A DNA stretch of 64,000 nucleotides from an uncultured Acidimicrobiaceae bacterium. Lineage in GTDB: Bacteria > Actinomycetota > Acidimicrobiia > Spongiisociales > UBA5794. How positions within the stretch are numbered: the first letter of the stretch is position 1; each line of letters starts with the position of its first letter. Position numbers and translations under genes: made by a program. The stretch is from NCBI GenBank assembly GCA_964579415.1, contig CAZOGW010000002.1, positions 14,612 to 78,611 of the forward strand. The letters are read 5' to 3'. Shown one piece after another: positions 1 to 64,000 of this stretch. The notes beneath the pieces were generated by a model that searched no databases, had not been told where the DNA came from, and saw nothing but the letters and a program-made list of their open reading frames with translations.

Positions 1-135
1 TTCGTCCTGGGCGATCAGCGGGCCCGCTCCGCCGACGACAGCCGCCACCTCGGCCCCGTGCCCACAGCCGGCATGTGGCGCGGCGTGGCCCGCTACTGGC
101 CGCCAGGACGTGTGGGACTCCTCTGAAGAACGGGA

Positions 136-163
136 GTACTTGGTACTTGGTACTTGGTACTTG
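136..163. repeat. Tandem heptamer array (GTACTTG)x4, followed by GGGGTGG; left arm of an inverted pair whose partner is at 819-846
   Basis: Read directly: gtacttggtacttggtacttggtacttggggg. The reverse complement occurs at 819-846. Confidence 0.9.
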
Positions 164-174
164 GGGGTGGAGAC

Positions 175-828
175 TCAATGGGATGATGCGTCGAGAAGGA
201 CGTCGATGGCGTGATGGGTCTCGCCCTCGAGCTGCACAGGGCGGGCGACTCGTTCCAGGCGGTCGATGTGGAGAGAGGCGAAGTCGGTGCGGAGTTGCTC
301 CTCGTCGTAGAGCACCTCGGGGATCTGGGGACCCCCCACACCCTCGGTGAGGTTGTCGCGGTGGTGAGCGACGAGGAACAGCCGGCCGCCGGGCGCGACT
401 GCCGCGGCGGCGCCCCGGTGGACCGACTCGCGTTGCGCCGGGACGAGTTGCAGGTACGACAGCAGCACCAGGTCGAAGGCCGCCGGCTGGGGTACCCACT
501 CCAGCAGGTCGGCGGCGACGGCATCGACGCGGAGACCGTTCTCGGTGGCGAGCCCACGCAGTCGGTCGATGGCCACGTCGGACAGATCGACGGCCGTGAC
601 GTCGTGGCCCTGCGCCGCCAGCCACAGCGAATTCCGGCCCTGTCCGGCCCCCAGGTCGAGCACCCGCCGCGGCTCGAGTCCGGACAGGCTCCCGGCGACG
701 AAGCGGTTCGGTTCCATGCCGAAAACGCTCACATCTTCGGAGTACCGCTCGTTCCAGTAGGCCCGCCGCTCGCCCGGCGTAGGCATCGTCCAACTCACCA
801 ACGAAGTATCCCACCCACCAAGTACCAA
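175..828 (-). CDS. Class I SAM-dependent methyltransferase, small stand-alone; the true start is probably internal near 784 (MPTPGERRAYWNERY)
   Basis: Motif VLDLGAGQGRNSLWLAAQGHDVTAVDLS (SAM-binding motif I with acidic residue after beta2) and a GGRLFL post-II motif. The ORF is bracketed by the inverted heptamer arrays. Confidence 0.75.
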   Translation of the reverse strand: MVLGGWDTSLVSWTMPTPGERRAYWNERYSEDVSVFGMEPNRFVAGSLSGLEPRRVLDLGAGQGRNSLWLAAQGHDVTAVDLSDVAIDRLRGLATENGLRVDAVAADLLEWVPQPAAFDLVLLSYLQLVPAQRESVHRGAAAAVAPGGRLFLVAHHRDNLTEGVGGPQIPEVLYDEEQLRTDFASLHIDRLERVARPVQLEGETHHAIDVLLDASSH

Positions 829-846
829 GTACCAAGTACCAAGTAC
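819..846. repeat. Tandem heptamer array (CAAGTAC)x4, the reverse complement of the 136-163 array; right arm of an inverted repeat flanking the methyltransferase gene
   Basis: Read directly: ccaccc-aagtaccaagtaccaagtaccaagtacc-tcc. Both arms carry a G/C-rich cap (GGGGTGG or CCACCC) on the inner side. Confidence 0.9.
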
Positions 847-966
847 CTCCCCATGTGACGATGCCTTGCCCTCCTGATGGAACCCACCCCCACCCCCATG
901 CGTCTCGCTTGTGGGTCTTCGCTACGAGTCCGGCGTCGTGAGCAACCACGGCACCACTAGCCTCCG

Positions 967-1521
967 GTGAAGCCCTTGGAAGGTGTAGGTGTGGACCGGG
1001 AAGTGACCGGTGCCCAGGCCACGGATAGTCGTGGCGGCCCGGCGGTGCAGAAGATCCGCGAGCTTTCGTTCGAGGACTACTACCGCAACCACCGGGACCG
1101 CATGTTCCGGGCGCTGGCGCTGACACTCGGTGACGTCGACCTCGCCGCCGACGCGGCGGACGAGGCGATGGTGCGGACGTACCAGCACTGGCGCAAGGTT
1201 CGGGACTACGGCAATCCGACGGGTTGGACTTACCGGGTGGGCCTCAACTGGGCACGTTCCCGGCTGAGGAAGGCGAAGAGGGAGCAGCTCGGCATCGTGC
1301 CGGAGACCGCCCGTCTCGATCCGGAAGGATCGGACCCGGTCCTGGTGGCGAAGGTGGCGGAGCTGCCGCTTCCCGCCCGCTCGGTGGTGGTCATGAGGTT
1401 TTACCTGCAGTGGTCCCATGAAGAGATCGCAGAGGCGTTGGACATACCGATCGGCACGGTGAAGAGCCGCCTTCACCGGGCCGTTGCCGACCTGCGGGGC
1501 AAGCTGGAGGTGGCGGAGTGA
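967..1521 (+). CDS. ECF-family RNA polymerase sigma-70 factor
   Basis: Region 2 (FEDYYRNHRDRMFRAL...YQHWRK) and region 4 HTH (VVVMRFYLQWSHEEIAEALDIPIGTVKSRLHRA). A 4-nt GTGA overlap joins it to the next gene. Confidence 0.85.
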   Translation: MKPLEGVGVDREVTGAQATDSRGGPAVQKIRELSFEDYYRNHRDRMFRALALTLGDVDLAADAADEAMVRTYQHWRKVRDYGNPTGWTYRVGLNWARSRLRKAKREQLGIVPETARLDPEGSDPVLVAKVAELPLPARSVVVMRFYLQWSHEEIAEALDIPIGTVKSRLHRAVADLRGKLEVAE

Positions 1522-3182
1522 GCATCGAGGAACTGCTCCAGAGCGAGCTGGAGCACGCCGCCGCCCGCATCGACGCGCCGTCGAGCAGGCTGGAGGACGT
1601 GATGGCACGCGGCGGGCGCCGCCGAGCCGGTCGCCTCGTCGCTCTCGCCGGGACCGGTGTGGCGTGCCTCGCCGTCGCCGTGGGCGTCACCGCCCTGGTC
1701 GCCGGCTCCCGGGCACCGGTCACACCGGTGGCGACACCCACGCCGACCACGATCCAACCGACGGCCGCTCGAGGTGTGGTGGAGACCGTCGAGGGCGACA
1801 TCGTCGTCGACGGCCACGGCCTGGCGGTGCGTCCCGCCGCCGGCGGAGCTCCCCAGCCCATCATGGAGGCACACACCCTGCAACTGGGCGGGCGCCCCAG
1901 CTTCGGGCCGGCGCTGTCGGACGGTGCCGGAGGGTTCGTCTACTCGGTGGCGGAGGTCACCAGGTCCGCCACCGGCGTCTCCGGCCATGTGTTGTGGGTG
2001 CCTGCCGGTGAGACCACACCCCGCATCGTGGCGGTAGAACCACTGGTCGGCGTCGGAGAGGTGATCGGCGTCGTCGACGGGCCCGACGCCCGCGAGGTCG
2101 TGTATACGACCGCGGCGGGGCGCACCGCAGTGGTGCGCATGGCCCCCCTCAAGCGCGGCGCGGCACGCACCGTTGCCGAGGGAGTCCACGCCGTGGGGGC
2201 CTCGGGACGCCACATCATCGCCACCAGCCACGCCGGGGGCTGCACCCAGCTCAGGATCTTCACCACCCAAGCGACGGAGAGGCCCCTCTCCGAACTGCCG
2301 GGGACCACGTGCAAGGACATCCGCGGCACGGTGCTGTCACCGGACGGTACCGGCGCCGCCTTCCTGGATTTCACCGGTGGCGAGGCCACCCTCACCGTGA
2401 TCGACGCCACCAGCGGAAGGCCCGTCGCCGAGTGGACGGTGGGCGAGGGCCGGCTCGTCGACTTCGACGGGGAGTACGCCTACCTGGACGGCCGCCGCCG
2501 CGTCGCCATCGCCACCGGGGTGGTCGAATCGAACAGCTCCGCTCCCGGCGACGTGTTCCAGATCAACGACCGCCTCGTGCTGCAGGCGCCGGGGAACGCC
2601 AGCGTCTCCTACGAGGAGGCGGCCGGGGCTGCGCCCCAGCGAACCAGCGAGGACACCACCTCGACGGGAGGCACCGGGGGCGACTGGCGGGTGCTGGTTC
2701 GCTCGCAGTCGGTCGATCCCCCGGTCGATCTCGACGTGTTCGGCGTCACCACCACCGGGCTGGGGCCCTACGTCCTCGGTGCCCGCGTCCAGGCCGTCGC
2801 CGACGCTTCGGGACACGACCTGCTCGCCCCGGAGGGAGGGATCGGGTACTGCGGAACCGTGGCCCCGGGCCGTGCCGCCGCCGTGAGCCGCGGCGACCTC
2901 ACCGTCACCGTCGTCAACGATCGGGTGGTCCGCTTCGACTTCTCCACCCCCCGGTTCACCTTCGACGGGCTCGGTGTCGGCTCCAGTATCGACGACATCA
3001 TCCGGCGCTACCCGGCGGCCGAGGTCGTCCCGGTCGACACCGTCTTCGACCGGGAGCGGGTGACATTGTCGCCGGTGGACGACGACGGCATCGAGGTGGT
3101 GTTCGAGGTGGCAGGCGACATGGTGACCCGCTACCGCGTCGGCATCCCCCGCCATCTCGAACCGCCGGTGCCCTGCCGATGA
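1518..3182 (+). CDS. Putative anti-sigma factor-like membrane protein: short cytoplasmic N-terminus, one transmembrane helix, large extracytoplasmic domain
   Basis: Translationally coupled to the ECF sigma gene. One hydrophobic helix (LVALAGTGVACLAVAVGVTALVAG) after about 40 residues. No recognisable catalytic motif. Confidence 0.55.
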   Translation: MSIEELLQSELEHAAARIDAPSSRLEDVMARGGRRRAGRLVALAGTGVACLAVAVGVTALVAGSRAPVTPVATPTPTTIQPTAARGVVETVEGDIVVDGHGLAVRPAAGGAPQPIMEAHTLQLGGRPSFGPALSDGAGGFVYSVAEVTRSATGVSGHVLWVPAGETTPRIVAVEPLVGVGEVIGVVDGPDAREVVYTTAAGRTAVVRMAPLKRGAARTVAEGVHAVGASGRHIIATSHAGGCTQLRIFTTQATERPLSELPGTTCKDIRGTVLSPDGTGAAFLDFTGGEATLTVIDATSGRPVAEWTVGEGRLVDFDGEYAYLDGRRRVAIATGVVESNSSAPGDVFQINDRLVLQAPGNASVSYEEAAGAAPQRTSEDTTSTGGTGGDWRVLVRSQSVDPPVDLDVFGVTTTGLGPYVLGARVQAVADASGHDLLAPEGGIGYCGTVAPGRAAAVSRGDLTVTVVNDRVVRFDFSTPRFTFDGLGVGSSIDDIIRRYPAAEVVPVDTVFDRERVTLSPVDDDGIEVVFEVAGDMVTRYRVGIPRHLEPPVPCR

Positions 3183-3221
3183 TCACCGGTTAGACACCGG
3201 CCCCTCCTACACTCCGCCGCC

Positions 3222-4370
3222 GTGAACGCCTTCAACAAACTCATCGCCGCGCTCAAAGAGCTCCCGCCCGCCCGCCGCAACCTCCTCATCGGGCTCGGTG
3301 CCCTGGTGGTCGTGGTGCTCTTCGCCATCGTCTTCGCCCTCTGCAGCGGAGGGGACGACGCTCCCCCGACCACGACCACCACCACCGGTGCTCCCGTCAC
3401 CACGACGACCGCGGCCCCCACCACCACCGCAGAGAGCACGACATCCACCTCCACCACGGTCGCCGCCGGACCGGTGTCACAGCTCAACGGCCTCCCCACC
3501 GGGGAGGACACCGACCTGGATCGCAGGGTTGTTGCGGTGAAGGTCGACAACCACCCCGATGCCCGCCCCCAGTCCGGGCTGCAGGAGGCCGACGCCGTCA
3601 TGGAGCTCATCGTCGAAGGCGGGTTGTCACGGTTCATCGCCCTCTTCCACGAATCCGACAGCGAGTACGTCGGTCCGGTGCGGTCGGTGCGGCCCACCGA
3701 CCCCACGCTGGTACGCCCCCTCGACGCCGTCCTCCAGATCTCGGGCGGCCAGCCGTGGGTCCAGAACATCGTCAGCGGCGCCGGCGTCAACTTCCTCAGC
3801 GAGTCGGCCTCGAGCACCTTCCGCATCTCCGGCCGCAGCGCCCCCCACAACCTCTACGCCAGCACCCCCGCCATCCGCGAGCTGGCCGACGAGCGGGGTT
3901 GGCCCGACGAGCCGCCCGCCGACGGGGCATGGTTCACCTTCGGGACCCCGCCACCGGCCGACGCCACCGCCGAGACCGTGACCCTCGACTGGTCGTCGCA
4001 GCAGCCGGTGCCCGTGGTATGGCGCTGGGACGGCGAGCAGTACCTGCGCTCCTACGGCGAGACGCCTCACGAATGGGTCGATGCCGAGGGAGAGCGGGGC
4101 CAGATCGCCACCGACACCCTGGTGGTGCTCACCACCCCCCTCTACACCGCCTCCGGTAGCTCGGGCTCCTCGGTCCCGGCCCTGGAGACCACCGGCACCG
4201 GCACCGCCTACGTGTTCGTCGACGGGTCGGTCATCGAGGGCACCTGGCAGCGTGACGAGATCACCGAGGCGTTCTCGCTGACCACAGCCGACGGCGCCAC
4301 CATCGAGCTTCCCGCCGGCCGCCTCTGGGTCAGCGTGTTCCCCGACAGCCGGCCCGTCACCTGGGAATGA
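3222..4370 (+). CDS. DUF3048-family (YerB-like) membrane-anchored or lipoprotein with Thr/Pro-rich linker
   Basis: N-terminal TM or signal anchor with Cys (ALCSGG), a poly-Thr/Pro linker, then VVAVKVDNHPDARPQSGLQEADAVMELIVEGGLSRFIALFH, typical of DUF3048. Confidence 0.7.
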   Translation: MNAFNKLIAALKELPPARRNLLIGLGALVVVVLFAIVFALCSGGDDAPPTTTTTTGAPVTTTTAAPTTTAESTTSTSTTVAAGPVSQLNGLPTGEDTDLDRRVVAVKVDNHPDARPQSGLQEADAVMELIVEGGLSRFIALFHESDSEYVGPVRSVRPTDPTLVRPLDAVLQISGGQPWVQNIVSGAGVNFLSESASSTFRISGRSAPHNLYASTPAIRELADERGWPDEPPADGAWFTFGTPPPADATAETVTLDWSSQQPVPVVWRWDGEQYLRSYGETPHEWVDAEGERGQIATDTLVVLTTPLYTASGSSGSSVPALETTGTGTAYVFVDGSVIEGTWQRDEITEAFSLTTADGATIELPAGRLWVSVFPDSRPVTWE

Positions 4371-5773
4371 CCGCAGGCCGTCCCCGACCGGATGGCCTCG
4401 CCGCGCTGGCGGCAGCCGTCCGCCGCGGGGAGCGCTCCGCCGCCGACATCGCCGCCACCTACCTGGGACGGATCGAGAGCGCCGGGGCCTCGATCAACGC
4501 CTTCACCGCCCCACCGGACGGCACCGCCCTCACCGCCGCTGCCGCCGTCGACGCCGCGGTGGCAGCCGGAGCGGATCCGGGCCCGCTCGCCGGAATCCCG
4601 GTCGCCATCAAGGACATCATCGACGAGGCCGGTGTCCCCAACACTCGGGGCACGTCCTTCGCTCCCCCGGTGCCCGAGACGTCGGCGCCGGTCGTCGACC
4701 GCCTCGACGCCGCCGGGGCGGTGCGTTTCGGCCGCACCGTGCTGCACGAGTTCGCCTTCGGCTACAGCTCGGAGAACCACTGGTTCGGCCCGGTGCGCAA
4801 CCCGTGGGACACCGCCACCTCCTGCGGAGGCTCGTCCGGCGGTTCGGCGGCGGCTGTCGCCGCCGGATTCGCCCCCGCCGCCCTCGGCACCGACACCGGC
4901 GGTTCGGTGCGGGTCCCCGCCGCCATGTGCGGCATCGTCGGTCTCAAGGTGACCCACGGCCGCATCCCCATCACCGGGGTCTACCCGCTGGGACCGTCGC
5001 TGGACACGGTGGGCCCGCTAACGCGCAGCGTCGACGACGCCGCCTCGCTGTACCTGGCACTGGCCGGCCACCACCCCGGCGACATCTGGTCACGGAACGT
5101 CCCCGTCACCGCGCCGGGCACGCCCCCGCCCGCCGGGGACATCCGCCTCGGCATCCCCCACCCGTGGGTCGAGACGCCGCTCGACGGCGCCGTGGCGGAG
5201 GGATGGGCGTGGTTCCATGACCGCTGCCGGAAGCTGGGGATCGAGGTGGTGTCACTGCACCTGCCCGAGATCGACTTCCCCGGACGGGTGCTGGAGTCGA
5301 TCTACCCGGAGGTGGCCGAGATCCACCGGGAGCGGTTCGCCGCCCACCCCGAGGGCTACGGCCCGGAGGTGCGCCGGCGCGTCGAGGCCGCCATGGGCTA
5401 CACCATGGCCCACTACCTCGAGGGTCTGGCGTGGCGGAACCGGATCGGTGACGCCCTCTCCAGGGCGTTGCGCGACTGCGACGCCGTGGTCACCCCCACG
5501 GTCCCCACGATCCGCAAGGTCATCGGCGAGGACAGCGTCGCCCTCGGCGGCGAGGACTTCCACTACCGGGCGGCACTGAGCCGCTTCGCGGCGCTGGTCA
5601 ACCACGCCGGGGTACCCGCCCTGTCGCTCCCGCTGGCGATCGACGGCGCCCCTCCCCCCAGCGTCCAGCTCATCGGGCCTATGTGGGGCGAGCATCGCCT
5701 CCTCGAGCTGGGCGGCCTCCTCGAAGCCGAGGGCGTGGCCGGGGCACGCCCGCCCGCCGGATTCGATTGGTAG
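4367..5773 (+). CDS. Amidase-signature family enzyme (GatA-like amidase)
   Basis: GIPVAIKDIID...NTRGTS and the amidase signature GGSSGGSAAAVAAGFAPAALGTDTGGSVRVPAAMCGIVGLKVTHGRI (Ser-cisSer-Lys triad). Confidence 0.85.
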   Translation: MTAGRPRPDGLAALAAAVRRGERSAADIAATYLGRIESAGASINAFTAPPDGTALTAAAAVDAAVAAGADPGPLAGIPVAIKDIIDEAGVPNTRGTSFAPPVPETSAPVVDRLDAAGAVRFGRTVLHEFAFGYSSENHWFGPVRNPWDTATSCGGSSGGSAAAVAAGFAPAALGTDTGGSVRVPAAMCGIVGLKVTHGRIPITGVYPLGPSLDTVGPLTRSVDDAASLYLALAGHHPGDIWSRNVPVTAPGTPPPAGDIRLGIPHPWVETPLDGAVAEGWAWFHDRCRKLGIEVVSLHLPEIDFPGRVLESIYPEVAEIHRERFAAHPEGYGPEVRRRVEAAMGYTMAHYLEGLAWRNRIGDALSRALRDCDAVVTPTVPTIRKVIGEDSVALGGEDFHYRAALSRFAALVNHAGVPALSLPLAIDGAPPPSVQLIGPMWGEHRLLELGGLLEAEGVAGARPPAGFDW

Positions 5774-5960
5774 CGGCGCCGCTCCGGGTTCCGGGGACAA
5801 AGGGACGAAAGTCCCACTCGGAAGGTTCCACCTCCGGATCACTCGCGCATAGACTGCAAGCTCGGGTGGGGGCGTTGCGACACCCTACCTGGTGCGCCCT
5901 GGCGGGCACATCAACCAGAACTAAGAGGCCGCTCCCACGCGGCCACCAAGGAAGGCCACC

Positions 5961-7831
5961 GTGGCGGAAGACACCCTTACCAAGCCCATCGATCGCGAGA
6001 AGCTCGACCGGGTCGTAATTCGATTCGCCGGCGACTCCGGTGACGGCATGCAGCTCGCCGGGACCCGCTTCACCGACGCGTCCGCCCTGTTCGGCAACGA
6101 CCTGGCGACTCTCCCCAACTTCCCCGCCGAGATCCGGGCCCCCGCCGGCACGCTACCCGGCGTGTCGTCGTTCCAGGTCCACATCGCCGACTGGGACATC
6201 CTCACCCCGGGCGACGAGCCCGACGTGCTGGTCGCCATGAACCCGGCGGCCCTCAAGGCGAACCTGGGCGATCTGCGCAAGGGCGGGCTGCTCCTGGTGA
6301 ACAGCGACGCCTTCGACGAGCGCAACCTCACCAAGGCCGGGTTCACCGGCAACCCCCTCGAGGACGGATCGCTGGAGGGCTACCACGTGCTCACCGCCCC
6401 GATGGAGGAGCTGACCAAGCTGGCGGTCGCCACCACCGGCCTCACCGGGCGGGGAGTGCTCCGCTCCAAGAACTTCTTCGCCCTCGGCCTGGTGTCGTGG
6501 ATGTTCAACCGCCCCACCGACACGGTGTTCGCCTGGCTCGACGAGAAGTTCGGTCCCGACGACGCGGTGGCCAAGGGCAACGCCGCCGCCTTCCGCGCCG
6601 GCTACAACTTCGGCATCACCACCGAGGAGTTCCACCACACCTACGAGGTGGAACCGGCCCGGCTCCCCGCCGGCGAGTACACCAACGTCACCGGCAACCA
6701 GGCGCTGGCGTGGGGCCTCATCGCCGCCGCCTCCTCGGTCCGGTTGCCGCTGTTCTATGGCTCGTACCCGATCACCCCGGCGTCGGGCATCCTCGAGGAA
6801 CTGGCCCGCCACAAGAACTTCGGGGTTCGCACCCTGCAGGTGGAGGACGAGATCGCCGCCGTCGGCGTCGCTCTGGGATCGTCGTTCGCCGGCCACCTCG
6901 GTGTCACCGGCACCAGCGGTCCCGGGGTCGCCCTCAAGTCGGAGACGATCAGCCTGGCGTTCCAGACCGAGCTGCCGCTCATCGTGGTCGACGTCCAGCG
7001 CGCCGGACCGTCGACCGGCATGCCCACCAAGGTGGAACAGGCCGACCTGCTGCTGGCGCTCTACGGCCGGCATGGCGAGGCGCCGCTCCCCGTGATCGCG
7101 GTATCGTCACCCAGCGACGCCTTCGAGACCGCCATCGAGGCGGTCCGCATCGCCGTCAACTTCATGACCCCGGTGATCCTGCTCTCCGACGGCTACATCG
7201 CCAACAGCTCGGAGCCGTGGAGCCTCCCCGACGTGGAGGCGATCCCCGACCACTCGGTGGCTTTCGCCGCAGCGGTCGAGGGCAGCGAGTTCCTCCCCTA
7301 CCGGCGTGACCCCGAGACGCTGGCCCGCCCCTGGGCCGTCCCGGGGACACCGGGCCTGGAGCACCGTGTCGGCGGTCTCGAGCACGAGGACGGCACCGGC
7401 AACGTGTCGTACGAGCCGCTGAACCACGAGGCGATGACCATCGTGCGCGAGAACAAGATGCGGGCGGTGGCCCGTTCCCTGCCGCCGCTCGAAGTATGGG
7501 ACCCAGACGGAGACGCCGACCTGCTGGTGGTGGGCTGGGGTTCGACCTTCGGCGCCATCCGCGCCGGCGTGCGTAACACCGCCAAGGCGGGCTACAGCGC
7601 CGCCCACCTGCACCTGCGCCACCTGTGCCCCCTGCCCGACGACCTGGGCGACGTCCTGGCCCGCTACGACCAGGTGCTGGTGCCCGAGCTGAATCGAGGT
7701 CAGCTGGTCAAAGTGCTGCGGGCGGAGTACCTGGTTCCCGCCATCGGCTACGGGAAGGTCCAGGGGCTGCCCTTCAAGGCGGCCGAGATCAGCCGCAAGA
7801 TCATGGAGCTCATCGACCACAAGGACGCACG

Positions 7832-7835
<4 letters not shown>
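5961..7835 (+). CDS. korA: 2-oxoglutarate/2-oxoacid:ferredoxin oxidoreductase subunit alpha (KorA-type fused alpha/gamma)
   Basis: Length (624 aa), N-terminus RFAGDSGDGMQLAG, the POR catalytic domain, and a 4-nt ATGA overlap with a TPP-binding beta subunit gene. Confidence 0.85.
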
Positions 7836-8839
<1,004 letters not shown>

Positions 8840-8861
8840 CCGGTCGCCGGAGACCGAGCCC

Positions 8862-9848
8862 GTGACGGCGGCGCCGCCGGTGTCGTGTGTCATCCCGGTG
8901 CGCAACGAGGCGCACAGCATCGCCGCCGCGGTGGAGAGCTGCCTGGATCAGACCTATCCCGGCCCCCTCGAGGTGGTGGTGGCGGACGCCATGAGCACCG
9001 ACGGCACCCGCGACGTGGTCACCCGGCTCGCCGGTGCCGACGCCCGGGTGCGCCTGGTGGACAACCCGACACGGGTCACCCCCGCCGGACTCAACGCCGC
9101 CATAGCCGTCGCCGGCGGTGAGGTGGTGGCCCGCTGCGACGCCCACGCCGTGCTGCCCTCCGACTACGTCGCCACTGCAGTGCGGCTCCTCGACGAGACC
9201 GGCGCCGCCTGCGTGGGAGGGGTGCAGCGGGCGGTGGGCGTGACGCCGGTACAGCGCGCCATCGCAGCCGCCATGTCGACGCCGATCGGCGTCGGTGACG
9301 CCCGCTTCCACTACGGCGGCGACCCGGGGCCGGTGGACACCGTGTACCTGGGAGTGTTCCGCCGGACCGCCCTCGACACCGTCGGCGGGTTCGACGAGCA
9401 CCTGCGACGCAACCAGGACTACGAGCTCAACCACAGGCTCCGCCTCGCCCAGGGGCCGGACGCGGTGTGGTTCGACCCCTCCCTCGGTGTCGAGTACCGG
9501 CCCCGTGCATCTCTGCGGGCACTGTGGAAGCAGTACTTCGACTACGGTATCGGCAAGCGGGTCATGCTGCGCCGCCATCCCCGCTCTCTGCGTTGGCGCC
9601 AGCTCGTCGCCCCTGCGTTCGTGGTGTCGCTGGCGGCGTCCGTCGTCGCCCTCGCCGTGGGCTGGACCGCACTGGGGCTGGTTGTCCCGCTGGCGTACGC
9701 CGCGGTGCTGGCGTTCGGCACCGTCGTAGAGCTGTGGCGCCGTCGCGACGCCGCCATGCTGGCGCTCCCCGCCGCCCTCGCCTCGATGCACACCGCCTGG
9801 GGCCTCGGCTTCTTGGGCGCCTCGCTCGATTCCCGATCCCGGCGGTGA
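8862..9848 (+). CDS. Family 2 glycosyltransferase (GT-A) with C-terminal transmembrane helices
   Basis: SCVIPVRNEAHSIAAAVESCLDQTY...EVVVADAMSTDGT (GT2 DxD context). Two or three hydrophobic helices at the C-terminus. Confidence 0.8.
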   Translation: MTAAPPVSCVIPVRNEAHSIAAAVESCLDQTYPGPLEVVVADAMSTDGTRDVVTRLAGADARVRLVDNPTRVTPAGLNAAIAVAGGEVVARCDAHAVLPSDYVATAVRLLDETGAACVGGVQRAVGVTPVQRAIAAAMSTPIGVGDARFHYGGDPGPVDTVYLGVFRRTALDTVGGFDEHLRRNQDYELNHRLRLAQGPDAVWFDPSLGVEYRPRASLRALWKQYFDYGIGKRVMLRRHPRSLRWRQLVAPAFVVSLAASVVALAVGWTALGLVVPLAYAAVLAFGTVVELWRRRDAAMLALPAALASMHTAWGLGFLGASLDSRSRR

Positions 9849-9972
9849 CCTCGGCCCCGAGCGGCCTCCTTGCCGAAACACCGGACAGCACGGATCCGTG
9901 TGCCGGATCAGGGTTGGGGTTGCTTTCCAGCACCGGTACGGTGTCCATACCGATCGGGAGGACGATCGAAGC

Positions 9973-11154
9973 ATGGATGTCCCCAAGGTGACAGCACGAA
10001 GCCGGACGCCGCGACACCTGCGGAGCCCCGTCGTGGCGGTGGGGCTGACGCTGGTCCTGGTGACGGCGATGTCGCTGGTGCGGGTGGCGCCGACGTTGGC
10101 GGCCGACTCGATCGCCACCCCGGACAGCGCCGGCGCATCCATCTCGCCGGCAGGCCGCGCTGCGCCGCCGCCGACCTGCAACGGCGTACCGGCAACGATC
10201 CTGGGCACGTCCGACAGCGAGTGGATCATCGGCACACCCGGCGACGATGTGATCCATGCCGGGGCAGGCGACGACTTCGTTTCCGGCGGAGGCGGCGACG
10301 ACATCATCTGCGGGGGCGCCGGCAACGACAACCTCCAGGGCGGCGAAGGTGAGGACGAGCTCCACGGTGGGGCCGGCAGCGACATCCTCCGAGGCGGCCC
10401 CGGCGCCGACAAACTGTGGGGCGGCGCCGGCGACGACAACATGTGGGGTCACCAGGACGACGACAGCATGTGGGGCGGCGCCGGCAACGACAACCTCCGA
10501 GGCGGGACCGGGGACAACCAGATCCACGGCGGTTCCGGCAACGACACCCTCAACAGTGGCTGGGGCAACGACGTGCTCTGGGGCGATTCCGGTAATGACC
10601 TCCTCAACGGCGGCGGCGGCAACGATTCCCTCCACGGCCAGGCGGGTGCCGACAGGCTCATCGGAGGCTCCGGCGACGACACACTCAGCGGAGGCGCCGG
10701 CGACGACAAGCTGTGGGGCCGCTCCGGAGACGACACCCTCAGCGGTGGCGCCGGTAACGACCTGCTCTACGGCGAGGAGGACACCGACACGCTCGACGGC
10801 GGGCGCGGTGACGACAAGCTGCGGGGCGGGCCAGGCAATGACGACCTCCGTGGCGGCATCGGCAACGACAAGCTGTGGGGTGATTCCGGCAACGACGAGC
10901 TCCGGGGCGGCAAGGGCAACGACATCCTCAGAGGCGGTACCGGGCACGACAAGCTGTGGGGCGGCGCCGGCAACGACACCCTCAACGGCTTCGCCGGCAA
11001 TGATCAGCTCTACGGAGAACCCGGCAACGACACCCTCAACGGCGGCGGCGACGACGACCGGCTTCGGGGAGGCCCGGGCAGGGACATCTGCAACGGCAAC
11101 CACGGCATCGACACCGCCGACAGCACCTGCGAGACGAAGACCGGCGTCCCCTGA
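9973..11154 (+). CDS. Secreted RTX (hemolysin-type Ca2+-binding nonapeptide) beta-roll repeat protein with no other recognised domain
   Basis: Good SD (gggagga) 13 nt upstream of the ATG and a Sec-type signal peptide (RHLRSPVVAVGLTLVLVTAMSLVRVAPTLAADS). About 30 GGxGxDxLx repeats, a CxxxxATIxGTxxDxxI N-cap and a C-terminal CNGNHGIDTADSTCETKTGVP cap. Confidence 0.85.
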   Translation: MDVPKVTARSRTPRHLRSPVVAVGLTLVLVTAMSLVRVAPTLAADSIATPDSAGASISPAGRAAPPPTCNGVPATILGTSDSEWIIGTPGDDVIHAGAGDDFVSGGGGDDIICGGAGNDNLQGGEGEDELHGGAGSDILRGGPGADKLWGGAGDDNMWGHQDDDSMWGGAGNDNLRGGTGDNQIHGGSGNDTLNSGWGNDVLWGDSGNDLLNGGGGNDSLHGQAGADRLIGGSGDDTLSGGAGDDKLWGRSGDDTLSGGAGNDLLYGEEDTDTLDGGRGDDKLRGGPGNDDLRGGIGNDKLWGDSGNDELRGGKGNDILRGGTGHDKLWGGAGNDTLNGFAGNDQLYGEPGNDTLNGGGDDDRLRGGPGRDICNGNHGIDTADSTCETKTGVP

Positions 11155-11156
11155 CG

Positions 11157-11180
11157 TGGAGACGCCATAGACGTCTCCGC
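11157..11180. terminator. Possible bidirectional hairpin terminator between convergent genes
   Basis: GGAGACG-ccataga-CGTCTCC stem-loop sits between the stop of the RTX gene (+) and the stop of the LicD gene (-). No clear U-tract, as is usual for high-GC genomes. Confidence 0.4.
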
Positions 11181-11188
11181 CGGCAGGC

Positions 11189-13249
11189 TCAGCGGGCACC
11201 GCCGTTGTGCATGGCGAACGAACCGATCTCGACGCCCTGGCGGCGGGCGACTTCGTTGGCCTCGAGAAGAAGCCGGGCCTCCGAGGGCGCCAGATACGTG
11301 CTCTTGAGCACGTTCATGATCTGTTTGGACCGGTAGTACCGGAAGCCCGGGTTGGGTGTCCGCCAGTCCGGCCCGTAGGTGCCGGCGAGCAGGAGATCGG
11401 GGTCTCTCGGGACCAGGATCTCGGTGCCCAGCATCTCCCGGCGCTGCACCGGTAGGTAATCGGCCGGGGTGGCAGGGATGGCGTCGTAACCCCAGGCGCG
11501 CCCGTCACGGAACCAGATCGGGTACACGTCGATGTCGATGTCGCCGATCCACACCTTGAACAGGCCGCCGCCGTGGCGGGTGGTCACGTCGAGCCCGGCC
11601 CGCAGCACCGTGTCCACCACCTGGAGAGCCTGCGCCTTGACCTGGACCGGGTCGGTGCAGGCGGTGAGGTATCCCACGTCGAGATCGTCGTCGCCGGGAA
11701 TGAACCGACCGTCCCGATGGCAACCCAGCAGTGTCCCGTACAGCACGAAGAGCTCGACCTCGAGCTCCGTCGCGAACACCTCGCGGACGGCCGTGTAGGC
11801 CCCGAGCAGCTCCTCGGGGGAACGGCCCACCGAGTCCGGCGACACCAGGGCGCCCTTCTTGGTGAACAGCTCACCACGGTCGAGCCGGTCGAACAGGAGA
11901 CCGTCGCCGTGGGGAACGGACACGGTGAGTTCGACCCCACCGAGATCGGCTGCCAGCGGTGCAGGCCCGGCCGTCACCGAGATACGAGAGGAGGCGGGGA
12001 AGGTGGCCAGCGCAGAGTGGCGCACGGTGAACGTGAAGGCGGGGTGCGAGAACTGCCGGTTGAGATCGACCTGCTTGATGGGCCGCCCGTCGACGGCCAC
12101 GGTGACGGTGGGCACCGATCGATCGGCGGCCCGGCCACGGATCCGGAGACCGAGGTGGGTGACGTCCACGGAGAACTCACCTGCGGGGTCGCGGTCGATG
12201 CCGACGCCCCCGGCGGCGGGCAGGACGTCCACGGCCAGAGACGGCTCGACTCGATCGGGGGAACCGATGCGGCACCGGCAGTAGGCGCGGCGGAACTCCC
12301 ACTCCAGGGAGGCGAAGTGCGTCCAAGGTTCGTCGATCGCCGCCAGAACGCCCAGCGCGGTGTCGTAGACCTCCACCGCCTCGGCGAAGCGCCCGAGATG
12401 CTCCAGGGCCTCCCCGTGATGGAACAGCCAGCTCGGCGGAGCCGGACGGCGTCGCAGGGTGATCGCAAGCGGCCAGCGCCGCACCGCCGCCCGCCAGTCG
12501 CGACGGTCGCTGGCGACCCGAGCCGATGCGGCGTGGATGACGCTGGAACGGGGATAGACCTCCCAGCCGGCCTGCACCGCCGCCTCGGCACCCTCCAGGT
12601 CACCCTGTTTGCGCAGGGCTTCGGCCAGGTCGGAATACGCACCCGAGGGACCCGTACCGAACGCCTGCAGGGCGGCGTCGAGCATCTCAGCCGCCTCGGG
12701 ATACGATCCGCCGGCGGCGAACGCCCTTCCCGCCCTCCACATGGTGGTGGGATGCGACGTGAGCCGGGCCCGGCGCCGGTACGCCTCGGCGGCGACGTCC
12801 CAGTCCCCGTGCACCGTCGCCGCGCCGCCGAGACGACGCAGCAGGGAAGGACTTCCGGCGAGGGCGAAGGCGCGGTCGATCTCCGCCGACGACGCCTCGA
12901 CCCGGGCGAGGTGGGCGTGGGCGCGGGCGAGCTCGTAGTGCCACACCGGGTCGCCGCGGCCGGTTCGCTCCAGTGACAGGCGCCACGCTTCAGCCGCCTC
13001 TTCCCACCTTCCGGAGGCCGCGGCCCATCGTGCCTCGCAGATCGAACCGAAGGCCGACGGGGCGGCGAAACGCCCCAACCGGTAGGACTGGGCTTCCGCC
13101 CTCCCGGTGACGGAGCGGAGCCGCCGGCCCGGGGCGGAGCGGCGGAAGACGTCACGGGCGACTGCGGTGAATCCGTGGCGGCGAGCCAGCATGGAGCGCA
13201 GGCGGCGGTCCAGCGGGATGCGAAGAATCTCTGGGTCGGCCATCGCCAT
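11189..13249 (-). CDS. TPR-repeat N-terminal domain fused to a LicD-family (LicD/fukutin-type) phosphotransferase domain
   Basis: The C-terminal half carries LFVLYGTLLGCHRDGRFIPGDDDLDVGY...GGLFKVWIGDIDIDVYP (LicD nucleotidyltransferase-fold DxD motifs). The N-terminal approximately 400 aa are Ala/Arg-rich helical repeats (TPR-like). Start chosen at MAMADPEIL; the ORF is open upstream to 13303. Confidence 0.75.
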   Translation of the reverse strand: MAMADPEILRIPLDRRLRSMLARRHGFTAVARDVFRRSAPGRRLRSVTGRAEAQSYRLGRFAAPSAFGSICEARWAAASGRWEEAAEAWRLSLERTGRGDPVWHYELARAHAHLARVEASSAEIDRAFALAGSPSLLRRLGGAATVHGDWDVAAEAYRRRARLTSHPTTMWRAGRAFAAGGSYPEAAEMLDAALQAFGTGPSGAYSDLAEALRKQGDLEGAEAAVQAGWEVYPRSSVIHAASARVASDRRDWRAAVRRWPLAITLRRRPAPPSWLFHHGEALEHLGRFAEAVEVYDTALGVLAAIDEPWTHFASLEWEFRRAYCRCRIGSPDRVEPSLAVDVLPAAGGVGIDRDPAGEFSVDVTHLGLRIRGRAADRSVPTVTVAVDGRPIKQVDLNRQFSHPAFTFTVRHSALATFPASSRISVTAGPAPLAADLGGVELTVSVPHGDGLLFDRLDRGELFTKKGALVSPDSVGRSPEELLGAYTAVREVFATELEVELFVLYGTLLGCHRDGRFIPGDDDLDVGYLTACTDPVQVKAQALQVVDTVLRAGLDVTTRHGGGLFKVWIGDIDIDVYPIWFRDGRAWGYDAIPATPADYLPVQRREMLGTEILVPRDPDLLLAGTYGPDWRTPNPGFRYYRSKQIMNVLKSTYLAPSEARLLLEANEVARRQGVEIGSFAMHNGGAR

Positions 13250-13410
13250 TTTCCGAATCCCCGTCCGTTCCCGGTAGGCCCCACCGCCCGTCGATGGCCG
13301 CATCCTATCGACGGGCCGTTCCGCGGTCGAGGCTCACACGCGCCACCGGCGAACCCGCTCATCCTCCGGCGACCCCGCCCGCAGGCAGGTGCCGGCGCCG
13401 ACCATGGCGC

Positions 13411-14472
13411 CTACCGGGGAAGGCGGCTCTGATAGAAGCGGCGGACCTCATCGGTGGGCCAGCGGAAGCGGCGCGCCACCTGCGGAGCCAGGGCGACGGC
13501 GGCGGCGGTGGGCGCGGCGTCGGCGAGGGCATGGCGGATGCCGGTTCCGAGAGCTTTGTGGTCGCCGGGCAGCACCCAGGTGACGGCGTCGCCGGCGTCG
13601 AGCATGACGCGGCTGCCGGGCAGGTCGCTGGCGACCACGGGGACACCCGCCGCCAGGTACTCGTAGAGCTTGGTGGGTTGGGAGTGGCGGTAGTTGGGAA
13701 GGTCCCGCAGCGGGACCACCGCCACCGCGTGGCGGGCCACCAGGGGCAGGGCCTGGTCGTGGGCGAGGAACCCGGTCATGTGCAGGTCCACACCGGAGTC
13801 CTGCGCCTGGGACTCGAGATGCAGGCGCAGGTCGGCCGAGCAACGGCCGATGAGGGTGAGGCGCGGGGGCGGCGACAGGTCGGCCACGGCGGCGACGAGG
13901 ACGTCGGCTCCGCGGTCGCGGGTGATGTCGCCCAGGTACACGACGCCATCTCGCTGGGCTGCGGGTACCACCGGGATCTGGGGGCCGGTGAGCAGGTTGG
14001 GGAACACCGGGTGGGGGCGGCGGAAGAACCGCCGGTATCCCTCCTCGGCCAGTGTCACCTCACCGGTGCGCTCGGCGAGGCGGAGCAGCCAGCGGGCCAC
14101 GGTGGCGGCGACCGGCCTGAGCGGGCGCGGGACGACCTGTTTGTGAGCCATCTGCGATGCCAGGTTCTCGTGGAGGTCGAACACCACCCGCCGCCTCAGC
14201 AGGCCCGCCAGGATCGTCGCCGGCAGCAGTTCCGGGTCGTGGACCGACGCCACGTCGTAGTCGCCGGCGAGTATCCGCCACGAAGCCCGCAGCGAGCGGG
14301 AGAGCCGCCCCCCGGGAAGCAGTTCCACGGTGATCCCCTGCGACGATTCCGGGCCCGGCGCCCGCACCGCGTAGCGGACGTCGGCGACGGTACGCAGCGA
14401 CTCGATCAGCTTGAGGCGGATGCGGGGGTCGTCGGGCGGGTGGACCGAGGTGACGACCAGGATGCGTTTCAC
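13411..14472 (-). CDS. GT4-family (GT-B) glycosyltransferase
   Basis: The C-terminal E-x7-E region (KLYEYLAAGVPVVASDLPGSRVML). A GTG start at 14472 avoids overlap with the dehydrogenase; a longer in-frame extension to 14589 is unlikely because it lies inside the upstream gene. Confidence 0.7.
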   Translation of the reverse strand: MKRILVVTSVHPPDDPRIRLKLIESLRTVADVRYAVRAPGPESSQGITVELLPGGRLSRSLRASWRILAGDYDVASVHDPELLPATILAGLLRRRVVFDLHENLASQMAHKQVVPRPLRPVAATVARWLLRLAERTGEVTLAEEGYRRFFRRPHPVFPNLLTGPQIPVVPAAQRDGVVYLGDITRDRGADVLVAAVADLSPPPRLTLIGRCSADLRLHLESQAQDSGVDLHMTGFLAHDQALPLVARHAVAVVPLRDLPNYRHSQPTKLYEYLAAGVPVVASDLPGSRVMLDAGDAVTWVLPGDHKALGTGIRHALADAAPTAAAVALAPQVARRFRWPTDEVRRFYQSRLPR

Positions 14473-14479
14473 CGGAGGC

Positions 14480-15772
14480 TCATAAGGCGAAGACGTTGTC
14501 CCGGTCGAGGCGGTTGCGTCGATAGGCGCCGCGGGTGTCGAGCACGGTGGGGACCGCATCGGCGATGGCCCCGAGATCGAGCGAGGCATGATCGGTGAGG
14601 ATCACCGCCAGCTGGTACCCGCCGAGGGCATCCCCGCCGGCGGGGGTGAAGCCGTGGGCGGCGATGCGCTCTTCACCCACCAGCGGATCGAGGACCCCGA
14701 TCTCGGCCCCGCGGTCCGCCAGCAGCCGCAGCACGTCGATCGACGCCGATTCGCGGTCGTCGGCGACGTTGGGTTTGTAGGCGATCCCGACGCCGAGTAT
14801 CCGGGTGCCGGCGATCGGTAGGCGACGCTCGTTGAGCAGCGCGGCGACGCGTTCGACGGTGTAGGTGGGCATCGCCTTGTTCACCTGCTCGGCGAGGTCG
14901 ATGAACCTGGTGGCGACGTTGGCCTCCTTGGCCCGCCATGCCAGGTACTGCGGGTCGAGCGGTATGCAGTGCCCGCCGACTCCGGGGCCCGGATAGAACG
15001 CCTGGAAGCCGAAAGGCTTGGTGGCGGCCGCGTCGACCACCTCCCAGATGTCGATGTCCAGCTCGTGGGCCAGTTGCGCCATCTCGTTGATCAGCGCGAT
15101 GTTGACGGAGCGGTAGGTGTTCTCCAGGAGCTTGGCCATCTCGGCGATGCGCGCCGACGACACCGGATGCACCGAGGACACGACGCGGCGATAGGCGGCT
15201 GCGGCCACCTCGGTGGAGACGGGAGAAACGCCGCCGACCACCTTGGGTATGTCCCCCGTAGAGATGTCCCGACCCGGGTCGACCCGCTCCGGCGAGAAGG
15301 CGACGAACACGTCCTCGTCAAGGACCAGCCCGCCGGAGGTGGCTGCCTCCACCATCACCTCCTCGGTGGTCCCCGGGTATGTCGTCGACTCGAGCGACAC
15401 CAGTGTTCCCGGCTTCACCACGGCGGCGACGGTCTCCGCGGCCGAGTGGATGTAGGAGAGGTCGGGTTCGCGGTGGCGGCCCAGCGGGCTGGGGACGCAG
15501 ACGAAGATCGCGTCCGCTGCAGTGAGCACGGCAGGGTGGGTGGACACGGTCAGCCCTGCGTCGAGGGCGTCGCGCAGCGTAGCCCCGGGCACGTCGCCGA
15601 TCGTCGAGCGCCCCGAGGCCAGCCGCTCCACATGCTCCTCGGACACGTCGAAACCGAGGACGCCCAACCCCTTCTGTGTCATGCCGACCGCCAGCGGCAA
15701 TCCGACATAGCCGAGACCGATCACCCCGGCTGTCCAGGGCTCCTCGGCGAAGAATCGGGCGCGATCGTGCAT
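14480..15772 (-). CDS. UDP-glucose/GDP-mannose dehydrogenase family nucleotide-sugar 6-dehydrogenase
   Basis: N-terminal Rossmann motif VIGLGYVGLPLAV and catalytic-Cys region GGHCIPLDP; 430 aa. Confidence 0.85.
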   Translation of the reverse strand: MHDRARFFAEEPWTAGVIGLGYVGLPLAVGMTQKGLGVLGFDVSEEHVERLASGRSTIGDVPGATLRDALDAGLTVSTHPAVLTAADAIFVCVPSPLGRHREPDLSYIHSAAETVAAVVKPGTLVSLESTTYPGTTEEVMVEAATSGGLVLDEDVFVAFSPERVDPGRDISTGDIPKVVGGVSPVSTEVAAAAYRRVVSSVHPVSSARIAEMAKLLENTYRSVNIALINEMAQLAHELDIDIWEVVDAAATKPFGFQAFYPGPGVGGHCIPLDPQYLAWRAKEANVATRFIDLAEQVNKAMPTYTVERVAALLNERRLPIAGTRILGVGIAYKPNVADDRESASIDVLRLLADRGAEIGVLDPLVGEERIAAHGFTPAGGDALGGYQLAVILTDHASLDLGAIADAVPTVLDTRGAYRRNRLDRDNVFAL

Positions 15773-15836
15773 TGAATATCCCTGGGTCGGGGTGCGGCGA
15801 TTCTAGGAGGAGCTTCCCGCCTACGACACGTCAGCC

Positions 15837-17963
15837 TCAGGGTCCGATGCGAGTGAGCGTTCGGTCACCGGGGTCGCCATCGACGAGGAGGATGTCGATC
15901 TGGTTGCTGCCACTCACCAGGCTGCTCGGAGGCAGGAGGACATCGAACAGCTCTGGGTCGTCCGCCGACTGGTGAGATCTCGTCACCGCCACCACGACCC
16001 CGTTGACGCCCACTGCGAGCAGCGCGGGATCCGACCCTACCTCTGGACGTTCCAGGGTGCCCCTGATCATGATGGGGAGGACCGCGGCGGAGATATCGAC
16101 GTCGGCGAGCGCCTGGGCGCCCTCCGCCGACGCCACCAGCGGAGAGGTTCCGGAGGGGAACTGGTCGACGGCGACACCGAGAAGGTCGGCGGTGCCGTCC
16201 GGGACCAGGTCGTACGGAGTGCCGCCACGGAAGATCTCCACCTTGCGAGCGGCGGCGGCCAGCTTCTCCTCGCCACCGGCCCCGAAGTCGACCGTCCCAC
16301 CGCCGACGATGGTGCTCCCGCTTCGCTCCGGCCGGTCTGTGGCGAGGAGGGATGTCCCCTCCACTTCCCAGGGGAGGGCGAGGCCGATGGCGTCCGCCAT
16401 GGTGGGAAGGATGTCGTGGATCTCGGCGCGGTAGTCGTCGATGCCGCCGGTTTCCTGACGAGGGGTCTTGATGAACAGCGGGATGGCGGCGATCTCGCCG
16501 ACGCTGTCCTCGGTGGCGGCGCGCCGGTTCTCCACGTCGGGGCGGAACACGATGCCGTGGTCGGCGGCGACTACGAGCAGGGTCTCGTCGTAGATACCGA
16601 GAGCCTCGAGCCGGGCGATGAGCCGCCCGATCAGGGTGTCGACGAACTGGACCTGGAGGAGGTGACGCTGGTACACCTGGTTCACCGGCCACGGGTCGCT
16701 GAGCCACGTGTTCCCGTCAGCGCCGAGTTGGGGTCGCGGCGGCACGAAACTCTGCCCGTCGGGCAGGTACTCCCAGCGGCCATGGGGGAGCATCACGTGG
16801 ATGAAGTCGAGCGTCGGACGCTCACCGCGCACATCGATGCCGTCGACGAACCCCTCGAACGTCGCCTTGCGACCGGCGCGGACCGCTTCGTTGAAGAGCG
16901 CCCGCACCGCGTCCGGATCCGAGAACCCGGCAACGGGTTCCGCCGGCACATCAGCGACCTCTGCGAACGCCCCCCATGCCTGGTCGATGGGGGGAAGGGA
17001 CCGGGTGAGGTCCTCGGGAAGGAGCATGTGGGCGGCCACAACCCGCAGATCCGCGGCCATGGCCCGCCATCTCTCCCGATTCGGGACAGGATCGAGCGGG
17101 GACTCCTCGCACACCAGCGGGGGGCACAAGGCGGTGATCGGCTCCATGGCGTCCACGTCGTAGACGCCGCCGAGAAGCGTGAACAGGTTGCGGGGATGGT
17201 CGAAGGCGGTGGGGGTCTCCTCCAGGTCGGGCGTATAGCCGGTCAGTGCCGCCGGGACAGCCCACTGCGTCAGCCGCGCCGTGGTGACGGCGTTGCGGTA
17301 CCAAGTGGCGTCGCCGGCAAGGCGGGCGAAGGCGGGATAGAGGTCGGACTGCAGCTCGCCCTCACCGTCGATGAGTGAGGCCACCGGGAACTCGTCGAAC
17401 ATCACCATCACGATGGGTGGGGGATCGGCGACGACTACGCCCGCCACGGCCACCGTGTCGGAGGCGGTGACGAGACGGGAGGCGGGAGAGAGAAAGAGAA
17501 AGAACGCCGGTACCGCCAGGACGGCCACCGACCCGAACACGAGCAGGGATCTCACCGGCTCGAACCTGAAGTAGGCCACCGCCGAGACCAGCCCGAGGAG
17601 GAACGCCAGCAACAGCTGCACCGGCCCCGGGAGCGAGCCCAGCGGAGTATGCCTCAGGATCACGGCGGCAAGCACCCCGGCGAGGACGGTGAGCACCGCT
17701 CCGTGAAACAGGCGGCCCGCCGTGCCGTTCAGCGAGTATGCACACAGGACGACGAGGCCCACCAGGATGGGCAGGAGGATCCCGGCGACAAGCGCCAGCA
17801 GGACCACCTCGGCTCGGGTGGCGTCAGCGGCCACGAAGAATTCGGGGTTGTCCCCCAGCAGGTTGAGGACGGGCTGCACAATGCCCAACACGAGCAAGGT
17901 GGCACAGGAGGTGATGATCTCGACAGGCCCGATGTCTCGCCCCGCCGGAGGGGCCTCAGCCAT
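15837..17963 (-). CDS. Polytopic membrane protein with an extracytoplasmic alkaline-phosphatase-superfamily (LtaS/sulfatase-like) domain
   Basis: Five or six N-terminal TM helices, then MVMFDEFPV...VVAADHGIVF, typical of LTA-synthase/phosphoethanolamine-transferase-like enzymes. Start taken at MAEAPPAG; an alternative ATG lies at 17990. Confidence 0.6.
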   Translation of the reverse strand: MAEAPPAGRDIGPVEIITSCATLLVLGIVQPVLNLLGDNPEFFVAADATRAEVVLLALVAGILLPILVGLVVLCAYSLNGTAGRLFHGAVLTVLAGVLAAVILRHTPLGSLPGPVQLLLAFLLGLVSAVAYFRFEPVRSLLVFGSVAVLAVPAFFLFLSPASRLVTASDTVAVAGVVVADPPPIVMVMFDEFPVASLIDGEGELQSDLYPAFARLAGDATWYRNAVTTARLTQWAVPAALTGYTPDLEETPTAFDHPRNLFTLLGGVYDVDAMEPITALCPPLVCEESPLDPVPNRERWRAMAADLRVVAAHMLLPEDLTRSLPPIDQAWGAFAEVADVPAEPVAGFSDPDAVRALFNEAVRAGRKATFEGFVDGIDVRGERPTLDFIHVMLPHGRWEYLPDGQSFVPPRPQLGADGNTWLSDPWPVNQVYQRHLLQVQFVDTLIGRLIARLEALGIYDETLLVVAADHGIVFRPDVENRRAATEDSVGEIAAIPLFIKTPRQETGGIDDYRAEIHDILPTMADAIGLALPWEVEGTSLLATDRPERSGSTIVGGGTVDFGAGGEEKLAAAARKVEIFRGGTPYDLVPDGTADLLGVAVDQFPSGTSPLVASAEGAQALADVDISAAVLPIMIRGTLERPEVGSDPALLAVGVNGVVVAVTRSHQSADDPELFDVLLPPSSLVSGSNQIDILLVDGDPGDRTLTRIGP

Positions 17964-20961
17964 ATGTGTTGCCGTCGCAGTCCATGGCACGACCAGCCAG
18001 CAGGGGGCGCAGCAGGTCGGAGATCTGCTGTGCCCGGTGAGCGAAGGTGTGGTGCCCGAGAACCAGATCGCGGCCCCGGCGGGCGCGTTCGGTCCGCGAC
18101 CAATCGTTGCCGAGGAGGTCGCCTACGAGGCCGGCGAGGTCGTCGGTGCCGGAGTAGGTGTCCACCACGCCGTCGAACAGAGCACCGAGACCCTCCACGA
18201 GGTCGGACACCACGACGGCGCCGCTGGCCAACGCGTCGAAGACCGCGGGGGCCACGATGCCGTGCTCCGCCAGCTCCGGCAAGTGACGGTGAACGACGAC
18301 GCCCGCCGAGGCGTACATCTCGGCGAGTCGGCCCTCCCAGGCCGGTGGCTCGACGTCCTCGACGGCGTCGCCGTCCTCGCTGGTGACCGGCTCTCCGGCG
18401 GCAGGCGCCTGCTCTGTGGATATCGAAGCCCCGGTGACGTAGACGACCTCTGCGGTAAGGCCCGGATCGGGCTCGGCGCTACCGAACTGCGTGCCGTCGG
18501 CGGCGAACGGCAGGTGGACGACAGGCACGCTCGCCTCCGCCGCCAGTCGCTCCGCGGCGCGTGCCGACGCGACACAGACAAGGTCGTACCTCTCACACTC
18601 CTGAGGGGTGACCTCGCCGGCGTGGCTGGTGATCCAGAGCACGTTGACCTGGGCGCTCTTGGGTGTGTACCGGACCGCTCCGCGGAGGTGGACGACCACG
18701 TCGACATCCTGCCGGTCTTCCCTGTCCCAGTCGGGGAGGAAGTGGATCTCACCGGCGAACCCCTGCGTTTCCATCGCCCGCAACAGACTGCGGGCGACGT
18801 GGTGGTCGTTCGAGCCGGCCGCCTCCTCAGCATCGATGGCGGCCACCTTGGCCGCCACGCGGGGCCGCTCCACCGTGGCCATGGCCAGCTCGGCGAACTC
18901 GCGGGCGCGCTGGCCGTAGGTGTGACGCTCGAGGACCGTGGCGCGCAGCTTGTCCGCCAGTTCGCGACGCGCCGCCTCGTCGCCGAGGTAGCGGTCGAGA
19001 AGTTCCCGCAGCTCCCGCCCGTCACGGTAGGTGGGTAACAGCCCTCCGAACAGCTCCGCGGATCCGATCGGGTTGTTGGACACGACGAGGGTGCCGCAGG
19101 CGAGGGCATCGAAGACCCTGCTGTTGACGAACCCGTGCGGGAGGGTGTGGTGGGCGGTGTCGTCGAGCAGAATGTCGACCGACCGGTACACGTCCGGCAG
19201 GAGTTCGTAGGGAAGGTGCCCTCGCCAGTAGCGGAGCGCCAGCGGTTCCTCCCGCCAGTTCTTGCCGAAGAGGAGGAATCGCTCCCCGGTACGGACGTCG
19301 AGGTCGCCCAGGACGCTCCGACCGAAGCCCCAGTTGTTGCCGGTGAACGCGTAGTCGGCACGAAACGTAACCGAAGCCGCTCCGGGCTGGAAACGCTCCG
19401 GGTTCGTGGCGAGGGGTAGCACCGGGGGCTCACGCAGGGCGAACCTTGCCAGTGCCTCGGCGGCGAGGTGGCTCGACGCGACCACCTGGTCGTAGGCGTC
19501 GAACCATGGGTGAGACATCCAGCGCTCCACCCAGTTACGCACCCAGGCGATGGTTACAGCTCCTGTCGGTGCTCGCCTTACGTCGAACGAGTCGAGCAAC
19601 CCGATGACGACGTCCACGTCGTCGGGCAACTCGTACCAGCGGTGCCCGCGCCGCTCGGCGTACACGACCTCCCAGCCCTGGGCGGCGAAAGCGTCGCCGA
19701 GTTCGTGGGCCGTGTACCAGTCGCCCCAGCCCTTGGTGACATCGTCCTCGGTGATTGTGATGGCGACCTTGGGGGGCGAGCCGCCGGCCCACACACCCTG
19801 CCCGCCGAGGCGGGCCCTCCTCACCGAGCGGGACACCAGGGGTCCCCACGTCTCGGCATACTGTCGCCAGTTGCCCATGTGGTTGATGCGGGCTACATCC
19901 CGGGCGAGGCCGCGCCTGGTAGAAGACTCGGCGTGGAACAGCACCGCCTCTCCGGCCAGGGCGATGCGGCCGTGGCGCCGCAGCTTGAGACAGAGGTCCA
20001 GGTCCTCGCACCCGTACACGTAGCCCGGAGTGAATCCTCCCACCGCCTCGAAGCCGCTCCGGGTCACCAGGAGTGCCGCCCCGGTGGCCGCCGCCACCTC
20101 GATCGTCTCAACGAGTGCCGGGTCGGTGGGGTCGGACCATTCGATGTTGGTGGCGTGAGGGGCTCCCTCGCGGAAACCGAAGCGGATCCCGCGGTGTTGA
20201 ACGGTGCAGGCGGTTCCTCCCTGGCCGGTTTCACGATGCACCATGAGCGCCCCCACGGCCACCCATCCCCCGCCGCCGCCGAGGGTGGCCACCATCGCTC
20301 CCAGCCAGTCGTCGGTGATCGGCTCGACGTCGTTGTTGAGGAACAGGAGCAGGTCCCCCCCTGCCAGTTCCGCCGCCTGGTTGTTGCCCTCGGAGAACGA
20401 AGCGTTCTCCTGGTTCCTCACCACTCGCAGCGGGAAACTCCAGTCGCTACCGAGGACATCGGCGGTGTCGTCACCGGACGCGTTGTCCACGACGACGACC
20501 TCAAAGGAGCGGTACCGGGTGGCATCGAGCGCCGGGAGCAGCCGTCGCAGGTGGTGGGCACCGTCGCGGGTGAGGATGATGATGGTCACCAGCGGGCCTG
20601 ACACCGGGTGGCGCGCCGGGCGCAACTCGGCGATCCGCCCGGCCACGTCCTCCCGGGACTTCCTGGCCGGGACCGCTCTTGTCATCGCGGGCGCGGGGAC
20701 CGGATCGGCGGCAACGGGCTTCTTCCGCCCTCGCGCCAGATCAAAGAGGGGACGGAGCGGGCGGGTCAGTGCGAGCGACAGCCGTACGATGCGCCGCCCG
20801 GCAAGACGCTCGTAGGAGCGCTGCGCCGCCTCGGCGACGCGCTCCGCCGACCGGGCCTGCGCCGCCAGGTCGGCGAGCTCCTCCTTCAGTCTGATGTTCT
20901 CGCGCTGCAGCGCCTCCGGGGGCGGCGTAGCACCGGTCGGCAGGGGGTGATCGTCGGGCAT
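17956..20961 (-). CDS. Giant multidomain glycosyltransferase: N-terminal coiled coil, a GT2 domain, then two GT-B (GT4-like) domains
   Basis: GT2 domain: IIILTRDGAHHLRRLLPAL...FEVVVVDNASGDDT...LLFLNNDVEP. GT4-like domain: HTLPHGFVNSRVFDALACGTLVVSNN...LLDRYL. The coiled coil ends in the RRIVRLSLALTRPLRPLFDLARG motif. Confidence 0.75.
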   Translation of the reverse strand: MPDDHPLPTGATPPPEALQRENIRLKEELADLAAQARSAERVAEAAQRSYERLAGRRIVRLSLALTRPLRPLFDLARGRKKPVAADPVPAPAMTRAVPARKSREDVAGRIAELRPARHPVSGPLVTIIILTRDGAHHLRRLLPALDATRYRSFEVVVVDNASGDDTADVLGSDWSFPLRVVRNQENASFSEGNNQAAELAGGDLLLFLNNDVEPITDDWLGAMVATLGGGGGWVAVGALMVHRETGQGGTACTVQHRGIRFGFREGAPHATNIEWSDPTDPALVETIEVAAATGAALLVTRSGFEAVGGFTPGYVYGCEDLDLCLKLRRHGRIALAGEAVLFHAESSTRRGLARDVARINHMGNWRQYAETWGPLVSRSVRRARLGGQGVWAGGSPPKVAITITEDDVTKGWGDWYTAHELGDAFAAQGWEVVYAERRGHRWYELPDDVDVVIGLLDSFDVRRAPTGAVTIAWVRNWVERWMSHPWFDAYDQVVASSHLAAEALARFALREPPVLPLATNPERFQPGAASVTFRADYAFTGNNWGFGRSVLGDLDVRTGERFLLFGKNWREEPLALRYWRGHLPYELLPDVYRSVDILLDDTAHHTLPHGFVNSRVFDALACGTLVVSNNPIGSAELFGGLLPTYRDGRELRELLDRYLGDEAARRELADKLRATVLERHTYGQRAREFAELAMATVERPRVAAKVAAIDAEEAAGSNDHHVARSLLRAMETQGFAGEIHFLPDWDREDRQDVDVVVHLRGAVRYTPKSAQVNVLWITSHAGEVTPQECERYDLVCVASARAAERLAAEASVPVVHLPFAADGTQFGSAEPDPGLTAEVVYVTGASISTEQAPAAGEPVTSEDGDAVEDVEPPAWEGRLAEMYASAGVVVHRHLPELAEHGIVAPAVFDALASGAVVVSDLVEGLGALFDGVVDTYSGTDDLAGLVGDLLGNDWSRTERARRGRDLVLGHHTFAHRAQQISDLLRPLLAGRAMDCDGNTYG

Positions 20962-21029
20962 GCCGGGGAGTCTAAGTGGGCCGGAGCGACCGGCCCATCG
21001 CCACGGTGTGCCGTGTCGGGCCGATCACA

Positions 21030-21100
21030 CCTACGGTCGAGCGCTCTTCGGCGAGGAATCGGGCGCCATCATGCGCGGGATATCTCCATGGGACAGGACA
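21030..21100. other. Degenerate duplicate of the 5' end and leader of the nucleotide-sugar dehydrogenase gene (gene-start remnant)
   Basis: 21041-21090 (gctcttcggcgaggaatcgggcgccatcatgcgcgggatatctccatggg) aligns at about 80% to 15729-15780, which holds the ATG and first 11 codons of the dehydrogenase plus the upstream ccc[a]ggatat motif. The remnant reading frame terminates after 13 codons. Confidence 0.6.
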
Positions 21101-21123
21101 CGAATGAAGGGGCCACCACCGTG

Positions 21124-23520
21124 TCAGGGGATGCTCACCTTCACCTCGCATCTCGTCGCCGTGTCCGTGCCGGAGCCGCCGTGGCAGGTGTCGGTGTTGC
21201 CGCCTCCGCGGAGGTCGTCGGCGCCGCTGCCGCCGTACAGGGCGTCGGCGCCGGCTCCACCCCGGATCAGATCGGGACCGGCGTTCCCGTAGAGCGTGTC
21301 GTTCCCTGCCCCGCCGTCGACGGTGTCGCTGCCGTCGCCACCGCGCAGTATGTCGCCCCCGGCCTCCCCGTGAAGGGTGTCGTTACCCTTGCCTCCGTAC
21401 AGAAGGTCGTCGCCGGTGCCGCCGAGGATCAAGTCGTTCCCGGTGTTTCCCCAGAGGCGGTCATGCCCTCCCCCGCCGTGCAGGTAGTCGCTGTCGCTGC
21501 CGCCGCGCAACCGGTCGTCCCCTCCGGCACCACGGAGCGTGTCGCGACCTGTGCCGCCCCCCAGCTTGTCGTTCCCGGGACCCCCGTAGAGCAGGTCGGC
21601 GTCGGAGCCGCCGCTGATCTCGTCGTCGCCCCGCTGGCCGTAGAGCCGGTCGACCCCGCCCTCACCGTAGAGGCGGTCCTTGCCGGTGCCGCCGAGGATC
21701 AGGTCGTCGCCGACCCCGCCATGGATCGTGTCGGCTCCGCTCCCCCCGAAGACCACGTCGTTGCCGGGACCGGCGTAGACGCGGTCGTTGCCGGAGCCTC
21801 CGCAGATCACGTCGTTACCGCCGCGGCCGTGGATCACATCGTGACCCCGCCCCGCCCAGATGATGTCATTCCCCTTGGTGCCGTAGATGACGTCGTTGCC
21901 CGAGGTGCCCAGGATGGTGGCCCGCTCTCTGGTACACCACCACGCCTCGTTGTCGGCGGTGGCCGTATCGCACTTCCACCCGGCGGGGACGAACCACGAT
22001 GTCGGCGAGGCGCCAGGGATCGCCGTGTTGCCCAGGTACACGTCGAGGACGCCGTTGGTGCGGAGCAGGAACAGGTCGTCACGGCCGTCGCCGTCGAAGT
22101 CGTTGGCGAGGACGTCCGCCCAGGCGCCGGAGGCGGGCAGCGTCCTCGTCTCGTTGACTGTGCCATAGCCGTTGAGCAGGATGCGAACCTTGGCCCGGTC
22201 GATCGCATACAGGTCGGGCAGGTCGTCGACGTTGCGGTCGCCGAGGGTGAACTGCCACGAGCGAGTGTCGCCGAGCGGGGTTGCGGTGTCGGCGAGCTTG
22301 GACTTGTAGCCTCCCTTGCCGTTCCACACCTCGACCCGGGTGGCGGTCGCCGAACGGCGGATGACGAACAGGTCCTGCACGCCGTCGCGGTTGTGGTCTC
22401 CCAGCAGGTAGGCGGCGCCGGCCGAAGGCTTGACCGCGGTCGACAACTTCACGGTCTTCTTGAACTCCTTGGAGCGTAGAGCCACCTCCATCGCCACCGT
22501 GGAGCCTTTGCTGTCGATGAACCAGATGTCGGTGCGGCCGTGGCGCTCGTAGTCGGCGTAGGCGACCAGGCGACCACGCCGCGTCACCGCCGGCACCACG
22601 AACGACGAGGCGGCGCAGGCCCGGTGCAGTTGGTGGGTGCGGGAGAACTCCACCAGGAGGGAGGTGCCGGCGTCGCCCACCTCTACGACATCGGCGAGGC
22701 CGTTGCCGGTGAAGTCGGCCAACGCCTGCGGCTTGCCCGCCTCCGTGGGACCGATGGCGGCGACGTCGTAGGTGGCGGCGAGGGTGGTGAAGTTGGCCGG
22801 GCTGGTGGTGGGCGGGTACGGCTTGGGGACGGTGCCGTAACCCGGGGTGGCGTTGGGGCCCATCCAACTGAAGTGCATGGTGTCCTTGATGTCCATCCAG
22901 TCGCCGCCCCAGCAGAACCCGGCGTCGCGCCACGCCTGGACGAACCAGTCCGGCATGTCGGTGATCTTCGTGTTGTCGGAGCGGTAGGGGTTGGTGGTCC
23001 AGTTGATGTCGATGGTGGCGCCGAAGGTGTGGTTGGAGATGCTGAAGGAGCCACCCACCGTGCGCGGCACGTAGGTGGCGGTATCGCCGCTGCGGATGCG
23101 GTAAGGCTTACCGGGATTGGCGGCGGCAGCGGCGACGAGGTTGGCGCCTGCCTTCTGGAACGCCGGGAGCGCCCGCTCGTGGACCCTCACCACCTTGCCG
23201 CCGCTCAGCGGCACGGTCCAGTTGACCAGTTCGCTCGAGAGCTGGCCGATGGTGCGCCCGAAGAAGTCGCCGCGGTACCCGCGTATCCGGTCCGGCGACG
23301 ACAGCGGGCCGGAGCGGGTATGGAGCGGGTTCGACGTCGACGGGGGGCCGCAGCCCGCCGACTCGTTGAAGGAGGGGAACCCGCCACCTTCCCCGGCGAG
23401 TCCTTCCCCCAGCCCGTCGCCATGCGCCGGGTGATAACCCTCATGCTCGGGGGGGATCGGGTCGTCCGCAGGCTGGGACCAGGCCGGAGGCGCCGTCATC
23501 GTCACCAGGCCGAGCGCCAT
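21124..23520 (-). CDS. Secreted three-part protein: LAS/M15-like (VanY-type) D,D-peptidase domain, FG-GAP/VCBS repeats, then C-terminal RTX beta-roll
   Basis: Signal-peptide-like MALGLVTMTAPPAWSQP; the ORF is open further upstream, so the start is uncertain. Peptidase-like region SGDTATYVP...HTFGATIDINW...DTMHFSW. FG-GAP motifs (DFTGNGLADVV, GDHNRDGVQDLFVI, NDFDGDGRDDLFLL). About 25 GGxGxD repeats and a terminal CHGGSGTDTATRCEVKVSIP cap. Confidence 0.7.
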   Translation of the reverse strand: MALGLVTMTAPPAWSQPADDPIPPEHEGYHPAHGDGLGEGLAGEGGGFPSFNESAGCGPPSTSNPLHTRSGPLSSPDRIRGYRGDFFGRTIGQLSSELVNWTVPLSGGKVVRVHERALPAFQKAGANLVAAAAANPGKPYRIRSGDTATYVPRTVGGSFSISNHTFGATIDINWTTNPYRSDNTKITDMPDWFVQAWRDAGFCWGGDWMDIKDTMHFSWMGPNATPGYGTVPKPYPPTTSPANFTTLAATYDVAAIGPTEAGKPQALADFTGNGLADVVEVGDAGTSLLVEFSRTHQLHRACAASSFVVPAVTRRGRLVAYADYERHGRTDIWFIDSKGSTVAMEVALRSKEFKKTVKLSTAVKPSAGAAYLLGDHNRDGVQDLFVIRRSATATRVEVWNGKGGYKSKLADTATPLGDTRSWQFTLGDRNVDDLPDLYAIDRAKVRILLNGYGTVNETRTLPASGAWADVLANDFDGDGRDDLFLLRTNGVLDVYLGNTAIPGASPTSWFVPAGWKCDTATADNEAWWCTRERATILGTSGNDVIYGTKGNDIIWAGRGHDVIHGRGGNDVICGGSGNDRVYAGPGNDVVFGGSGADTIHGGVGDDLILGGTGKDRLYGEGGVDRLYGQRGDDEISGGSDADLLYGGPGNDKLGGGTGRDTLRGAGGDDRLRGGSDSDYLHGGGGHDRLWGNTGNDLILGGTGDDLLYGGKGNDTLHGEAGGDILRGGDGSDTVDGGAGNDTLYGNAGPDLIRGGAGADALYGGSGADDLRGGGNTDTCHGGSGTDTATRCEVKVSIP

Positions 23521-23720
23521 GGCAATCCCCACTACCCGCCGGCCACCACGGCGCAGTCCTTGATGAAGCTGTCGGCTCGTCACCCAGGCGAGGCTAACCC
23601 AGGTGGCGATATAGGCGACTTCCTCGCGGGCAGGCCCGTGCCCGGAAGCGGTTACTCCACGATGCCCTCCCCTGCCACTACAATCCACCCGCCGCCGCCG
23701 GGCCATCCCCCGGGAGAACG

Positions 23721-26700
23721 ATGCACCGTTTCTTCAAACCTGCCATCCGCCCACTTCTGGAGGCGACGAAGCCTTCTCTGGTGGTGGAGATCGGCAGCGA
23801 CTGGGGCCACGGCACCGAACTGCTCGCCACCTGGTGCCACGCCAACGGGGCTGCCCTGCACATCGTGGACCCGCTCCCCAAGTACGACGTGGACGAGTGG
23901 GCGCAGCGATGGCCGGGATCCGTCACCTTCCACCTGGACTTGTCGCTCAACGCACTGGTCGATCTCGACGCCCCCGACATGGTGTGCATCGACGGAGACC
24001 ACAACTGGTACACGGTGTACCACGAGTTGGAGCTCCTGGCACGCTCGGCCAGCGAGGCGGGGCGCCCCTTCCCGCTGACGCTGTTCCACGACGTGGCATG
24101 GCCCTACGGCCGCCGCGACCTCTACTACGACCCGGCCACGATCCCCGAGGCTCACCGCCATCCCTACCGCAAGGGAGGGCTGGTCCCCGGCCAGCGAGCG
24201 CTGACGGAGAGCGGCTTCAACGACCATCTCGACAACGCCCTCCACGAGGGGACGCTCCGCAACGGGGTTCGCACCGCCGTCGAGGACTTCGTCGCCGACC
24301 GCCCGCACCTGGCGCTCCACGTCGTTCCCGGCCTGCATGGACTCGGCATCGTCGTCGACGACGCCGCCGATGCGGCCGTGCACGAGGCCATCGCCGACGT
24401 CACCGGCCCAAGCGGGCTGATGCGGGTGATCGAAGCCGTCGAGGAGGACCGGCTGGCACGGCTGCAGAGGCTGTCCGAGATGCAGAAGGAACTCGTGCAG
24501 GAACGGGAGCGCGCCGGGCGGACCCGGGCCGAGGCTGCGCACCACGCCGAGCGGGCAGAGGCGCTGGCGGCACAGGTGAGTGCGCTCGGCGAGAACCTCG
24601 CCGAGGCGCGGGCACAGGCCGCGGAACTGGAGACCCTCCTCACACGGACCCGGCTCCGGGTCAGGAAGGAGAAGCGGCTGGCGGCGAGACGGCAGCGAGC
24701 ACTCGACAAGAAGGTCCGGGCGCTCGACAGGTCCCAGCGGTCGCTCGCCACCGTCCGCAGCAGGCTCGATGCCGCCGAGGCGGAGTCACGTGCCCTCAAG
24801 CGTCGGCTCGGGGCTGCCGAGGCCGACTACTCGCGGCTCCGCAACCGGCGCTCGGTGCGCCTCACGTTGCGGATGGCCTCCCTGTTCCGCCCGCTCTTCC
24901 GGCTTCGCCGCGGCCAGGGGTCCCGCAAGACGTCGACGCCGGCGACGTCGGCACGGGACGACGGCGCCAAGGAGGGCAAGCCAGGTAGCCGACCGCCCGC
25001 CGGGGCGACCGCGCCCGCCGACCCGGCGCCCGTAAGGCTGACGCCGTCGACCGCCGCAGCAGCACAGCCATCGCCGGAGGCCGCCGGCCGGCGCCGTCCA
25101 CGACGGATCAGGTCGCCCCGGGCAGCCCGCGCCGGCCGGGCTCTCTGGGCGGGCTTCGGCGGCATCGCCTCCGCCGAACTGGACAAGCTGGTGCAGGCAC
25201 GGCACGACTCCCCCGCCGAGGCTTCCCGTGCCGCCCTGGAACTGGCCAGGTGGTGGCGCTACCACGGCGACCTCGACAGGGCGCTGGACCTGGCTCGCCT
25301 GAGCCGGGCGGCACGGCCTGACGCCCCCTGGTCACGGGACGGGCAGTTCCTCGAAGCAGACGTCCTCCACGAATTGGGGCTTGCCGAAGAGGGCCGGTAC
25401 CTGCTCGACCACATGCTGGAGGGGGCACCCGACGACCCGCACCTGTTGTTGCGCCTTGCCAACACCTTCGCCTCACCGGCGGGGCCTGCCGGCGATCGGG
25501 ACGACCTGACCCGGCTCGCCATCATCAATCAGGTCCTCGCCAACGCCGGGCTGTCTTCCCTCCGTCTCGCCGACGCCGGCAGGGGTTTGCGCATCGACAA
25601 CCTCGCCGGGACCGGCCCCGAGCCGGTGCCGCACCAGGGCCCGGAGCCGCTGGTGTCGGTGGTCGTCCCGGCGTTCAACGCCTCCGACTGGTTGGCGACC
25701 TCGGTCGGTTCCATCCTGGCTCAGACTTGGCCGCGGATCGAGGTCGTCATCGTCGACGACGCCAGCAGCGACGGGACCGTCGAGGTGGCGCAGGAACTGG
25801 CAGCCCGGGATCGGCGGGTCCGGGTGCTCCGGCAATCGACCAACCGGGGCGCCTACGCGGCACGCAACCGGGGGGTGGCGTCGGCAACAGGCGACTTCGT
25901 CACCGTCAACGACTCCGACGACTGGTCCCACCCGGAGCGCATCGCCCGCGAGGTGCGGGCCCTGGTGGACGATCCCGACATCGTGGGTGTGATGCCCCAC
26001 CGCAGCCGCGTCACCGCCGATCTGGTGTTCATCGAGCCCACGGTGCGGTCCCGCCCCGAACGGGTCATCCCCGACATCTCGTCGCTGATGGTGCGCCGCG
26101 CCACCCTCGAAGAGGTGGGGCCGTGGGACGAGGTCCGCGCCGCCGGCGACCACGAGTTCGGCAAGCGGCTCGAGGCGTACTACGGCCCGGAGGCGGTGTT
26201 ACGTATCCATCCCGAGGCGCCGATGTCGCTCTCCCTGCGCCTCCCCGAGTCGATCTCGGCGGCGGGAGCGACCTCCATCCTCTCCCGGCATCACGTCATC
26301 GGGGCTCGGCGTCTCTACCACCAGGCGCTGGCACACTGGCACGACTCGCCGTCGTTCCGGGAGTCGCTGCCGTTCCGACCGGGAGAACCGCGACCCTTCC
26401 CCGCGCCGCGACCGATCACCGACGGGGATCCGGGCGGCACCCGAACCCGTCCCGACCTGGTGTTCCTCTCCGACTTCACCCCGTCCGGGGCCACCGCCGC
26501 CGCCGTCGAGGAGCTGGCGGCACAGTCGTCGGCCGGGCTTACGACGGCGCTCGTCCACAACCCGTCCTACCACGGGCGCTTCCTCGACCCCATCAGCGCC
26601 CGGGTCTGGGACGCCGCCGGCAGCACCGCCCTGCTGCTCGGCAAGGACGAGCGGATCGACACCGATCTCCTCGTCATCCGGGATCCCTGGATCGCCGAGC

Positions 26701-27482
26701 ACTTCGTCGACGGCCTTCCCACCGTCACCGCCGCCCGCACCATCGTGGTCATCAACCGCCCACCGCACCGGTCGTCCGGGCGACCGGTCCCCGACCTGGA
26801 CACGGTGATACGCAACGTGCGAGCTCGCTACGGTGACCAGGTCGTGTGGTACCCCGGCGATCCGTCGCTACGGCGGTCCCTGGAGGAGCTACGAACCGGC
26901 GCCGCGGGCGGCATCCGCCTCGCCGCCGAGGATTGGGCCGACGTCATCGACGTCGACGCGTGGCGGGGACCGCTGCGCCGGGTCGACGGCCCCACGGTCC
27001 GGGTCGGCCTGAGCCGCCGAGGCGCCCAACCGGAAAGGCAGGTCGGCCTCCCGGATCTCTCGGCCCATCTGCACCACGGCGACGTCACCATCCACACTCT
27101 CGGAGAAGCCGAGTTCGGTGGCGGATCCCTGCCGGGTGCCGGGCCCGTCGATGACGCGGACCCGGTGAGGGACTTCCTCGACGGTCTCGACATCTACGTC
27201 CACCTCGACGCCTCCACCGGGACAACCGATCGGACCTTGCTCGCCGCCCTCGCCGTGGGTATCCCGATCGTGACCGGCACCGGCCTCGCTCCGCTGCTGG
27301 GCCCGGCGGCCGTCTACGCCGCGCCCGAGGATGTGCTCGACGCCATCTTCGACCTCCGTGACGACCCGCGACGGTACGAAGCGCAGGTCCGCAGCGGCTG
27401 GCGCCTCGTCGAGGAACGATTCAGCCACCAGGCCCACATCGAGCGCCTCGGCGAGCTACGCGCCGGAATCACCCTGCTCTGA
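23721..27482 (+). CDS. 1253-aa multidomain protein: class I SAM-methyltransferase-like N-domain, long coiled coil, GT2 glycosyltransferase domain, and a C-terminal GT-B-like domain
   Basis: N-domain: LVVEIGSDWGHGT...IDGDHNWYTVY (Methyltransf_24-like DGDH). Coiled coil: 260-400, ending in RSVRLTLRMASLFRPLFRLRRGQG. GT2 domain: LVSVVVPAFNASDWLATSVGSILAQTWPRIEVVIVDDASSDGT...DSDD. C-terminus: LDIYVHLDAS...LAALAVGIPIVTG. Confidence 0.7.
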   Translation: MHRFFKPAIRPLLEATKPSLVVEIGSDWGHGTELLATWCHANGAALHIVDPLPKYDVDEWAQRWPGSVTFHLDLSLNALVDLDAPDMVCIDGDHNWYTVYHELELLARSASEAGRPFPLTLFHDVAWPYGRRDLYYDPATIPEAHRHPYRKGGLVPGQRALTESGFNDHLDNALHEGTLRNGVRTAVEDFVADRPHLALHVVPGLHGLGIVVDDAADAAVHEAIADVTGPSGLMRVIEAVEEDRLARLQRLSEMQKELVQERERAGRTRAEAAHHAERAEALAAQVSALGENLAEARAQAAELETLLTRTRLRVRKEKRLAARRQRALDKKVRALDRSQRSLATVRSRLDAAEAESRALKRRLGAAEADYSRLRNRRSVRLTLRMASLFRPLFRLRRGQGSRKTSTPATSARDDGAKEGKPGSRPPAGATAPADPAPVRLTPSTAAAAQPSPEAAGRRRPRRIRSPRAARAGRALWAGFGGIASAELDKLVQARHDSPAEASRAALELARWWRYHGDLDRALDLARLSRAARPDAPWSRDGQFLEADVLHELGLAEEGRYLLDHMLEGAPDDPHLLLRLANTFASPAGPAGDRDDLTRLAIINQVLANAGLSSLRLADAGRGLRIDNLAGTGPEPVPHQGPEPLVSVVVPAFNASDWLATSVGSILAQTWPRIEVVIVDDASSDGTVEVAQELAARDRRVRVLRQSTNRGAYAARNRGVASATGDFVTVNDSDDWSHPERIAREVRALVDDPDIVGVMPHRSRVTADLVFIEPTVRSRPERVIPDISSLMVRRATLEEVGPWDEVRAAGDHEFGKRLEAYYGPEAVLRIHPEAPMSLSLRLPESISAAGATSILSRHHVIGARRLYHQALAHWHDSPSFRESLPFRPGEPRPFPAPRPITDGDPGGTRTRPDLVFLSDFTPSGATAAAVEELAAQSSAGLTTALVHNPSYHGRFLDPISARVWDAAGSTALLLGKDERIDTDLLVIRDPWIAEHFVDGLPTVTAARTIVVINRPPHRSSGRPVPDLDTVIRNVRARYGDQVVWYPGDPSLRRSLEELRTGAAGGIRLAAEDWADVIDVDAWRGPLRRVDGPTVRVGLSRRGAQPERQVGLPDLSAHLHHGDVTIHTLGEAEFGGGSLPGAGPVDDADPVRDFLDGLDIYVHLDASTGTTDRTLLAALAVGIPIVTGTGLAPLLGPAAVYAAPEDVLDAIFDLRDDPRRYEAQVRSGWRLVEERFSHQAHIERLGELRAGITLL

Positions 27483-27529
27483 CCGGTCCGTTCAGATCCG
27501 GACGCCCATGCACGCACGGCTCTACCGGC

Positions 27530-27553
27530 CACTGGCTACTGGCTACTGGCTAC
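27530..27553. repeat. Tandem heptamer array (ACTGGCT / GGCTACT)x3 in a convergent intergenic region
   Basis: Read directly: ccactggctactggctactggctacgcc. Confidence 0.85.
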
Positions 27554-27597
27554 GCCGCCGGCCACCAGGAACGTCGCCGAAATTGACGCGGCGGCCC

Positions 27598-29208
27598 TCA
27601 GGCGCCCTCGTCCCCGGCCACAAGAGACACTTCCTCCGCGGTGAGCGTCGAGCGCCACACATCCAGGGCACGGCCCATCCCCGCCCACATCGGATCGACC
27701 AGCGTGACGTCGCCGGATCCCCACTCCGGCAGTGGACCGTCGAGCACGTAACGTGACCGGAAGTCGTGCCCGTCGACGATGAACTCGTCGAACAACCTCA
27801 CGTTGTCTGCCCGGACCGCGCCCATCAAGGCGCGGCGGCCGTCCTCGGTGAGGAGCCGCGGTCGACCGGTACGGAGCGTGCCCTGTGACTTCTGCAGGTT
27901 GCGTCGTACCGCCTCCCGCTCCTCGACTTCGAGCAGCGGTGCCAGCACCAGGGCGACGAGCAGCTCGCGTTCGGAGAAGCTCACATTGTGGACCGGGGGT
28001 TTGTCGACCCTCAGTTCGACGCCGAGTCTGGAGGTCATGGCGTCGATGACCCCGGTGGGACCGCGGGCGGCGAGATGCTCGTAGGGGACGACGGTGAGGG
28101 AGCGGTCGAGGCGATCTCGGAGCAACTCGAGCACCGGCGTCCAGGTGAGCTGCGACGCGTCGACCCTGTCGAGGAAGGCATCGAAGGTCTTGGAGCCCCC
28201 CGCCTGCACCGACTGCACGTAGTAGGACTCGAGGAAGTCGGCCTGGTTGCGTACCGCGAACACAACGGACACGTCGGTGCCCGCCAGCGCCTCGGCGAGG
28301 ATGTCGACTCGCCGCGGTGCGTTCTGATAGAGAGGTCCGTCGAGCCGTGGCGAGGGGGCGCCGATGAGGGACTCGTCCGACACGAACACCGCGGCCGACT
28401 CCCGGACACTGCCCAGGTCGGCTGCCAGCGCCCGCGCCGCTTCCGCCCGGGCGCCCTCGTCTCCTTTCGAAGCCGTCCTCACCAGCTTGAGGGCTTCGGT
28501 GAGCGGGCCACTGCTGCGAATCTGGCACACCCACCCCTGCAGCGCCAGCTCGTCGCCGTGCCTGCGGAAGAACCGCTGTAGCGAGGTGGTGCCCGTCTTC
28601 GAGGCGCCCAGGTGAAGCACGACCCGGCGGCGATGATTCCCGTCACCTGCGTCGGATTCTCGACGGGTCCGGACCCAGACCGACGTCAGGGCGGCCCGGC
28701 TCTCCGCATCGACCCCGGAGCCGGGGTGGAAGTCCTGGCGGTGGTAGTCCCCGGCATCGAGCTGCCCGACGAGGGCCGTCACCGCGTCGGCCGGCGAACC
28801 GACGTGGTGCACCAGCACGACCTTCGGCTGGTGGCGGGCGACGGCGGCGGCAACCTGGGCGCCTCCATCCGGGTGGGAGACGGCGTCGAAGAACACCGCG
28901 TCGACACGCTCGGCAAGGTGGAACGGCTCGTGTTCCGCACCGACGACATGGAGGCGCCAGCGGTCCATCAGCTCGGGACTGCGGCGCATCGCGTCGAGGA
29001 CGACCAGGGCCCAGCCGGGATCGGATTCGACGGTATGGAGAACGGCTACCTTGTCACACCAGTACGGGGTCGCGGCACCGCCGCCCCATTCCAATCCGGT
29101 CATCCCGGGATCCAGCTGGGAAGCGGCGAACCCGGCCGCCCCCCCGGCGAGTTGCGGCGAGGCGTCACGGAACCGGCGCGCCTCGGCCGCCTCCAACGGT
29201 GACACCAT
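27598..29208 (-). CDS. PAPS-dependent sulfotransferase-domain protein with an N-terminal Rossmann-like extension
   Basis: 5'-PSB P-loop RRVVLHLGASKTGTTSLQRFF and 3'-PB motif VVFAVRNQADFLESYY. Start assigned to ATG 29208; in-frame GTG codons up to about 29340 are alternatives. The annotated 1041-aa ORF (to 30723) is rejected upstream of about 29340 as the shadow of the opposite-strand gene. Confidence 0.65.
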   Translation of the reverse strand: MVSPLEAAEARRFRDASPQLAGGAAGFAASQLDPGMTGLEWGGGAATPYWCDKVAVLHTVESDPGWALVVLDAMRRSPELMDRWRLHVVGAEHEPFHLAERVDAVFFDAVSHPDGGAQVAAAVARHQPKVVLVHHVGSPADAVTALVGQLDAGDYHRQDFHPGSGVDAESRAALTSVWVRTRRESDAGDGNHRRRVVLHLGASKTGTTSLQRFFRRHGDELALQGWVCQIRSSGPLTEALKLVRTASKGDEGARAEAARALAADLGSVRESAAVFVSDESLIGAPSPRLDGPLYQNAPRRVDILAEALAGTDVSVVFAVRNQADFLESYYVQSVQAGGSKTFDAFLDRVDASQLTWTPVLELLRDRLDRSLTVVPYEHLAARGPTGVIDAMTSRLGVELRVDKPPVHNVSFSERELLVALVLAPLLEVEEREAVRRNLQKSQGTLRTGRPRLLTEDGRRALMGAVRADNVRLFDEFIVDGHDFRSRYVLDGPLPEWGSGDVTLVDPMWAGMGRALDVWRSTLTAEEVSLVAGDEGA

Positions 29209-29466
29209 CGCCTGGCGAGCCGTGACCTCGGTCTCGAGCCGGTCGATGCGACCGAGGACGTCCGCGGTGGACTGCTTCACCACCGCGTCGCCCCTGAGAC
29301 GCTTCCATAGCTCGCTCACGTTACGCGCCTTCCCGTCACACACCGCGATCCGGTACCCGGCCGAAACCCGGCCATCGGTGTAAGACGGCACCTTAGGACG
29401 TACGCGGATCGCGGTGACCCTAAAATGCCGGTCGCTCTTCTTCCCCCACCAGCGAGGTGCCGGTTC

Positions 29467-32400
29467 ATGACCGTCGGGTTTGTCGTCTGGAACCCGTTCC
29501 AGGTGTTCCACATGGGACCCATCGCCGAACACCTCGACGACGTCGTGTTCCTGGTCGTCAACCGGTGGGGCCTGGAAGAGTTGCGCGCCGGTTTCGGGGG
29601 CAGCGTCGGCGCCTTCATCGACCGTCCCCACCAGATCGTCACCACGCGTCAGCTCACGGCGCTCGACGGGAAGCTGGACGCCCTGGTCTGCCCGAACCCG
29701 TTTCCCGGGATGAACGCCCTGGCGGCGACCCGCCGCGTCGGGATCCAGTACTCGATGACCAAGGAGAGCTACCAGTACGGCACCTGGCGGTCGCAGTTCG
29801 ACGTGAACCTGGCCTACGGCGACTACACCGTGGGCAAGCTGCTCCGCTACGGCCCCGCCGTCGCCGTGGGGAACCCCCGGTTCGCTCCCTGGTTCAAGGG
29901 CGCTGACGAGCCGGCGCCGCCTTCGCCGCGCAAGACGGTCATCTACCTCCCCACCTGGGGCGAGTTCTCGTCGGTGCCCCGGTTCCTCCCCGCCATCGAG
30001 GCGCTGCAGGCCGACTACGAGGTCATCGTCAAGCTCCACCACAAGATCCACCTCACCGAACCGGACAAGACGGCGCAGCTGCAGTCGTCGGGCATCAAGA
30101 GCTCCTTCCTCCCCCACGACGATCTGCTGCCGCAGCTGCGCCGCGCCGACCTCGTCATCAGCGACTACAGCGGAGCGATCTTCGACGCCATCTACGTGCG
30201 GAAGCCGGTGCTGCTTCTCCAGGAGGACCCGGCGAGCCTCATCGGTGACAAGTTCACCTTCGACAGCATCGAGTACTCCCGGCGCGACGACATCGGCCCC
30301 GTGGTGGCGTCTCCCGCGCAACTGGCCGACACCGTCGCCGCCGTCCTGAATGGCTCGATCGACTACCGGGACGCCAACGAACGGCTCCGGGCCGAATGCT
30401 TCGCCGAAGACGTGCACGCCGCCGAACGGTGCGCCGAGGTGATCGACACCGTGGCGCACCAGCGCACGAACCCCCTCTCCCCCCGGTCCCACAGCAACAG
30501 ACCTGTGGTGGCGCCGGAGCGACCAGTGGAGCAACGCATCCTCCGCCTCGAGCAACAGCGCGCCGCCGGCGCCGGAACCTCGACCCCGGCCGGGGATGCA
30601 CAGGAGCACCTGCGGGCCCGGATGCGCCAGTCGGTCAGGGCGGCAGCGGGCGCCGCCGGCGCCGGCACGTTGCTGCCCGCCCTGGCGGCGGCACCCGGCC
30701 CTCACGGGAAAACGACCCGCCACCTGGCGGTCCGCACCGCACTGCGCGTCTCCGCCGACCCGTCCGTGGCCATCCGATCACTGGAGGCGTTGCAGCGTCG
30801 GGACCGGCTCGATACCGGGCAGCGGCTGTGGCTCGCCGACCTACTGTTCGTCACCGGCCGCGGCGACGAGGCGGCGCGGCTGGTCGAGGGGACAACCGGC
30901 ACCTCCGCCCCCGATCTCCTCAAGACGCTGGCCCGGGCCTACGAAACCCTGTCCGGCCCGGCGGCGAGTTGGAACACCCTCACCGGGTTGGTCTCGCCGG
31001 CGCCGGTTCCCGCCTCCAACAACGGGCTGCTGGCATCGACTCCCCTCTCCGTGGACGACATCCTGCGACGGGTGACTACCAACGCGGCGTCGATCGCCAC
31101 CGACTGCACCGAGTTCGAAACGGCGGCCGAGCTGTACGCCGAGTTGCTCAAGCTGGACGACGACGTGGCCGACCTCCACCACGGGTACGGAAAGGCGCTG
31201 GGCGGCGCCTTCCGGCTCGACGAGGCACGGCAGGCCTACGCCGAGGCGTTGCGGCGTGGCCCCTTCGTGGACACCTACCAGCGTTCCTACGCTTCCTCGT
31301 GCTCCAAGGCGGAGGACTGGGAGGGTGCACACCACGCCTGGCTGCGACCGCGCCGCGATCAGGTGCTGGACGCCAGCGCCGCCCTCGGCGCCGTGCGCCG
31401 GGAACGCACCGCCTTCGACACCCTCGATGCCGCCTTCACCGACCCTGTCGTGGTCTCCTCGCCGGCGTTCCGTGATGCTCTGGAGGACAGCGCCGCAGTG
31501 GCGCCGCTGCGCCCCGCCGAACAGTGGATGGCGCTGCACTGGCGGCTGATCCGGCTCGGAGCCTTCTCCGCCGCCTACCGGGTCAAGGACCTGGCGGCGT
31601 GGAGTCTCCTCGGCGACCTGTCACGCAGCAACGGCAACGATCCCCGCAGCACGGTGCGCCTGTCGCGGGCGCTCGTCACCGTGGGAGAGCACGACGAGGC
31701 GCGCCGGCTGCTCTCGTTGTGGCTCGCCGCCTCCACCGATGAGCCGGAAGGGCGCGCCGCCGTCACCAAGGCGCTGGCGGACCTCGACCTCCTCCAGGGG
31801 GAGACGTCGTCGATCGTGCGCTGGTTCGCCGCAGCCGCGGTCGATCGCTTCCCCCAGGACGAGGGCCGCCGCATCGCCCGGGACGTCTTCGAGGGGCGCC
31901 GCGTCGCCATCGTGGGCCCGGGTCGGCCGCCCGAGGGAGCCTCCCCCGACCGATTCGACGCCTACGACGTGGTGGTCCGACCCAACCTGTTCCTCGACGC
32001 CGCAACCGCCGCCGCCACCGGCTCGGAGCGCACCGACGTCGCCTACTTCAACAGCGGCATCACCCGGCTCGGACTGGACGACCTGCTCGACGTCGCTGCC
32101 GGCCAGGGGGTACGTCAGGTGGTGCTGAGGCGACCCCGCGACCTGGGCCTGCTCGCTCCCCGCCTGCGCTCGGGCAAGGTCCGTTTCGTCGACATCGAGC
32201 CGTCGTGCCACCTGTTCGCCTCCTCCTTCGGCATCCAGCGGATGTTGTACGACATCAACCTCTACCGGCCCCGCACCATCGACGTGTTCAACGTCGATTT
32301 CTTCGCCGGGGCGGTCGAGTACGTCGACGGCTACAAGATCGACAACGCCGACATCAGCTTCCGCGGGTACACCCATGACTTCCGTGGCGACTTCATCCTC

Positions 32401-32514
32401 TCGCGGAACCTGCGCGCCAGCGGTGCCGTCGGGTTCGACCCGGTGGCCGACGCCATCCTCGACCTCGACGTCGCCGCCTACCTGGAACTCCTCGACGCCA
32501 AGCCGTCGGAGTGA
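29467..32514 (+). CDS. 1015-aa fusion: N-terminal TagF/TagB-like CDP-glycerol glycerophosphotransferase-family domain, a helical repeat (TPR-like) middle, and a C-terminal domain with a sialyltransferase motif-L-like signature
   Basis: RBS gaggtg upstream. TagF-family: RKTVIYLPTWGEFSS (compare YAPTWR) and ...ADLVISDYSGAIFDA. C-terminal domain: RRVAIVGPGRPPEGASPDRFDAYDVVVRPN, resembling sialylmotif L / Cst-type GNGPSL...DVxRxN. See findings. Confidence 0.65.
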   Translation: MTVGFVVWNPFQVFHMGPIAEHLDDVVFLVVNRWGLEELRAGFGGSVGAFIDRPHQIVTTRQLTALDGKLDALVCPNPFPGMNALAATRRVGIQYSMTKESYQYGTWRSQFDVNLAYGDYTVGKLLRYGPAVAVGNPRFAPWFKGADEPAPPSPRKTVIYLPTWGEFSSVPRFLPAIEALQADYEVIVKLHHKIHLTEPDKTAQLQSSGIKSSFLPHDDLLPQLRRADLVISDYSGAIFDAIYVRKPVLLLQEDPASLIGDKFTFDSIEYSRRDDIGPVVASPAQLADTVAAVLNGSIDYRDANERLRAECFAEDVHAAERCAEVIDTVAHQRTNPLSPRSHSNRPVVAPERPVEQRILRLEQQRAAGAGTSTPAGDAQEHLRARMRQSVRAAAGAAGAGTLLPALAAAPGPHGKTTRHLAVRTALRVSADPSVAIRSLEALQRRDRLDTGQRLWLADLLFVTGRGDEAARLVEGTTGTSAPDLLKTLARAYETLSGPAASWNTLTGLVSPAPVPASNNGLLASTPLSVDDILRRVTTNAASIATDCTEFETAAELYAELLKLDDDVADLHHGYGKALGGAFRLDEARQAYAEALRRGPFVDTYQRSYASSCSKAEDWEGAHHAWLRPRRDQVLDASAALGAVRRERTAFDTLDAAFTDPVVVSSPAFRDALEDSAAVAPLRPAEQWMALHWRLIRLGAFSAAYRVKDLAAWSLLGDLSRSNGNDPRSTVRLSRALVTVGEHDEARRLLSLWLAASTDEPEGRAAVTKALADLDLLQGETSSIVRWFAAAAVDRFPQDEGRRIARDVFEGRRVAIVGPGRPPEGASPDRFDAYDVVVRPNLFLDAATAAATGSERTDVAYFNSGITRLGLDDLLDVAAGQGVRQVVLRRPRDLGLLAPRLRSGKVRFVDIEPSCHLFASSFGIQRMLYDINLYRPRTIDVFNVDFFAGAVEYVDGYKIDNADISFRGYTHDFRGDFILSRNLRASGAVGFDPVADAILDLDVAAYLELLDAKPSE

Positions 32515-32519
32515 CCCAC

Positions 32520-33707
32520 ATGGCGGTGTTGTGCGTCATACCTGCCCGCGGCGGATCCAAAGGTATCCCCGGGAAGAACCTGCGCCGGGTCGGTGGGTTG
32601 ACGCTGGTGGAGCGAGCGGTCCGGTCGGCGCTGGCGGCCGAGCGGGTCGACAGGGTGGTGGTCAGCACCGACGACACCGAGATCGCCGCCGCGGCTCGGC
32701 GCAGCGGGGCCGGGGTGGTGCACCGACCTGCCGATCTGGCCGCGGATACCTCCACCAGCGAGTCCGCCCTGGTCCACGCCGTCGGATCGGTGCTCGGCGA
32801 GCCGGGTGACGGCGACGTGCTGGTCTTCTTGCAGTGCACCAGCCCCCTCATCGATCCGGCGGACATCGACCGGGCTGTCGCCATGGTCACCGAGGGGGGC
32901 TACGACTCCGTCTTCTCGGCGGTTCGGTCCCATGCCTTCGTGTGGCGAGAGGAGGATGGCGGCGCCGTCGGGGTGAACCACGACTGGCGGGTGCGCCTGC
33001 GCCGCCAGGATCTGCCTGCGGAGTACCGCGAGACCGGTGCGGTCTACGTGATGCGTATCGCCGGCTTCCTCGAGAGCGGGCACCGGTTCTTCGGGCGTGT
33101 CGGCATCTGCGTCGTGTCCGCCACCCACGGTATCGACATCGACGCCGCCGAGGACCTGGAGATGGCTCGCTTCGTAGCCCGGCGGGCGGACCCGGGCCCC
33201 CTCGCCGGCCTGGACCCGTCGCGGGTGACGGCGATGATCACCGACTTCGACGGGGTCCACACCGACGATCGCGCCTGGGTGGCCCAGGACGGGCAGGAGG
33301 CGGTCAGGGTGAGCCGGTCCGACGGTCTCGGGTTGGCTGCGCTGCGTGACTCCGGGCTGGCCCTGCTCATCCTCTCCAAGGAGCGGAACCCGGTGGTGCG
33401 GGCGCGGGCCGGCAAGCTCGGGATCGAATGTTTGCAGGGGATCGACGATAAACTGGCGGCTCTCCGCCGGTGGGCCGAGGGCAGGGGTATCGACCCGGCA
33501 GGGATCGTGTTCGTCGGCAACGACAGCAACGACGTGCCGTGCCTCGAGTTCGTCGGATGGCCGGTGGTGGTCGCGGATGCCCACCACTCGGCCCACGCCA
33601 CCGGGGCGATGACGACGCGGCGGCGCGGCGGCGCCGGCGCGCTGCGGGAGATCGCAGACCGGCTGCTGGCCGGCCCGGGCCCCTACGGATGGCAGATCGA
33701 ACAGTGA
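32520..33707 (+). CDS. neuA: Acylneuraminate (nonulosonate) cytidylyltransferase fused to a C-terminal HAD-IIIA (KdsC-type) sugar-phosphate phosphatase
   Basis: N-terminal CMP-sugar synthetase motifs (VIPARGGSKGIPGKN...FLQCTSPL). C-terminal HAD motifs (DFDGVHTDD..., VGNDSNDVPCL). GTG 32511 is an alternative start overlapping the upstream stop. Confidence 0.8.
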   Translation: MAVLCVIPARGGSKGIPGKNLRRVGGLTLVERAVRSALAAERVDRVVVSTDDTEIAAAARRSGAGVVHRPADLAADTSTSESALVHAVGSVLGEPGDGDVLVFLQCTSPLIDPADIDRAVAMVTEGGYDSVFSAVRSHAFVWREEDGGAVGVNHDWRVRLRRQDLPAEYRETGAVYVMRIAGFLESGHRFFGRVGICVVSATHGIDIDAAEDLEMARFVARRADPGPLAGLDPSRVTAMITDFDGVHTDDRAWVAQDGQEAVRVSRSDGLGLAALRDSGLALLILSKERNPVVRARAGKLGIECLQGIDDKLAALRRWAEGRGIDPAGIVFVGNDSNDVPCLEFVGWPVVVADAHHSAHATGAMTTRRRGGAGALREIADRLLAGPGPYGWQIEQ

Positions 33708-33709
33708 GG

Positions 33710-34582
33710 ATGCAGATGAGCGTGATCGATGTCGGAGGACGCCCGGTCGGCGACGGTGAGCCTGTCTACGTCATCGCCGAGATCGGGATCAACCACAACG
33801 GCGACGTCGAGATCGCCAAGCAACTCATCGACGTCGCGGTGGAGGCCGGGTGCGACGCGGTGAAGTTCCAGAAGCGCACCCCCGAGATCTGCGTGCCGCT
33901 CGACCAGCGGGACAAGATGCGGGAGACGCCCTGGGGCGATATGACGTACCTGGCCTACAAGGAGCGCACCGAGTTCTGGGAGTCGGAGTACCGGCAGATC
34001 GACGAGCACGCCGCCGGCCTCGGTATCCAGTGGTTCGCCTCGCCGTGGGACGTGCCCTCGGTCGACTTCCTCGAAGGGTTCGGCGTACCCACCCACAAGG
34101 TGGCGTCGGCCAGCCTCACCGACGAGGCGCTACTCAAGGCGCTGGCGGCGACCGGCAAACCTCTCATCGTCTCCACCGGCATGTCGACGATCGACGAGAT
34201 CGACCGCGCCATGGAGTTGCTGGCGGGGTCGGATGTGGTCCTTCTCCACTCGACGTCGACGTACCCGTGCCCCCCCGAGGAATCCAACCTGAGGACCATC
34301 ACCACCCTCCGGGAGCGTTACCGCGTCCCGGTCGGCTACTCGGGCCACGAACGCGGGTTGCAGGTCACCCTGGGAGCGGTGGCGCTGGGAGCCGTCGCCG
34401 TCGAGCGCCACATCACCCTCGACCGGACCATGTGGGGATCGGACCATGCGGCCAGCGTCGAACCGCAGGGTTTGCGCCATCTGGTCCGCGACATCCGCAT
34501 CATCGAGACGGCGTTGGGTGACGGGGTCAAGCGGGTCTTCCCCGGCGAGGAGGAGCCGCGGCGGCGCCTCCGCTCGGCGTGA
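33710..34582 (+). CDS. neuB: NeuB-family nonulosonic acid synthase (TIM-barrel only, short form lacking the C-terminal SAF domain)
   Basis: VYVIAEIGINHNGD...AKxAG.DAVKFQKRT...LxSTGMSTIDEIDRAM...HSTSTYPCP. Start ATG 33710 is preceded by the gagga RBS, and its TGA overlaps the neuA stop. Confidence 0.85.
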   Translation: MQMSVIDVGGRPVGDGEPVYVIAEIGINHNGDVEIAKQLIDVAVEAGCDAVKFQKRTPEICVPLDQRDKMRETPWGDMTYLAYKERTEFWESEYRQIDEHAAGLGIQWFASPWDVPSVDFLEGFGVPTHKVASASLTDEALLKALAATGKPLIVSTGMSTIDEIDRAMELLAGSDVVLLHSTSTYPCPPEESNLRTITTLRERYRVPVGYSGHERGLQVTLGAVALGAVAVERHITLDRTMWGSDHAASVEPQGLRHLVRDIRIIETALGDGVKRVFPGEEEPRRRLRSA

Positions 34583-34592
34583 CGGTCGGCGC

Positions 34593-35327
34593 TCAGGAGA
34601 CCCGACGGAACATGAAGCTGGCGTAGTTGACGTCGGGGCGGATGTTGCGCACCTGCAACGGCTCGAACCCGGCCTCCCCGAGAAGCTGCCAGAACTCGTC
34701 GATGGCGTACGACGTGGCCGTGATGTAGTGAGATGCGTAGTCCCCGCTCTTGGGCAGGAACCGGGGATTGCCGTTGTCGTACCTGATCTGGATCAGGCCG
34801 AGCCCACCCGGCTTGGCGGCGCCGGAGAGGGCGTGCAGCACGGCCACGCCGTATTCCTTGCTGGGGAAGTGCTGGAAGACGGCGGTGCTCAACACGATGT
34901 CGAAGCTCTCCCGGTAGGGGGCCATGGCGTCGGCGGGAGCGCCGGTGAGGTGCACCCCGGTGAAGTCCCCGAAGCCGGCCTGCTCCGCCTGGGTGCGGCA
35001 CTCGTCGAGGTTCGGTCCCGAGATGTCGACGCCGACGTAGCGACGGGAGACGGGTGCCAGCGCCACCACGTTGCTACCCCCGCCGGGGCCCCACTCCAGG
35101 ACGGCCAGTCCCGCACCGGGAGCCAGGGGCGGTTGGGCGAGGCTGCGGCGGAACACGTCGAGTTCCCGCCTGACCCGGGTCCCGATGGCCAGCCAGGCGC
35201 GGTCGTCGGCGTAGCGCCCGAAGCCGCGCCAGTGGGAATGCTCCCGCTTCTTGTCGTCATGGGAGCTGCAGGCCCACACGTCGGCGGCGAGGCGCTGTTG
35301 TGCGATGAGGTCCGATTCCGATGTCAT
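34593..35327 (-). CDS. Class I SAM-dependent methyltransferase
   Basis: Motif I LAVLEWGPGGGSN and the later GGLGLIQI. About 244 aa; sits at the end of a minus-strand operon. Confidence 0.7.
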   Translation of the reverse strand: MTSESDLIAQQRLAADVWACSSHDDKKREHSHWRGFGRYADDRAWLAIGTRVRRELDVFRRSLAQPPLAPGAGLAVLEWGPGGGSNVVALAPVSRRYVGVDISGPNLDECRTQAEQAGFGDFTGVHLTGAPADAMAPYRESFDIVLSTAVFQHFPSKEYGVAVLHALSGAAKPGGLGLIQIRYDNGNPRFLPKSGDYASHYITATSYAIDEFWQLLGEAGFEPLQVRNIRPDVNYASFMFRRVS

Positions 35328-35346
35328 GCGCGCTGCTCCACCTCGA

Positions 35347-36210
35347 TCAGGTCGGGGGTACCGCCGACGAGAACCTGTTGGCGACCAGGGCCGCCATCTG
35401 CTCGTCGGGGAGATACCGCCGCGCCGCCTGGTGCCACAGCCCCTCCACCTTGGTGAGACGCCTGTCGTTGGCGGTGCGGGGGCGGGTCCACGGCTTCGAT
35501 CCGACGTAGTGGAGGAACCGGACGTCCCATCGCTCGATCTCCCCCTCCACCGATTCGAGCCTGTCGGGGAACATGCGCTTGGTGCTGTTGTAGCGGATCG
35601 GCAGCCAACGCACCCGGTAGGGGTAGAAGTAGAGGTTGAGTACCGCCTGGTCGGCCTTGCCGGTGTGGGGCCGGGCGTCGGCGAGCCGGGTCCGCGCCGT
35701 CAGGTCGTGGTAGGTGGCGCCGCCGAGGTAGCGCCGGCCCACCCGGAAGACGCCGGAGTTGAAGAACGGGAGCGGCTGCTGACCGCGGCGGGAAGCGGCC
35801 CGCACCGCGGCGAAACCGTCGTGGCCATCCGCCGGGTGCAGCAGCTCGGAGATGTCGCCCAGACACAACATGTCGGCGTCGAGGCACAACACCCGGTCGA
35901 ACTCGGTGAACCGGAACGCCTCAAGAATGAGGAACGCCGCCACCAGGTGTTGTGGCGTATCGAGGGCGGCGCGGCCCTGGGCCTGGAGGTGGGCCAGCGA
36001 CGGCGGCGATCCCTCGACGATGCGGAGTGACGGGTACCGGCGTCGCAGCAGGTCGGCGTTGGCCGCGGAGAGCCCGTTGTCGGGCGTGAGAACCAGCCAG
36101 GGTTCCTCGAGCCACGGGTTGTGCTCCAGCACCGTGGAGAGGAAGACGACGAAAGCGGGAACGAAATCGTCGGTGACCACGGTGACGATCGCCGCGCCCG
36201 GCGCCGTCAT
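35347..36210 (-). CDS. GT8-family (LgtC/glycogenin-like) retaining glycosyltransferase
   Basis: VTVVTDDFVPAFVVF... DxD context VLCLDADMLCLGDISELL; FNSGVFR; and the HYVGSKPW tail. Start at MTAPGAAIV with a 4-nt overlap with the upstream gene. Confidence 0.75.
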   Translation of the reverse strand: MTAPGAAIVTVVTDDFVPAFVVFLSTVLEHNPWLEEPWLVLTPDNGLSAANADLLRRRYPSLRIVEGSPPSLAHLQAQGRAALDTPQHLVAAFLILEAFRFTEFDRVLCLDADMLCLGDISELLHPADGHDGFAAVRAASRRGQQPLPFFNSGVFRVGRRYLGGATYHDLTARTRLADARPHTGKADQAVLNLYFYPYRVRWLPIRYNSTKRMFPDRLESVEGEIERWDVRFLHYVGSKPWTRPRTANDRRLTKVEGLWHQAARRYLPDEQMAALVANRFSSAVPPT

Positions 36211-36971
36211 GCGACCAGCTCTTCGAACACGGCCCGCTCGAACACCCCAGGGCCGCCTCCGGCAGTGGCGTCGAGCAGCCGGATCCCCTCGGTCTCCATC
36301 TCGGACTTCACCACCCGGTAGCTCTGCAGCAGCGGCGCATCGTCGCCGGCGCCATCGCACCCGAGGAGCACGATCTCACCGAAGCCCATCAGGCGGGCCA
36401 GCACCAGGGCGAAGGTCGTCACGGTGTCGTGGGCGTCATCGAGCGGCTGTGCCGGGTCGAGGTTCATCGTCCCCCGCTCCTCGACCCGGAGTCTGGGATC
36501 GTCGAAGAGAAGGAAACGCACCTCGGAGAGGGGGAAGAGACTCTCGGCGTGCAGCAGCGAACGGAACCGGAAGGGAAAGAACTTGGTCACGCCGCCGGTC
36601 CGCTCCCCCAACAGCGTCGCCAGCTCGGCATCGAGTCGGGGTTCGGGGTTCCCCCAGCCCCCGAACAGCTCGTGGCCGGCGCCGCAGTAATAGGTGGGCT
36701 TCCATCGATCGAGTGCCGGGTGGCGGACCACCCAATCGGTGCCGAAGGCGGGCGTGTCCCCGATGAGCGACAGGTCCTGGGTCAGCAGCGACGGCCCGCC
36801 GGCGATGACGAAACACCGCTCACCGGCATGGCTGTTGCGGAGCTGCTCGATGCGGTCCAGCTCACCGCTCTCCCCGTAGGCGCGGCTGAGCCGGCGGCGC
36901 TGCAGCATCTGGCGATCCGACAGGCCCTGGAGGGAGTCTGCGAGCGCGGGCATGCCGGAGGGTGAGGTCAC
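36207..36971 (-). CDS. DUF115 / MptE-like (Maf, motility-accessory-factor-like) protein; candidate nonulosonic-acid transferase
   Basis: CFVIAGGPSL motif (compare Cst-II VIIAGNGPSL) followed by LLGCDGAGDD. Translationally coupled to the GT8 gene. Confidence 0.55.
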   Translation of the reverse strand: MTSPSGMPALADSLQGLSDRQMLQRRRLSRAYGESGELDRIEQLRNSHAGERCFVIAGGPSLLTQDLSLIGDTPAFGTDWVVRHPALDRWKPTYYCGAGHELFGGWGNPEPRLDAELATLLGERTGGVTKFFPFRFRSLLHAESLFPLSEVRFLLFDDPRLRVEERGTMNLDPAQPLDDAHDTVTTFALVLARLMGFGEIVLLGCDGAGDDAPLLQSYRVVKSEMETEGIRLLDATAGGGPGVFERAVFEELVA

Positions 36972-37495
36972 CGCCGTCCCCGGGCGCCACCCCTGCGGAG
37001 GCGCCGGGGGACGTCGAGGATGCGCGCCATCCGCCGGCCGAGCCGGTAGCTCCGGGAGGCACGGATGGCGTCGAGCTCGGACTGACGTAGTCGCGCCTGC
37101 TCCCGGGCCTGGCGCAGGCGGCGGCGTGAGCGGGCGAGTTGCTGCGTCAGCTCCTCGGTCTGGATGCGTGCCTCGTCTTCGATCTCGTCGATGCGCGCCC
37201 AGAAGAGGTCGACGTGCCCTTCCAGTCGCAAGACTTCGCCTTCGACGGCGCCCAGCGTCCGTGCCGAGGCCTCCAGCTTCGCCTCGAGCTCCGCATTGGC
37301 GGCGGTCAGCTCAGTCACCCGCCGCGCAGCGGCTTCGCCGGCCTCGATGAGTTCAGCGATCTGCCGACGCAGGTCCCGGATCTCCCGTTCCGCCTCGGCA
37401 GCTGCGGCGACGTCCGCCGCCGTCGCCACGTGGACCCTCTCTTCGGGACCGTCGTCATGAGCCATCGCAGCCGTTCTGTCGTGTGGTAGCGCCAC
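36968..37495 (-). CDS. Small coiled-coil protein (hypothetical)
   Basis: Continuous heptad-like Ala/Glu/Arg-rich helix (EREIRDLRRQIAELIEAGEAAARRVTELTAANAELEAKLE...); no enzymatic motifs. A 4-nt overlap with the downstream gene supports expression. Confidence 0.45.
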   Translation of the reverse strand: MALPHDRTAAMAHDDGPEERVHVATAADVAAAAEAEREIRDLRRQIAELIEAGEAAARRVTELTAANAELEAKLEASARTLGAVEGEVLRLEGHVDLFWARIDEIEDEARIQTEELTQQLARSRRRLRQAREQARLRQSELDAIRASRSYRLGRRMARILDVPRRLRRGGARGRR

Positions 37496-37512
37496 ATCGG
37501 GGAGGATACAGG

Positions 37513-37542
37513 GTTGGGATCGTTGGGATCGTTGAGATCGGC
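37513..37542. repeat. Short tandem 9-mer repeat (GGGATCGTT x2 plus a GAGATCGG variant) in a divergent promoter region
   Basis: Read directly: ggttgggatcgttgggatcgttgagatcgg, between 37495 (start of a minus-strand gene) and 37664 (start of a plus-strand gene). Candidate operator. Confidence 0.6.
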
Positions 37543-37663
37543 TTCCCGGTGCCAGCCACGGGACTCACCGACGTCACGGCAGGAGGATCGGTTGCCGAGG
37601 CGACGCGTGATACCGTCGCTCTGTGACATCCGGTACCGGCCACGACCAGGACATCCGCCGAGC

Positions 37664-38599
37664 ATGATGCGGTGCCCGGTATGTGGCCGGTTGACCCGCT
37701 CGCGGAGCTATCCCTTCCTCAACGTGGGCCGGCACCGGCATCCGACCTTCGACGGCCGGCACCTGTCGGCCTGCTCCCGGTGCGACTCGATGTGGTGCAC
37801 CGACGCGCCCACCAACGGCGAGCTGGGCGACTACTACGCCACCAGCTACGTCCCGGCGAGAATGGGCGAGGCCGACAAGGACACCTGGCCCATCTGGGAT
37901 ACCCGGGCGTACTCGCAGATCATGCTGGCTCGCCTCTTCGTCGACTGGGCACCGGGAGACCTGTTCGTCGACGTGGGCCCGGGCAACGGTGCCGCCCTCT
38001 CCGTGGCGCCGCTGCTGCTGCGGGACGCCCACCTCGGATGTGTCGAGTTCAATCCCCACGCCATCGAGTTCTTCCGCCGCCACGTTCCCGACATCACGGT
38101 CACCGAGTCGATCGAGGAGTTCGCCCCGGGTTCGGCCAAGATGGTCTACAGCGCCCACAGCCTCGAGCACTACCGCCCCGGCGACGCCTTCGACGGTCTG
38201 CGCGGCATCGCCCGGGCCCTGGCGCCGGGCGGTGTCCTGGCGCTGGAGGTGCCGTGGGCCCCATCGGCCCGTACCATCGCCGCCGGACGCCACACCCCCC
38301 ATCTGTTGTTCTTCTCGCCCCAGGGCCTGCAGCGCCTGCTCACACGTGCCGGTTTCGAGGTGGTGTTGTGGTTCACCTCGCGGGGACGGCGCGGCAACCG
38401 TGACGCGGTGGCGGACCACCCGGTTCCCCCGGACCTCGGTCGTGGCCTCGCCGCCCGCCTCTCCACCTTTGTCACCGGCGACCTGATGGCCTCGGTCCCC
38501 CGCGACGGCCAGCCCATCAAAGGTGTCATCAAGGTCGTGGCCGTCAACGGCGGGCGCCGCCTGATCGGCGGTCAGGCAGATGCCAGCAGGATGCGGTAG
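37664..38599 (+). CDS. Class I SAM-dependent methyltransferase with an N-terminal Cys4 zinc-ribbon
   Basis: CPVCG...CSRCDSMWC zinc ribbon; motif I LFVDVGPGNGAAL; post-II GGVLALEVP. Its 3' end overlaps the convergent ADH gene by 28 nt. Confidence 0.7.
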   Translation: MMRCPVCGRLTRSRSYPFLNVGRHRHPTFDGRHLSACSRCDSMWCTDAPTNGELGDYYATSYVPARMGEADKDTWPIWDTRAYSQIMLARLFVDWAPGDLFVDVGPGNGAALSVAPLLLRDAHLGCVEFNPHAIEFFRRHVPDITVTESIEEFAPGSAKMVYSAHSLEHYRPGDAFDGLRGIARALAPGGVLALEVPWAPSARTIAAGRHTPHLLFFSPQGLQRLLTRAGFEVVLWFTSRGRRGNRDAVADHPVPPDLGRGLAARLSTFVTGDLMASVPRDGQPIKGVIKVVAVNGGRRLIGGQADASRMR

Positions 38600-39726
38600 A
38601 GGGCATCGTCCCCGTAGCGGACAGGGTTGTTGCCGAGGCGCTCGACGTTGACCGACTCCGCCAGCCTGCGCAGGCCGGGCTCGTCGCCGATACCCACCTC
38701 TCCCAGCGACGCCGGAAGGTCGATCTCCCGCAGCAGGGCGTTGAATCGTTCCCGGGCGGTGCCTTCCGCAGCGGCTCCAAGCCGGGACCTGATCTCCTCC
38801 ATCACGGAGAGGTGGGTGGCCCGATCGACGGTGGCCTGGAGATCGGCGGGGTCGGCAGCGGAGTGGGCGTCGATGAAGGCGCCCAGCGTCAGTGCCACCG
38901 CGCTGCCATGGTTGACGCCGTAGCCCTTGGTGATGGCGTACGACAGGGCGTGGGCCGCCGTGGTCCTCGACACGTCGATGGCCTTGCCGGCGAGGTGGCT
39001 GCCGATGCTCATGGCGCGCGCCGAGTCGATGTCGGGTCGGTTAACAAAGGTCTCGATGGCGGGGAGGAGCAGGTCGAGGGCACGCCGGGCGCGGCGGCGG
39101 CTCCACGGCGAAGCGGCCGCCGCCCACAGGCTCTCGACCGCCTGGCACACTGCGTCGATGCCGGAGGTGGCCCGCTGGTGCGCCGAGCCGCTCATGGCGA
39201 GCCGGGGGTCGAGGACGATGTGGTCGGCGTACATCCCCGGCCCGGCGATGGAGAACTTCTCCTCACCGGAGTAGACGACGGCGAAGTGGGTGGCCTCGCT
39301 CCCCGAGCCGCTCGTGGTCGGCACCAGCACCAGCGAGCGGTCGCGGGAGGCGATCGTGCCACCTTCCCGGATGGTCGCTTCGAGCCGGTGCGTCGCCGTG
39401 GATCCGTAACCACACAGCAGCTTGGCCATGTCCATGGCGCTGCCTCCGCCGACACCCAGCACCAGGTCCGGCTCCCACTCGGCGGCCAGGGCCAGCCCCA
39501 CTGCCAGGTCGGCGGCGTCGGTGTTGGGGGCGAAGTCGCTCCAGCGGTGCACCTCGGCGACCGCCTCCAGCCCGGGCAACATGGCGGCGGCGCCGCTGGC
39601 CTCGAACGAGCGTCGCCCGCACACCAGCATGATCCGCCGTGCCTGCAGCGCCCGGGCGATCCCGGGAACATCGCCGGCGGCGCCGTCGCCGTAACTGGTT
39701 GGCACCTTGCGGGCCGGTTCCTTCAC
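38572..39726 (-). CDS. Iron-containing (group III) alcohol dehydrogenase; predicted phosphonoacetaldehyde reductase (PhpC/FomC-like)
   Basis: Fe-ADH family motifs (GGGSAMDMAK, GxxHxxxH-type metal region AHALSYAITKGYGVNHG). Translationally coupled (ATGA-type overlap) to the phosphonopyruvate decarboxylase gene. Confidence 0.7.
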   Translation of the reverse strand: MKEPARKVPTSYGDGAAGDVPGIARALQARRIMLVCGRRSFEASGAAAMLPGLEAVAEVHRWSDFAPNTDAADLAVGLALAAEWEPDLVLGVGGGSAMDMAKLLCGYGSTATHRLEATIREGGTIASRDRSLVLVPTTSGSGSEATHFAVVYSGEEKFSIAGPGMYADHIVLDPRLAMSGSAHQRATSGIDAVCQAVESLWAAAASPWSRRRARRALDLLLPAIETFVNRPDIDSARAMSIGSHLAGKAIDVSRTTAAHALSYAITKGYGVNHGSAVALTLGAFIDAHSAADPADLQATVDRATHLSVMEEIRSRLGAAAEGTARERFNALLREIDLPASLGEVGIGDEPGLRRLAESVNVERLGNNPVRYGDDALYRILLASA

Positions 39727-40859
39727 GGCGCCGGCTCGGCGAGCGCCTTCATGAAGGCTGCCTTGGAGTCGGCGGGTGAGCGGGTGGGGCGGCCCAGGTC
39801 GGAACGATGCCCGGGGCGGACCACCAGTTCCAGGAGGCTCGGCCCGCCACCGCGGCGCATCTCCGCCACGTTGCGTTCCAGGTCCGTCACCCCGGTCAGC
39901 GACCGCGCCCAGCGGTACCCGGCGGCGATGCCGAGCGCGGGCACGTCCACGACGTCGATCGACGTCGGCTGGCCGCCGACGCTGTCATGGACCCCGTTGT
40001 TGAACACGACGTGGAAGTAGTTGGCCGGGGCGTGATCTGCGATGACGGCGAGGCTGCCCATGTGCATGAGCAGCGCACCATCGCCGTCGAGGCACCACAC
40101 CTCGCGGTCCGGTTCGTCGAGGGCGACGCCGAGGGCGATCGAGGAGGCGTGGCCCATGCCGCCGACGGTGAGGAAGTCGAGAGCGCGGTCCTCCCCGGCG
40201 CCGCTGCGCAGCTCGAACAGCTCCCGGCTCAGCATCCCGGTGGTGGACACGATGACGGCATCGTCGCCCAACAACCCGACCAGAGCGCCCAGCGCCTCCT
40301 CCCGGGTGGGTACCGCGGCGTCGGGCGACGGGTCGACGGGCACGACCGGTGCGAAGGTCCCCTTCTCCACCAGGAGGACGAAGGGCCCGCTGCGCTCCTC
40401 GGCGAGCCGGACCGCTTCGGCCACGACCTGGGCCGCATCCTCCGGCTCCCGGGGCAGCACCGACCACGGCAGGTCCATGCCGTCCAGCATCGACGTCATG
40501 ACCCGTCCCTGCTTGACGTGCTGCGGCTCGTCCTTGACGCCGGGCTGGCCCCGCCAGCCGATCACCAGGAGCATGGGGACGCCGTAGACGTCGGGGTCGG
40601 CCAGCGACAGCAGCGGGTTCACCGTGTTCCCGGTCCCCGAGTTCTGCAGGTAGACGGCGGCAGGGCGGCCGGTGCGCAGGTAGTGGCCGATGGCGATGCC
40701 GACCGAGCCGCCCTCGTTGGCGGCGATGACGTGTCGCGAGCGGGGTAGCTCCGCCATGACGTGCCGCCCCAGTTCCTTGAGCAGGCTGTCGGGCACCCCG
40801 GTGAAGAACGTGATCCCCTGCGCTTCGAGCCAGGCGACGAAGTCCTCCGCTCGGATCAT
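39723..40859 (-). CDS. ppd: Phosphonopyruvate decarboxylase (TPP-dependent)
   Basis: 378 aa with a TPP pyrimidine-binding N-domain and a C-domain carrying the GDG(X)n NN-like motif ([17 protein letters not shown]...FNNG). Start [12 protein letters not shown] at 40859 overlaps the ppm stop by 4 nt. The annotated upstream extension to 41825 is a shadow frame. Confidence 0.8.
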
Positions 40860-42166
40860 GTGGCGTTCTCCGGGACGATGGTGAGCACCTCGGAGATGGG
40901 GGCGATCATCTGGTCGGCTTCGAGGGAGCGGCCGTGGGTGAGAACGCTCTCGGCGACGCGTCGCATCTGCGGGTAGGCGGCACGGAGCATGTGGTTGGCG
41001 TAGATCACGATGCGCACGCCGGCATCGGCCAGCTCGGCCTCGGTGACCTGGTTGTACGACGTGGGCACGGCGACGATGGGGACCTGCTTGGCGAACTTGG
41101 CGGCATGGGCGCAGAACTCGAACACCTCTTCGGGATCCCTGCGCCGGCTGTGGATCATGATCCCGTCGGCGCCGGCATCGACGTAGGCTTCGGCCCGCTC
41201 GACGGCGTCGTCGACTCCCTTGTCGAGGATCAGGCTCTCGATACGGGCGATCACCATGAAGTCGGAGGTGATCTGCGACTGCTTGCCGATGGCGATGCGG
41301 CCGCAGAAGTCCTCGATGGAGGACTGGGTCTGGGTGACGTCGGTACCGAAGAGCGAGTTGCGCTTGAGGCCTTCCTTGTCCTCGATGATCACCGCCGACA
41401 CTCCGAGGCGCTCCAGGGAGCGCACCGTGAAGGCGAAGTGCTCCGGCTTGCCGCCGGTGTCGCCGTCGAAGATGAGGGGCTTGGTGGTGACCTCGAACAA
41501 TTCGTTCACCATCTGCAGCCGGGAGCTGATGTCCACCGCCTCGATGTCGGGTTTGCCCCGGGAGGTGGAATCGGTCAGCGAGCTGGACCACATCCCGTCG
41601 AATTCGACGGTCCTCCCGTCGCGCTCCACCTGGGCGTTCTCGACGATGAGCCCGGACAGCCCGCTGTGGGCCTCCATGATGCGCACCACCGGCTTGTTGG
41701 CCAGCAGGCGCCCCAGGCGCGCCAGGCGGACGTTGGGTGTGGTCCCCACCTGTTTGATGGCGGCGTTGAGCTGGGTCGAGGAGATGCCCTCCGTGTAGGG
41801 GACCTCCACCAACTCCCCTCCCCACTCCGCCAGGGCGTCGATGACCCGCTGGCGGGTGTCCCGCTGCACGCCGCTGCGCCAGTCGTCTCCGTGCACCACG
41901 AAGTCGGGGCGGAGGCGCTGCAGGTTGGGGACGTAGTCCAGAGTCTCCTGGGCCACCACCACGGTCACGCCCTTGAGGTTCTCCACCACCGCCCGGCGCT
42001 GCTCGTAGGTCATGTGCGGCAGCCGCTTGTAGCCGGAGATGGCCCGGTCGGTGAGCAGGCCGACGGTGACGTCGCCGATCTCGGCGGCGCGTCGGAGGAT
42101 GTTGATGTGGCCGGGGTGGATGAGGTCGGCGCTCATGCCCACGTACACGCTGGGGCGGGTTGACAT
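40856..42166 (-). CDS. ppm: Bifunctional phosphonate cytidylyltransferase (PntC-like HxGH nucleotidyltransferase) fused to phosphoenolpyruvate phosphomutase (Ppm)
   Basis: N-terminal approximately 140 aa: [15 protein letters not shown] (HxGH) plus an RISSTQ-like region [10 protein letters not shown], i.e. the GlpT/TagD-type cytidylyltransferase fold. C-terminal PEP mutase: [16 protein letters not shown]...VIIEDK...IARIES. Start at ATG 42166 ([10 protein letters not shown]); the 746-aa annotated ORF upstream of this is a shadow frame. Confidence 0.85.
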
Positions 42167-42195
42167 GTCGGGTGCTCCGTTTCGGGGTTGGGTAT

Positions 42196-44964
42196 TCAGG
42201 TGATCTCGAACGGGGAGGGGATCGGGTAGAGGGAATCGAGGAGCGAACGAACCACCGCCGCCTGGCGGGCGTGGTCGATGTCGGTGTGGAGGGTGGCGTT
42301 GAGGCAGAAGTACGTCGGCCGCCGCGACACGATGTCGTGGACTCGCCGCGCCATGTCGGCCCGACCGGTGTCGAGATACACGTAGGCGCCGGACGGCTGC
42401 GGCCACTCCACCGCGGCGCCGGTGGCGACGCCGTAGAAGTGGGCGAACATGCTGGGGATGGCCAGGTCGGTGGCCGACCTGAACCGGGCGGCCCTGGTGC
42501 GGGTGTACTCCTCCGGGTAGCGGCGTTCCATCTCCTCCAGCACGGAGCGGCGCAGGGCGTGGGGGATGTGCTGGACCTTGCGGTCGAAGCGGATGCCGAA
42601 GTCCCGGGCGATGATGTCGGAGGCGTTGTAGGCGGCCCAGTCGGTGGGGATCGCGTCGGGACCCGGTCGCCCCTCGTAGATGTACTGGGTGGGGGCGAAC
42701 CGCACCTTGCTCAACCCGGCACGGGTGAAGAAGTCGTCGACGGTCACCTCCCGGCCCAGGAACACGTCGTCGTTGAAGTAGAGGAAGTGCTCTGCGACGC
42801 CGGGTACCCGGTGCAGGTTGGCCTCGATGGCCTGCGAGTTGAAGGTGGGCAGCACCGACGGGTCGGGGAAGACGTCCCGGTGGGATACCACCGAGATGCG
42901 CTCGTCGGAGGTGTCCAGCCAGGCCGGCACCTGGTCGGCGGTCACCAGGTGGATGTGGCGGACGAACGGGGCGTACATCCACACCGACCGCAGCGAGTAG
43001 CGCAGCTCGTCGCGGTCGATGAAACGCTCGGCGTTGTCGGCGCTGGTGAGCGAGGTTCCACCCGCACCGCTGTGGGCGGCATGGGCGCGGCGCCATTCCG
43101 GGTCGGCCGGGTCGACCCAGGTGTAGACGACGTCGACCTCGCCGACGGTGTGGTGGCGGCCGACGGAGCTCACCGGCCGGGTCGGGGGCGGTGCCCCCTC
43201 CAGCAGCTCGGGGAACTCTGCCGTCCAGTCGACTCGGGCGGCGCGTGGCTCCACTGTGATGACCCGCTGCTTGGCGGGAACCGGCGCCACGAACATCACC
43301 CCGAGGCCCTGCACGCGGGCGGCGCCCTGCGGGAGACCGCCCGGGGCCGGCCCGACGGCGATCGATCGGGCCGGGAAGAGGTCCTCGAAGGTGACGGTGC
43401 CCATACCGACCATGCGGGACCTGCGGTCGCCCCCCGCCAGGTGAACCACCAGCCCCGGGTAGTCCCGGCCCACCGCCACCAACACGTCACCGAGCATGCG
43501 CTTGTCCCGCTCGGCCACGGCGCACAGCGGCCTGCCGTCGACCTCGGCGACGGCAAAGGCGAGCCCGGCCTCTTTGGCCGCCGTGGCGAGGACGGCGGCC
43601 AGCGCACGGCGTTGCCGGTCCGGGGTGGCGCCGAGGGCCTTCACCACGGGAGGCACGGCGGGCGGCCTCGGAGAGGCGGCGCCGTCCGCCGCGGTGCCGG
43701 CTGCGGGCGTGCCGTCCGCCAGCTCGTCGACCTCCCGCTTGCGGGCCACCTGCAGGATGTCGTGCCACGTCTTGAGCAGCCGCGCCTCGATGCGGGGGTA
43801 GCGAGTCATGGTAAGGCGGGCGCGCTGCTTGGCGCGAAGGGTGACGTCGCCGATGCCTTTGGGCCGGCCGGCACGGAGGCGGCTGTTCTGCCGGGAGAGG
43901 TGGCGATTCTCCGTCTCGAGGCGGCGGTTGCGCCCCATCAGCTCCCTGGTGCGTGCCCGCACCTGCCAGCGGGCGAAGTCGTAGGGTTCGCCGTTGTCGA
44001 TCAGATCGACGATGGCGTCGGCGCACGCTCTCCCTGCCGTCCCGTGGTTGACGAAGAAGCGGTCGACGAAGCCGCGGTAGGCGGCGTCATCGGCGAGCCG
44101 GCTGCGGGCCTCGGCGACGGCATCGTCGAGGGGGCGGCCCGACTCCCACACCACGCCGAGGCCGGCCAGGTGGGAACGGTCGATGTCGGCGGCGGAGAGC
44201 CGGTGGTAGTCCTCCGCCTCGGGATCGGCGTCGCCCACCAGGACCAGCGGCCGCCGGGCGTAGAGGGCATCGAAGGCGGCGCCGGAGAAGTCGGTGATGA
44301 CGAAGTCGGCGGCGCCGATCAGTTCGGCGGGCGAACGGTCGGCGCCGACCAGGCTGCAGTTGGGGGGAAGGATTCCGGCGGCGCGGGGGTCTTCGGCGTG
44401 GTGGAGTTTCACGCTGATCTCGACGGGGAGGCCGGAGAGGCGGCGGCCCACCGCCTCCAGCGAGGACAGCGACCCGTAGGTGGGCAGGTAGAGGCCCTTC
44501 GCCGATCCGCCCTGTGGCGCAGGCGGCAGTCCCCCGGCGAGAAGCTCGTCGAACAGGGGGTTGCCCACGGCCCGGGCGTGGGCGAACCCGGCAACCCGGT
44601 CCACCGAGTACGGCCCGTACATGAGATTGGCGTTGGCCAGGGAGCGCCACACGCCGTACTGGTAGGTCTCCTTGCCCAGGCTGTACTGCTGCGCAACCAC
44701 CAGCGACCGCTCCAGGAGGGCGTTGGGGAGGACCGGCGTCTGGCACACGATCACATCGAAACGGCCGTCGAGGGTCCGCAGATGCTGCTTGGGGACCCAT
44801 TCCACGGTGGCGGCGGGCAGGTGTGCCCGGATGAAGGCCTCATCGACCTCGAAGTCACGGTCGCGCGTCTCAATGACGAACGTCGACGCCCCCAGCGCGG
44901 CCGCGATGGGTCGGTAATGGTGGACCTGATACCGGTTGGTGATGAGGAATGCGATACGTGTCAT
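42196..44964 (-). CDS. Fusion of a TagF-like glycerophosphotransferase-family domain, a coiled-coil linker, and a C-terminal Stealth (CR1-CR4) hexose-1-phosphotransferase domain
   Basis: TagF-like: [13 protein letters not shown]...[14 protein letters not shown]. Stealth CR1-CR4: [46 protein letters not shown]...[32 protein letters not shown]. Confidence 0.8.
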
Positions 44965-45075
44965 CGTCCGCTGCGCGAGTCGAACCGGCGGCCAGACCAG
45001 GGGGATCCACCGGGGGAAACCCCGAGTTTACCTCAGCGTCATTTCCAAGGCATCATCATGCGGCGTCCGCTCACG

Positions 45076-46785
45076 TCAACGCTCCCAGGGCGACGCCACC
45101 GGGAAGTACTCGCCGAGGAAAGCTCCGAGCCGGGCCGCCGCCGCGGGCGGATCGGTCTCCCATCGTTCGGTGGCGTTGATGCACACGACGTCGAGGTCCC
45201 GGCCCAGCGAAACCCGGCGCAGGAAGGTGCCGAGGCGGCGGCTCCCCAGGTTCTGGTAGGCGATGCGCAGCTCGCCGGGCACGGCGCGCCCCGTGCTGAA
45301 TGCGTAGTGGTGGGCAAAGGCCGAGGCCACCGACAGGTCGTCGCTGCTGCGGAAGCGGTGGCGCGCCGTGGCCTCCATGGCCTCGGGGAAGCGCTCCTCG
45401 ATCTCGAAGAGGACGCTGCGCAGCAGCGGGTACGGGGCATGGTGCAGCTTGCGTCCCACCACCGAGCCGAACTCGCCCTCGATGAGTCGGCGCCCGGTGC
45501 GTGCCGCCGCGTCGGCGGCGAGCGCCTCGCCTGCGCCCCCGGCGGGAAGTGGGATGCGGGCCTCGCTCTCGAAGAACCGGCTCAGGCCGTTGGCGGTGAA
45601 GAAGGCCTCGGGGGTGAGCGGGCGACCCAGCAGCATGTCGTCGTTGAAGTACACGAAGTGCTCGGCGAGCCCCTCGATGTGGTGGAGCCGGGCCTCGATG
45701 GCGTGCGAGTTGAACGTGGGCAGCCAGTCGCCGGGGAAGATGTCGCGATGTGACACCACGGTGAGCCCGTCGTCGGGCGCCAGCCAGGCGGGGACCTGGT
45801 CGGCGGTGACCAGGTAGATGTGGCGCACCCACCCGGCGTTGAGCCACAGCGACCTCAACGAGTAGCGCAGCTCGTCGAAGGAGGCGAACCGGGAAGGATC
45901 CACGGCGTCGGCGGCGCGTGCGCTCCCCTGGGCCGGGGACCAGCGGTCGAACCGGTCCCGCCAGGTGGGATCGGAGCTGTCGACCCAGGTGTAGACCACG
46001 TCGATCGGGTCGCGGAACTGCAGCAGGCCGCGCCCCACCGGGAATGCCGTCAGGCCCGGGTAGTCGTTCCCCGCCACCGACTCGGTGGTGGGCTCGGCGG
46101 ACCGCTCGAAGCGGTTGAGGCCGCGGTGGCCGAGTCGCTCCATCCGGTCACCCGAAGCCGTCCAGAAGCTGATCAGGATTCCGTCGTCCGGGCCCACCAC
46201 CGCGTCGGGACCGATGCTCAGGCAGCGAAAGAGCACCCAGGACTCGGCGCGCCGGGCACGGCGGCGGGTGCCCCGCGCCCGCAGCAGCCCGGTGTGGTGG
46301 CGACCGCCCCGCCGCCACCGGAGGTACCAGGCCTCGGTGGGATCGGCCCCGCTCAGGGCGCCCAGGGCGGCAGCGCGGTCGCCGGCAGGGAGCCCGAAGT
46401 GGAGTCGGCCGCCGTCGGTGTCGACGAGGAAGGGATGCAGGCCGGCCCGCTCCAGGCGGGGCAGCAACGATCCTGCGAACCCGTGGGGCAACTCGGACCG
46501 GGGTCGGTCGATGGTGCCGGTTGCCACCCAGCGCCGCCACTCGCCGGTGGCGGCAACGGTGCGACCACGCCATGCCCGCGGCCCGCCGTTAGGTGGCAGC
46601 AGGCGGGCCGTCACCCGCTGCAGCGCGGCCCTCAGCTCGAGCCGCCACCTCTCGCCCAGCAGTCCCACCACCGGCTCGGGGAAGCGCCCGTCGAGGCGGC
46701 GCAACGCCAGCGCCCGGCGCAGCCGGCCGGCGACGGTGCGGAGCCGTGCGGTGAAGACGCCGGCTCCCTCACTCTTGGGAGTCAT
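45076..46785 (-). CDS. Stealth-family hexose-1-phosphotransferase (second paralog, no TagF domain)
   Basis: [46 protein letters not shown]...PTFNSHAIEARLHHIEGLAEHFVYFNDDMLLG. Confidence 0.8.
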   Translation of the reverse strand: MTPKSEGAGVFTARLRTVAGRLRRALALRRLDGRFPEPVVGLLGERWRLELRAALQRVTARLLPPNGGPRAWRGRTVAATGEWRRWVATGTIDRPRSELPHGFAGSLLPRLERAGLHPFLVDTDGGRLHFGLPAGDRAAALGALSGADPTEAWYLRWRRGGRHHTGLLRARGTRRRARRAESWVLFRCLSIGPDAVVGPDDGILISFWTASGDRMERLGHRGLNRFERSAEPTTESVAGNDYPGLTAFPVGRGLLQFRDPIDVVYTWVDSSDPTWRDRFDRWSPAQGSARAADAVDPSRFASFDELRYSLRSLWLNAGWVRHIYLVTADQVPAWLAPDDGLTVVSHRDIFPGDWLPTFNSHAIEARLHHIEGLAEHFVYFNDDMLLGRPLTPEAFFTANGLSRFFESEARIPLPAGGAGEALAADAAARTGRRLIEGEFGSVVGRKLHHAPYPLLRSVLFEIEERFPEAMEATARHRFRSSDDLSVASAFAHHYAFSTGRAVPGELRIAYQNLGSRRLGTFLRRVSLGRDLDVVCINATERWETDPPAAAARLGAFLGEYFPVASPWER

Positions 46786-47539
46786 ACGCTGCGAGCACCT
46801 CGTCCACCGTCCCGTCGAGATGGATCTTCCCCTGCTCGAGCCACATGGCGCGGCTGCACGTGGCCCGAATCTCGTTCATGTTGTGCGTCACCATGACGAT
46901 GGAGCCGGCGTTGGCCTGCAGGTCCCGGATCCGAGCCATGCTCTTGCGTTTGAAGGTACGGTCACCCACCGCCAGCGCCTCGTCGATGAACAGCAGCTCG
47001 GGTTGCTGCAGCGTGGCGATGGCGAACGCCAGCCGCGCCCTCATCCCCGACGAGTAGGTGCGCAGCGGCCGCCTCAGGGCCTCGCCCAGCTCGGTGAAAT
47101 CGGCGACTTCCTCGATGCTCTCGCGGATCTCGCTCATCGGCATTCCCATGGCGAGGCAGCCGATTGTGATGTTGCGGTAGCCGGACAGCTCCGGCTTGAG
47201 GGCTGCCCGCACCGTGAGCAGCACCGGCTCGGAGCGGACCAGGACCGACCCCGATGTCGGTTGCAACAGGCCGGCGAGGGCACGCAGCAGCGTGCTCTTG
47301 CCCGACCCGTTGGAGCCGACGATGCCGACCACCTCGCCGACGTCGATCTGGAACGTCACTCCCTTGACCGCGTGCACCTCGTCGGAGACGCGGCTGCGGA
47401 AGCCCCCGCTCATCATCCGGCGCAGGGTGAACGATTGCTCCTCGTAGACCTTGAACCGCACGTGGATGTCGTCCGCCACGATGGCCGGTGTCCCGGTGGC
47501 GATGCTCCGCTCGGTGACGACGGCGCGCTCAACTGCCAT
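46769..47539 (-). CDS. ABC transporter ATP-binding protein of the polysaccharide/teichoic-acid exporter type (TagH/KpsT/Wzt-like, no C-terminal carbohydrate-binding extension)
   Basis: Walker A GIVGSNGSGKST, signature YSSGMRARLAFA, Walker B LLFIDEA, and the H-loop. Overlaps the permease gene by 11 nt. Confidence 0.85.
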   Translation of the reverse strand: MAVERAVVTERSIATGTPAIVADDIHVRFKVYEEQSFTLRRMMSGGFRSRVSDEVHAVKGVTFQIDVGEVVGIVGSNGSGKSTLLRALAGLLQPTSGSVLVRSEPVLLTVRAALKPELSGYRNITIGCLAMGMPMSEIRESIEEVADFTELGEALRRPLRTYSSGMRARLAFAIATLQQPELLFIDEALAVGDRTFKRKSMARIRDLQANAGSIVMVTHNMNEIRATCSRAMWLEQGKIHLDGTVDEVLAAYDSQE

Positions 47540-48371
47540 ATCTGGCCTCCCCCCGGCGGAACCAGATGATGCCCCCCAGGCCCAGCACCAGCGTCCACAG
47601 CACCGCGGCGGCGGCTTCGACCCAGAGGACCTCCATTCCCAGCACCGCCCAGCGGTACAGCGCCAGGTAGTCGAACACAGGGTTGGCGATGAACAGCCAC
47701 CGCAGCGACTCGTGCTCGAGGTAGGCGTAGACGTAGAAGATCACACCCGAGCCGTAGAAGAGCAGCCGGAACAGGAACGGCAACAGGTTCTCGATGTCCC
47801 GGTAGGCATGGTTGGCCCGAGCCGCGATCAGGGCGCAGCCGGTGTTGAATACCACCTGGAAGGCGATGAGCGGGATCAACACCAGCCAGGTGAGGCGTAC
47901 CGGCTCGTCGGTGAGCACGGCGACGGCGAGGAACACCAGGACGCCGGGCAGGAACGCCATCGCCTCGGTGACGACGGCCGTTATCGGGACCATGGCGCGA
48001 GGGAAGCTGATCGACCGCATCAACCCCTGGTTCTGGATCAGGCTCTTCGCCCCTGCCATGGTGCTCTTCTGTGTGAAGCGGAAGACGAACACACCGACCG
48101 CCAGGAAAGCGATGAAGTTGTCCACGCCGCGGGTGACCTCGAGGAGCACGCCGAAGACCAGGTAGTAGACGGCGACGCCGAGGATGGGGTTGAGCAGGTG
48201 CCACAGATTGCCCAGCACCGTGTTCATGTTCTGGGAGCGCAGCTCGTTGCGCGGCACATGGAACATGTACTCCCGGCAGGCCCACAGGCGTTGGAGGTAC
48301 GCTCTCCAAGACGAGTAGGTGCCAGGAGGATGGAGCTGACTCGACGCAGCCCGCGTCGTCATGACTGACAC
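47529..48371 (-). CDS. ABC-2-type exporter permease (TagG/KpsM/Wzm-like)
   Basis: Six TM helices. The N-terminal ELRSQNMNTVLGNLWHLLNPI is typical of Wzm/TagG. Confidence 0.8.
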   Translation of the reverse strand: MSVMTTRAASSQLHPPGTYSSWRAYLQRLWACREYMFHVPRNELRSQNMNTVLGNLWHLLNPILGVAVYYLVFGVLLEVTRGVDNFIAFLAVGVFVFRFTQKSTMAGAKSLIQNQGLMRSISFPRAMVPITAVVTEAMAFLPGVLVFLAVAVLTDEPVRLTWLVLIPLIAFQVVFNTGCALIAARANHAYRDIENLLPFLFRLLFYGSGVIFYVYAYLEHESLRWLFIANPVFDYLALYRWAVLGMEVLWVEAAAAVLWTLVLGLGGIIWFRRGEARYGS

Positions 48372-48633
48372 GCGAACAGCTTAGCGAGAGCCGATCTGTA
48401 GCCCTGATCTCCTGCGGGGAGGTGGCTGGGACGGTGGAGGTCTCTGTGGGTATCGGGCGGTGGACATCCGGCGTGTCGCCGGGGCCGTGGGCGGTACACC
48501 GCCCGCCCCCCAGGGCCCGAGGGACACGACCATGATCGTAGTGAAGGGAGATCGGAGGAGATGGTGACGGCATACGGTTGCCCGGTCCGCGGTCGCATCC
48601 ACCACGGACGAGCTATGCACCCGTGGGCGTGAC

Positions 48634-49929
48634 ATGAGGCTCCTGGCGATTGCCCTTTCGGTGCTGGTGGCGCTGACAGGGCTCGGCGGCTCCGTCGCGT
48701 CCGCCGCACAGGGGGACGACGAGCGTCGGCGCATCGGATATCTGGCGGGTGACGAGGGGAAGGATTGGCACCTGAAGCACTTCCCGGTGCCGCACCGCAA
48801 GGTGGTCGGCTCGGAGTCGTACTACCTCACCTTCGACGACGCCCAGACCGAGAACACGGTCGCGCTTCTCGATGGGCTGAAGGCATGGCCGGACGTCAAG
48901 ATCACGTTCTTCGTCAACTGCTACGAGATGAGCCCCGGCGTCTACCAGCGCATCCTCGACGAGGGCCATGCGATCGGGAATCACACCTGCAACCACGTCC
49001 CTCTCACCGAGCTCGGCAAGCAGGGACGCACCGAACAGTTCGACAAGCTGCGTCGCTTCGTGATGGCGCGTGTGGATCCCGACAAGGCCATTGGCTGTTA
49101 TCGGCCCCCGTTCGGGCTCACCAGCGACTCGGTGCGCGATCACGCCTGGAACTCGCTGGATCTTTACGAATGGGGATGGAACGTCAATACCGAGGACTAC
49201 GAGTACCCCGGGACCGCAGCCATCCAGCATGACCTCGACACCATGCGCGCCGGCGATATCGCTCTCATGCACACGTCGAGAGGCAAGTCGGCGACGGTGC
49301 AGGCGACGTTGAGCCACCTGGCCCGGTATGCCGGGATGCGGTCGTACGAGGTCCTTCCCGGGTGCGCCACGTATGCGCCGCCTCTCTGCCAGGGCAGGCC
49401 TGCCACCATCGTGGGGACGCCGAAAGGGGACCGGATCAAAGGCACGTCCGGCGACGATGTGATCTGGGCCGGTCCCGGCGACGACGTCGTCCATGCCCTG
49501 GCCGGTGATGACATCGTCTGCGGCGGCGGGGGTTCCGACGTCATCCACGGCGGGCCCGGAGACGACGTGCTGTCGGGGGAGAAGGGGAAGGACGTTCTGC
49601 GGGGCGGTCCCGGTAGCGACCTGTTGGATGGTGACACCGGCGCCGACCGGCTCTACGGAGGAAGGGGCAGCGACACGCTGCGCGGCCGTACCGGCTCCGA
49701 CCGGCTCTGGGGCGGTCCCGGAGCGGACCACCTGTACGGCGGCAAGGGAGCCGACCACCTGCGCGGCAACGCCGGCGACGACCGGCTGGTGGGAGGACCC
49801 GGAAGCGACCACCTCCGCGGCGGCAAGGGAGCCGACATATTGCGCGGTGGCGCAGGCACCGACATCTGTATCGGTGGACCGGGAGCGGATGCCGGACATC
49901 TCTGCGAGACGACGGTATCCATCCTCTGA
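48634..49929 (+). CDS. Secreted CE4 (NodB-homology) polysaccharide deacetylase fused to a C-terminal RTX beta-roll
   Basis: Signal peptide MRLLAIALSVLVALTGLGGSVASA; CE4 motifs TFDDA and GNHTCNH; N-cap CQGRPATIVGTPKGD; about 18 GGxGxD repeats; terminal CIGGPGADAGHLCETTVSIL. Confidence 0.8.
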   Translation: MRLLAIALSVLVALTGLGGSVASAAQGDDERRRIGYLAGDEGKDWHLKHFPVPHRKVVGSESYYLTFDDAQTENTVALLDGLKAWPDVKITFFVNCYEMSPGVYQRILDEGHAIGNHTCNHVPLTELGKQGRTEQFDKLRRFVMARVDPDKAIGCYRPPFGLTSDSVRDHAWNSLDLYEWGWNVNTEDYEYPGTAAIQHDLDTMRAGDIALMHTSRGKSATVQATLSHLARYAGMRSYEVLPGCATYAPPLCQGRPATIVGTPKGDRIKGTSGDDVIWAGPGDDVVHALAGDDIVCGGGGSDVIHGGPGDDVLSGEKGKDVLRGGPGSDLLDGDTGADRLYGGRGSDTLRGRTGSDRLWGGPGADHLYGGKGADHLRGNAGDDRLVGGPGSDHLRGGKGADILRGGAGTDICIGGPGADAGHLCETTVSIL

Positions 49930-50067
49930 GCGCCGCAGCGCCGAGGCACTGCGGACCTAGGTGACTGCTCAAAGACGAGTACGGCAGCTCGATGGCATGG
50001 GAGTTGCCGACAACTTACGGCATCGTAAGTAGCTGCCCGAGCTACCTGCCGACCTTTCAGCAGCCTC

Positions 50068-51270
50068 CTAGAGCATCGCCACCTCGGGGTGGCGACCGTC
50101 GGCCACCCTGTGGAGGCCTTCGAGATAGTCGGCTCCCGGGTTCCAGGTGTGCTCGCCGTTGCGGACCTGGACATAGTTGAAGCGGTCGGCTGCAAACGAC
50201 AGGTGGCCGGCGCGTTCGCAGCGGCGGATGAAGAGGCGGTCCTCGCCGAGGGTGCGGTCGGGGAACCGGATCGAGCCGGTGCGGTGGCGGTCGATAACCA
50301 GGGTTCCCCCGGCGAGGTAAGACGTGTATTCGAACTCACGGCCGGGGAAGCGCACCGCGGTGACGTCCTCGGCGGCGACGGTCACGAAATGGCTGTGTTT
50401 GCCCACGACGGCGGCGTCGGCGTACGAATGCGCCAGCAGGAGGTCGGAGAGAAAGTGTTCCCCGTACTCGTCGTCGTCGTCGAACTTGGCCATGTAGCGG
50501 GTTCCCACCCGCTCCAGGGCGACGTTGAGGCAGGCGCCCAGCGTGAGGCTCTCGTCGGTCTCCACCACCGCGGCACCGGGGACAGCGCCGAGGCGGTCCC
50601 GCACCGCGGCGATGTCGAAGCCGGACGAGTTGGTCACCACCAGGAGTGCCTGGGCGCTGTCACCCTGCTTGGCGTAGTTGGCGATCAGATGCTCGAGCCG
50701 GTGAGGGCGGTTGGTGACACAGACCACGGTGCAGCCGCCGGCGGCTGTGTGTTCCCGTCCCACCCGGCCCAGGGCAGCCGCCAGCTCATGGCGGCTGGTG
50801 TACCCCAGAGCCGTCCGGTAGGGGCCATGGGCCGCCGCGGTCGCCGCCAGCCACCGATCCACCTCCGCCCCGCCGGCGGAGCGGGAGAGGACAGGTACGC
50901 CGCGGCGTGCTGCAGCGGCGGCCAGGGAGCGCCACTCCTCAGGGAGGCCGGCGGAATGGTGCAGCGGCCGGGTCGGGTCAGCCTGCGCCGCCGCTACGAA
51001 AGGCCGCCCCGACCAGGCGACGACGCCGCTCCCCTCCGATACGGCGGCCTCCGCCCCGGGACCGGCGAGGATGACTTCGGGCCTGGCGGTGGTGGCGACG
51101 ATCCGCGCCTCGCCCTCGAACAGGGCGGCGAACCACGCCGGGCCGATCACAGCCAGGCGTGGGGCGTGGCGGCGGCGGGAGGCCCGGCGCATCGCCGTCG
51201 AGAGGCGAGCCCAGCCGCGCAGCACCCGGTTGGCGGAGCCTCGCAGGAACCTACCGGCGGCGCCGCTCAC
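50068..51270 (-). CDS. Putative glycosyltransferase (GT-A-like C-terminal domain) with an N-terminal domain of unknown function
   Basis: TVVCVTNRPHRLEHLIANYAKQ...VTNSSGFD...MAKFDDDDEY, a GT2-like DxD arrangement. Weaker than the other calls. Confidence 0.45.
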   Translation of the reverse strand: MSGAAGRFLRGSANRVLRGWARLSTAMRRASRRRHAPRLAVIGPAWFAALFEGEARIVATTARPEVILAGPGAEAAVSEGSGVVAWSGRPFVAAAQADPTRPLHHSAGLPEEWRSLAAAAARRGVPVLSRSAGGAEVDRWLAATAAAHGPYRTALGYTSRHELAAALGRVGREHTAAGGCTVVCVTNRPHRLEHLIANYAKQGDSAQALLVVTNSSGFDIAAVRDRLGAVPGAAVVETDESLTLGACLNVALERVGTRYMAKFDDDDEYGEHFLSDLLLAHSYADAAVVGKHSHFVTVAAEDVTAVRFPGREFEYTSYLAGGTLVIDRHRTGSIRFPDRTLGEDRLFIRRCERAGHLSFAADRFNYVQVRNGEHTWNPGADYLEGLHRVADGRHPEVAML

Positions 51271-51307
51271 CCCGGACGCCCCGCACAGACCGGCGCCGCG
51301 GCTGCCG

Positions 51308-52600
51308 TCACTTGGCTCCGAACCCCGAGACCATCGTCCACACCGATCGCCCCAGGATCTCCAGATCGAGCCATGGCGACATGTGCTTGACGTAGTACAG
51401 GTCGTAGGTGAGCTTGTCGAAGGTCTGCGCCTCGTCGTCGGCGTACCCGTAGTTCACCTGGGCCCAACCGGTGAGGCCGGGGCGAACCACGTGGCGGTAC
51501 CCGTAGAAGGGTATGGAACGCTCGAACTGCTCGGTGAACACCGGGCGCTCCGGGCGGGGTCCCACCAGACTGACGTCGCCGCGCAGCACATTCCACAGTT
51601 GCGGGACCTCGTCGAGGCGGGTGCGGCGCAGCCAGCGGCCCGACCGGGTGAACCGGACATCGTCGGACCGGGCGAACTGCGGACCGTCGGTCTCGGCGTC
51701 GACCACCATGCTGCGGAACTTGTAGAGCGTGAAGGGACGGCCGTTCCATCCCACCCGCTCCTGGCGGTAGATGACGCCGCGGCCGGCATCGAGGAGCACC
51801 GTCACCGCGATGACGGCGCCGAGCACCAGCCACAGCGGCAGCGTCACCAGGATGAGAGCGGTGTCGCCGGCGCGCTTGAAGCCGGCGTAGCGGTTGCGGT
51901 CGAGCGGGGCGGAGAGCTCCCAGCCCTCATCGAGGTGCACCAGAGGGAAGCGGCCGGTGTGCTGCTCGTAGATCGTCGACAGCGGCACCACGGAGCGCCC
52001 GGCGAGGTGCCAGGAGAACACGAACTTGGCCATCTCCTCCGACAGCACCGGGCGCAGGTCGAGGACGAGGAGCAGGCCGTCGTCGAGACCGTTGTCCGGG
52101 GCGGCCCCGGCAGGGTCGTGGACGGCGACCACGTCGGCGTGGCCCGAGGTACGCAGGTCGTCCACCAACCCCTTCTCGTAGGTGATGACGATCATCCGCT
52201 CCGACCACGGCATCCGGCGCCGGACCCCGCGGTGGATCAGCGCCCCGGCCAGCCACACGGCGATGGTGCCGGCGAACACCGCGTTGGAGTAGTAGGGCCG
52301 ACCCACGGCGACACCGAGGGCGGTGACCATCACCATGATCCCGGCGATGGCGAAGGCGCGCCCGTAGGACGGCCGGGGCGTCGCGGTCCCCCGCGCACGG
52401 AAGGTGACGAAGGTACCGATGAGCAACCCGGCGGTGAGCAGGCCGGCGAAGGGCCACACGGTGGCTCCGGCCGCCGCGCCGCGCAGCTCCACCCTCCAGG
52501 GGAGGGGGGAACCGAGGACCACCCACGCCGAGAACGCGAAAGCCAGTCCGAGAATGGCCAGGTCGCCGGCGAGAACGGAGAGAACGAACCGCCTACGCAT
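51308..52600 (-). CDS. Polyprenyl-phosphate glycosyl-1-phosphate transferase (WbaP/CpsE-like 'bacterial sugar transferase'); candidate priming enzyme
   Basis: Four N-terminal TM helices. C-terminal catalytic domain VIYRQERVGWNGRPFTLYKFRSM...LDEVPQLWNVLRGDVSLVGPRP. Start at ATG 52600; the upstream annotated extension to 52981 is a shadow frame. Confidence 0.8.
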   Translation of the reverse strand: MRRRFVLSVLAGDLAILGLAFAFSAWVVLGSPLPWRVELRGAAAGATVWPFAGLLTAGLLIGTFVTFRARGTATPRPSYGRAFAIAGIMVMVTALGVAVGRPYYSNAVFAGTIAVWLAGALIHRGVRRRMPWSERMIVITYEKGLVDDLRTSGHADVVAVHDPAGAAPDNGLDDGLLLVLDLRPVLSEEMAKFVFSWHLAGRSVVPLSTIYEQHTGRFPLVHLDEGWELSAPLDRNRYAGFKRAGDTALILVTLPLWLVLGAVIAVTVLLDAGRGVIYRQERVGWNGRPFTLYKFRSMVVDAETDGPQFARSDDVRFTRSGRWLRRTRLDEVPQLWNVLRGDVSLVGPRPERPVFTEQFERSIPFYGYRHVVRPGLTGWAQVNYGYADDEAQTFDKLTYDLYYVKHMSPWLDLEILGRSVWTMVSGFGAK

Positions 52601-52653
52601 CCTCACGATTCTACCGGGGGCTGCGCGAAGCCCGAGCTTTGTGCAACGCGGGG

Positions 52654-52716
52654 AGGTACTTGGTACTTGGTACTTGGTAAGGCACGGATACCAAGTACCA
52701 AGTACCAAGTACCTCC
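52654..52716. repeat. Perfect palindrome: (GTACTTG)x3-containing 27-bp stem, 9-nt loop (aggcacgga), then reverse-complement arm
   Basis: Read directly: gaggtacttggtacttggtacttggta-aggcacgga-taccaagtaccaagtaccaagtacctc. It lies between the rmlD stop (52758, minus) and the PGT start (52600, minus). Confidence 0.9.
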
Positions 52717-52757
52717 GCGCGACAAGACAAGATTGCTGGACCTCAAACACCCCTGGC

Positions 52758-53594
52758 TCAACCTCGGGCGATCTGCGACGCCACCACTTCGGGGAGGGAG
52801 TCCTTCCAGTGGGGGAGGTCGGGGAGGCCCAGCGGGGCGCGGCGCTCCGAGGCGAGGACGGAGTAGGCGGGGCGGGGAGCGGGACGGGGGAACTCCTCTG
52901 TGGCGCAGGGGACCACCAGGGTCGGGTCGAGGCCGGCCAACCGGACCGACTCGGCGGCGAGCCCGTGCCAGGTGGTGACACCTTGGTTGGTCAGGTGCAG
53001 GATCCCGGAGACGCCGGCGTCCAGCGCCGCCAGGGTGGTGGCGGCGAGGTCGTCGGCGACGGTGGGGCACCCGTGCTGGTCGTCGACAACCCGCAGCCCG
53101 CCCGATCGCGCCAAGCGGAGCATGGTGGCGACGAAGTTGGGGTGGGTTCCTGAGATCACCCACGAGCTGCGCACCACCAGTGCCCCCGGGTGTGCCGCCA
53201 GGGCACGCCGCTCCCCATCCCGCTTGGTGCGGCCGTAAGCGTTCAGCGGCGCGGTGACGTCGCCCTCGACGTAGGGCCCACCCTTGGTGCCGTCGAACAC
53301 GTAGTCGGTGGAGAAGGTGACCAGCGGAATGCCGAGGCGGGCGCACACCTGTGCCATCTCCTCGACGGCCTCGGCGTTGACCAGGTGGGCGGTCTCCTCG
53401 TCGGTCTCGGCGGCGTCCACCGCGGTGTAGGCGGCGCAGTTGATCACGGCCTCGGCGCCGGAGTCCTCCACCCAGGGACCGATGGCGGCCGTGTCGACGA
53501 GATCGAGCTCGGAACGGTTGGGGAAGCGGGCCCCGGGGAGCAGGCCCCGAAAGGCGGTGCCGAGCTGGCCGCTGCCCCCGGTGACGACGATCAA
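52758..53594 (-). CDS. rmlD: dTDP-4-dehydrorhamnose reductase
   Basis: [12 protein letters not shown]...YxxxK (YGRTK) short-chain reductase of the RmlD type. A 4-nt overlap with rmlA. Confidence 0.85.
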
Positions 53595-54466
53595 AGCCCC
53601 TCCCGCTCCTCGGCGACGATCTCCTCGAGGTAGGCGCGGTAGGCCGACCCGGGCATGGCGTCCACCAACTCGCCCAGATCGTCGAGGCTCACATAGCCGC
53701 AGCGGAAGGCGATCTCCTCCAGGCAGGCGATCTTGCTGCCCTGCCGGTGCTCGACGGTGGCGATGAAGTTGGCGGCGTCGAGGAGGCTGTCATGGGTACC
53801 GCTGTCGAGCCAGGCGATGCCGCGGCCGAGGCGCTGCACCCGCAGGGCTCCACGTTCCAGGTAGTGCCGGTTGAGGTCGGTGATCTCCAGTTCCCCGCGG
53901 CCCGACGGCTCCAGGCTGCGGGTCGTCTCCACCACTTCGGCGTCGTAGAGGTACAGGCCGGGGACGGCGTAGCGGGATCGGGGCTGGCGGGGTTTCTCCT
54001 CGAGCGATATGGCCCGCCCCTCGGCGTCGAACTCGACGACTCCGTAGCGCTCGGGGTCCCGCACCGGGTAGGCGAAGACCAGCGCCCCGCTGGTGAAGGT
54101 GCGCGCCGCCTCGGCGAGCCCCATGGTGCCGTAGAAGATGTTGTCCCCGAGGATGAGGGTGACCGGCTCCCCGCCGATGAAGTCGGCGCCGATGAGGAAC
54201 GCCTCGGCGATGCCGGCGGGCCGGTCCTGGGTGGCGTACGAGAAGGTGACGCCCCACTGCGACCCGTCGCCCAGCAGCGATCGGAACCGCGCCTGGTCGA
54301 CCGGTGTCGTGATCATGAGGATGTCGGTGATCCCGGCCAGCATCAGCGTCGACAGCGGGTAGTAGATCATCGGCTTGTCGTACACCGGCTGGAGTTGCTT
54401 GGAGGCGACCCGCGTCATCGGGTCGAGCCGGCTCCCGGCGCCTCCGGCGAGGACGATGCCCTTCAT
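53591..54466 (-). CDS. rmlA: Glucose-1-phosphate thymidylyltransferase
   Basis: [18 protein letters not shown]...[17 protein letters not shown]...ILGDNIFYG. Confidence 0.9.
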
Positions 54467-54526
54467 CGCCGAACCGTCCCTTCAAGTTGCGATCCCATGT
54501 GCGGGTCCTCCCGGAGCGCGATGCGG

Positions 54527-55075
54527 TTAGTCGAAGATCACGGCGTCGGCCAGCGCCGGAGCGGCGCCGTCCTTCGCCGACAGGACGGGGTCGATGCCTT
54601 CGAGCGGCCAGGTCACGCCGATTGCGGGATCGTCCCAGCGGATGGAGCGGTCGGCCTCGGCGTCGTAATAGTCGGTGACCTTGTAGAGCACCTCGCTGCC
54701 GTCTTCGAGGGCGACGAAGCCGTGGGCGAAGCCGGGCGGCACCCAGAGCTGACGCTTGTTCGTCGCACTCAGCTCGAGGCCCACCCACCGGGTGAAGGTC
54801 GGCGAGGAAGCACGGATGTCCACCGCGACGTCCCATACCGCCCCGGCAACCACCCGCACCAGCTTCCCCTGGGGGCGGGGTAGCTGGTAGTGCAACCCAC
54901 GCAGCACCCCACGCGCCGAGCGGGAATGGTTGTCCTGAACGAACTCGGCGGAGATCCCCGCTATCTCGGCCACCTTGGCCCGGTGGTACGCCTCGAAGAA
55001 GAACCCGCGTTCGTCGCCGAACACGGCCGGCTCGATGACCAGCACCTCGGGTATCTCGGTTTCGGTCACCTTCAT
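54527..55075 (-). CDS. rmlC: dTDP-4-dehydrorhamnose 3,5-epimerase
   Basis: FGDERGFFFEAY...RGLHYQ...QGKLVRVVAGAVWDVAVDIR...VPPGFAHGF. Confidence 0.9.
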   Translation of the reverse strand: MKVTETEIPEVLVIEPAVFGDERGFFFEAYHRAKVAEIAGISAEFVQDNHSRSARGVLRGLHYQLPRPQGKLVRVVAGAVWDVAVDIRASSPTFTRWVGLELSATNKRQLWVPPGFAHGFVALEDGSEVLYKVTDYYDAEADRSIRWDDPAIGVTWPLEGIDPVLSAKDGAAPALADAVIFD

Positions 55076-55241
55076 GGCGGTCGGTCTTCCTGGTTGAGAG
55101 CGGGGCCGCGGCGGGTGGGCACGGCAGCGAGGATGCGCCTGTCGGAGTCCGGGAGCGTGGCGATTCTAACGTTTCTGAGGGCCCTCTCCGGATGCCGGCC
55201 GCGGGCCCCATACCGCGGTACAGTGGCATCGGCGCAACAAG

Positions 55242-57191
55242 GTGTCTGGCGCAGTGGAACCTGCGTGTGTCACCGGGGTCGATGCTGGAGGCCGGATGCC
55301 TGAATCGAGAGTCAAGGCGTATCTGCCGCCGGGGATCGGCGACAATCGCCTCCTCATCGACGGCACCGATGGCAATCAGCGGCCGTTGGATCCCGACATC
55401 CCCGACGGATTGGCCATCATCGGTCCCTACTGGACCCGTGCCACGTGGTCCAACGGCAAGTACAACGACATCTCCTGGCTCGGCCATCGCATGAAGCAAC
55501 TCCCCGAGGACATCGTGATGCTCCAGGAGGTCTTCTGGGAGGTTCGCCCCCACGTCGTGGTCGAGACCGGCGTCGCCGATGGCGGCAGCTCGGTCTTCTG
55601 GGCATCGCTGCTCGCCGTGAGCGGTGGGCGGGAGGTCGTGGCGATTGACATCACCATCCCCGAGAGCGTGAGGGAAGCGATCGCGGCTCACCCGCTTGCG
55701 GGACTGATCCACCTCGTTGAGGGAGACTCGGTGGATACGAGCGTCATCCACGCCGCCCGCGCCCGCGTCCGGGCCGACGATCGGGTGATGGTGGTGCTGG
55801 ACAGCAACCACACCGAAGCCCACGTCCTGGGCGAACTCGACGCCTACGCCAGCCTGGTCACCGCCGGCTCGTACATCGTGGTCACCGACGGTGTGATGCA
55901 GGTACTCTCGGACGCCCCCAAGGGTCGGCCCGAGTGGGAAGGCGACAACCCGCTCACGGCCATAGAGCGGTGGCTGCCCCAGCACGCCGAGTTCGTCCGC
56001 GACCTGCACCGGGAACACCTCGGGGCCACCTACTTCCCGGGCGGGTGGCTGAGGAGAGTCGGCGACCCACCCGCGACCGAGGATCCGGCGACTCCGTGGG
56101 GCGAGCCATTGCAGCACCTCCATCAGGGACGCGAGGAATGGAGGGTGAACGCTTTCGAGACGGAACGGCGTCGCCAGCAGGCAGAAGCGGAGAGGGACGG
56201 TGCAATGGGAATAGCCTCTGCACTGCTCGACTCCACCTCGTGGAGGGTGGGCCATGCCTTGGTGGGACCGTTGGGCAAGGCCCTCCGCCGACTGCGAGGA
56301 CAGCCCGCCGCAGTCGACCCGAGAGATCGACTAATACGGGAGAATCCAGAGCGACTGGAGCTCACCAACCTTGCCCGACGACACCTCGATTTGCTCAAAC
56401 GGTCGCTCACCGACTCGTTGCGTGGAGATCCGTACCGTCCATACGCACCCGACCGCGGCACCGAGGCGGACGATGCCTGGGTCCGGCTGCGCGGCCTGCT
56501 GGACCGCGGCGACGTGGAACTGGTTCGCCGCGTCGGGTACGACCCGGAGCGACGCGCAGTGGGAGGCGATTGGCCGTTCCTCGGGGAGACGATGGTGGGC
56601 ATGGCGCGCCTCGACAACCTCCAGGATTGCGTCGAGGCGGTCCATCTCGCCGGCGTCCCCGGCGATCTCGTCGAAACCGGTGTATGGCGGGGCGGCGCCT
56701 GCATCCTGATGCGTGCGGTCCTCGCCGAACTAGGAGACAGGTCTCGCCAGGTGTGGGCCTGCGATAGTTTCGAGGGCCTACCCCCACCCGATGAGGCCAC
56801 CTATCCCGCCGACACTGGCGATCGGCATTGGAGGCGGGGTGAGCTGGCGGTTTCGTTGGCCGAGGTCAAGCAGAACTTCGCCCGGTATGGGCTCCTCGAC
56901 GACCAGGTTCGCTTCGCCAAAGGATGGTTCGAGGACACTCTCTCCCAGCTGCCCACCGAGACGATCGCCGTGCTCCGCCTCGACGGCGACATGTACGGGT
57001 CGACGATGGTGGCTCTCGAGTCCCTCGAGCCGAAAGTGCCGCCGGGCGGCTTCGTCGTCGTCGACGACTACGGCGCCATACCTGCCTGCCGTCTGGCAGT
57101 TGACGACTACCGACGGGACCAGGGGATCGATGATCCCATCGAGCCGGTGGACTGGACTGGTGTCTTCTGGCGCAAACGGCGAACCCGATAG
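55242..57191 (+). CDS. Didomain sugar O-methyltransferase: N-terminal CmcI/rhamnosyl-O-MT-like domain plus a C-terminal TylF/MycF (macrocin O-MT)-like domain
   Basis: N-domain: ISWLGHRMKQLPEDIVMLQEVFWEVRPHVVVETGVADGGSSVFWA (CmcI-family). C-domain: LVETGVWRGGACILM...WACDSFEGLPPP...AVLRLDGDMYGSTMVALESLEPKVPPGGFVVVDDYG (TylF-family). The start could be the downstream M at 55296. Confidence 0.75.
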   Translation: MSGAVEPACVTGVDAGGRMPESRVKAYLPPGIGDNRLLIDGTDGNQRPLDPDIPDGLAIIGPYWTRATWSNGKYNDISWLGHRMKQLPEDIVMLQEVFWEVRPHVVVETGVADGGSSVFWASLLAVSGGREVVAIDITIPESVREAIAAHPLAGLIHLVEGDSVDTSVIHAARARVRADDRVMVVLDSNHTEAHVLGELDAYASLVTAGSYIVVTDGVMQVLSDAPKGRPEWEGDNPLTAIERWLPQHAEFVRDLHREHLGATYFPGGWLRRVGDPPATEDPATPWGEPLQHLHQGREEWRVNAFETERRRQQAEAERDGAMGIASALLDSTSWRVGHALVGPLGKALRRLRGQPAAVDPRDRLIRENPERLELTNLARRHLDLLKRSLTDSLRGDPYRPYAPDRGTEADDAWVRLRGLLDRGDVELVRRVGYDPERRAVGGDWPFLGETMVGMARLDNLQDCVEAVHLAGVPGDLVETGVWRGGACILMRAVLAELGDRSRQVWACDSFEGLPPPDEATYPADTGDRHWRRGELAVSLAEVKQNFARYGLLDDQVRFAKGWFEDTLSQLPTETIAVLRLDGDMYGSTMVALESLEPKVPPGGFVVVDDYGAIPACRLAVDDYRRDQGIDDPIEPVDWTGVFWRKRRTR

Positions 57192-57210
57192 AGCCAGGGC
57201 CACCCAGATC

Positions 57211-58860
57211 TCAGGGGGCGCACACCACGGCACCGATGATCAGGTAGCCGGTGGCGGTGACCGCGTAGGGGTTGGCGGCGCGGACCTTCGGGTACTGCGA
57301 CGCCGGGAGCCCGAGGCGGACGGTCACCGACGCCCAGCCCTCCCCCTTCTTCACGCTGACGCAGGGTCGGTCGGTGACTCGCGCCTTCAACGTGAAGTAG
57401 GCCGACTTGAGGCCGAAGGTGGAGCGTACCCAGGCGCCGGAGCGCTCCACGGTGGCGGGCTTGCCGTCCTTGTAACCGGAGAACTCCACGGTCTTCGCCG
57501 AACCGCCGGCGGTGCGCGCCTTCACCTTCACCGACCCGACCTCGTCGAGACCGGTGGCCTTCTCCACGTCGGCGACTGCCACCGAAGCCCGCCACGAGGC
57601 GTTGGGGTTGGGGACGCTGCCGTCGACGGCCCAGACGTCGTTCACCGACTTGTAGTAGGGCACGGGCGGGGAGACCCGGACGTCCTGGATGCTTTCGGTG
57701 CGGCCGCCGGTCGACGAGCTGTAGTAGGCGCGCACTATCCCCTGCTGGGGAGCCTTCGGGTGGGTGACGACGACATCGGCGGTGGACGACACCGCCTCGG
57801 CCCAGTTCGCCTGGAGGTGACCGTAGCCGACGTAGCGCTGGTCCCAGGTGGTGTCACGCACGTGGCAGAAGGCGTCACAGACGTTGGTGGAGAGCTTTCC
57901 CCGGGTTAGCTGGAGCTCTCTGGCGTAGGACCGGGCGGCGACCGCCTGCGCCCGTAGCGCCGCCATCCCCTTCCCCGAGCCCCAGTGATAGGGCATCTCG
58001 GAGATGCCGAGCAGGTAGTCCTCGAGGCGCAGACGAACCGAGAGGTCCAGGCCGCCGGGACCGGACCTGAGATGGAGCTTGCCGTGGGCGTAGCGGCACC
58101 CGCGCGACACCGAGGGGATGACGTTCCAGTCGGTGTTGGTGCAGCCGATGACGGCGACGGCGGTCTTCGGCTTGGCGCCGGCTCGGTTCCACCGGTACCA
58201 GGAGAAGTCGAAGTTGCACGGCCCTGAGGAGATCTCGGTCTTCTTCCCGCTCGGCCCGGTGATGGTGAGGGCACATGTGCTCGACCCCCTGATGGTGATG
58301 GTGCTGCCCGGCGGCGCCGACCACTCGTCGTCGCCCCGGGTGATGACCACCGGCTTGCCTTCACCCGAGATGGCGTCGACGCGCAGCTTCTTCGACGTGA
58401 AGTCCTGCTCCAGGTTCACCACGATGGGCGAGGTGGCGTCGCGGCGGCCGGTCCCCAGCTTTCGCGTCTTCGATGCGGCGTAGTAGTGCCCCAGGATCAC
58501 CCGGTAGCTCTTGCCCTTGAGCGCCATGGCATAGGCGCCCCACTGCGACATGCCGAGGCCGTGGCCCCACCCCTTGCCGTCGAAGTCGAGGGCACGCATC
58601 ACCTTCCTCTCGACCGGCTGCCCGCCCGTTCCGTCGGGCTGTGCCACCACCCCGATTGCGGGCAGCAGCAGAGCCACCACGACCATCACGATCAGCACGG
58701 CACGGCGTCCCACCGCAGGCAACCTAGTGGTCCGTCGCCCATATGACGATCGGGCGCGGCATCCCGGGGACGGATCGGCACCCAGCCCGCGGGGTTCGGA
58801 CCTCCACGGCGCCCCGGCGAGGAATGGGTCGGCCGCACCGGTGTGCCCGGCGGTTCCCAT
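57211..58860 (-). CDS. SpoIID/LytB-domain protein (amidase enhancer-like) with one C-terminal Cys-framed LysM-like domain
   Basis: SpoIID core (GKGWGHGLGMSQWGAYAMA...RAYYSSSTGGRTE). C-terminal CVSVKKGEGWASVTVRLGLPASQYPKVRAANPYAVTATGYLIIGAVVCAP. One TM or signal anchor; the start may be the internal GTG near 58713. Confidence 0.7.
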   Translation of the reverse strand: MGTAGHTGAADPFLAGAPWRSEPRGLGADPSPGCRARSSYGRRTTRLPAVGRRAVLIVMVVVALLLPAIGVVAQPDGTGGQPVERKVMRALDFDGKGWGHGLGMSQWGAYAMALKGKSYRVILGHYYAASKTRKLGTGRRDATSPIVVNLEQDFTSKKLRVDAISGEGKPVVITRGDDEWSAPPGSTITIRGSSTCALTITGPSGKKTEISSGPCNFDFSWYRWNRAGAKPKTAVAVIGCTNTDWNVIPSVSRGCRYAHGKLHLRSGPGGLDLSVRLRLEDYLLGISEMPYHWGSGKGMAALRAQAVAARSYARELQLTRGKLSTNVCDAFCHVRDTTWDQRYVGYGHLQANWAEAVSSTADVVVTHPKAPQQGIVRAYYSSSTGGRTESIQDVRVSPPVPYYKSVNDVWAVDGSVPNPNASWRASVAVADVEKATGLDEVGSVKVKARTAGGSAKTVEFSGYKDGKPATVERSGAWVRSTFGLKSAYFTLKARVTDRPCVSVKKGEGWASVTVRLGLPASQYPKVRAANPYAVTATGYLIIGAVVCAP

Positions 58861-58919
58861 CGGTACTCTCCTCGACGACGCAGCGGGGAGGGGCTCGCTG
58901 CGACACGAAGGGGTCCCGC

Positions 58920-60371
58920 ATGTCTCGCATTGCCCAGACGACCGGCCGCGATACGCGGCGGCGTCGCAACCGTCGCGTCCTGATCGTCACCGTGGCGCTG
59001 TGGGCCTTGCTGCCGGTGCATGCCGGCGGCGCCTCCGCTGGTGGTCACCAGCCGGAGGACGCCACGGTGGGTTCGGCGGCCGAACCCGAGGATCTCACCC
59101 GACCGCTCGCCGCCCCACAATCGGGCCCGGCTTCCACCGGCGGCAGGGCCGTGGTGTACTTCGGCATCGACGACGGGCCTTCCTGCTCCGACAAGGTGAC
59201 CTGGGGAATGCTCGACCTCTTCGCCCGCCACGGCGCAAGGGCCACCTGGTTCGTCACCGGCAATGTCAACTGCAACTCTGACGCTCTCCGGGCCATCGTG
59301 ACCGGCGGTCACGCGGTGGGAAGTCACACCTACGGCCACGACAACCTGACACGGCTCTCCCACGGGGCTCGCCTGGCCACCTTCGACAAGCTGCAGTCGG
59401 CTGTCACCCGGCACGGCGGCCCCAAGATGACCTGCTACCGGCCGCCCTACGGAGCCACCAACAGCTCGGTGCGGGCCTCGGCGGCCCAGCGTGGGATGGT
59501 GGAATGGCTGTGGAACGTCGACCCGCGCGACTGGAGCGACCCGGGCGTCTCCAAGATCCTCGCCAGCTTCAACCGGCTCGAGGACGGTGACGTGGTGGTG
59601 ATCCACGACGGCAACAGCAACCAGCAGACTCTCGACGCCCTGCGCATCTGGCTGCCCGCCAACGCCTCCCGGTTCGCGCTGAGGCCGCTCCCGGGGTGTG
59701 CCGCCGCAGAACCGCTGCGGTGCCAAGGCGAGCCGGCGACCATCATCGGGACCGACGGCGACGACATCCTTCAGGGCACACCGGGTAGGGACGTGATCTG
59801 GGGTGGGGAAGGCGACGACACCATCCGTGCGGGAGCGGGCGACGACGTCGTCTGCGGCGGGCCCGGCGACGACAAGATCTACGGCGAAGCCGGCAAGGAC
59901 ATACTGGCGGGAGGGCCGGGGAAGGATGATCTCATCGGCGGGCAAAACGCCGACACCCTCAAGGGAGGGCCGGGAGCGGACCGGCTGTGGGGCGGGAAGG
60001 GCGCCGACACGCTCAGCGGTGGTCCGGGCGCAGATGAGCTCTACGGCGGTCCCGGACCCGACACCCTCCGCGGCGGGTCCGGTGCCGACCAGTTGCGAGG
60101 AGGCAGTGGCGCCGACAGGATGTGGGGAAGCACCGGGCAGGACCTCCTGTCGGGTGGCTCCGGCGCCGACAGGATATGGGGGAACGCCGGGCGGGACCTC
60201 CTGTCGGGGGGACCCGGCGCCGACGTCTTAGCCGGGGGGGACGGGCACGACACGCTGGTGGGGGGCCGCGGGCCTGACGTCCTCAGAGGCGGGCCGGGCC
60301 GTGACACCTGCCGCGGCGGGCCGGGCATCGACAAGGCCACATCGTGCTCGACGGTGAGCAGCGTGCCCTGA
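58920..60371 (+). CDS. Secreted CE4 polysaccharide deacetylase fused to a C-terminal RTX beta-roll (paralog of 48634-49929)
   Basis: Signal peptide RRRRNRRVLIVTVALWALLPVHAGGASA; CE4 motifs (GIDDGP, GSHTYGHDN); N-cap CQGEPATIIGTDGDD; about 22 GGxGxD repeats; terminal CRGGPGIDKATSCSTVSSVP. Confidence 0.8.
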   Translation: MSRIAQTTGRDTRRRRNRRVLIVTVALWALLPVHAGGASAGGHQPEDATVGSAAEPEDLTRPLAAPQSGPASTGGRAVVYFGIDDGPSCSDKVTWGMLDLFARHGARATWFVTGNVNCNSDALRAIVTGGHAVGSHTYGHDNLTRLSHGARLATFDKLQSAVTRHGGPKMTCYRPPYGATNSSVRASAAQRGMVEWLWNVDPRDWSDPGVSKILASFNRLEDGDVVVIHDGNSNQQTLDALRIWLPANASRFALRPLPGCAAAEPLRCQGEPATIIGTDGDDILQGTPGRDVIWGGEGDDTIRAGAGDDVVCGGPGDDKIYGEAGKDILAGGPGKDDLIGGQNADTLKGGPGADRLWGGKGADTLSGGPGADELYGGPGPDTLRGGSGADQLRGGSGADRMWGSTGQDLLSGGSGADRIWGNAGRDLLSGGPGADVLAGGDGHDTLVGGRGPDVLRGGPGRDTCRGGPGIDKATSCSTVSSVP

Positions 60372-60406
60372 CCGGGCCGCGGCCTGGCGCGCTACGCTGC
60401 GGGCCC

Positions 60407-60835
60407 ATGCCGTCCGCTCGCTTCGTCCACGCCGCTATGTCCCCGCGCTCTCCTCGCGAGGTGTGGGACGGGCTCCAGGATGCGTCCACCTGGGCCAACA
60501 TCGGCCCGGTGGAGCAGGTGTGGGAACCAGTCCACGCCTCGGAGGCGCTGGTGTCCTTCAAGTGGCGGACCACCGTAGGCCCCACCCGCTATGACGGTGT
60601 CGCCAAGGTCGTCACTTCCGACCCCCTCCAGGCGATGGAGCTGAGCCTCGACGCCGGTGAAGTGACCGGATCGCTGCGCACCGACCTTGCCCCGGAGGCC
60701 ACGGGCACCCTCATCACGGTGACGCTGGTGGTGGTGTCCCGGGGACTGCTGTCGACGATGTTCTTCCCGGTCATCTCCGAGGCGGTGGGGAAAGGTCTCG
60801 CCGCCCAGGTGGAGCACTTCGCCGCGACGCTTTGA
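60407..60835 (+). CDS. SRPBCC (START/Bet v1/polyketide-cyclase-like) small protein
   Basis: 142 aa. The N-terminal RFVHAAMSPRSPREVWDGLQD pattern matches the SRPBCC beta1-alpha1 signature; it has a helix-grip-length C-terminal helix. Confidence 0.5.
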   Translation: MPSARFVHAAMSPRSPREVWDGLQDASTWANIGPVEQVWEPVHASEALVSFKWRTTVGPTRYDGVAKVVTSDPLQAMELSLDAGEVTGSLRTDLAPEATGTLITVTLVVVSRGLLSTMFFPVISEAVGKGLAAQVEHFAATL

Positions 60836-60836
60836 G

Positions 60837-60865
60837 AGGTACTAGGTACTAGGTACTAGGTAGGT
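60837..60865. repeat. Tandem heptamer array (GTACTAG)x3, a one-base variant of the GTACTTG arrays
   Basis: Read directly: gaggtactaggtactaggtactaggtagg, between two convergent stops (60835 and 60856). Confidence 0.85.
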
Positions 60866-63012
60866 GGGCATACCTTGGCGCCGGGTTTGAGGTGGCCGGC
60901 GGTATTTACCGCCTTGGGGTTGGCTGCCCGCACGTCGGGGTAGCGGTCCCACTTCAGCCCGAGCCGGATGGTGACGGCGACCCAGCCCTCACCGCTCTCG
61001 ACGGTGAGACATCTGTCCTTCTTGGGTGGGTTCGTCGGCTTGTCGTCGGTGGACGATCCGGGGGCGCAGACCTTGGCGCCCAGTTTGAGGAAGCCGGCGG
61101 AGTTGGCAGCCTTGGGGTTGGCCGTCCGCACCTCGGGGTAGCGGTCCCACTTCAGCCCGAGGCGCATCGTCACCGCAACCCAGCCCTCACCCTTCTTGAC
61201 CTTGACGCACTTGGCGTTCTTCGGGGGATCCTTGGGCTTGTCATCGGTCTTGTCGTCGTCGGTCGACGACCCGGGGGCGCACACCTTGGCCCCGATCTTG
61301 AGGTAGCCGGCGGCGTTCACCGCCTTCGGGTTGGCCTCACGCACCGCAGGAAGGTCCGAAGCAGGCAACCCCAGCCGGGCAACCACCTTCGACCAACCCT
61401 CGCCCTTCTTCACCTTGACGCACTTCTTGGGCGGGTCCTTGGGTTTGTCGTCTGTCGACGATCCGGGGGCGCATACCTTGGCCCCGATCTTGAGATGGCC
61501 GGCGGGGTTCACCGCCTTCGGGTTGGCCGCCCGCACCGCGGCGATATCCGAAGCAGGCAAGCCGAGCCGGGCAACCACCTTCGACCAACCCTCGCCCTTC
61601 TTCACCTTGACGCACTTGGTCGGGTCGGTGCCGTCCCCGTCGGGTGAGCTGCCGTAGGACACCGAGAAGTGGGTCGACTTGAGGTCGAAGGCCGAACGAA
61701 CCCAGGTGCCCTGACGCTCCACGGTCACAACCGCCCCGCCGCGGGTGCCGGTGAAGGCCACTGTGTGGGCGGAACCGCCGGCGGTGCGCCGGGTCACCTG
61801 CACCCCGTCAAGCCTGTCGAGCCCTGCGAGCCGGGCCACGGTCGACGCCGACGGTGAGGCGGTCCACGACCTGTGCGGGTTGCCAACGGTGCCGTCGATA
61901 GCCCACGAGTCGTTGACCGACTGCAGGTAGGGGATCGACGACCCGCCCCGGATCTCGTGGTACGCCTCGGTACGCCCGCCGGACGATGAGCTGAAGTAGG
62001 CGCGGACCACGGTCTGGTGCGGGGCCTTGGGATGCGAGACCACCAGTCCGGCGGTCGAGCGCACCGCATCGGTCCACGAGTCCTGGCCGTGACCGTAGCC
62101 CACGTAGCGCTGGTCCCAGGTGCTGTCGCGGACGTGGCAGTAGGCGGCACAGGCGTTGTCGCCCGCCGGGCCCCGGTAGATCATCAACTCCCTGGCATAG
62201 GAGCGGGCGGCGACCGCCTGGGCCTGGAGGGCGGCCATGCCCTTGCCCTTGCCCCAGTAGTAGGGCATCTCCGAGATCCCCAGCAGGTAGTCCTCGAGGC
62301 TGAGCTGGACGGAGAGATCGAGGCCGCCGGGCCCGGAGCGGAGGTGCAGCATGCCACGGGCGTAGCGGCACTCACGGGCCTTGGTGGGGCTGACGTTCCA
62401 GTCGCTGTTGGTGCAGCCGGCGATAGCCACCGCCGACCTGGGGTTCGCCTTGGGACTCTTCCAGTCGTACCAGACCAGGTCGAAGGCACACTTGCCCGAC
62501 GGGATCGTGGTGCTCTTTCCCTTGGGAGGCTTGATGACCAGGGAACACTCGCTGCCGCCGTCGATGGTGATGGTGCTGCCCGGCGGCGCCTTCCACGTCT
62601 TGTCCCCGCGGACGATCTTGACGGTGTCGCCGCTCCCGGAGATGGGGTCGACTCGGAGTGTCCTGGATCGGAAGTCCTGTTCCAGGTTGACCACGATCGG
62701 GGGCGACGCCTTGCGGCTCCCGGTACCCAGGGCGGCCACGGTGGAGCCGGTGAAGTAGTGCTCGACGATCTTGCGGAAGTCGGACCCCTTCATCGCCATG
62801 GCGTAGGCACCCCATTGCGACAGGCCGATGCCGTGGCCCCACCCGCTGCCCTTGAAGGCGACGGAGGCGGACGCCTGGGAGGCGGTGTCGGAGGTCCCCC
62901 CTTCCTCGGCTCGGGCACCCGGCGAAGGCGCTAGCAACATGAGCATGGCGGCCACCACGGCAACGACGAACGGGCGCACCGACCAAGACTCTCCCAATCT
63001 CATGGGAGTCAC
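60856..63012 (-). CDS. SpoIID/LytB-domain protein with four C-terminal Cys-framed LysM-like repeats separated by SSTDDKPKDPPK linkers
   Basis: Signal peptide (VVAVVAAMLMLLAPSPGARA) and SpoIID core (GSGWGHGIGLSQWGAYAMA...RAYFSSSSGGRTE). Four copies of C[VL][KT]V[KE][KS]GEGW..V..RLGL.....[AV]R.ANPKA.N.AG.LK.GAKVC.P. Confidence 0.75.
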   Translation of the reverse strand: MTPMRLGESWSVRPFVVAVVAAMLMLLAPSPGARAEEGGTSDTASQASASVAFKGSGWGHGIGLSQWGAYAMAMKGSDFRKIVEHYFTGSTVAALGTGSRKASPPIVVNLEQDFRSRTLRVDPISGSGDTVKIVRGDKTWKAPPGSTITIDGGSECSLVIKPPKGKSTTIPSGKCAFDLVWYDWKSPKANPRSAVAIAGCTNSDWNVSPTKARECRYARGMLHLRSGPGGLDLSVQLSLEDYLLGISEMPYYWGKGKGMAALQAQAVAARSYARELMIYRGPAGDNACAAYCHVRDSTWDQRYVGYGHGQDSWTDAVRSTAGLVVSHPKAPHQTVVRAYFSSSSGGRTEAYHEIRGGSSIPYLQSVNDSWAIDGTVGNPHRSWTASPSASTVARLAGLDRLDGVQVTRRTAGGSAHTVAFTGTRGGAVVTVERQGTWVRSAFDLKSTHFSVSYGSSPDGDGTDPTKCVKVKKGEGWSKVVARLGLPASDIAAVRAANPKAVNPAGHLKIGAKVCAPGSSTDDKPKDPPKKCVKVKKGEGWSKVVARLGLPASDLPAVREANPKAVNAAGYLKIGAKVCAPGSSTDDDKTDDKPKDPPKNAKCVKVKKGEGWVAVTMRLGLKWDRYPEVRTANPKAANSAGFLKLGAKVCAPGSSTDDKPTNPPKKDRCLTVESGEGWVAVTIRLGLKWDRYPDVRAANPKAVNTAGHLKPGAKVCPPT
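60900..61650. repeat. Four near-identical coding tandem repeats (about 160-185 nt unit) inside the SpoIID gene, encoding the LysM-like modules
   Basis: Long identical runs (e.g. ggtagcggtcccacttcagcccgag...; ccttcttcaccttgacgcacttg... recur). Conservation at the nucleotide level is higher than amino-acid constraint would need. Confidence 0.8.
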
Positions 63013-63044
63013 ATCGGCAACTAGCCGTCCGACCTTGAGTCATT

Positions 63045-63630
63045 CCTGACCGCCGAAGCCGCGGGAGGGACGAAGCTTCTTCATCTCCCCCCGGGCTTTG
63101 ACGGGGGGAGTGGCCCGCCCGCAGGCTTTGCGGAGGGCGGGTCGAGGGGGGTCTTCATCGCTCACCCTCCCCCGGCTCGCAGCCAGCTCAACACGGACCT
63201 GGGACGAAGACCCCCTCCGTCCGATCGGATCGGAACGAGACTGCGGACGCGATGAGGTCTGATCGCGCCAGGTCAGCCGATCGGACACCTCCCCCGCCGA
63301 AGCGGCGGGGGAGGATGAAACCCGACCCCACGAAGCGGCGGGGGAGGACGAAGCTTCTTCATCTCCCCCCGGGCTTTGACGGGGGGAGTGGCCCGCCCGC
63401 AGGCTTTGCGGAGGGCGGGTCGAGGGGGGTCTTCATCGCTCACCCTCCCCCGGCTCGCAGCCAGCTCAACACGGACCTGGGACGAAGACCCCCTCCGTCC
63501 GATCGGCCTACGGCAAGACTGCACCACGCCATCAGGCGTCACTACGCCAGGCGAGCCGATCGGACACCTCCCCCGCCGAAGCGGCGGGGGAGGATGACAC
63601 CCGGCCCCACGAAGCGGCGGGGGAGGACGA
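63045..63630. repeat. About 280-bp direct repeat, roughly 2 copies, rich in nested perfect hairpins; non-coding, upstream of the SpoIID gene and downstream of atpC
   Basis: Unit 'gacgaagcttcttcatctccccccgggctttgacggggggagtggcccgcccgcaggctttgcggagggcgggtcgaggggggtc...ccgatcgg...tcggacacctcccccgccgaagcggcgggggaggatga' occurs at about 63066-63345 and 63346-63625. Hairpins: CCCCCCG/CGGGGGG, CCCGCCC/GGGCGGG, CCTCCCCCGCC-gaa-GCGGCGGGGGAGG (x4), and the GAAGCTTC palindrome. Confidence 0.85.
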
Positions 63631-63650
63631 AGACGACCGCAGCGCGCCTG

Positions 63651-63941
63651 TTATCGGTCAGTCGGTGGCGCGGTGCTGTCTTCGATGAGGGCGCGGTCGG
63701 TGATGAGGGTGACCTGATTGGCGAGGACCTGGAGGAAGCCGCCCTCGACGTCTACCTTGGTGCGGGCGCCGTCGGCGCCGTCGACGTGGACGATGCCGGG
63801 AACGAGAGCGGCCATCACCGGCTCGTGGTCGGCCATGATGCCGATCTCGCCGTCGGGGGTGCGCGCCACCACGAAGGTGGCATCACCGGACCATGCCAGG
63901 CCGTCGGGTGAGACGATGTCGACGCGGAACTCCTTCGCCAT
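63651..63941 (-). CDS. atpC: F0F1 ATP synthase subunit epsilon
   Basis: 96 aa. VDIVSPDGLAWSGDATFVVARTPDGEIGIMADHEPVMAAL...GGFLQV is the canonical epsilon beta-sandwich. Confidence 0.85.
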   Translation of the reverse strand: MAKEFRVDIVSPDGLAWSGDATFVVARTPDGEIGIMADHEPVMAALVPGIVHVDGADGARTKVDVEGGFLQVLANQVTLITDRALIEDSTAPPTDR

Positions 63942-63943
63942 CA

Positions 63944-64000
63944 GGCGGCGGCACCTTCCTTGGCCATCTCTCCGGCCTTGCGCTCGACGTCTTCGGCGCC
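63944..64000 (-). CDS. atpD: 3' end (C-terminus) of ATP synthase subunit beta, truncated by the window edge
   Basis: The reverse-complement frame reads ...GAEDVERKAGEMAKEGAAA-stop immediately upstream of atpC, the usual atpD-atpC order. Only 19 codons are visible. Confidence 0.5.

Follow-up and report, generated by a model that had tools for sequence, protein, structure and literature searches.

Two genes for very large glycosyltransferases (GTs), here called protein A and protein B, lie in the window (the whole 64 kb stretch of DNA that was analysed), and each encodes a stalk that ends in the same short basic motif (Table 1). Protein A, probably a polymerase, has one GT2 domain (Glycos_transf_2 at 126-244) and two CgeB-like Glyco_trans_1_2 modules in Pfam, an AF2 model with a pLDDT of 89.6, and at least 380 homologues. 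Since no more than 21 codons lie between its ATG and the nearest upstream stop codon, protein A has no hidden N-terminal domain. Its stalk gives a heptad scan signal at 16-56 and weak leucine-zipper/ZapB matches in Pfam. Protein B begins with a methyltransferase domain that matches CCoAOMT-like O-methyltransferases in Foldseek, including MeT1 of Mycobacterium hassiacum, and continues into a stalk that would measure about 215 Å if extended, with heptads at 269-376 and an SMC coiled-coil match at 236-377 (E 4.6e-4). The C-terminal "GT-B" of protein B is a weak match (Glyco_trans_1_2, E 0.047).

Table 1. Features of the two motif proteins and their surroundings (positions are those of the window).
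Feature	Position	Strand	Description
Protein A, 1001 aa	17956..20961	-	Translated ORF; short stalk, motif, linker, GT2, two CgeB-like GT-B modules
Stalk of A, residues 15-55	20797..20919	-	Single helix with heptad pattern; AF2 pLDDT ~88
Motif of A, R56-K80, RRIVRLSLALTRPLRPLFDLARGRK	20722..20796	-	36.7 bits; ORF reads YERLAGRRIVRLSLALTRPLRPLFDLARGRK
Linker of A, residues 81-102	20656..20721	-	Pro/Ala/basic composition; predicted disordered
Protein B, 1253 aa	23721..27482	+	O-methyltransferase, long stalk, motif, linker, weak TPR-like region, GT2, weak GT-B-like C-terminus
Methyltransferase domain of B, residues 1-228	23721..24404	+	Methyltransf_24 (Pfam); cation-dependent O-methyltransferase fold (AF2)
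Stalk of B, residues 230-374	24408..24842	+	One unbroken 145-residue AF2 helix, pLDDT up to 97
Motif of B, R376-G400, RRSVRLTLRMASLFRPLFRLRRGQG	24846..24920	+	39.5 bits with the profile from protein A homologues; ORF reads YSRLRNRRSVRLTLRMASLFRPLFRLRRGQG
Linker of B, residues 401-490	24921..25190	+	Ala/Arg/Pro/Gly-rich low complexity; AF2 pLDDT <50
GT2 (GT-A) domain of B, residues ~645-860	25653..26300	+	Glycos_transf_2 at 646-762, E 2.3e-35 (Pfam)
ABC exporter	46769..48371	-	ATPase 256 aa (ABC_tran) and permease 280 aa
rmlD, rmlA, rmlC and fused rhamnosyl-O-methyltransferase/TylF methyltransferase	52758..57191		Pfam

The exporter is of the Wzm/Wzt type, with an ATPase at 46769-47539 and a permease at 47529-48371 that has about six hydrophobic/transmembrane segments. 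In systems of the O8/O9a/O12 type, a carbohydrate-binding module on the ATPase reads the terminal cap, and in O8/O9a it couples capping to export; the ATPase in the window has no such C-terminal extension, its ABC_tran match covering 59-189 of its 256 residues. The sequence-only reading had also placed an internal coiled coil in a TagF-Stealth fusion protein (42196-44964, minus strand), which we could not confirm. The 22 residues it quoted contain three leucines at heptad spacing and give no signal in the heptad scan, the six-frame scan of the window finds no motif in this protein, and its "TagF" half is itself a sub-threshold match (Glyphos_transf, E 0.0025).

The motif common to A and B is real. 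The best local BLASTP alignment between the two proteins is the end of the stalk together with the motif (40.8 bits, E 4e-7), ahead of the GT2 domain that they also share (E 3e-5), and the excised segments align with 39% identity over 57 aa (E 4e-8). The similarity reaches about 20-35 residues into the stalk, beyond the motif. When all six frames of the window are scanned, the A and B sites alone score (36.7 and 39.4 bits, respectively), the next hit being at 8.5. The claim that two giant GTs share a basic motif was thus borne out by BLASTP, the six-frame scan and the homologues. One could suspect a chance likeness between Arg/Leu/Ala-rich low-complexity sequences in a 70% GC genome, as the composition is biased (GC 0.69-0.73) and shuffles of the motif often reach similar hydrophobic moments. 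This explanation is effectively refuted by the BLASTP E value, which includes composition adjustment, by the silence of the window above 8.5 bits, by 63 motif-less loci (about 1.2 Mb in total, the longest about 23 kb) in which nothing of this motif type reaches 18 bits, and by columns that are invariant across about 50 diverse sequences.

Conservation in orthologous proteins, on which the earlier proposal had staked itself, is found: about 79 of 120 homologues of protein A keep the motif, with the consensus Y.RLR.RRSVRLAL.LA.L.RPLFR.VRR.R. In these proteins it sits 950-985 residues from the C-terminus irrespective of what lies upstream, which may be a Methyltransf_24 domain, a Methyltransf_11-type domain, a pyruvyl transferase or an extra GT2. 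Alignment columns L6, R9 and V12 are invariant and R10, L16, A19 and P24 are at least 90% conserved, as are L53, R56, V59 and L63 of protein A among its homologues; N, S or G is preferred before the RR pair. The motif always follows directly on a coiled coil, standing before the GT modules in fusions and at the C-terminus in stand-alone methyltransferase-stalk proteins. Stand-alone Methyltransf_24-stalk homologues of the N-terminus of protein B terminate with it, two of them (P0272 and P0274) stopping within a few residues. Among 81 Methyltransf_24-stalk proteins, a core of the form S..W[RKQ] or R[RK].V[RK] occurs in the C-terminal tail of 58 and in the first 230 residues of two. No curated domain covers the motif in Pfam (E up to 10) or NCBIfam, and neither motif profile finds a PDB chain at E up to 10.

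Two simple identities for this segment were rejected. A Tat signal peptide does not agree with a motif that starts as late as residue 376 of B and lies C-terminally in stand-alone proteins, nor with a hydrophobic stretch interrupted by Arg every 3-4 residues. As for a transmembrane anchor, no motif segment is hydrophobic enough in a 19-residue Kyte-Doolittle scan, which finds no transmembrane segment in either protein; the highest means (1.77 in A, 1.84 in B) fall inside GT domains, outside the motif.

The structural models give a more divided picture. A coiled coil of about 100-150 residues had been claimed for each protein, which holds for B (its helix spans 145 residues, 230-374) and not for A, whose helix (15-55) has about 41. 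The motif region was likewise expected to be helical rather than disordered. In A it forms a helix (57-77) after a break at G55/R56, with a pLDDT that falls from 77 to 50 and is below 50 over residues 77-97; in B it is a low-confidence coil (pLDDT about 40-45). In both AF2 models the stalk helix breaks directly before the RR pair, ending at 55 in A and at 374 in B. The description as a basic amphipathic motif is sound as to charge, since its 18-mers carry a net charge of +5, and less so as to amphipathicity, which is modest: the 18-mers have a hydrophobic moment of 0.61-0.71, and the amphipathicity exceeds that of composition-matched shuffles by about 1.3 SD. The Arg stripe repeats with a heptad-like period of 103-105 degrees rather than 100; judged from sequence periodicity, packing between helices would account for this no less well than a single helix resting on the lipid surface. 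The invariance of R, V and P is also more specific than is usual for lipid-binding helices of a generic kind. Three observations would suit a purely structural end-cap or trigger, in which a helix stop and a short capping helix set the register or oligomeric state and play no part in localisation or choice of partner: the motif always comes straight after a coiled coil, both models break the helix just before RR, and N/S/G is preferred at the preceding position. We consider this reading quite improbable, as a cap would have no need of some 25 further residues with a net charge of about +7, and it would leave unexplained both the recurrence on enzymes of very different stalk lengths in one locus and the stand-alone proteins that keep the motif as a C-terminal tail.

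A counterpart of the motif can be found in the E. coli chain terminator WbdD. In homologous methyltransferase-stalk proteins, S.SWR.T.PLR occupies the same position as the motif, with RRSVR aligned under SRSWR. At the end of its coiled coil, WbdD of O9 reads EKIHRSRSWRMTKG (SRSWR, 592-596), followed at 612-641 by a strongly amphipathic stretch, and WbdD of O8 reads LHNSRSWRITQPLRWL (SRSWRITQPLR, from 308; 28 bits). The SWR profile matches the window weakly in A, at LTRPLRPLFDLARGRKKP (8.6 bits), and has no match in B; the link from the A/B motif to S.SWR rests on positional equivalence in the homologous Methyltransf_24-stalk proteins. The C-terminal region of WbdD carries an amphipathic membrane helix and its coiled coil acts as a ruler about 200 Å long (PMC3447403, PMC3482155, PMC6286764, PMC11231755); both membrane binding and recruitment of WbdA are reported for the region starting at the coil end (PMC3447403, PMC3482155, PMC11231755). 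WbdD 1-600, which includes SRSWR, is soluble (PMC3447403), which is again compatible with an end-cap and means that the conserved core alone does not bind the membrane. E. coli WbdA has no motif, so that recruitment in the E. coli prototype is not motif-to-motif.

The likeness to WbdD (O9a/O8, and K. pneumoniae O3/O5, with WbdA) extends to a methyltransferase-type terminator held distally on a long coil (about 200 Å in WbdD, a 145-residue helix in B), a conserved core at the coil end, a basic amphipathic stretch after it and an ABC-transporter-dependent locus. The differences are considerable. In the window, the motif is followed by GT modules in the same chain, the core has V for W and R for S with a core-to-Pro stretch 4-7 residues longer, the methyltransferase of B comes from a different Pfam family (Methyltransf_24), the partner polymerase A has a short stalk and motif of its own, unlike WbdA, the ABC ATPase is without the module found in O8/O9a, and the product would be an actinobacterial wall polymer rather than LPS. 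The analogy with the WbdA/WbdD ruler applies to B, with its ruler layout and the S.SWR at the WbdD coil end, and fails for A alone, which cannot be a ruler by itself because its 41-residue stalk has nothing at the far end. Based on sequence comparison, the motif is probably a local counterpart of the segment at which the WbdD ruler ends, and so probably holds A and B together at the membrane.

The distribution of the motif across loci bears on how it might do so. Two or three different enzymes carry it in four loci (the window, L001, L002 and L003), and long single-chain fusions are the only carriers in their own loci. Both patterns would fit a mainly protein-protein assembly element, with the feet of different enzymes (A and B in the window, methyltransferases and unknown enzymes in other loci) zipping into one hetero-oligomeric bundle, the 41-residue stalk of A pairing with the base of the B stalk, and membrane contact being made by other elements, for instance the lipid-linked substrate, the ABC transporter or GT domains. 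The similarity of A and B that runs 20-35 residues into the stalk, a periodicity peak typical of packed helices, the specific invariant residues, the recruitment of WbdA by the C-terminal region of WbdD (PMC3482155) and the multiprotein complexes on a coiled-coil protein reported by Kelly 2024 (PMC11231755) point the same way. Several loci, however, contain a single motif protein within 10 kb, among them L004 and L013 with their short-stalk homologues; no sequence matching of motifs is evident within loci, and WbdA lacks the motif altogether. We regard this reading as rather unlikely. Comparably tentative is a broader proposal, that the coil-end motif, with S.SWR in Proteobacteria and others and RRSVR...RPLF in Actinomycetota, serves as a portable code for assembly by which all carriers in a locus join one membrane-bound hetero-oligomeric stalk bundle, the polymerase GTs with the motif N-terminal and the capping methyltransferases and enzymes of unknown function with the motif C-terminal. 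If so, motif-bearing genes would define the make-up of the polymerisation-termination machine, and at the heart of the WbdD C-terminal recruitment region would lie this conserved core, which is as yet uncharacterised.

The reading that we favour, at a probability of roughly 0.55, is that B is a single-chain terminator-ruler-GT of the WbbB / K. pneumoniae O7 / WbdD kind and that the motif is a membrane-proximal foot co-localising B with A. The layout of B runs from a distal O-methyltransferase through the 145-residue helix to a proximal GT. At the membrane-proximal end, a GT2 and a weak GT-B-like module follow the motif in B, and a GT2 and two GT-B modules follow it in A; the distal end carries a predicted O-methyltransferase fold in B, and methyltransferases or pyruvyl transferases in homologues of A. 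Membrane binding, the oligomeric state, association of A with B, terminator activity and any effect on chain length are inferred. Protein B would act in an ABC-transporter-dependent cell-wall glycan pathway of the actinobacterium, its helices assembling in parallel into a coiled coil, probably a trimer like that of WbdD, that keeps the O-methyltransferase about 200 Å off the membrane. After the helix break at N/S/G before RR, the RRSVR core, the Leu/Ala-rich stretch with one Arg stripe, RPLF and the basic tail may form the foot of the stalk, on or in the cytoplasmic membrane face and/or bundled with the feet of partner chains, while the disordered Pro/Ala-rich linker would let the GT domains reach a polyprenol-linked acceptor. 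Protein A, with the same foot, a short stalk and nothing distal, would thereby be set as polymerase at the base of the ruler of B, so that only chains long enough to reach the methyltransferase would be capped.

The conservation and position of the motif, its counterpart in WbdD, its charge and hydrophobic moment, the loci with two or three motif proteins, the ABC exporter, the rml genes and the methyltransferases in the locus, and the lack of transmembrane segments in A and B, speak for the foot. Against it stand the B motif that AF2 does not fold, the modest amphipathicity, the period of the Arg stripe, the specificity of the invariant residues, the soluble WbdD 1-600, the weak profile-level link between the two motif variants (8.6 bits in A, none in B), the ATPase without a carbohydrate-binding module and the several loci with one motif protein within 10 kb. 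The idea of a shared docking or membrane element, already raised by the sequence-only reading, agrees with recurrence in several enzymes of some loci and less well with the unfolded B motif and the modest amphipathicity.

In-plane amphipathic membrane anchors exist on peripheral wall-polymer glycosyltransferases, such as the C-terminal helix of TagA, and usually keep a pattern rather than residue identity. Like these anchors, the motif is short, basic and amphipathic, and it belongs to a GT that is soluble apart from it, would act on a polyprenol-linked acceptor and has no transmembrane segment; it differs from them in its invariant R, V and P, its constant junction with a coiled coil and its heptad-like periodicity. 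By domain order, a close arrangement is that of K. pneumoniae O12 WbbB and the O7 coiled-coil protein, in which a distal terminator is followed by a coiled coil and proximal polymerising GT modules. Unlike in protein B, the terminator there is a beta-Kdo transferase (O12 WbbB) or a methyltransferase-kinase pair (O7), and O12 and O7 are Gram-negative O antigens. In the WbbB/O7 systems, further GT modules come from separate proteins that join the complex (PMC11231755).

For a few O antigens of enterobacteria it is established that a coiled-coil ruler sets the length of the ABC-exported glycan; the fixing of the ruler base and the recruitment of separate polymerases are structurally uncharacterised. 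The analysis places a short, strongly conserved, unannotated signature at exactly the ruler base. This signature is shared by the E. coli prototypes, the giant GT fusions of actinobacteria and hundreds of methyltransferase-stalk proteins that are themselves uncharacterised. Should the motif be an anchoring or assembly element, it would give a simple sequence marker predicting which enzymes of a glycan locus share a complex, a small target for mutagenesis usable in the tractable E. coli O9a system, and a possible handle for engineering the polymer length of Gram-positive wall glycans.

A basic segment at the end of a coiled-coil stalk was proposed, in the sequence-only reading, to be shared by two large glycosyltransferases (GTs) of the window: A (short stalk, motif, linker, GT2, two CgeB-like GT-B modules) and B (O-methyltransferase, long stalk, motif, linker, GT2, weak GT-B-like C-terminus). 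Both quoted strings are present in the translations, at R56-K80 of A and R376-G400 of B, and the stalk end together with the motif forms the top full-length BLASTP alignment of the two proteins (40.8 bits, E 4e-7), ahead of the GT2 domain that both contain (E 3e-5). The excised segments are 39% identical over 57 residues (E 4e-8), a profile from A homologues matches B at 39.5 bits, and when the whole 64 kb were scanned in six frames, only two sites scored, A (36.7 bits) and B (39.4 bits), with the third at 8.5 bits. Together, these scores exclude chance and compositional bias, so that a chance resemblance is hardly credible.

The same reading placed coiled coils of about 100-150 residues ahead of both motifs. 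This length fits B, whose stalk is a single AF2 helix at 230-374 (pLDDT up to 97) with a weak SMC coiled-coil match, but not A, where an AF2 helix at 15-55 and a heptad signal at 16-56 mark a stalk of some 41 residues and where the ATG has at most 21 codons upstream before a stop. A third coiled-coil member, the TagF-Stealth fusion, had to be discarded, as it gave no coiled-coil signal in the heptad scan and carries no motif. In the monomer model of A (pLDDT 89.6), the stalk helix breaks at G55/R56 and is followed by a helix at 57-77 that is the motif, along which pLDDT drops from 77 to 50, then by disorder at 78-102 and the GT domains. The monomer model of B 1-460 shows the methyltransferase, one helix stopping right before RRSVR, and low-confidence coil through motif and linker; with the motif modelled as coil in B and as helix in A, the models support helicity in A only. 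A Foldseek search with the A model returned generic GT-A matches only, with no information on the motif. The fold of the distal B domain is that of cation-dependent O-methyltransferases, and a mycobacterial sugar O-methyltransferase is among its structural neighbours.

The family of A is very large (at least 380 matches and at least 586 genomic loci), its core being GT2 plus two CgeB-like GT-B modules, and the closest genomes are Acidimicrobiia/Actinomycetota MAGs at no more than 56% identity. The motif is found in about 79 of the 120 best homologues of A (85 regular-expression matches minus about 6 visibly false ones), and its distance to the C-terminus is always 950-985 residues. The N-terminal module varies: none, Methyltransf_24, a Methyltransf_11-type domain, polysaccharide pyruvyl transferase or an extra GT2. 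The consensus of this RRSVR variant in A homologues is RRYERLRNRRSVRLALALARLARPLFRAVRRLRRRR, with L6, R9 and V12 invariant and R10, L16, A19 and P24 at least 90% conserved. Only Actinomycetota and Acidimicrobiia relatives have this variant; in remoter homologues, from Solirubrobacterales, Chloroflexota, Proteobacteria and methanogens, the sequence corresponds to A from about residue 90-125 onwards and the variant is missing. The methanogenic archaea (L040, L042, L043 and L058; Methanobacterium and Methanosphaera MAG contigs) share the GT2 and double CgeB-like family at 31-35% identity over about 870 residues, with neither stalk nor motif. In nine A homologues (among P0074, P0082-P0089, P0100 and P0113), the stalk carries polysaccharide pyruvyl transferase (PF04230) at its far end in place of the methyltransferase, a hint that terminal pyruvylation may be the cap there.

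The C-terminal core of B (weak TPR-like region, GT2, C-terminal domain) belongs to a different large family, and the RRSVR variant is absent from the 150 best cluster representatives of that family. Representatives with coiled-coil N-extensions have LL.S.SWR...P.R....R..RGR at the aligned position (for example LLQSRSWKLSAPVRWLGGLARGQG), which we call the SWR variant. Homologues of the N-terminal 440 residues of B for the most part stand alone, are 350-470 aa long and consist of Methyltransf_24 plus stalk; 10 of 120 end in the RRSVR variant, with the protein end within a few residues of it in P0272 and P0274, and 10 of 120 in the strict SWR variant. S-x-x-W-[RK] occupies the motif column in nearly all of 51 aligned Methyltransf_24-stalk homologues, and the core lies in the C-terminal tail of 58/81 such proteins, with a median distance of 48 residues to the protein end (first 230 residues, 2/81).

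The SWR variant also occurs in WbdD, the E. coli O-antigen terminator. WbdD of E. coli HS (O9) reads ...LRQEIEKIHRSRSWRMTKGYRYLG, with the core at S592-R596 and a strongly amphipathic stretch after it (612-641, muH 0.67-0.73); that of E. coli IAI1 (O8) reads ...QQMADLHNSRSWRITQPLRWLSLQRQLLRQEGAKVRARRAAKKILRK and scores 28 bits. S-R-S-W-R stands at the coiled-coil end in both prototypes (592-596 and 308-312), outside any domain model, and RefSeq names both just "class I SAM-dependent methyltransferase". The O9 and O8 loci carry the motif in WbdD only, WbdA being without it. The direct profile link between the variants is weak, with 8.6 bits for A (LTRPLR...) and none for B, and their putative equivalence rests on an identical position in homologous proteins. 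Neither variant has an entry in Pfam, NCBIfam or PDB; with a motif-only profile, a query too short for a database that size, nothing passed in a collection of 5.8 billion proteins, and a full-text search with motif strings returned noise only, with no mention found in the searchable literature.

The WbdD coil serves as a ruler some 200 A long, and the region after it holds an amphipathic membrane-locating helix and a WbdA-recruiting site (PMC3447403, PMC3482155, PMC5082667, PMC6286764, PMC11231755). WbdD 1-600, SRSWR included, is soluble (PMC3447403), and thus membrane binding needs sequence after the core. The window motif as originally defined spans both parts, the RRSVR core and the subsequent basic hydrophobic stretch. 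In WbdD and the window motif alike, the core lies directly at the coil end and is followed by a basic/amphipathic stretch.

We infer all functions of A, B and the motif. B would be a terminator-ruler-GT fusion, the motif a membrane-proximal foot, counterpart of the start of the WbdD C-terminal region, and A a polymerase that has this foot on its short stalk and would act at the ruler base. We give this foot model, with membrane association leading, a probability of roughly 0.55. The motif 18-mers have muH 0.61-0.71 and charge +5, and the 25-residue core has a mean charge of +7.2 over 50 homologues. The core moment is maximal at 103-105 degrees per residue (0.63-0.65, versus 0.52 at 100 and 0.19-0.29 at 90 or 120), and is about 1.3 SD higher than in shuffles, no more. 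The motif thus appears as a narrow, heptad-spaced Arg stripe on an otherwise Leu/Ala-rich helix, compatible both with a snorkelling in-plane helix and with a packed bundle whose Arg side chains face outward. A foot that only docks, binding the feet of partner chains, is a less probable reading, though one to be taken seriously; the foot may contact lipid, the feet of other chains or the two together. That the motif is purely a structural cap seems improbable to us. A transmembrane anchor is ruled out, as A and B have no TM segment, and a Tat signal peptide by motif position and Arg-interrupted hydrophobicity. A PilZ-like RxxxR c-di-GMP switch, prompted by RRSVR, was considered but set aside, the first Arg being unconserved in the SWR variant.

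The motif can recur across enzymes of the same locus. L001 has three motif proteins within 10 kb, L002 (contig shared with L005) also has three, and L003 and the window have two each. The 505-aa protein of L001 has no Pfam match, ends in ...RRSVRLALGLSQVFRPLFRAVRSWKKKR followed by the stop, and is an unknown enzyme with the same foot. Co-occurrence is seen in these four loci and is absent from several others within 10 kb: long terminator-stalk-polymerase fusion homologues are the sole carriers of their loci, as are some short-stalk homologues (L004, L013) within 10 kb. L087-L089, each with a contig end on one side, say little on this point. In a profile search of 63 motif-less loci, no match of this type reached 18 bits, so that the extra within-locus copies are not noise. 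Judged by eye, motifs from the same locus resemble each other no more than motifs from different loci do.

Features of the window and of compared loci
Locus	Feature	Position	Strand	Length	Remark
window	A	17956-20961	-	1001 aa	
window	B	23721-27482	+	1253 aa	
window	secreted M15-peptidase/FG-GAP/RTX protein	21124-23706	-		
window	RTX-array protein	9898-11154	+		no other domain
window	RTX-array protein	48634-49929	+		polysaccharide deacetylase
window	sulfotransferase-like	27598-29253	-		Sulfotransfer_1, E 9e-6
window	LtaS-like sulfatase	15837-17990	-		domain match
window	GT4, UDP-glucose dehydrogenase				domain matches
window	TPR-LicD and TPR-TagF-like proteins, cytidylyltransferase, two Stealth proteins				domain matches
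window	ABC exporter; Bac_transf initiating transferase				domain matches
window	rmlD, rmlA, rmlC				Pfam
window	fused rhamnosyl-O-methyltransferase (RMNT_CmcI)/TylF protein	55242-57191	+	649 aa	Pfam
L001	Methyltransf_24-stalk-motif protein				motif carrier
L001	protein of unknown family	15516-17033	+	505 aa	motif as last residues
L001	GT				motif at about residue 290-328
L002	A-like GT			935 aa	motif near N-terminus
L002	methyltransferase			277 aa	motif at C-terminus
L002	GT2+GT4			758 aa	motif near N-terminus
L085	WbdD, E. coli HS (O9)	17966-20092	-	708 aa	
L086	WbdD, E. coli IAI1 (O8)	23456-24733	-	425 aa	

The window (GC about 70%) is a large cell-wall glycopolymer region, in which A and B are divergently transcribed with the secreted M15-peptidase protein between them. 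This protein is one of three in the window with long RTX calcium-binding nonapeptide arrays. The end of A and the LtaS-like sulfatase gene downstream of it, whose listed start is a GTG, overlap by 35 bases (17956-17990), reflecting either translational coupling or a real sulfatase start further downstream. Convergent with B is a real gene masked in the ORF list, the sulfotransferase-like one; a 1041-codon minus-strand ORF there has coding-like GC3 (0.81-0.90) in its 3' part only, and sulfotransferases are also found in the related loci L001, L002, L087 and L088. The RMNT_CmcI-TylF fusion, two methyltransferases with no stalk or motif, adjoins the rml genes, and the polymer may therefore bear O-methyl groups of more than one type. 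Unlike the O8/O9a/O12 systems, whose ABC ATPase bears a carbohydrate-binding module, the window ATPase has none, and thus coupling of capping to export is not implied.

Coiled-coil rulers that have a region for membrane contact and recruitment are already known. What is new is a conserved, unannotated signature at the ruler-end position, found in the E. coli prototypes as well as in many uncharacterised proteins, together with its actinobacterial variant. The signature here is also carried by polymerase GTs themselves, unlike E. coli WbdA, and can be borne by several enzymes of one locus.

Follow-up and report, generated by a model that had tools for sequence, protein, structure and literature searches.

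A predicted two-domain PAPS-type sulfotransferase beside nonulosonate genes in an uncultured Acidimicrobiaceae bacterium

Gene and locus organization

The window, that is, the whole 64-kb stretch of DNA that was analysed, contains on its minus strand a gene for a two-domain protein (27598..29319). Its coding sequence comprises 573 aa plus a stop codon (27598-27600) and was delimited using the open reading frame and GC3 profile, an independent assembly, and an N-terminus conserved in the family. The first-pass annotation had placed the gene at 27598-29208; its 3' end is retained, while its 5' end has to be moved to 29319. The ATG at 29208 was rejected as a start because it would remove a family-conserved N-terminal helix with the motif KRLRGD (aa 6-11). 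Since, in addition, the GC3 coding signal sets in at about 29370 and a Shine-Dalgarno-like GGGAAGG can be read directly on the minus strand 8 nt 5' of GTG 29319 (29328..29334), the sequence makes this GTG the most likely start. The public gene call begins at GTG 29391, giving 597 aa. A pseudogene, against which the earlier annotation had advised a check, is ruled out by the open frame, by high GC3 across the coding part, and by the Logan assembly of SRR16798009, which matches window positions 23236-32071 with 99.98% identity and zero indels and encodes an identical protein.

The gene appears to be monocistronic, being convergent with a gene that ends at 27482 and divergent from one that starts at 29425 or 29467. 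A scan for promoters and terminators around it gave no signal exceeding the shuffled background. As first described, it lies between a giant glycosyltransferase gene (a 1,253-aa methyltransferase-GT2 protein) and a TagF-like gene, and a check of the neighbourhood adds that it is directly upstream of NeuA-like and NeuB genes. The latter pair, located about 3 kb away, consists of a CMP-nonulosonate synthetase fused to a KdsC/Kdn-9-P-phosphatase-type HAD domain (NeuA-HAD; 32511-33707, plus strand) and a short NeuB-type synthase (33704-34582, plus strand), both assigned with Pfam and NCBIfam. The same resources identify a TagGH/Wzm-Wzt-type glycopolymer ABC exporter (46769..48266, minus strand), whose ATPase of 256 aa matches the TagH/Wzt nucleotide-binding domain end to end and carries no carbohydrate-binding extension. 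Two Stealth genes (42196-46785) lie about 13 kb from the gene under study, and phosphonate and O-methyltransferase genes are also present.

The C-terminal 249 aa of the TagF-like neighbour, putatively a sialyltransferase, matched no Pfam model, and a comparison of this C-terminus with the MptE-like gene found no relation. It had been suggested that a single polymer might carry phosphonate, nonulosonate, methyl, and sulfate together. The locus does not imply this: with the number of its glycosyltransferases, its two Stealth enzymes, and its TagF-like enzyme, it could make more than one polymer.

The C-terminal sulfotransferase domain

The C-terminal part of the protein (aa 230-560; 27640..28632, minus strand) is assigned a PAPS-type sulfotransferase fold that includes a family-specific C-terminal helical subdomain. 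The assignment draws on Pfam, on a search of the family profile against the PDB, and on an AF2 model, in which pLDDT is mostly above 90 for this domain. Sulfotransfer_1 (PF00685) scores 25.5 bits (E 1e-5) with the whole protein and 27.4 bits with the domain alone. The curated gathering cut-off is 22, and this small margin counts against the sulfotransferase reading.

Both PAPS-binding motifs quoted in the first-pass annotation are present. The 5'-PSB loop, HLGASKTGTTSLQRFF (aa 236-251; 28567..28614, minus strand), forms the strand-loop-helix HLGASK241TGTT, with Lys241 at 28597-28599, and the family profile aligns it with the GAAKCGTSS loop of PDB 3rnl. Of 167 family sequences ungapped at the position of Lys241, 158 have Lys there and six have Arg. 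The 3'-PB element is the strand-turn-helix VFAVRNQADFLESYY (aa 353-367; 28219..28263, minus strand), in which VR357NQADFLES365YY aligns with RNPKDLVVSYY of SULT4A1; Arg357 (28249-28251) is found in 171/171 and Ser365 (28225-28227) in 162/171 family sequences. A third conserved segment, VSDESLIG (28360..28383, minus strand), follows a central strand (strand 3) and contains the near-invariant Glu316 (28372-28374; Glu in 169 of 171). This residue is a candidate catalytic base, by analogy with the Glu bases of NST and 3-OST (PMC11625862). All four residues, conserved at 95-100% of ungapped positions in 175 family sequences, are retained in the protein studied here, so the loss of catalytic Lys, Arg, or Ser that had been named as grounds for doubt is not observed.

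A PDB sequence search with the single protein returned zero matches, and a word-indexed protein search with it returned only the protein itself, while the sulfotransferase-family profile gave a few matches in that search. An exhaustive HMMER scan identified 1,416 relatives of the domain at E<=1e-3. This family, with its roughly 1,400 cluster representatives, is uncharacterised and mostly missed by Pfam; only 3 of 41 members reach one of the Pfam sulfotransferase models. The PDB search with the family profile returned sulfotransferases only (3rnl, E 7e-6; SULT4A1, E 1.9e-4), with both the PSB and the PB covered. Foldseek with the two-domain model placed CurM-ST, Teg14, and StaL among its matches (E 2.6e-3 to 6e-3, 11-14% identity); here the sulfotransferases are interleaved with P-loop kinases, all at weak E-values. 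The predicted genes that were scanned across the 64-kb window include no cysC/cysDN-like gene, which counts against a PAPS-dependent enzyme. Taken from the sequence evidence, the C-terminal domain is likely a PAPS-type sulfotransferase with its catalytic-type residues intact.

The N-terminal methyltransferase-fold domain

The N-terminal ~220 aa of the protein begin with a long helix (aa 2-38; 29206..29316, minus strand; aa 2-36/38 in the AF2 models, pLDDT 77-93), whose KRLRGD motif (29287-29304) is kept in the homologues P0010, P0012, P0022, and P0040. The domain that follows (aa 55-218; 28666..29157, minus strand) had been regarded as half of a Rossmann glycosyltransferase over the N-terminal approximately 190 aa. 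The AF2 model (pLDDT 82.3) instead displays a complete seven-stranded class I SAM-methyltransferase topology with strand order 1-7. A Foldseek search of the PDB with this domain gave 963 matches at E<=1e-3, and the best 50 are methyltransferases throughout, with zero glycosyltransferases among them; the GT-B half reading was therefore rejected. One of seven members of the N-domain family does match Glycos_transf_2, at a chance-level E of 0.045.

Pfam found nothing in the N-terminal domain at E<=10, and its family (33 members, all metagenomic) has no Pfam model; Methyltransf_24 is weakly matched by three of seven relatives (best E 0.006). Paralogy with the Methyltransf_24 domain that the giant neighbour encodes was considered and discarded (hhalign probability 2%). 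Invariant residues in the 34-sequence family alignment (A4) are kept: E77-W-G79-G80-G81 within motif I LEWGGGAATP (29065-29094), E98 at the end of strand 2 in LHTVES (29023-29040), and D145 after strand 4 (28882-28899), all on the minus strand. These residues would bind SAM. The domain also lacks a near-invariant family insert of about 22 aa (RRtGRxxP...EDDYA), together with G146, R149, and Q150. The loss of such near-invariant residues counts against the explanation favoured below.

A charged linker of low pLDDT, RRESDAGDGNH (aa 219-229; 28633..28665, minus strand), joins the two domains and is the counterpart of an N-terminal extension in the standalone sulfotransferase homologues P0002 and P0003. 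The combination of this N-terminal domain with a sulfotransferase was found in the present protein only. In the related locus L008 the two parts are neighbouring genes: a standalone N-domain gene and, 151 bp further on, a gene whose sulfotransferase belongs to the same family (hhalign probability 100%, E 5e-48). Elsewhere, members of the sulfotransferase family are fused to Stealth, GT2+GT4, or TPR+Methyltransf_24 modules.

Gene neighbourhoods of the relatives

The metagenome locus scan with a four-sequence alignment yielded 19 loci, mostly short. The closest relatives of the sulfotransferase domain, found in Ilumatobacter MAGs, form a clade with 34-41% identity to it, to which a fragment in L025 (61% over 33 residues) can be added. 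All four of the closest relatives with visible flanks adjoin NeuB and/or the cytidylyltransferase-phosphatase fusion; such genes lie beside P0003 (L004), P0204 (both in L005 and on a 22-kb JGI contig), and the L025 fragment. Three of these neighbourhoods, all but the short L005 contig, also show an ABC2 transporter. In two of them a sialyltransferase-like gene can be seen, A-2_8-polyST in L004 and CST-I on the JGI contig.

The window shares these core genes with the loci of the relatives. Its NeuB, NeuA-HAD, and ABC genes share 50-86% identity with their counterparts in L004-L006, L008, and L025. The NeuA-HAD and NeuB proteins are 50-78% identical to the equivalents beside the closest sulfotransferase and N-domain homologues, and the exporter ATPase is 53-56% identical to those of L004, L006, and L008. 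Related loci hold two or three different sulfotransferases.

Proposed function and alternative explanations

The protein is probably a cytoplasmic PAPS-dependent O-sulfotransferase that tailors a nonulosonate wall or capsule polymer, probably of the Kdn type, before export. It would act in surface glycopolymer synthesis as a tailoring enzyme with two domains. PAPS, the putative donor, would be held by the K241 loop and the R357/S365 element of the C-terminal domain. Sulfate would be moved onto a sugar hydroxyl, with E316 likely acting as the general base. The most likely acceptor is a nonulosonate-containing polymer. The adjacent NeuB and cytidylyltransferase-phosphatase genes would be responsible for making it, its assembly would take place on a lipid carrier on the inner side of the membrane, and the ABC transporter of the locus would then export it. 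Cytoplasmic sulfation ahead of ABC export fits the N-terminus, because no obvious signal sequence can be recognized there by reading the sequence. The N-terminal domain can be regarded as a partner module, normally encoded by a separate neighbouring gene, that may either methylate the same polymer or serve to anchor the enzyme to the polymer or to the machinery that assembles it. The gene predicts, rather than proves, a sulfated sialic-acid-like polymer.

As an alternative, a sulfate cap, with or without methyl, placed at the non-reducing end only could stop elongation and set the chain length. A terminator of this kind would agree with the WbdD-like layout of the protein (long helix, methyltransferase fold, and P-loop group-transfer domain in an ABC-dependent pathway; PMC3482155) and with the single copy of each of its two domain families in the 64-kb window. 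However, the helix, at about 37 residues, falls far short of the extended WbdD ruler, and the short ABC ATPase leaves no room for a Wzt-type carbohydrate-binding module that would read a cap. Sulfation along the chain is suggested instead by the two or three different sulfotransferases of related loci, and termination is considered unlikely.

The acceptor could also be a different one, either the product of the two Stealth enzymes, a hexose-1-phosphate polymer, or some other glycan of this large locus. Distant family members, with 27-33% identity, indeed adjoin Stealth hexose-1-phosphate transferases and not NeuB (L009, L011/L012, L015, and L017), another member (P0015) is fused to a Stealth domain, and the window itself has its two Stealth genes. 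Within the protein's own clade the picture is different: NeuB and/or NeuA-HAD occurs in every visible locus and Stealth is visible in none, and the NeuA-NeuB pair is much closer to the gene than the Stealth genes are. An acceptor other than the nonulosonate polymer is accordingly improbable.

Kinase-like phosphoryl transfer by a P-loop relative, or an inactive scaffold remnant, is very improbable despite best Foldseek matches that include a GPN-loop GTPase, PezT, thymidylate kinase, and adenylate kinase, the few family members that reach the Pfam sulfotransferase model, and the partly degenerate N-terminal domain, given a PDB profile search that yields sulfotransferases alone, a 95-100% conserved 3'-PB Arg/Ser element of a kind that nucleotide kinases lack (PMC11625862), and an intact frame with coding-type GC3.

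Significance

Sulfotransferases of this kind had been called rare in bacteria, which does not hold for the enzyme family with its roughly 1,400 representatives and does hold for characterised bacterial polysaccharide sulfotransferases, of which there are few (PMC11625862). Reviews point out that Pfam models are skewed toward animal sulfotransferases and miss bacterial ones (PMC11625862). In environmental biofilm matrices, sulfated and sialylated glycoconjugates have been described for which the responsible sulfotransferases are unknown (PMC10483923). The gene reveals a family, largely invisible to Pfam, in glycopolymer loci, with one clade tied to nonulosonate pathways. It thereby offers a concrete candidate for asking whether bacteria sulfate sialic-acid-like sugars, and the fusion, together with the adjacent-gene arrangement in L008, gives a first functional handle on an unannotated methyltransferase-fold family.

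A bolder extension may be put forward tentatively: the protein and its clade could be the first bacterial sialate/Kdn O-sulfotransferases, uncultured Acidimicrobiia-like bacteria could make sulfated poly-nonulosonate surface polymers, and the N-terminal domain could be a shared adaptor. If so, there would be a bacterial counterpart to the sulfated sialic acids of deuterostomes, the adaptor would connect the polymer with a methyltransferase in some cases and with a sulfotransferase in others, and the fusion might produce a chain-terminating sulfate cap, with or without methyl.

Comparison with known systems

The enzymes of PF00685, such as SULT4A1 (PDB 1zd1) and the protein from Alicyclobacillus acidocaldarius (PDB 3rnl), have the PSB Lys and the 3'-PB Arg/Ser in common with the protein studied here, and sequence similarity is limited to these PAPS-binding elements. 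The candidate base is the Glu after strand 3, whereas SULT enzymes use His, and further differences are the fusion to a methyltransferase-fold domain and the family-specific helical subdomain at the C-terminus, about 120 residues long. CurM-ST (4gbm), Teg14 (3nib), and StaL (2ovb) are among the best structural matches, though weak, and their acceptors are small molecules.

NodH, Stf0, and Mesorhizobium KpsS catalyse the same proposed class of reaction, PAPS-dependent bacterial sugar O-sulfation (PMC11625862). Their acceptors are lipo-oligosaccharide, trehalose, and capsule fucose, compared with the nonulosonate polymer proposed here. None has a detectable sequence relationship with the protein, so the comparison with Stf0 and NodH recommended by the first-pass annotation finds no footing: Stf0 is not among the PDB profile matches at E<=10, and with Sulfotransfer_3 (PF13469, the NodH family) the score of 16.7 bits stays below the cut-off of 27. 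The PSB of Stf0 uses Arg (PMC11625862).

In WbdD of E. coli O9a, which comprises methyltransferase and kinase domains and a coiled coil, a methyl-phosphate cap ends the chain (PMC3482155). The likeness is one of architecture: in a bifunctional tailoring enzyme of an ABC-dependent glycan pathway, an anionic-group transferase is joined to a class I methyltransferase fold and to a helical extension (PMC3482155). In WbdD, however, the group-transfer domain is a eukaryotic-type kinase and the coiled coil is long and C-terminal. The WbdD-type cap-binding module on the partner ABC ATPase is missing from the exporter of the present locus.

Streptomyces walls contain a Kdn-Gal polymer, often methylated, and a minor poly(diglycosyl 1-phosphate) (PMC11481543). 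Actinobacterial loci for such teichulosonic acids (Kdn wall polymers) are high in GC and combine a nonulosonate pathway with methyltransferases and Stealth genes, as does the present locus; unlike the prediction made here, sulfation has not been described for them. The literature search turned up neither a sulfated teichulosonic acid, which counts against the favoured function, nor a direct precedent for a bacterial nonulosonate together with a sulfotransferase.

The only characterised sialate O-sulfotransferases found in that search are the vertebrate WSCD1 and WSCD2, which use PAPS, contain the 5'-PSB and 3'-PB, and act on the glycan and not on CMP-Sia (PMC9304399). They differ from the protein studied here in being Golgi type II membrane proteins of deuterostomes with WSC domains, and the likeness to them lies in the proposed function and in the motifs.

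Limits and integrity of the gene

The G+C content of the window is ~70%, and long spurious open reading frames consequently abound in it. The minus-strand frame of the target gene, with its stop codon at 27598-27600, is open as far as 30723 because it runs antisense to the next gene, and coding-level third-position GC is reached at ~29370. The candidate start codons are GTG at 29391 (the public gene call, 597 aa), an in-frame GTG at 29343, GTG at 29319, and ATG at 29208, the start used in the first-pass annotation. GTG 29319 has GGGAAGG 8 nt upstream, and five residues separate it from KRLRGD, a motif that the homologues conserve at their N-terminus. For these two reasons, the gene is taken as 27598-29319, encoding 573 aa; a start at 29208 would cut away the conserved helix. 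The suspicion that the gene might be a pseudogene is ruled out by an independent Logan assembly, which matches window positions 23236-32071 at 99.98% identity with zero gaps and encodes the same protein, so the fused frame is not an assembly artefact either.

In the divergent intergenic region, directly ahead of GTG 29319 and its Shine-Dalgarno site, two 12-nt arms at 29341-29352 and 29405-29416 (CACCGCGATCCG / CGGATCGCGGTG), 52 nt apart, form a perfect inverted repeat. Its possible roles are those of an operator or of a hairpin in the 5'-UTR; the chance expectation for such repeats in this region is roughly estimated at ~0.15. At the other end, 115 bp separate the convergent stop codons of the target and the giant GT2 gene, and this gap contains a short tandem repeat at 27522-27553 (CTACYGGCYACTGG x2, GGCTACT-like units).

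The sulfotransferase-fold domain

The C-terminal domain (aa 230-560) carries both motifs quoted in the first-pass annotation, at aa 236-251 (28567-28614) and aa 353-367 (28219-28263). Against Pfam Sulfotransfer_1 (cut-off 22), the whole protein reaches 25.5 bits and the domain alone 27.4 bits; there is no NCBIfam match, and a single-sequence PDB search was also empty. HMMER, run exhaustively over 1.84 billion cluster representatives, gave 1,416 relatives at E<=1e-3 and 296 at 1e-10, the majority of them standalone proteins of 280-320 aa. The best (P0002, P0003 and P0004) are 36-41% identical, and the cluster of P0004 includes Ilumatobacter sp. MAG proteins. Of 41 aligned members, no more than 3 score above threshold with a sulfotransferase model of Pfam; the family is therefore divergent and essentially unannotated, and it is uncharacterised. 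A PDB search with the family profile returned sulfotransferases only (3rnl at E 7e-6, SULT4A1 at 1.9e-4, then SULT1 enzymes), in alignments that span the phosphosulfate-binding (PSB) loop and the 3'-phosphate-binding (PB) element.

Conservation was counted at ungapped positions among 175 family sequences. The PSB region contains H236 (161/165), G238 (165/166), K241 (158/167, with Arg in 6) and T242 (157/167), the PB region R357 (171/171), S365 (162/171) and Y367 (155/171), and S314 (150/171) and E316 (169/171) are also conserved. The target retains all of these, including K241, R357 and S365, the predicted catalytic Lys, Arg and Ser whose loss had been considered beforehand. A recent review defines polysaccharide sulfotransferases by Lys/Arg in the PSB, Ser in the PB helix and a base that is either His or Glu (PMC11625862), and the conserved residues agree with these features. 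No relatedness of the target to Stf0 or NodH, the comparison suggested beforehand, was detected. The domain is confidently modelled by AlphaFold (pLDDT mostly >90); a Foldseek search with the two-domain model was noisy, listing CurM-ST, Teg14 and StaL, and P-loop kinases too. Motif and threshold tests place the target in the PAPS sulfotransferase superfamily.

The N-terminal domain

The N-terminal ~220 residues, the fusion partner, are without any annotation whatever. The exhaustive scan also gave matches limited to aa 4-138, and a profile search defined a family of 33 members, every one metagenomic and none (0 of 33) with a Pfam domain in this region. The N-domain occurs standalone (~240-300 aa), fused to a C-terminal Methyltransf_11/25 domain, or, in the target only, fused to a sulfotransferase. 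No second protein with both domains was found in the exhaustive scan, whose ranking any such protein would have topped.

The predicted model of aa 1-232 (pLDDT 82.3) has a helix of 37 residues and, after it, an alpha/beta domain with seven strands. It gave 963 PDB matches in Foldseek at E<=1e-3, and class I SAM methyltransferases account for all of the best 50, among them RumA, Hen1, CbiT, MnmM and COMT. Consequently, the first-pass description of this region as half of a glycosyltransferase is wrong. The family invariants (E77, G79-G81, T84, P85, C88, H95, T96, E98, D109, D119, W121, R122, H124, D145) occupy the usual SAM-binding motif positions and are all kept in the target. An insert of ~22 residues bearing near-invariant positions is missing from it, and G146, R149 and Q150 after strand 4 are also lost. 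The domain has a predicted class I methyltransferase fold, and its methylating activity is putative.

The surface-glycopolymer locus

Annotated with Pfam and NCBIfam, the predicted genes of the window show one very large surface-glycopolymer region. As had been noted from the sequence, the target lies between a giant GT gene and a TagF-like gene: on one side it converges with a Methyltransf_24+GT2 gene of 1,253 aa, and on the other it diverges from a TagF-like+TPR gene of 1,029 aa. After the latter comes a cytidylyltransferase fused to a KdsC/Kdn-9-P-phosphatase-type HAD domain (NeuA-HAD), and beyond it are found a short NeuB, methyltransferases, a GT8 gene, an MptE-like gene, two Stealth proteins (hexose-1-phosphate transferases), a TagGH/Wzm-Wzt-type ABC exporter, and an initiating sugar transferase with rmlA, rmlC and rmlD. 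The fusion of synthetase and phosphatase implies that the nonulosonate is made by way of a phosphorylated intermediate; since the annotated genes of the window include none recognisable as NeuC or as part of a Pse or Leg pathway, the nonulosonate is most likely Kdn. PAPS-synthesis genes are absent from the annotated genes of the 64-kb window.

A phosphonate set lies within the same region, at 38572-42166 and 11189-12946. Its PEP mutase with an N-terminal cytidylyltransferase and its phosphonopyruvate decarboxylase both exceed NCBIfam cut-offs, and it also holds a phosphonate-type Fe-alcohol dehydrogenase. An accompanying TPR+LicD-like protein could transfer the phosphonate head group. A 686-aa protein at 15837-17897 has a partial Sulfatase/alkaline-phosphatase-superfamily domain (PF00884, profile positions 147-300) and could be an LtaS/EptA-like phospho-group transferase and not a sulfatase; its identity bears on any claim of sulfate or phosphonate decoration.

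The C-terminal ~250 aa of the TagF-like/TPR gene (31765-32514) have no Pfam match even at E<=1, and a relationship to the nearby MptE-like gene was rejected. Residues 683-986 of this protein are 29% identical to the TPR protein that locus L004 encodes between NeuB and its ABC transporter, which marks the region as a conserved, unannotated part of nonulosonate loci. The sialyltransferase identity given to it in the first-pass annotation is putative. Four proteins rich in RTX calcium-binding nonapeptide repeats (10033-11154, 21124-23706, 48634-49929 and 59151-60371) are spread across this wall-polymer locus of a high-GC genome: two also have polysaccharide deacetylase domains, one an M15 peptidase and FG-GAP repeats, and one has the repeats alone.

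Loci of the relatives

Among the closest sulfotransferase relatives, P0003 lies in L004, a locus with two Sulfotransfer_2 genes, GT2, an ABC2 transporter, the TPR protein, NeuB, NeuA-HAD and an alpha-2,8-polysialyltransferase-family gene. P0204, of an Ilumatobacter-related cluster, adjoins NeuB in L005 and, in a contig of 22 kb, comes after NeuA-HAD and an ABC transporter, with genes for a CST-I+GT8 protein, Methyltransf_24 and Sulfotransfer_1, and L025 has the same order of NeuA-HAD, ABC and sulfotransferase. Identities to the window (NeuB 63-86%, NeuA-HAD 50-55%, ABC ATPase 53-58%) indicate orthologous clusters in related organisms.

More distant sulfotransferase relatives (27-33% identity) adjoin Stealth genes in L009, L011/L012, L015 and L017, lie in an RgpF/ABC/Poly_export locus in L010, and adjoin a NeuB-like gene with an ABC ATPase in L003, from a Planctomycetaceae MAG. 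In some, the sulfotransferase has a fusion partner: Stealth, GT2+GT4, another sulfotransferase, or TPR+Methyltransf_24. These neighbourhoods and fusions show the family as a whole to be glycopolymer-associated, and the neighbourhoods of the closest relatives tie the clade of the target specifically to nonulosonate loci. Paralogous pairs of target-family sulfotransferases flank or adjoin Stealth genes in L009 (1933-5307) and L011/L012 (5343-10888), and in P0015 the two, Stealth and sulfotransferase, are fused.

The standalone N-domain genes P0022 (L006) and P0176 (L008) occur in the same type of locus as the closest sulfotransferase relatives. In L008, a gap of 151 bp separates the N-domain gene from the target-family sulfotransferase that comes next (hhalign 100%, E 5e-48); the target therefore has the look of two neighbouring genes fused into one, which links their functions. 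A second, divergent N-domain paralogue of 336 aa (2801-3811; hhalign 99.5%, E 1e-22) shares L008 with this pair. Fusions to Methyltransf_11/25 (P0009 and P0151), whose methyltransferase domain is 43-47% identical to the window methyltransferase at 34593-35327, are found at L002 10001-11248 and L007 10001-11473 in a conserved non-NeuB context, so the N-domain is not confined to nonulosonate loci. Phosphoglucomutase, SPL and PHO4 genes accompany the fusion in both loci, and glycogen/alpha-glucan-related genes are nearby (GlgE_C and alpha-amylase in L002, CBM_48 in L007).

Proposed role and known systems

In the best-supported reading, which is somewhat favoured, the target would be a cytoplasmic O-sulfotransferase that moves sulfate from PAPS to a hydroxyl of the nonulosonate polymer, which the ABC transporter would export after sulfation. 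The methyltransferase-fold N-domain would provide a second tailoring activity or a docking module. Sulfation may, with lower probability, fall instead on a Stealth-made polymer or another glycan; the association of Stealth genes with paralogous sulfotransferases suggests a second recurring pairing, possibly for sulfated glycosyl-phosphate polymers, and it is to nonulosonate loci that the target's own clade is tied. Another rival, likewise less probable, is a terminal cap that sets polymer chain length, as with WbdD, the E. coli O9a methyltransferase-kinase chain terminator. The parallel in architecture is attractive (PMC3482155), but the ABC ATPase of the window has no cap-reading module. The last rival, a C-terminal domain that is inactive or not a sulfotransferase, is improbable.

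No report of a bacterial sialate O-sulfotransferase or of a sulfated teichulosonic acid was found in the literature searched; the sialate O-sulfotransferases that surfaced are deuterostome WSCD1 and WSCD2 (PMC9304399). Although the enzymology is predictable, the target deserves an experiment for its unique fusion, for a family that Pfam misses and for the predicted product, a nonulosonate polymer carrying sulfate. The closest described chemistry to the predicted polymer is that of Streptomyces walls, which contain a Kdn-galactose teichulosonic acid, often methylated, together with a minor poly(diglycosyl 1-phosphate) (PMC11481543).

Follow-up and report, generated by a model that had tools for sequence, protein, structure and literature searches.

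A sialyltransferase-like/TagF-like fusion protein, encoded with a nonulosonic-acid module, as a candidate two-headed glycopolymer enzyme

What would an operon assemble that places nonulosonic-acid (NulO) genes behind a single protein joining a TagF-like domain, TPR repeats and a sialyltransferase-like domain? We addressed this question in a 64-kb stretch of DNA, hereafter the window. Our preferred reading, to which we assign a probability of roughly 0.6, is that the operon produces a CMP-activated nonulosonic acid and attaches it through a two-headed, capsule-polymerase-like enzyme that also adds a CMP-activated phosphonate. The interesting part of the locus is the large 1015-aa protein and not the sugar module.

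GC3 frame analysis and translation revealed three packed genes on the + strand at 29467-34582 (Table 1), with gaps of 5 nt (1015-aa gene to NeuA-HAD) and 2 nt (NeuA-HAD to NeuB); they are probably one co-transcribed unit. Together with the Pfam matches below, this establishes as real the module described in an earlier sequence-only reading. The start at 29467 is backed by a homologue (P0002) that opens with identical residues. Pfam scans across the 64 kb, covering all ORFs with GC3 support down to ~60-100 aa, found no Epimerase_2 (NeuC), DegT aminotransferase, PseB-type dehydratase or GNAT, as that reading had held, and no TagD/TarI-type gene; the sole epimerase/dehydratase-family match was RmlD, part of a dTDP-rhamnose set. 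The locus is rich in O-methyltransferases and glycosyltransferases.

Table 1. Positions of the features discussed (window numbering)
Feature	Coordinates	Strand	Basis or remark
1015-aa protein, whole gene	29467-32514	+	GC3, translation
TagF-like domain (CDP-glycerol glycerophosphotransferase family, GT-B)	29467-30471	+	residues 1-335 of 1015-aa protein; PF04464
Linker and TPR region	30472-31839	+	residues ~336-791 of 1015-aa protein; TPR_19, weaker TPRs
GT29/GT42-like (sialyltransferase-fold) domain	31840-32514	+	residues 792-1015 of 1015-aa protein; profiles, model
NeuA-HAD fusion, 395 aa	32520-33707	+	CTP_transf_3, HAD family matches
NeuB-family synthase, TIM barrel only, 290 aa	33710-34582	+	PF03102
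SAM-dependent methyltransferase, convergent on NeuB	34593-35327	-	Methyltransf_11 5.9e-12
GT8-family glycosyltransferase, paired with the upstream DUF115-like protein	35347-36210	-	PF01501 5e-11
DUF115-like 254-aa protein, AGGPSL motif	36207-36971	-	PF01973 24.5 bits, below 34.6 cut-off
Iron-dependent alcohol dehydrogenase (Fe-ADH)	38572-39726	-	Fe-ADH 4.3e-30
Phosphonopyruvate decarboxylase (Ppd)	39723-40859	-	TIGR03297 436 bits, cut-off 312.5
Fom1-like PF01467 cytidylyltransferase-PEP phosphomutase fusion (CyTase-PepM)	40856-42166	-	PEP_mutase 3.1e-59, CTP_transf_like 4.3e-12
TPR-LicD protein	11189-13303		Pfam scan

The two downstream genes would account for sugar synthesis. The first matched CTP_transf_3 (2.1e-25) and Hydrolase_3 (residues 309-366), corresponding, in line with the NeuA-HAD fusion claimed earlier, to a CMP-nonulosonate synthetase (residues ~1-220) fused to a C0-type HAD phosphatase (~235-388; motifs DFDGV at 242 and GNDSND at 333) of the KdsC / Kdn-9-P phosphatase family (NCBIfam: 93.5 and 78.7 bits, both under the equivalog cut-offs). 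NeuB was confirmed by profile search (PF03102, 5.5e-81, residues 39-274) and lacks a SAF domain in Pfam, bearing out its description as TIM-barrel-only; its top PDB match was 6NCS, a 290-aa chain. The HAD phosphatase points to a 9-phosphate route, which fits the absence of NeuC, PseB/C and GNAT genes from the window. Bacteroides thetaiotaomicron and Prymnesium parvum have an established route from Man-6-P through Kdn-9-P and Kdn to CMP-Kdn (PMC6200933). NeuB is probably a Kdn-9-P synthase and the sugar probably Kdn, in line with the earlier reading's proposal of Kdn or another non-aminated nonulosonate. The HAD domain scores no higher as Kdn-9-P phosphatase than as KdsC, and so we leave the identity of the sugar unfixed. 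Another 9-phosphate-route nonulosonate, such as Neu5Ac from ManNAc-6-P via a NanE/NanK-type or NeuC enzyme encoded elsewhere, or an 8-carbon Kdo-like acid, would agree with HAD scores that favour neither family and with a NeuB under every equivalog cut-off (NeuB and PseI; NCBIfam), and the S. coelicolor cluster does hold a putative ManNAc-6-P epimerase, SCO4873 (PMC3479208). We nevertheless regard a sugar other than Kdn as doubtful: the scans of the 64 kb turned up no gene for amino-sugar formation or N-acetylation; the module is the usual one in Actinomycetota, and the teichulosonic acids characterised from that phylum contain Kdn (PMC11481543, PMC13011467); and membership of the NeuB family speaks against Kdo-8-P synthase chemistry.

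A NeuA-HAD gene next to a SAF-less NeuB is an ordinary, already common module, and the sequence-only reading was mistaken in calling this arrangement unusual. At least 542 genomes, mostly actinobacterial, encode the full-length NeuA-HAD fusion; the best 80 genomes carrying it with a SAF-less NeuB all belong to Actinomycetota; the NeuA-HAD / short NeuB / no-NeuC arrangement recurs in 80 of 80 sampled loci; and every NeuB homologue found adjoining a NeuA-HAD gene (81/81) terminates 1-16 residues past the barrel. Actinomycete walls hold Kdn teichulosonic acids, made by a cluster that includes NeuA and NeuB (PMC3479208, PMC13011467, PMC11481543). In S. coelicolor this locus, SCO4873-SCO4882, encodes a NeuE-like protein (SCO4879), NeuA (SCO4880) and NeuB (SCO4881), and by analogy the window's NeuA-HAD and NeuB would correspond to the latter two as putative orthologues. 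The S. coelicolor, B. thetaiotaomicron and Prymnesium Kdn systems share with the window adjacent NeuA and NeuB, a 9-phosphate route, as implied here by the HAD phosphatase, and no NeuC. The transferase candidates of S. coelicolor, however (SCO4879 and the glycosyltransferase SCO4878), are unlike those of the window: among the 80 sampled actinobacterial loci a GT29-like domain occurs in one (an Ilumatobacter locus, L025) and the TagF-like fusion in none.

The C-terminal domain of the large protein (residues ~790-1015) has no Pfam match. It carries a motif-L-like segment at residues 810-840 (VAIVGP at 813, DVVVRPN at 834), followed by QRMLYD (924), DFF (944) and HDFRGD (970), and its family comprises 86 domain copies in ~75 proteins among the 150 listed, with nearly invariant His/Asp and motif-L residues. 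The GT29 profile, proposed earlier as a check, reached the family (5 of 53 members match PF00777, best 4.2e-9) but not the window's own domain, which gave no match even at E<=1; the GT29 link of this domain is transitive. PDB matches of the family profile were GT29 enzymes only (ST6Gal1 2.3e-6, ST3Gal1 2.4e-5, ST8Sia3 1.1e-4), in alignments centred on motif L, and hhalign against the PF00777 protein P0169 gave 97.8% probability over 170 columns that include the GY and H-x4-D/E motifs. Rather than an unrelated fold, the predicted structure (pLDDT 87) superposed best on ST3Gal1, ST6GalNAc2, ST8Sia3 and Cst-I. Gene context agrees: wherever flanking genes are available (nine loci), the domain lies close to genes of the NeuB family and/or for CMP-sugar synthetases, with NeuB-family and CTP_transf_3 genes within 10 kb in seven (the window, L001, L025, L088, the P0161 locus, L090 and L092), CTP_transf_3 only in L087, and an incomplete copy in L089, a shorter version of the P0161 locus that stops before the NulO genes. 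In L025, which has GT29-like, NeuA-HAD and NeuB genes, there is also a 44-45%-identical homologue of the methyltransferase convergent on NeuB. Thus, by profile and model, this bacterial domain is distantly related to the sialyltransferases of animals, as first suspected from its motifs, and is a candidate CMP-nonulosonate transferase.

Uncharacterised 'bacterial GT29' sequences (n=23) have been noted before (Petit et al. 2018, PMC5811610). Compared with eukaryotic GT29 enzymes (ST3Gal, ST6Gal, ST6GalNAc, ST8Sia), the window's domain is too divergent for a PF00777 match, is appended to TPR repeats and a TagF-like domain, and would probably use CMP-Kdn or another bacterial nonulosonate instead of CMP-Neu5Ac. 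Sequence profiles tie it to GT29, not to GT42 (Campylobacter Cst-I/Cst-II) or to PF01973 (Maf/DUF115), of which the window has a separate DUF115-like gene. That gene and its GT8 partner might instead encode the true nonulosonate/hexose polymerase of a teichulosonic acid, leaving the GT29-like domain to use another CMP-linked donor or to serve as a non-catalytic binding module. The 254-aa protein does combine AGGPSL with a weak MptE-like match, the sole homologue found (Demequina, L016) is a GT8-DUF115 fusion with GNGPSL 7.5 kb from NeuA-HAD/NeuB, and Gal and Kdn are known to alternate in a Streptomyces teichulosonic acid (PMC11481543). Nonetheless we judge this very unlikely, given the near-invariance of the His/Asp and motif-L residues, the co-occurrence of the GT29-like domain with NulO genes in loci devoid of any DUF115-like homologue, its direct operonic association with NeuA and NeuB here, and a DUF115 match that is sub-cut-off, with a predicted structure of pLDDT 40. 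Both may act, the DUF115-like protein being a possible second (Maf/Cst-type) nonulosonate transferase.

The N-terminal domain matched Glyphos_transf (PF04464; residues 155-326, 29.3 bits, cut-off 22.1) and has conserved PTW (162), HH (191-192) and SDYSG (232) motifs; PDB matches of its family profile were Cps3D (1.1e-8), TagF (2.9e-8) and TarL (1.7e-6), upholding its assignment as a TagF-like phosphotransferase. TPR matches lie between residues 450 and 770 (TPR_19 1.9e-11; weaker TPR_16, TPR_14, TPR_4 and TPR_12). The TagF-like and GT29-like parts are fused in the window and L001, while in L088 the module is divided between two neighbouring genes that keep this order, with TPRs in both halves; this combination makes the protein a rare giant enzyme. 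Its general layout, also described earlier as unusual, is already known from capsule polymerases with a TagF-like domain in Gram-negative pathogens, Cps3D, Cps7D, Cps1B and CslB (Litschko et al. 2018, PMC5974469; Cps3D structure 8QOY, PMC11666461). This architectural precedent likewise unites TagF-like phosphotransferase, large TPR and glycosyltransferase parts in one polypeptide, with ABC-transporter export genes in the loci, and of all PDB sequences Cps3D matches the N-terminal domain best. By contrast, the partner glycosyltransferase there is a K4CP-type GT-A or TarM-type GT-B and here has a GT29/GT42 fold; the host here resembles a high-GC actinomycete; two CMP-linked acids (nonulosonate and phosphonate) are the likely donors, instead of UDP-hexose and CDP-glycerol; and the N-terminal subdomain, which in TagF bears H444, contains no invariant histidine in the TagF-like family.

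Conserved synteny links the TagF-like domain to phosphonate genes, in line with the earlier suggestion of phosphonate chemistry. The CyTase-PepM/Ppd/Fe-ADH trio lies 4 kb from the nonulosonate operon, and three TagF-like relatives (P0004, P0006, P0007; 38-44% identity) each immediately follow such a trio, in loci with no NulO genes and no second cytidylyltransferase. The window's PepM, with diagnostic EDKxxxxxNS and HxGH (here HPGH) motifs, shares 71-78% identity with its counterparts in L002, L004 and L085, and the window's Fe-ADH shares 48-58% with the ADHs of those pepM operons; the split module of L088 ends in an Fe-ADH copy 53% identical to the window's. The best NCBIfam match of this Fe-ADH is the phosphonate-associated TIGR03405, below cut-off, making it a candidate phosphonoacetaldehyde reductase that would form 2-hydroxyethylphosphonate (HEP). 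The grouping of Ppd and Fe-ADH with a PF01467 cytidylyltransferase-PEP mutase fusion in a single operon resembles the Fom1/Fom2/FomC-type HEP pathway, in which Fom1-type CyTase domains make CMP-HEP (PMC6697681). The many O-methyltransferases and glycosyltransferases are what a phosphonoglycan would predict. 2-HEP phosphonoglycans of Glycomyces and Stackebrandtia were reportedly described by Yu et al. in 2014, a study cited in PMC8942020. What sets the window apart from those systems is a TagF-like clade that is a syntenic HEP transferase candidate, here fused to a candidate nonulosonate transferase. In the literature searched no HEP transferase is described, and in full text pepM or phosphonate nowhere co-occurs with TagF.

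The TagF-like domain is thus a candidate phosphotransferase for CMP-HEP, or for a CDP-polyol. As an ordinary polyol-phosphate transferase it would draw CDP-glycerol or CDP-ribitol from elsewhere in the genome and, with the GT29-like domain and nonulosonate pathway unchanged, yield a teichoic-acid-like poly(nonulosonate-polyol-phosphate); the phosphonate cassette would then serve another transferase, for example the TPR-LicD protein. We consider this unlikely, even though the domain belongs to PF04464 and has glycerol-/ribitol-phosphate polymerases as top PDB matches, the TPR-LicD gene is present and LicD-type enzymes have been proposed as phosphonate transferases in AEP systems (PMC6697681), and pepM is not visible on L001, a contig too short to show its presence or absence. 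Against it, CDP-glycerol/CDP-ribitol synthesis genes are absent from the window, L002, L004 and L085; the latter three have no cytidylyltransferase besides the PepM-fused one, and in them the TagF-like gene comes straight after the ADH; the clade lacks the H444-type histidine; and a phosphonate-type ADH adjoins the module in L088.

In the preferred two-headed reading, the SAF-less NeuB would form a 9-phosphononulosonate by condensing mannose-6-P, a hexose 6-phosphate, with PEP, the HAD domain would remove the phosphate and the NeuA domain would form the CMP-sugar. The GT29/GT42-fold domain would then transfer the nonulosonate onto a cell-envelope glycopolymer, the nearly invariant His of the H-x4-D motif (His970) being the likely catalytic base, and the TagF-like head would transfer a phosphorus-linked unit taken from another CMP-linked donor, for which synteny makes CMP-HEP from the nearby PepM/Ppd/Fe-ADH operon the best candidate. 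The TPR region may help the enzyme to oligomerise or to handle the chain, like those of Cps1B and Cps3D, and the outcome would be a wall or capsule polymer that contains Kdn and bears phosphonate esters, possibly in alternating units. The window also contains alternative transferase candidates, TPR-LicD for the phosphonate and the GT8/DUF115-like pair for the nonulosonate.

The large gene, encoding a protein of TagF-like, TPR and C-terminal parts, is followed on the same strand by genes for a NeuA-HAD fusion and a short NeuB, with gaps of 5 and 2 nt that suggest a single operon. The G+C content is ~70% across the window, so that raw ORF listings are crowded with spurious frames; genes were called by third-position GC (GC3) analysis together with translation, and the start of the large gene is backed by a homologue, P0002, whose first residues match. 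Pfam places TPR repeats between residues 450 and 770 of the large protein and leaves its last ~225 residues without a match; the second protein contains CTP_transf_3 (2.1e-25) and one HAD match, and the third NeuB (5.5e-81, 272 bits, residues 39-274). The three-gene arrangement given by the sequence-only reading is thereby confirmed as written, and its statement that the window holds no gene of NeuC, PseB/PseC or GNAT type is upheld: scanning every GC3-supported ORF in the 64 kb with Pfam revealed no NeuC (Epimerase_2), DegT-type aminotransferase, PseB-type dehydratase or GNAT.

Coordinates of the features discussed, in the window unless another locus is named
Feature	Coordinates	Strand	Remark
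Large gene	29467-32514	+	1015 aa
NeuA-HAD gene	32520-33707	+	395 aa
NeuB gene	33710-34582	+	290 aa
Phosphonate trio	38572-42166	-	genes overlap by 4 nt each
Fe-ADH of trio	38572-39726	-	
Ppd of trio	39723-40859	-	
Cytidylyltransferase-PepM of trio	40856-42166	-	
GT8 + DUF115-like pair	35347-36971	-	DUF115-like gene overlaps downstream GT8 gene by 4 nt
DUF115-like protein	36207-36971	-	254 aa
TPR-LicD protein	11189-13303	-	704 aa
RTX protein	9898-11154	+	
RTX protein	21124-23706	-	
RTX protein	48634-49929	+	
Stealth protein	42196-44964	-	
Stealth protein	45076-46785	-	
ABC transporter ATPase	46769-47539		
Sulfotransferase-like gene	27598-29346	-	582 aa
Methyltransferase fusion	55242-57191	+	649 aa
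GT8-DUF115 fusion, locus L016	2405-4510	-	
TagF-like paralogue, contig L085	8994-10154	-	386 aa
TagF-like paralogue, contig L086	8425-9585	-	386 aa

Word-indexed protein searches with the whole large protein, its C-terminal domain and the family alignment returned 10, 3 and 20 proteins; the first two of these searches yielded one full-length homologue (P0002, 47% identity) and three fragments, and the large protein seemed almost unique. TPR and low-complexity words had probably saturated the candidate list. An exhaustive HMM search showed residues ~792-1015 to be part of a genuine family, termed GT29-like here, of which 86 domain copies were excised from the domain-carrying proteins among 150 listed. 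The usual layout is a run of TPR repeats and then the domain; some members carry two or three copies, and some, of 244 aa, hardly exceed the domain and may be fragments. Scans for metagenome loci yielded one short locus (L087) with profile A9 and no confirmed locus with profile A8. Near-invariant motifs of the family are VAIVGP, D..DVV.R, RTD..YY, QR..YD...P..I.VFN.DFF, GY and HD...DF.

Four independent lines link this family to sialyltransferases: firstly, Pfam Glyco_transf_29 (PF00777) is matched by 5 of 53 members at E<=1e-3 (best 4.2e-9), P0164 and P0169 exceed the cut-off of 23 bits (32-35 bits), and the relatives P0039, P0047 and P0050 score 14-20 bits; secondly, a search of all PDB sequences with the family profile recovered essentially GT29 enzymes alone (ST6Gal1 2.3e-6, ST3Gal1 2.4e-5, ST8Sia3 1.1e-4, ST6GalNAc2 0.21) plus one weak unrelated match (0.0035), and the alignment coincides exactly with sialylmotif L of ST6Gal1, ST3Gal1 and ST8Sia3; thirdly, hhalign related the family to P0169, a protein passing PF00777 over almost the whole profile, with 97.8% probability (E 9e-13, 170 columns), pairing the family's GY and H-x4-D with PYAPGY and H-x4-E; fourthly, an AlphaFold2 model of the C-terminal domain built from 31 sequences (pLDDT 87.3, pTM 0.88) retrieved ST8SiaIII, ST6GalNAc2, Cst-I and Cst-II by Foldseek, all with probability 1.0. 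In the model, the domain shows the GT-A variant 2 fold and a site for the CMP-sugar. The earlier assignment of the C-terminal domain as sialyltransferase-like thus stands by family profile, hhalign and model, but not by direct match, since PF00777 does not detect the window's own domain at E<=1. The equivalent of motif S (QR..YD...P..I.VFN.DFF) is placed by position alone, and the conserved Cys pair is absent. Bacterial GT29-like sequences have been reported before on bioinformatic grounds, with no function given (PMC5811610).

Nine GT29-like loci have context, spanning different nonulosonate (NulO) types, and in seven of them both a NeuB-family and a CTP_transf_3 gene lie within 10 kb of the domain. 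NeuA-HAD and NeuB come immediately downstream of the large gene in the window; locus L001 has the order NeuA-HAD, NeuB, large protein, and locus L088 the order TagF-like+TPR, TPR+GT29-like, NeuA-HAD, NeuB. In L025, from Ilumatobacter, the GT29-like gene is convergent on NeuA-HAD/NeuB; the locus also encodes an ABC transporter and a Stealth protein, together with a homologue of the methyltransferase seen in the window. The locus of the family member P0161 contains PseB/PseC-like genes, NeuB and CTP_transf_3 (L089 is a shorter copy, ending before the NulO genes), and L092 has PseB/PseC-like genes, CTP_transf_3 and a NeuB bearing the C-terminal SAF domain. Immediately downstream of the protein with three domain copies in L090 is CTP_transf_3, with NeuB 5.7 kb upstream; on the 4-kb contig L087, CTP_transf_3 alone is found, again immediately downstream. 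By association, the presence of NulO genes near the domain in nearly every locus argues strongly for a putative role as CMP-nonulosonate transferase.

The sugar-nucleotide genes themselves are of a familiar kind. In a scan of one genome per species, full-length NeuA-HAD fusions were found in at least 542 genomes (best identity to the window's among GTDB representatives, 59%), the best 80 of which are all Actinomycetota, with the genera Agromyces, Demequina, Actinomadura, Nonomuraea, Brevibacterium, Paeniglutamicibacter, Microbispora and Streptosporangium among them. All 80 sampled loci also contain NeuB, 59-83% identical to the window's and mostly directly adjoining NeuA-HAD. Counting L001, 81 of 81 NeuB copies end 1-16 residues past the barrel and hence have no SAF domain. 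In 33 of the 81 loci (within L005-L084; for example L017, L032 and L044), NeuA-HAD and NeuB lie in a common reading frame that no stop codon interrupts, which suggests a NeuA-HAD-NeuB triple fusion protein in many Streptosporangiales-type genomes. NeuA-HAD plus a short NeuB without NeuC is therefore the normal actinobacterial arrangement, not the unusual architecture once claimed for it, and this part of the locus is ordinary and no discovery in itself.

The window NeuB has the barrel and no SAF domain by Pfam, its chain ending at residue 290. Against NCBIfam it scores 271 bits with the Neu5Ac synthase model TIGR03569 (cut-off 399.65) and 220 with PseI (cut-off 340); these scores and the missing SAF make it a member of family PF03102, not a NeuB or PseI equivalog. 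Its best PDB match, 6NCS, is likewise a 290-aa chain. NCBIfam assigns the HAD part to the KdsC/Kdn-9-P phosphatase family, below the equivalog cut-offs (NF058599, 78.7 bits, cut-off 180; KdsC, 93.5 bits, cut-off 208), and against the PDB the Kdn-9-P phosphatase BT1713 (69 bits) is about equal to KdsC (~70). The route from Man-6-P and PEP through Kdn-9-P and Kdn to CMP-Kdn is established in Bacteroides thetaiotaomicron and Prymnesium parvum (PMC6200933). In Streptomyces coelicolor, SCO4880 (NeuA) and SCO4881 (NeuB) lie in the PhoP-activated cluster SCO4873-4882, which is tied genetically to a Kdn-containing teichulosonic acid (PMC3479208; PMC13011467 citing Ostash 2014; PMC11481543). Weighed against the alternative of a nonulosonate other than Kdn, Kdn appears the most probable product of the window pathway.

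The main nonulosonate/hexose polymerase could also be sought in the pair of GT8 and DUF115-like proteins. The DUF115-like protein has an AGGPSL motif and a weak MptE-like/DUF115 match below the Pfam cut-off, and its sole homologue found is a GT8-DUF115 fusion with GNGPSL in Demequina gelatinilytica (L016), 7.5 kb from NeuA-HAD/NeuB. It matched no PDB sequence, hhalign detected no relation to the GT29-like profile, and its single-sequence model was unusable (pLDDT 40). These genes may constitute a second hexose/nonulosonate transferase pair.

At the N-terminal end of the large protein, PF04464 matches residues 155-326 with 29.3 bits, above the Pfam gathering score of 22.1, and a profile of the first 335 residues finds Cps3D (1.1e-8), TagF (2.9e-8) and TarL (1.7e-6) in the PDB. 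TagF has catalytic histidines in both subdomains, H444 in the N- and H584 in the C-subdomain (PMC5974469). In the TagF-like clade the PTW motif is kept, and so, without variation, is an HH pair (191-192) that aligns inside the 'MHY'/catalytic-histidine region of TagF; the clade alignment has no invariant His in the N-terminal subdomain, and at the position of H15 in the window protein most relatives have Gln. The nearest relatives, P0003-P0008 (38-44% identity, about 950 aa), are fused to a Capsule_synth (KpsC/KpsS-type) domain; KpsC and KpsS are CMP-Kdo-dependent Kdo transferases. The partner of the TagF-like domain is of Kdo-transferase type in Gram-negative relatives and of sialyltransferase type in window-like organisms; for either partner, the predicted substrate is an ulosonic acid activated with CMP. 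Nonulosonate transfer by the TagF-like domain itself was rejected, because the loci of its nearest relatives hold no NulO genes.

In three distinct relatives, seen in five contigs (L002/L003, L004 and L085/L086), the TagF-like gene comes directly after an operon of PF01467-cytidylyltransferase-PEP mutase, phosphonopyruvate decarboxylase (Ppd) and Fe-ADH. These loci are of Gram-negative capsule type, with KpsC/S-like, ABC-transporter and Poly_export genes in L002 and L004, and contain no NulO genes or second cytidylyltransferase. A stand-alone TagF-like paralogue, 32% identical to the window's N-terminal domain, adjoins a Stealth gene in the pepM locus of L085/L086. The window trio has the composition of the Fom1-type operon for CMP-2-hydroxyethylphosphonate (CMP-HEP), namely a PF01467 cytidylyltransferase-PEP mutase fusion, Ppd and Fe-ADH: its Ppd reaches 436 bits (equivalog cut-off 312.5), and its PepM carries two diagnostic motifs, a ten-residue EDKxxxxxNS segment and HPGH. 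Fom1-type cytidylyltransferase domains form CMP-HEP (PMC6697681). The cytidylyltransferase-PepM of the window is 71-78% identical to the copies in L002, L004 and L085, its Ppd 59-61% and its ADH 48-58%. Such identity between a window of 70% G+C and capsule loci of 39-60% suggests horizontal spread of the HEP cassette with the TagF-like domain.

Synteny with the pepM trio, and the absence from the window of a CDP-polyol gene of TagD/TarI type, make CMP-HEP the most economical donor for the TagF-like clade. A full-text literature search found no paper treating pepM or phosphonates together with TagF. The competing view is that the TagF-like head uses a CDP-polyol and that the phosphonate goes to a protein combining TPR repeats with a LicD-family match (24.7 bits); because LicD-type enzymes are proposed phosphonate/phosphocholine transferases, this protein is an alternative taker of CMP-HEP. 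Like the GT8/DUF115-like alternative, that view is compatible with the GT29-like assignment.

The module recurs as a unit. In L088, from a different organism with 61% G+C, its genes stand in window order with the large protein split: a 551-aa TagF-like+TPR protein is 50% identical to window residues 1-329, and a 640-aa TPR+GT29-like protein is 36% identical to residues 561-1015. The contig ends within a homologue of the window Fe-ADH (53% identity), convergent on NeuB. L001 (57% G+C) encodes the fused large protein in a gene order unlike the window's. The four functions occur together, whether on one protein or divided, and adjoin the phosphonate cassette in at least two organisms.

The domain identities, fold, operon structure, module conservation and gene associations observed here allow a mechanism to be proposed. 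NeuB would form a 9-phosphononulosonate, probably Kdn-9-P, which the HAD domain would dephosphorylate and NeuA convert to the CMP-sugar. The GT29-like head would transfer the nonulosonate, its likely base being His970 of HDFRGD, as analogy with the histidine of motif VS suggests, and the TagF-like head, as synteny suggests, would transfer the phosphonyl group of CMP-HEP with release of CMP. The TPR region may serve oligomerisation or chain holding, like those of Cps1B and Cps3D (PMC5974469, PMC11666461). The enzyme could polymerise processively and so build a backbone of alternating units, or it could have two activities that serve to decorate or prime a polymer. We give roughly a one-in-five chance to the boldest version, in which the 1015-aa protein (and its split L088 form) is a self-sufficient polymerase of poly(Kdn-hydroxyethylphosphonate), a teichoic-acid-like backbone. 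A GT29-type step placing Kdn on the free 2-hydroxyl group of 2-hydroxyethylphosphonate would then alternate with TagF-type phosphonyl transfer from CMP-HEP to Kdn, yielding a backbone joined partly by C-P-containing phosphonate esters, and the Gram-negative TagF-like/KpsC-like fusions would make a Kdo counterpart. Were this true, a bacterial GT29-type enzyme would for the first time have an assigned function, and phosphonoglycan biosynthesis would have its missing phosphonate transferase.

Genes for nonulosonate synthesis are common and have been described before, and Gram-negative capsule polymerases provide a precedent for the TagF-like/TPR/GT design. As far as we can tell, three things are new: a TPR-linked GT29-like clade consistently associated with nonulosonate genes, the placing of its domain in fusion with, or next to, a TagF-like one, and the tight synteny that the TagF-like clade shows with CMP-HEP operons. 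The GT29 sialyltransferases are regarded as a family of eukaryotes; the GT29-like clade and its NulO genes offer a concrete, assayable hypothesis for the role of bacterial GT29-type enzymes and have a bearing on the proposal that animal sialyltransferases arose from bacteria. The TagF-like clade, whose genes come after the CMP-HEP operon both in capsule loci of Gram-negatives and in the Gram-positive-type window locus, is a specific candidate HEP transferase; from its fusion to a putative nonulosonate transferase one would predict a surface polymer that unites two unusual acids, and the large protein offers a compact enzyme for chemo-enzymatic synthesis.

Judging by its gene content, the surrounding ~48 kb is clearly a cell-envelope glycopolymer locus: it encodes four GT2 and one GT4 glycosyltransferases, the TPR-LicD protein, two Stealth proteins, an ABC transporter, a Bac_transf initiating transferase, RmlACD and several O-methyltransferases. 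The Stealth-family (hexose-1-phosphate transferase) proteins are adjacent, the larger with a ~600-residue N-terminal extension that has no Pfam match, and the ABC transporter ATPase comes after them; in L085 and L025, too, Stealth genes accompany genes of the TagF-like or GT29-like type. Inside the locus are three proteins with RTX calcium-binding repeats, one with Peptidase_M15_4 and FG-GAP and another with a polysaccharide deacetylase domain, an odd set for a high-GC, actinomycete-like genome. Upstream of the large gene, and divergent from it, is a sulfotransferase-like gene. The TagF-like/Capsule_synth relative P0008 (1259 aa) likewise bears sulfotransferase domains; a link between the two was dropped, there being no detectable similarity. 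Adjoining the RmlA/C/D genes, a fusion of CmcI/rhamnosyl O-methyltransferase and TylF macrocin O-methyltransferase points to O-methylated deoxyhexoses in the polymer.
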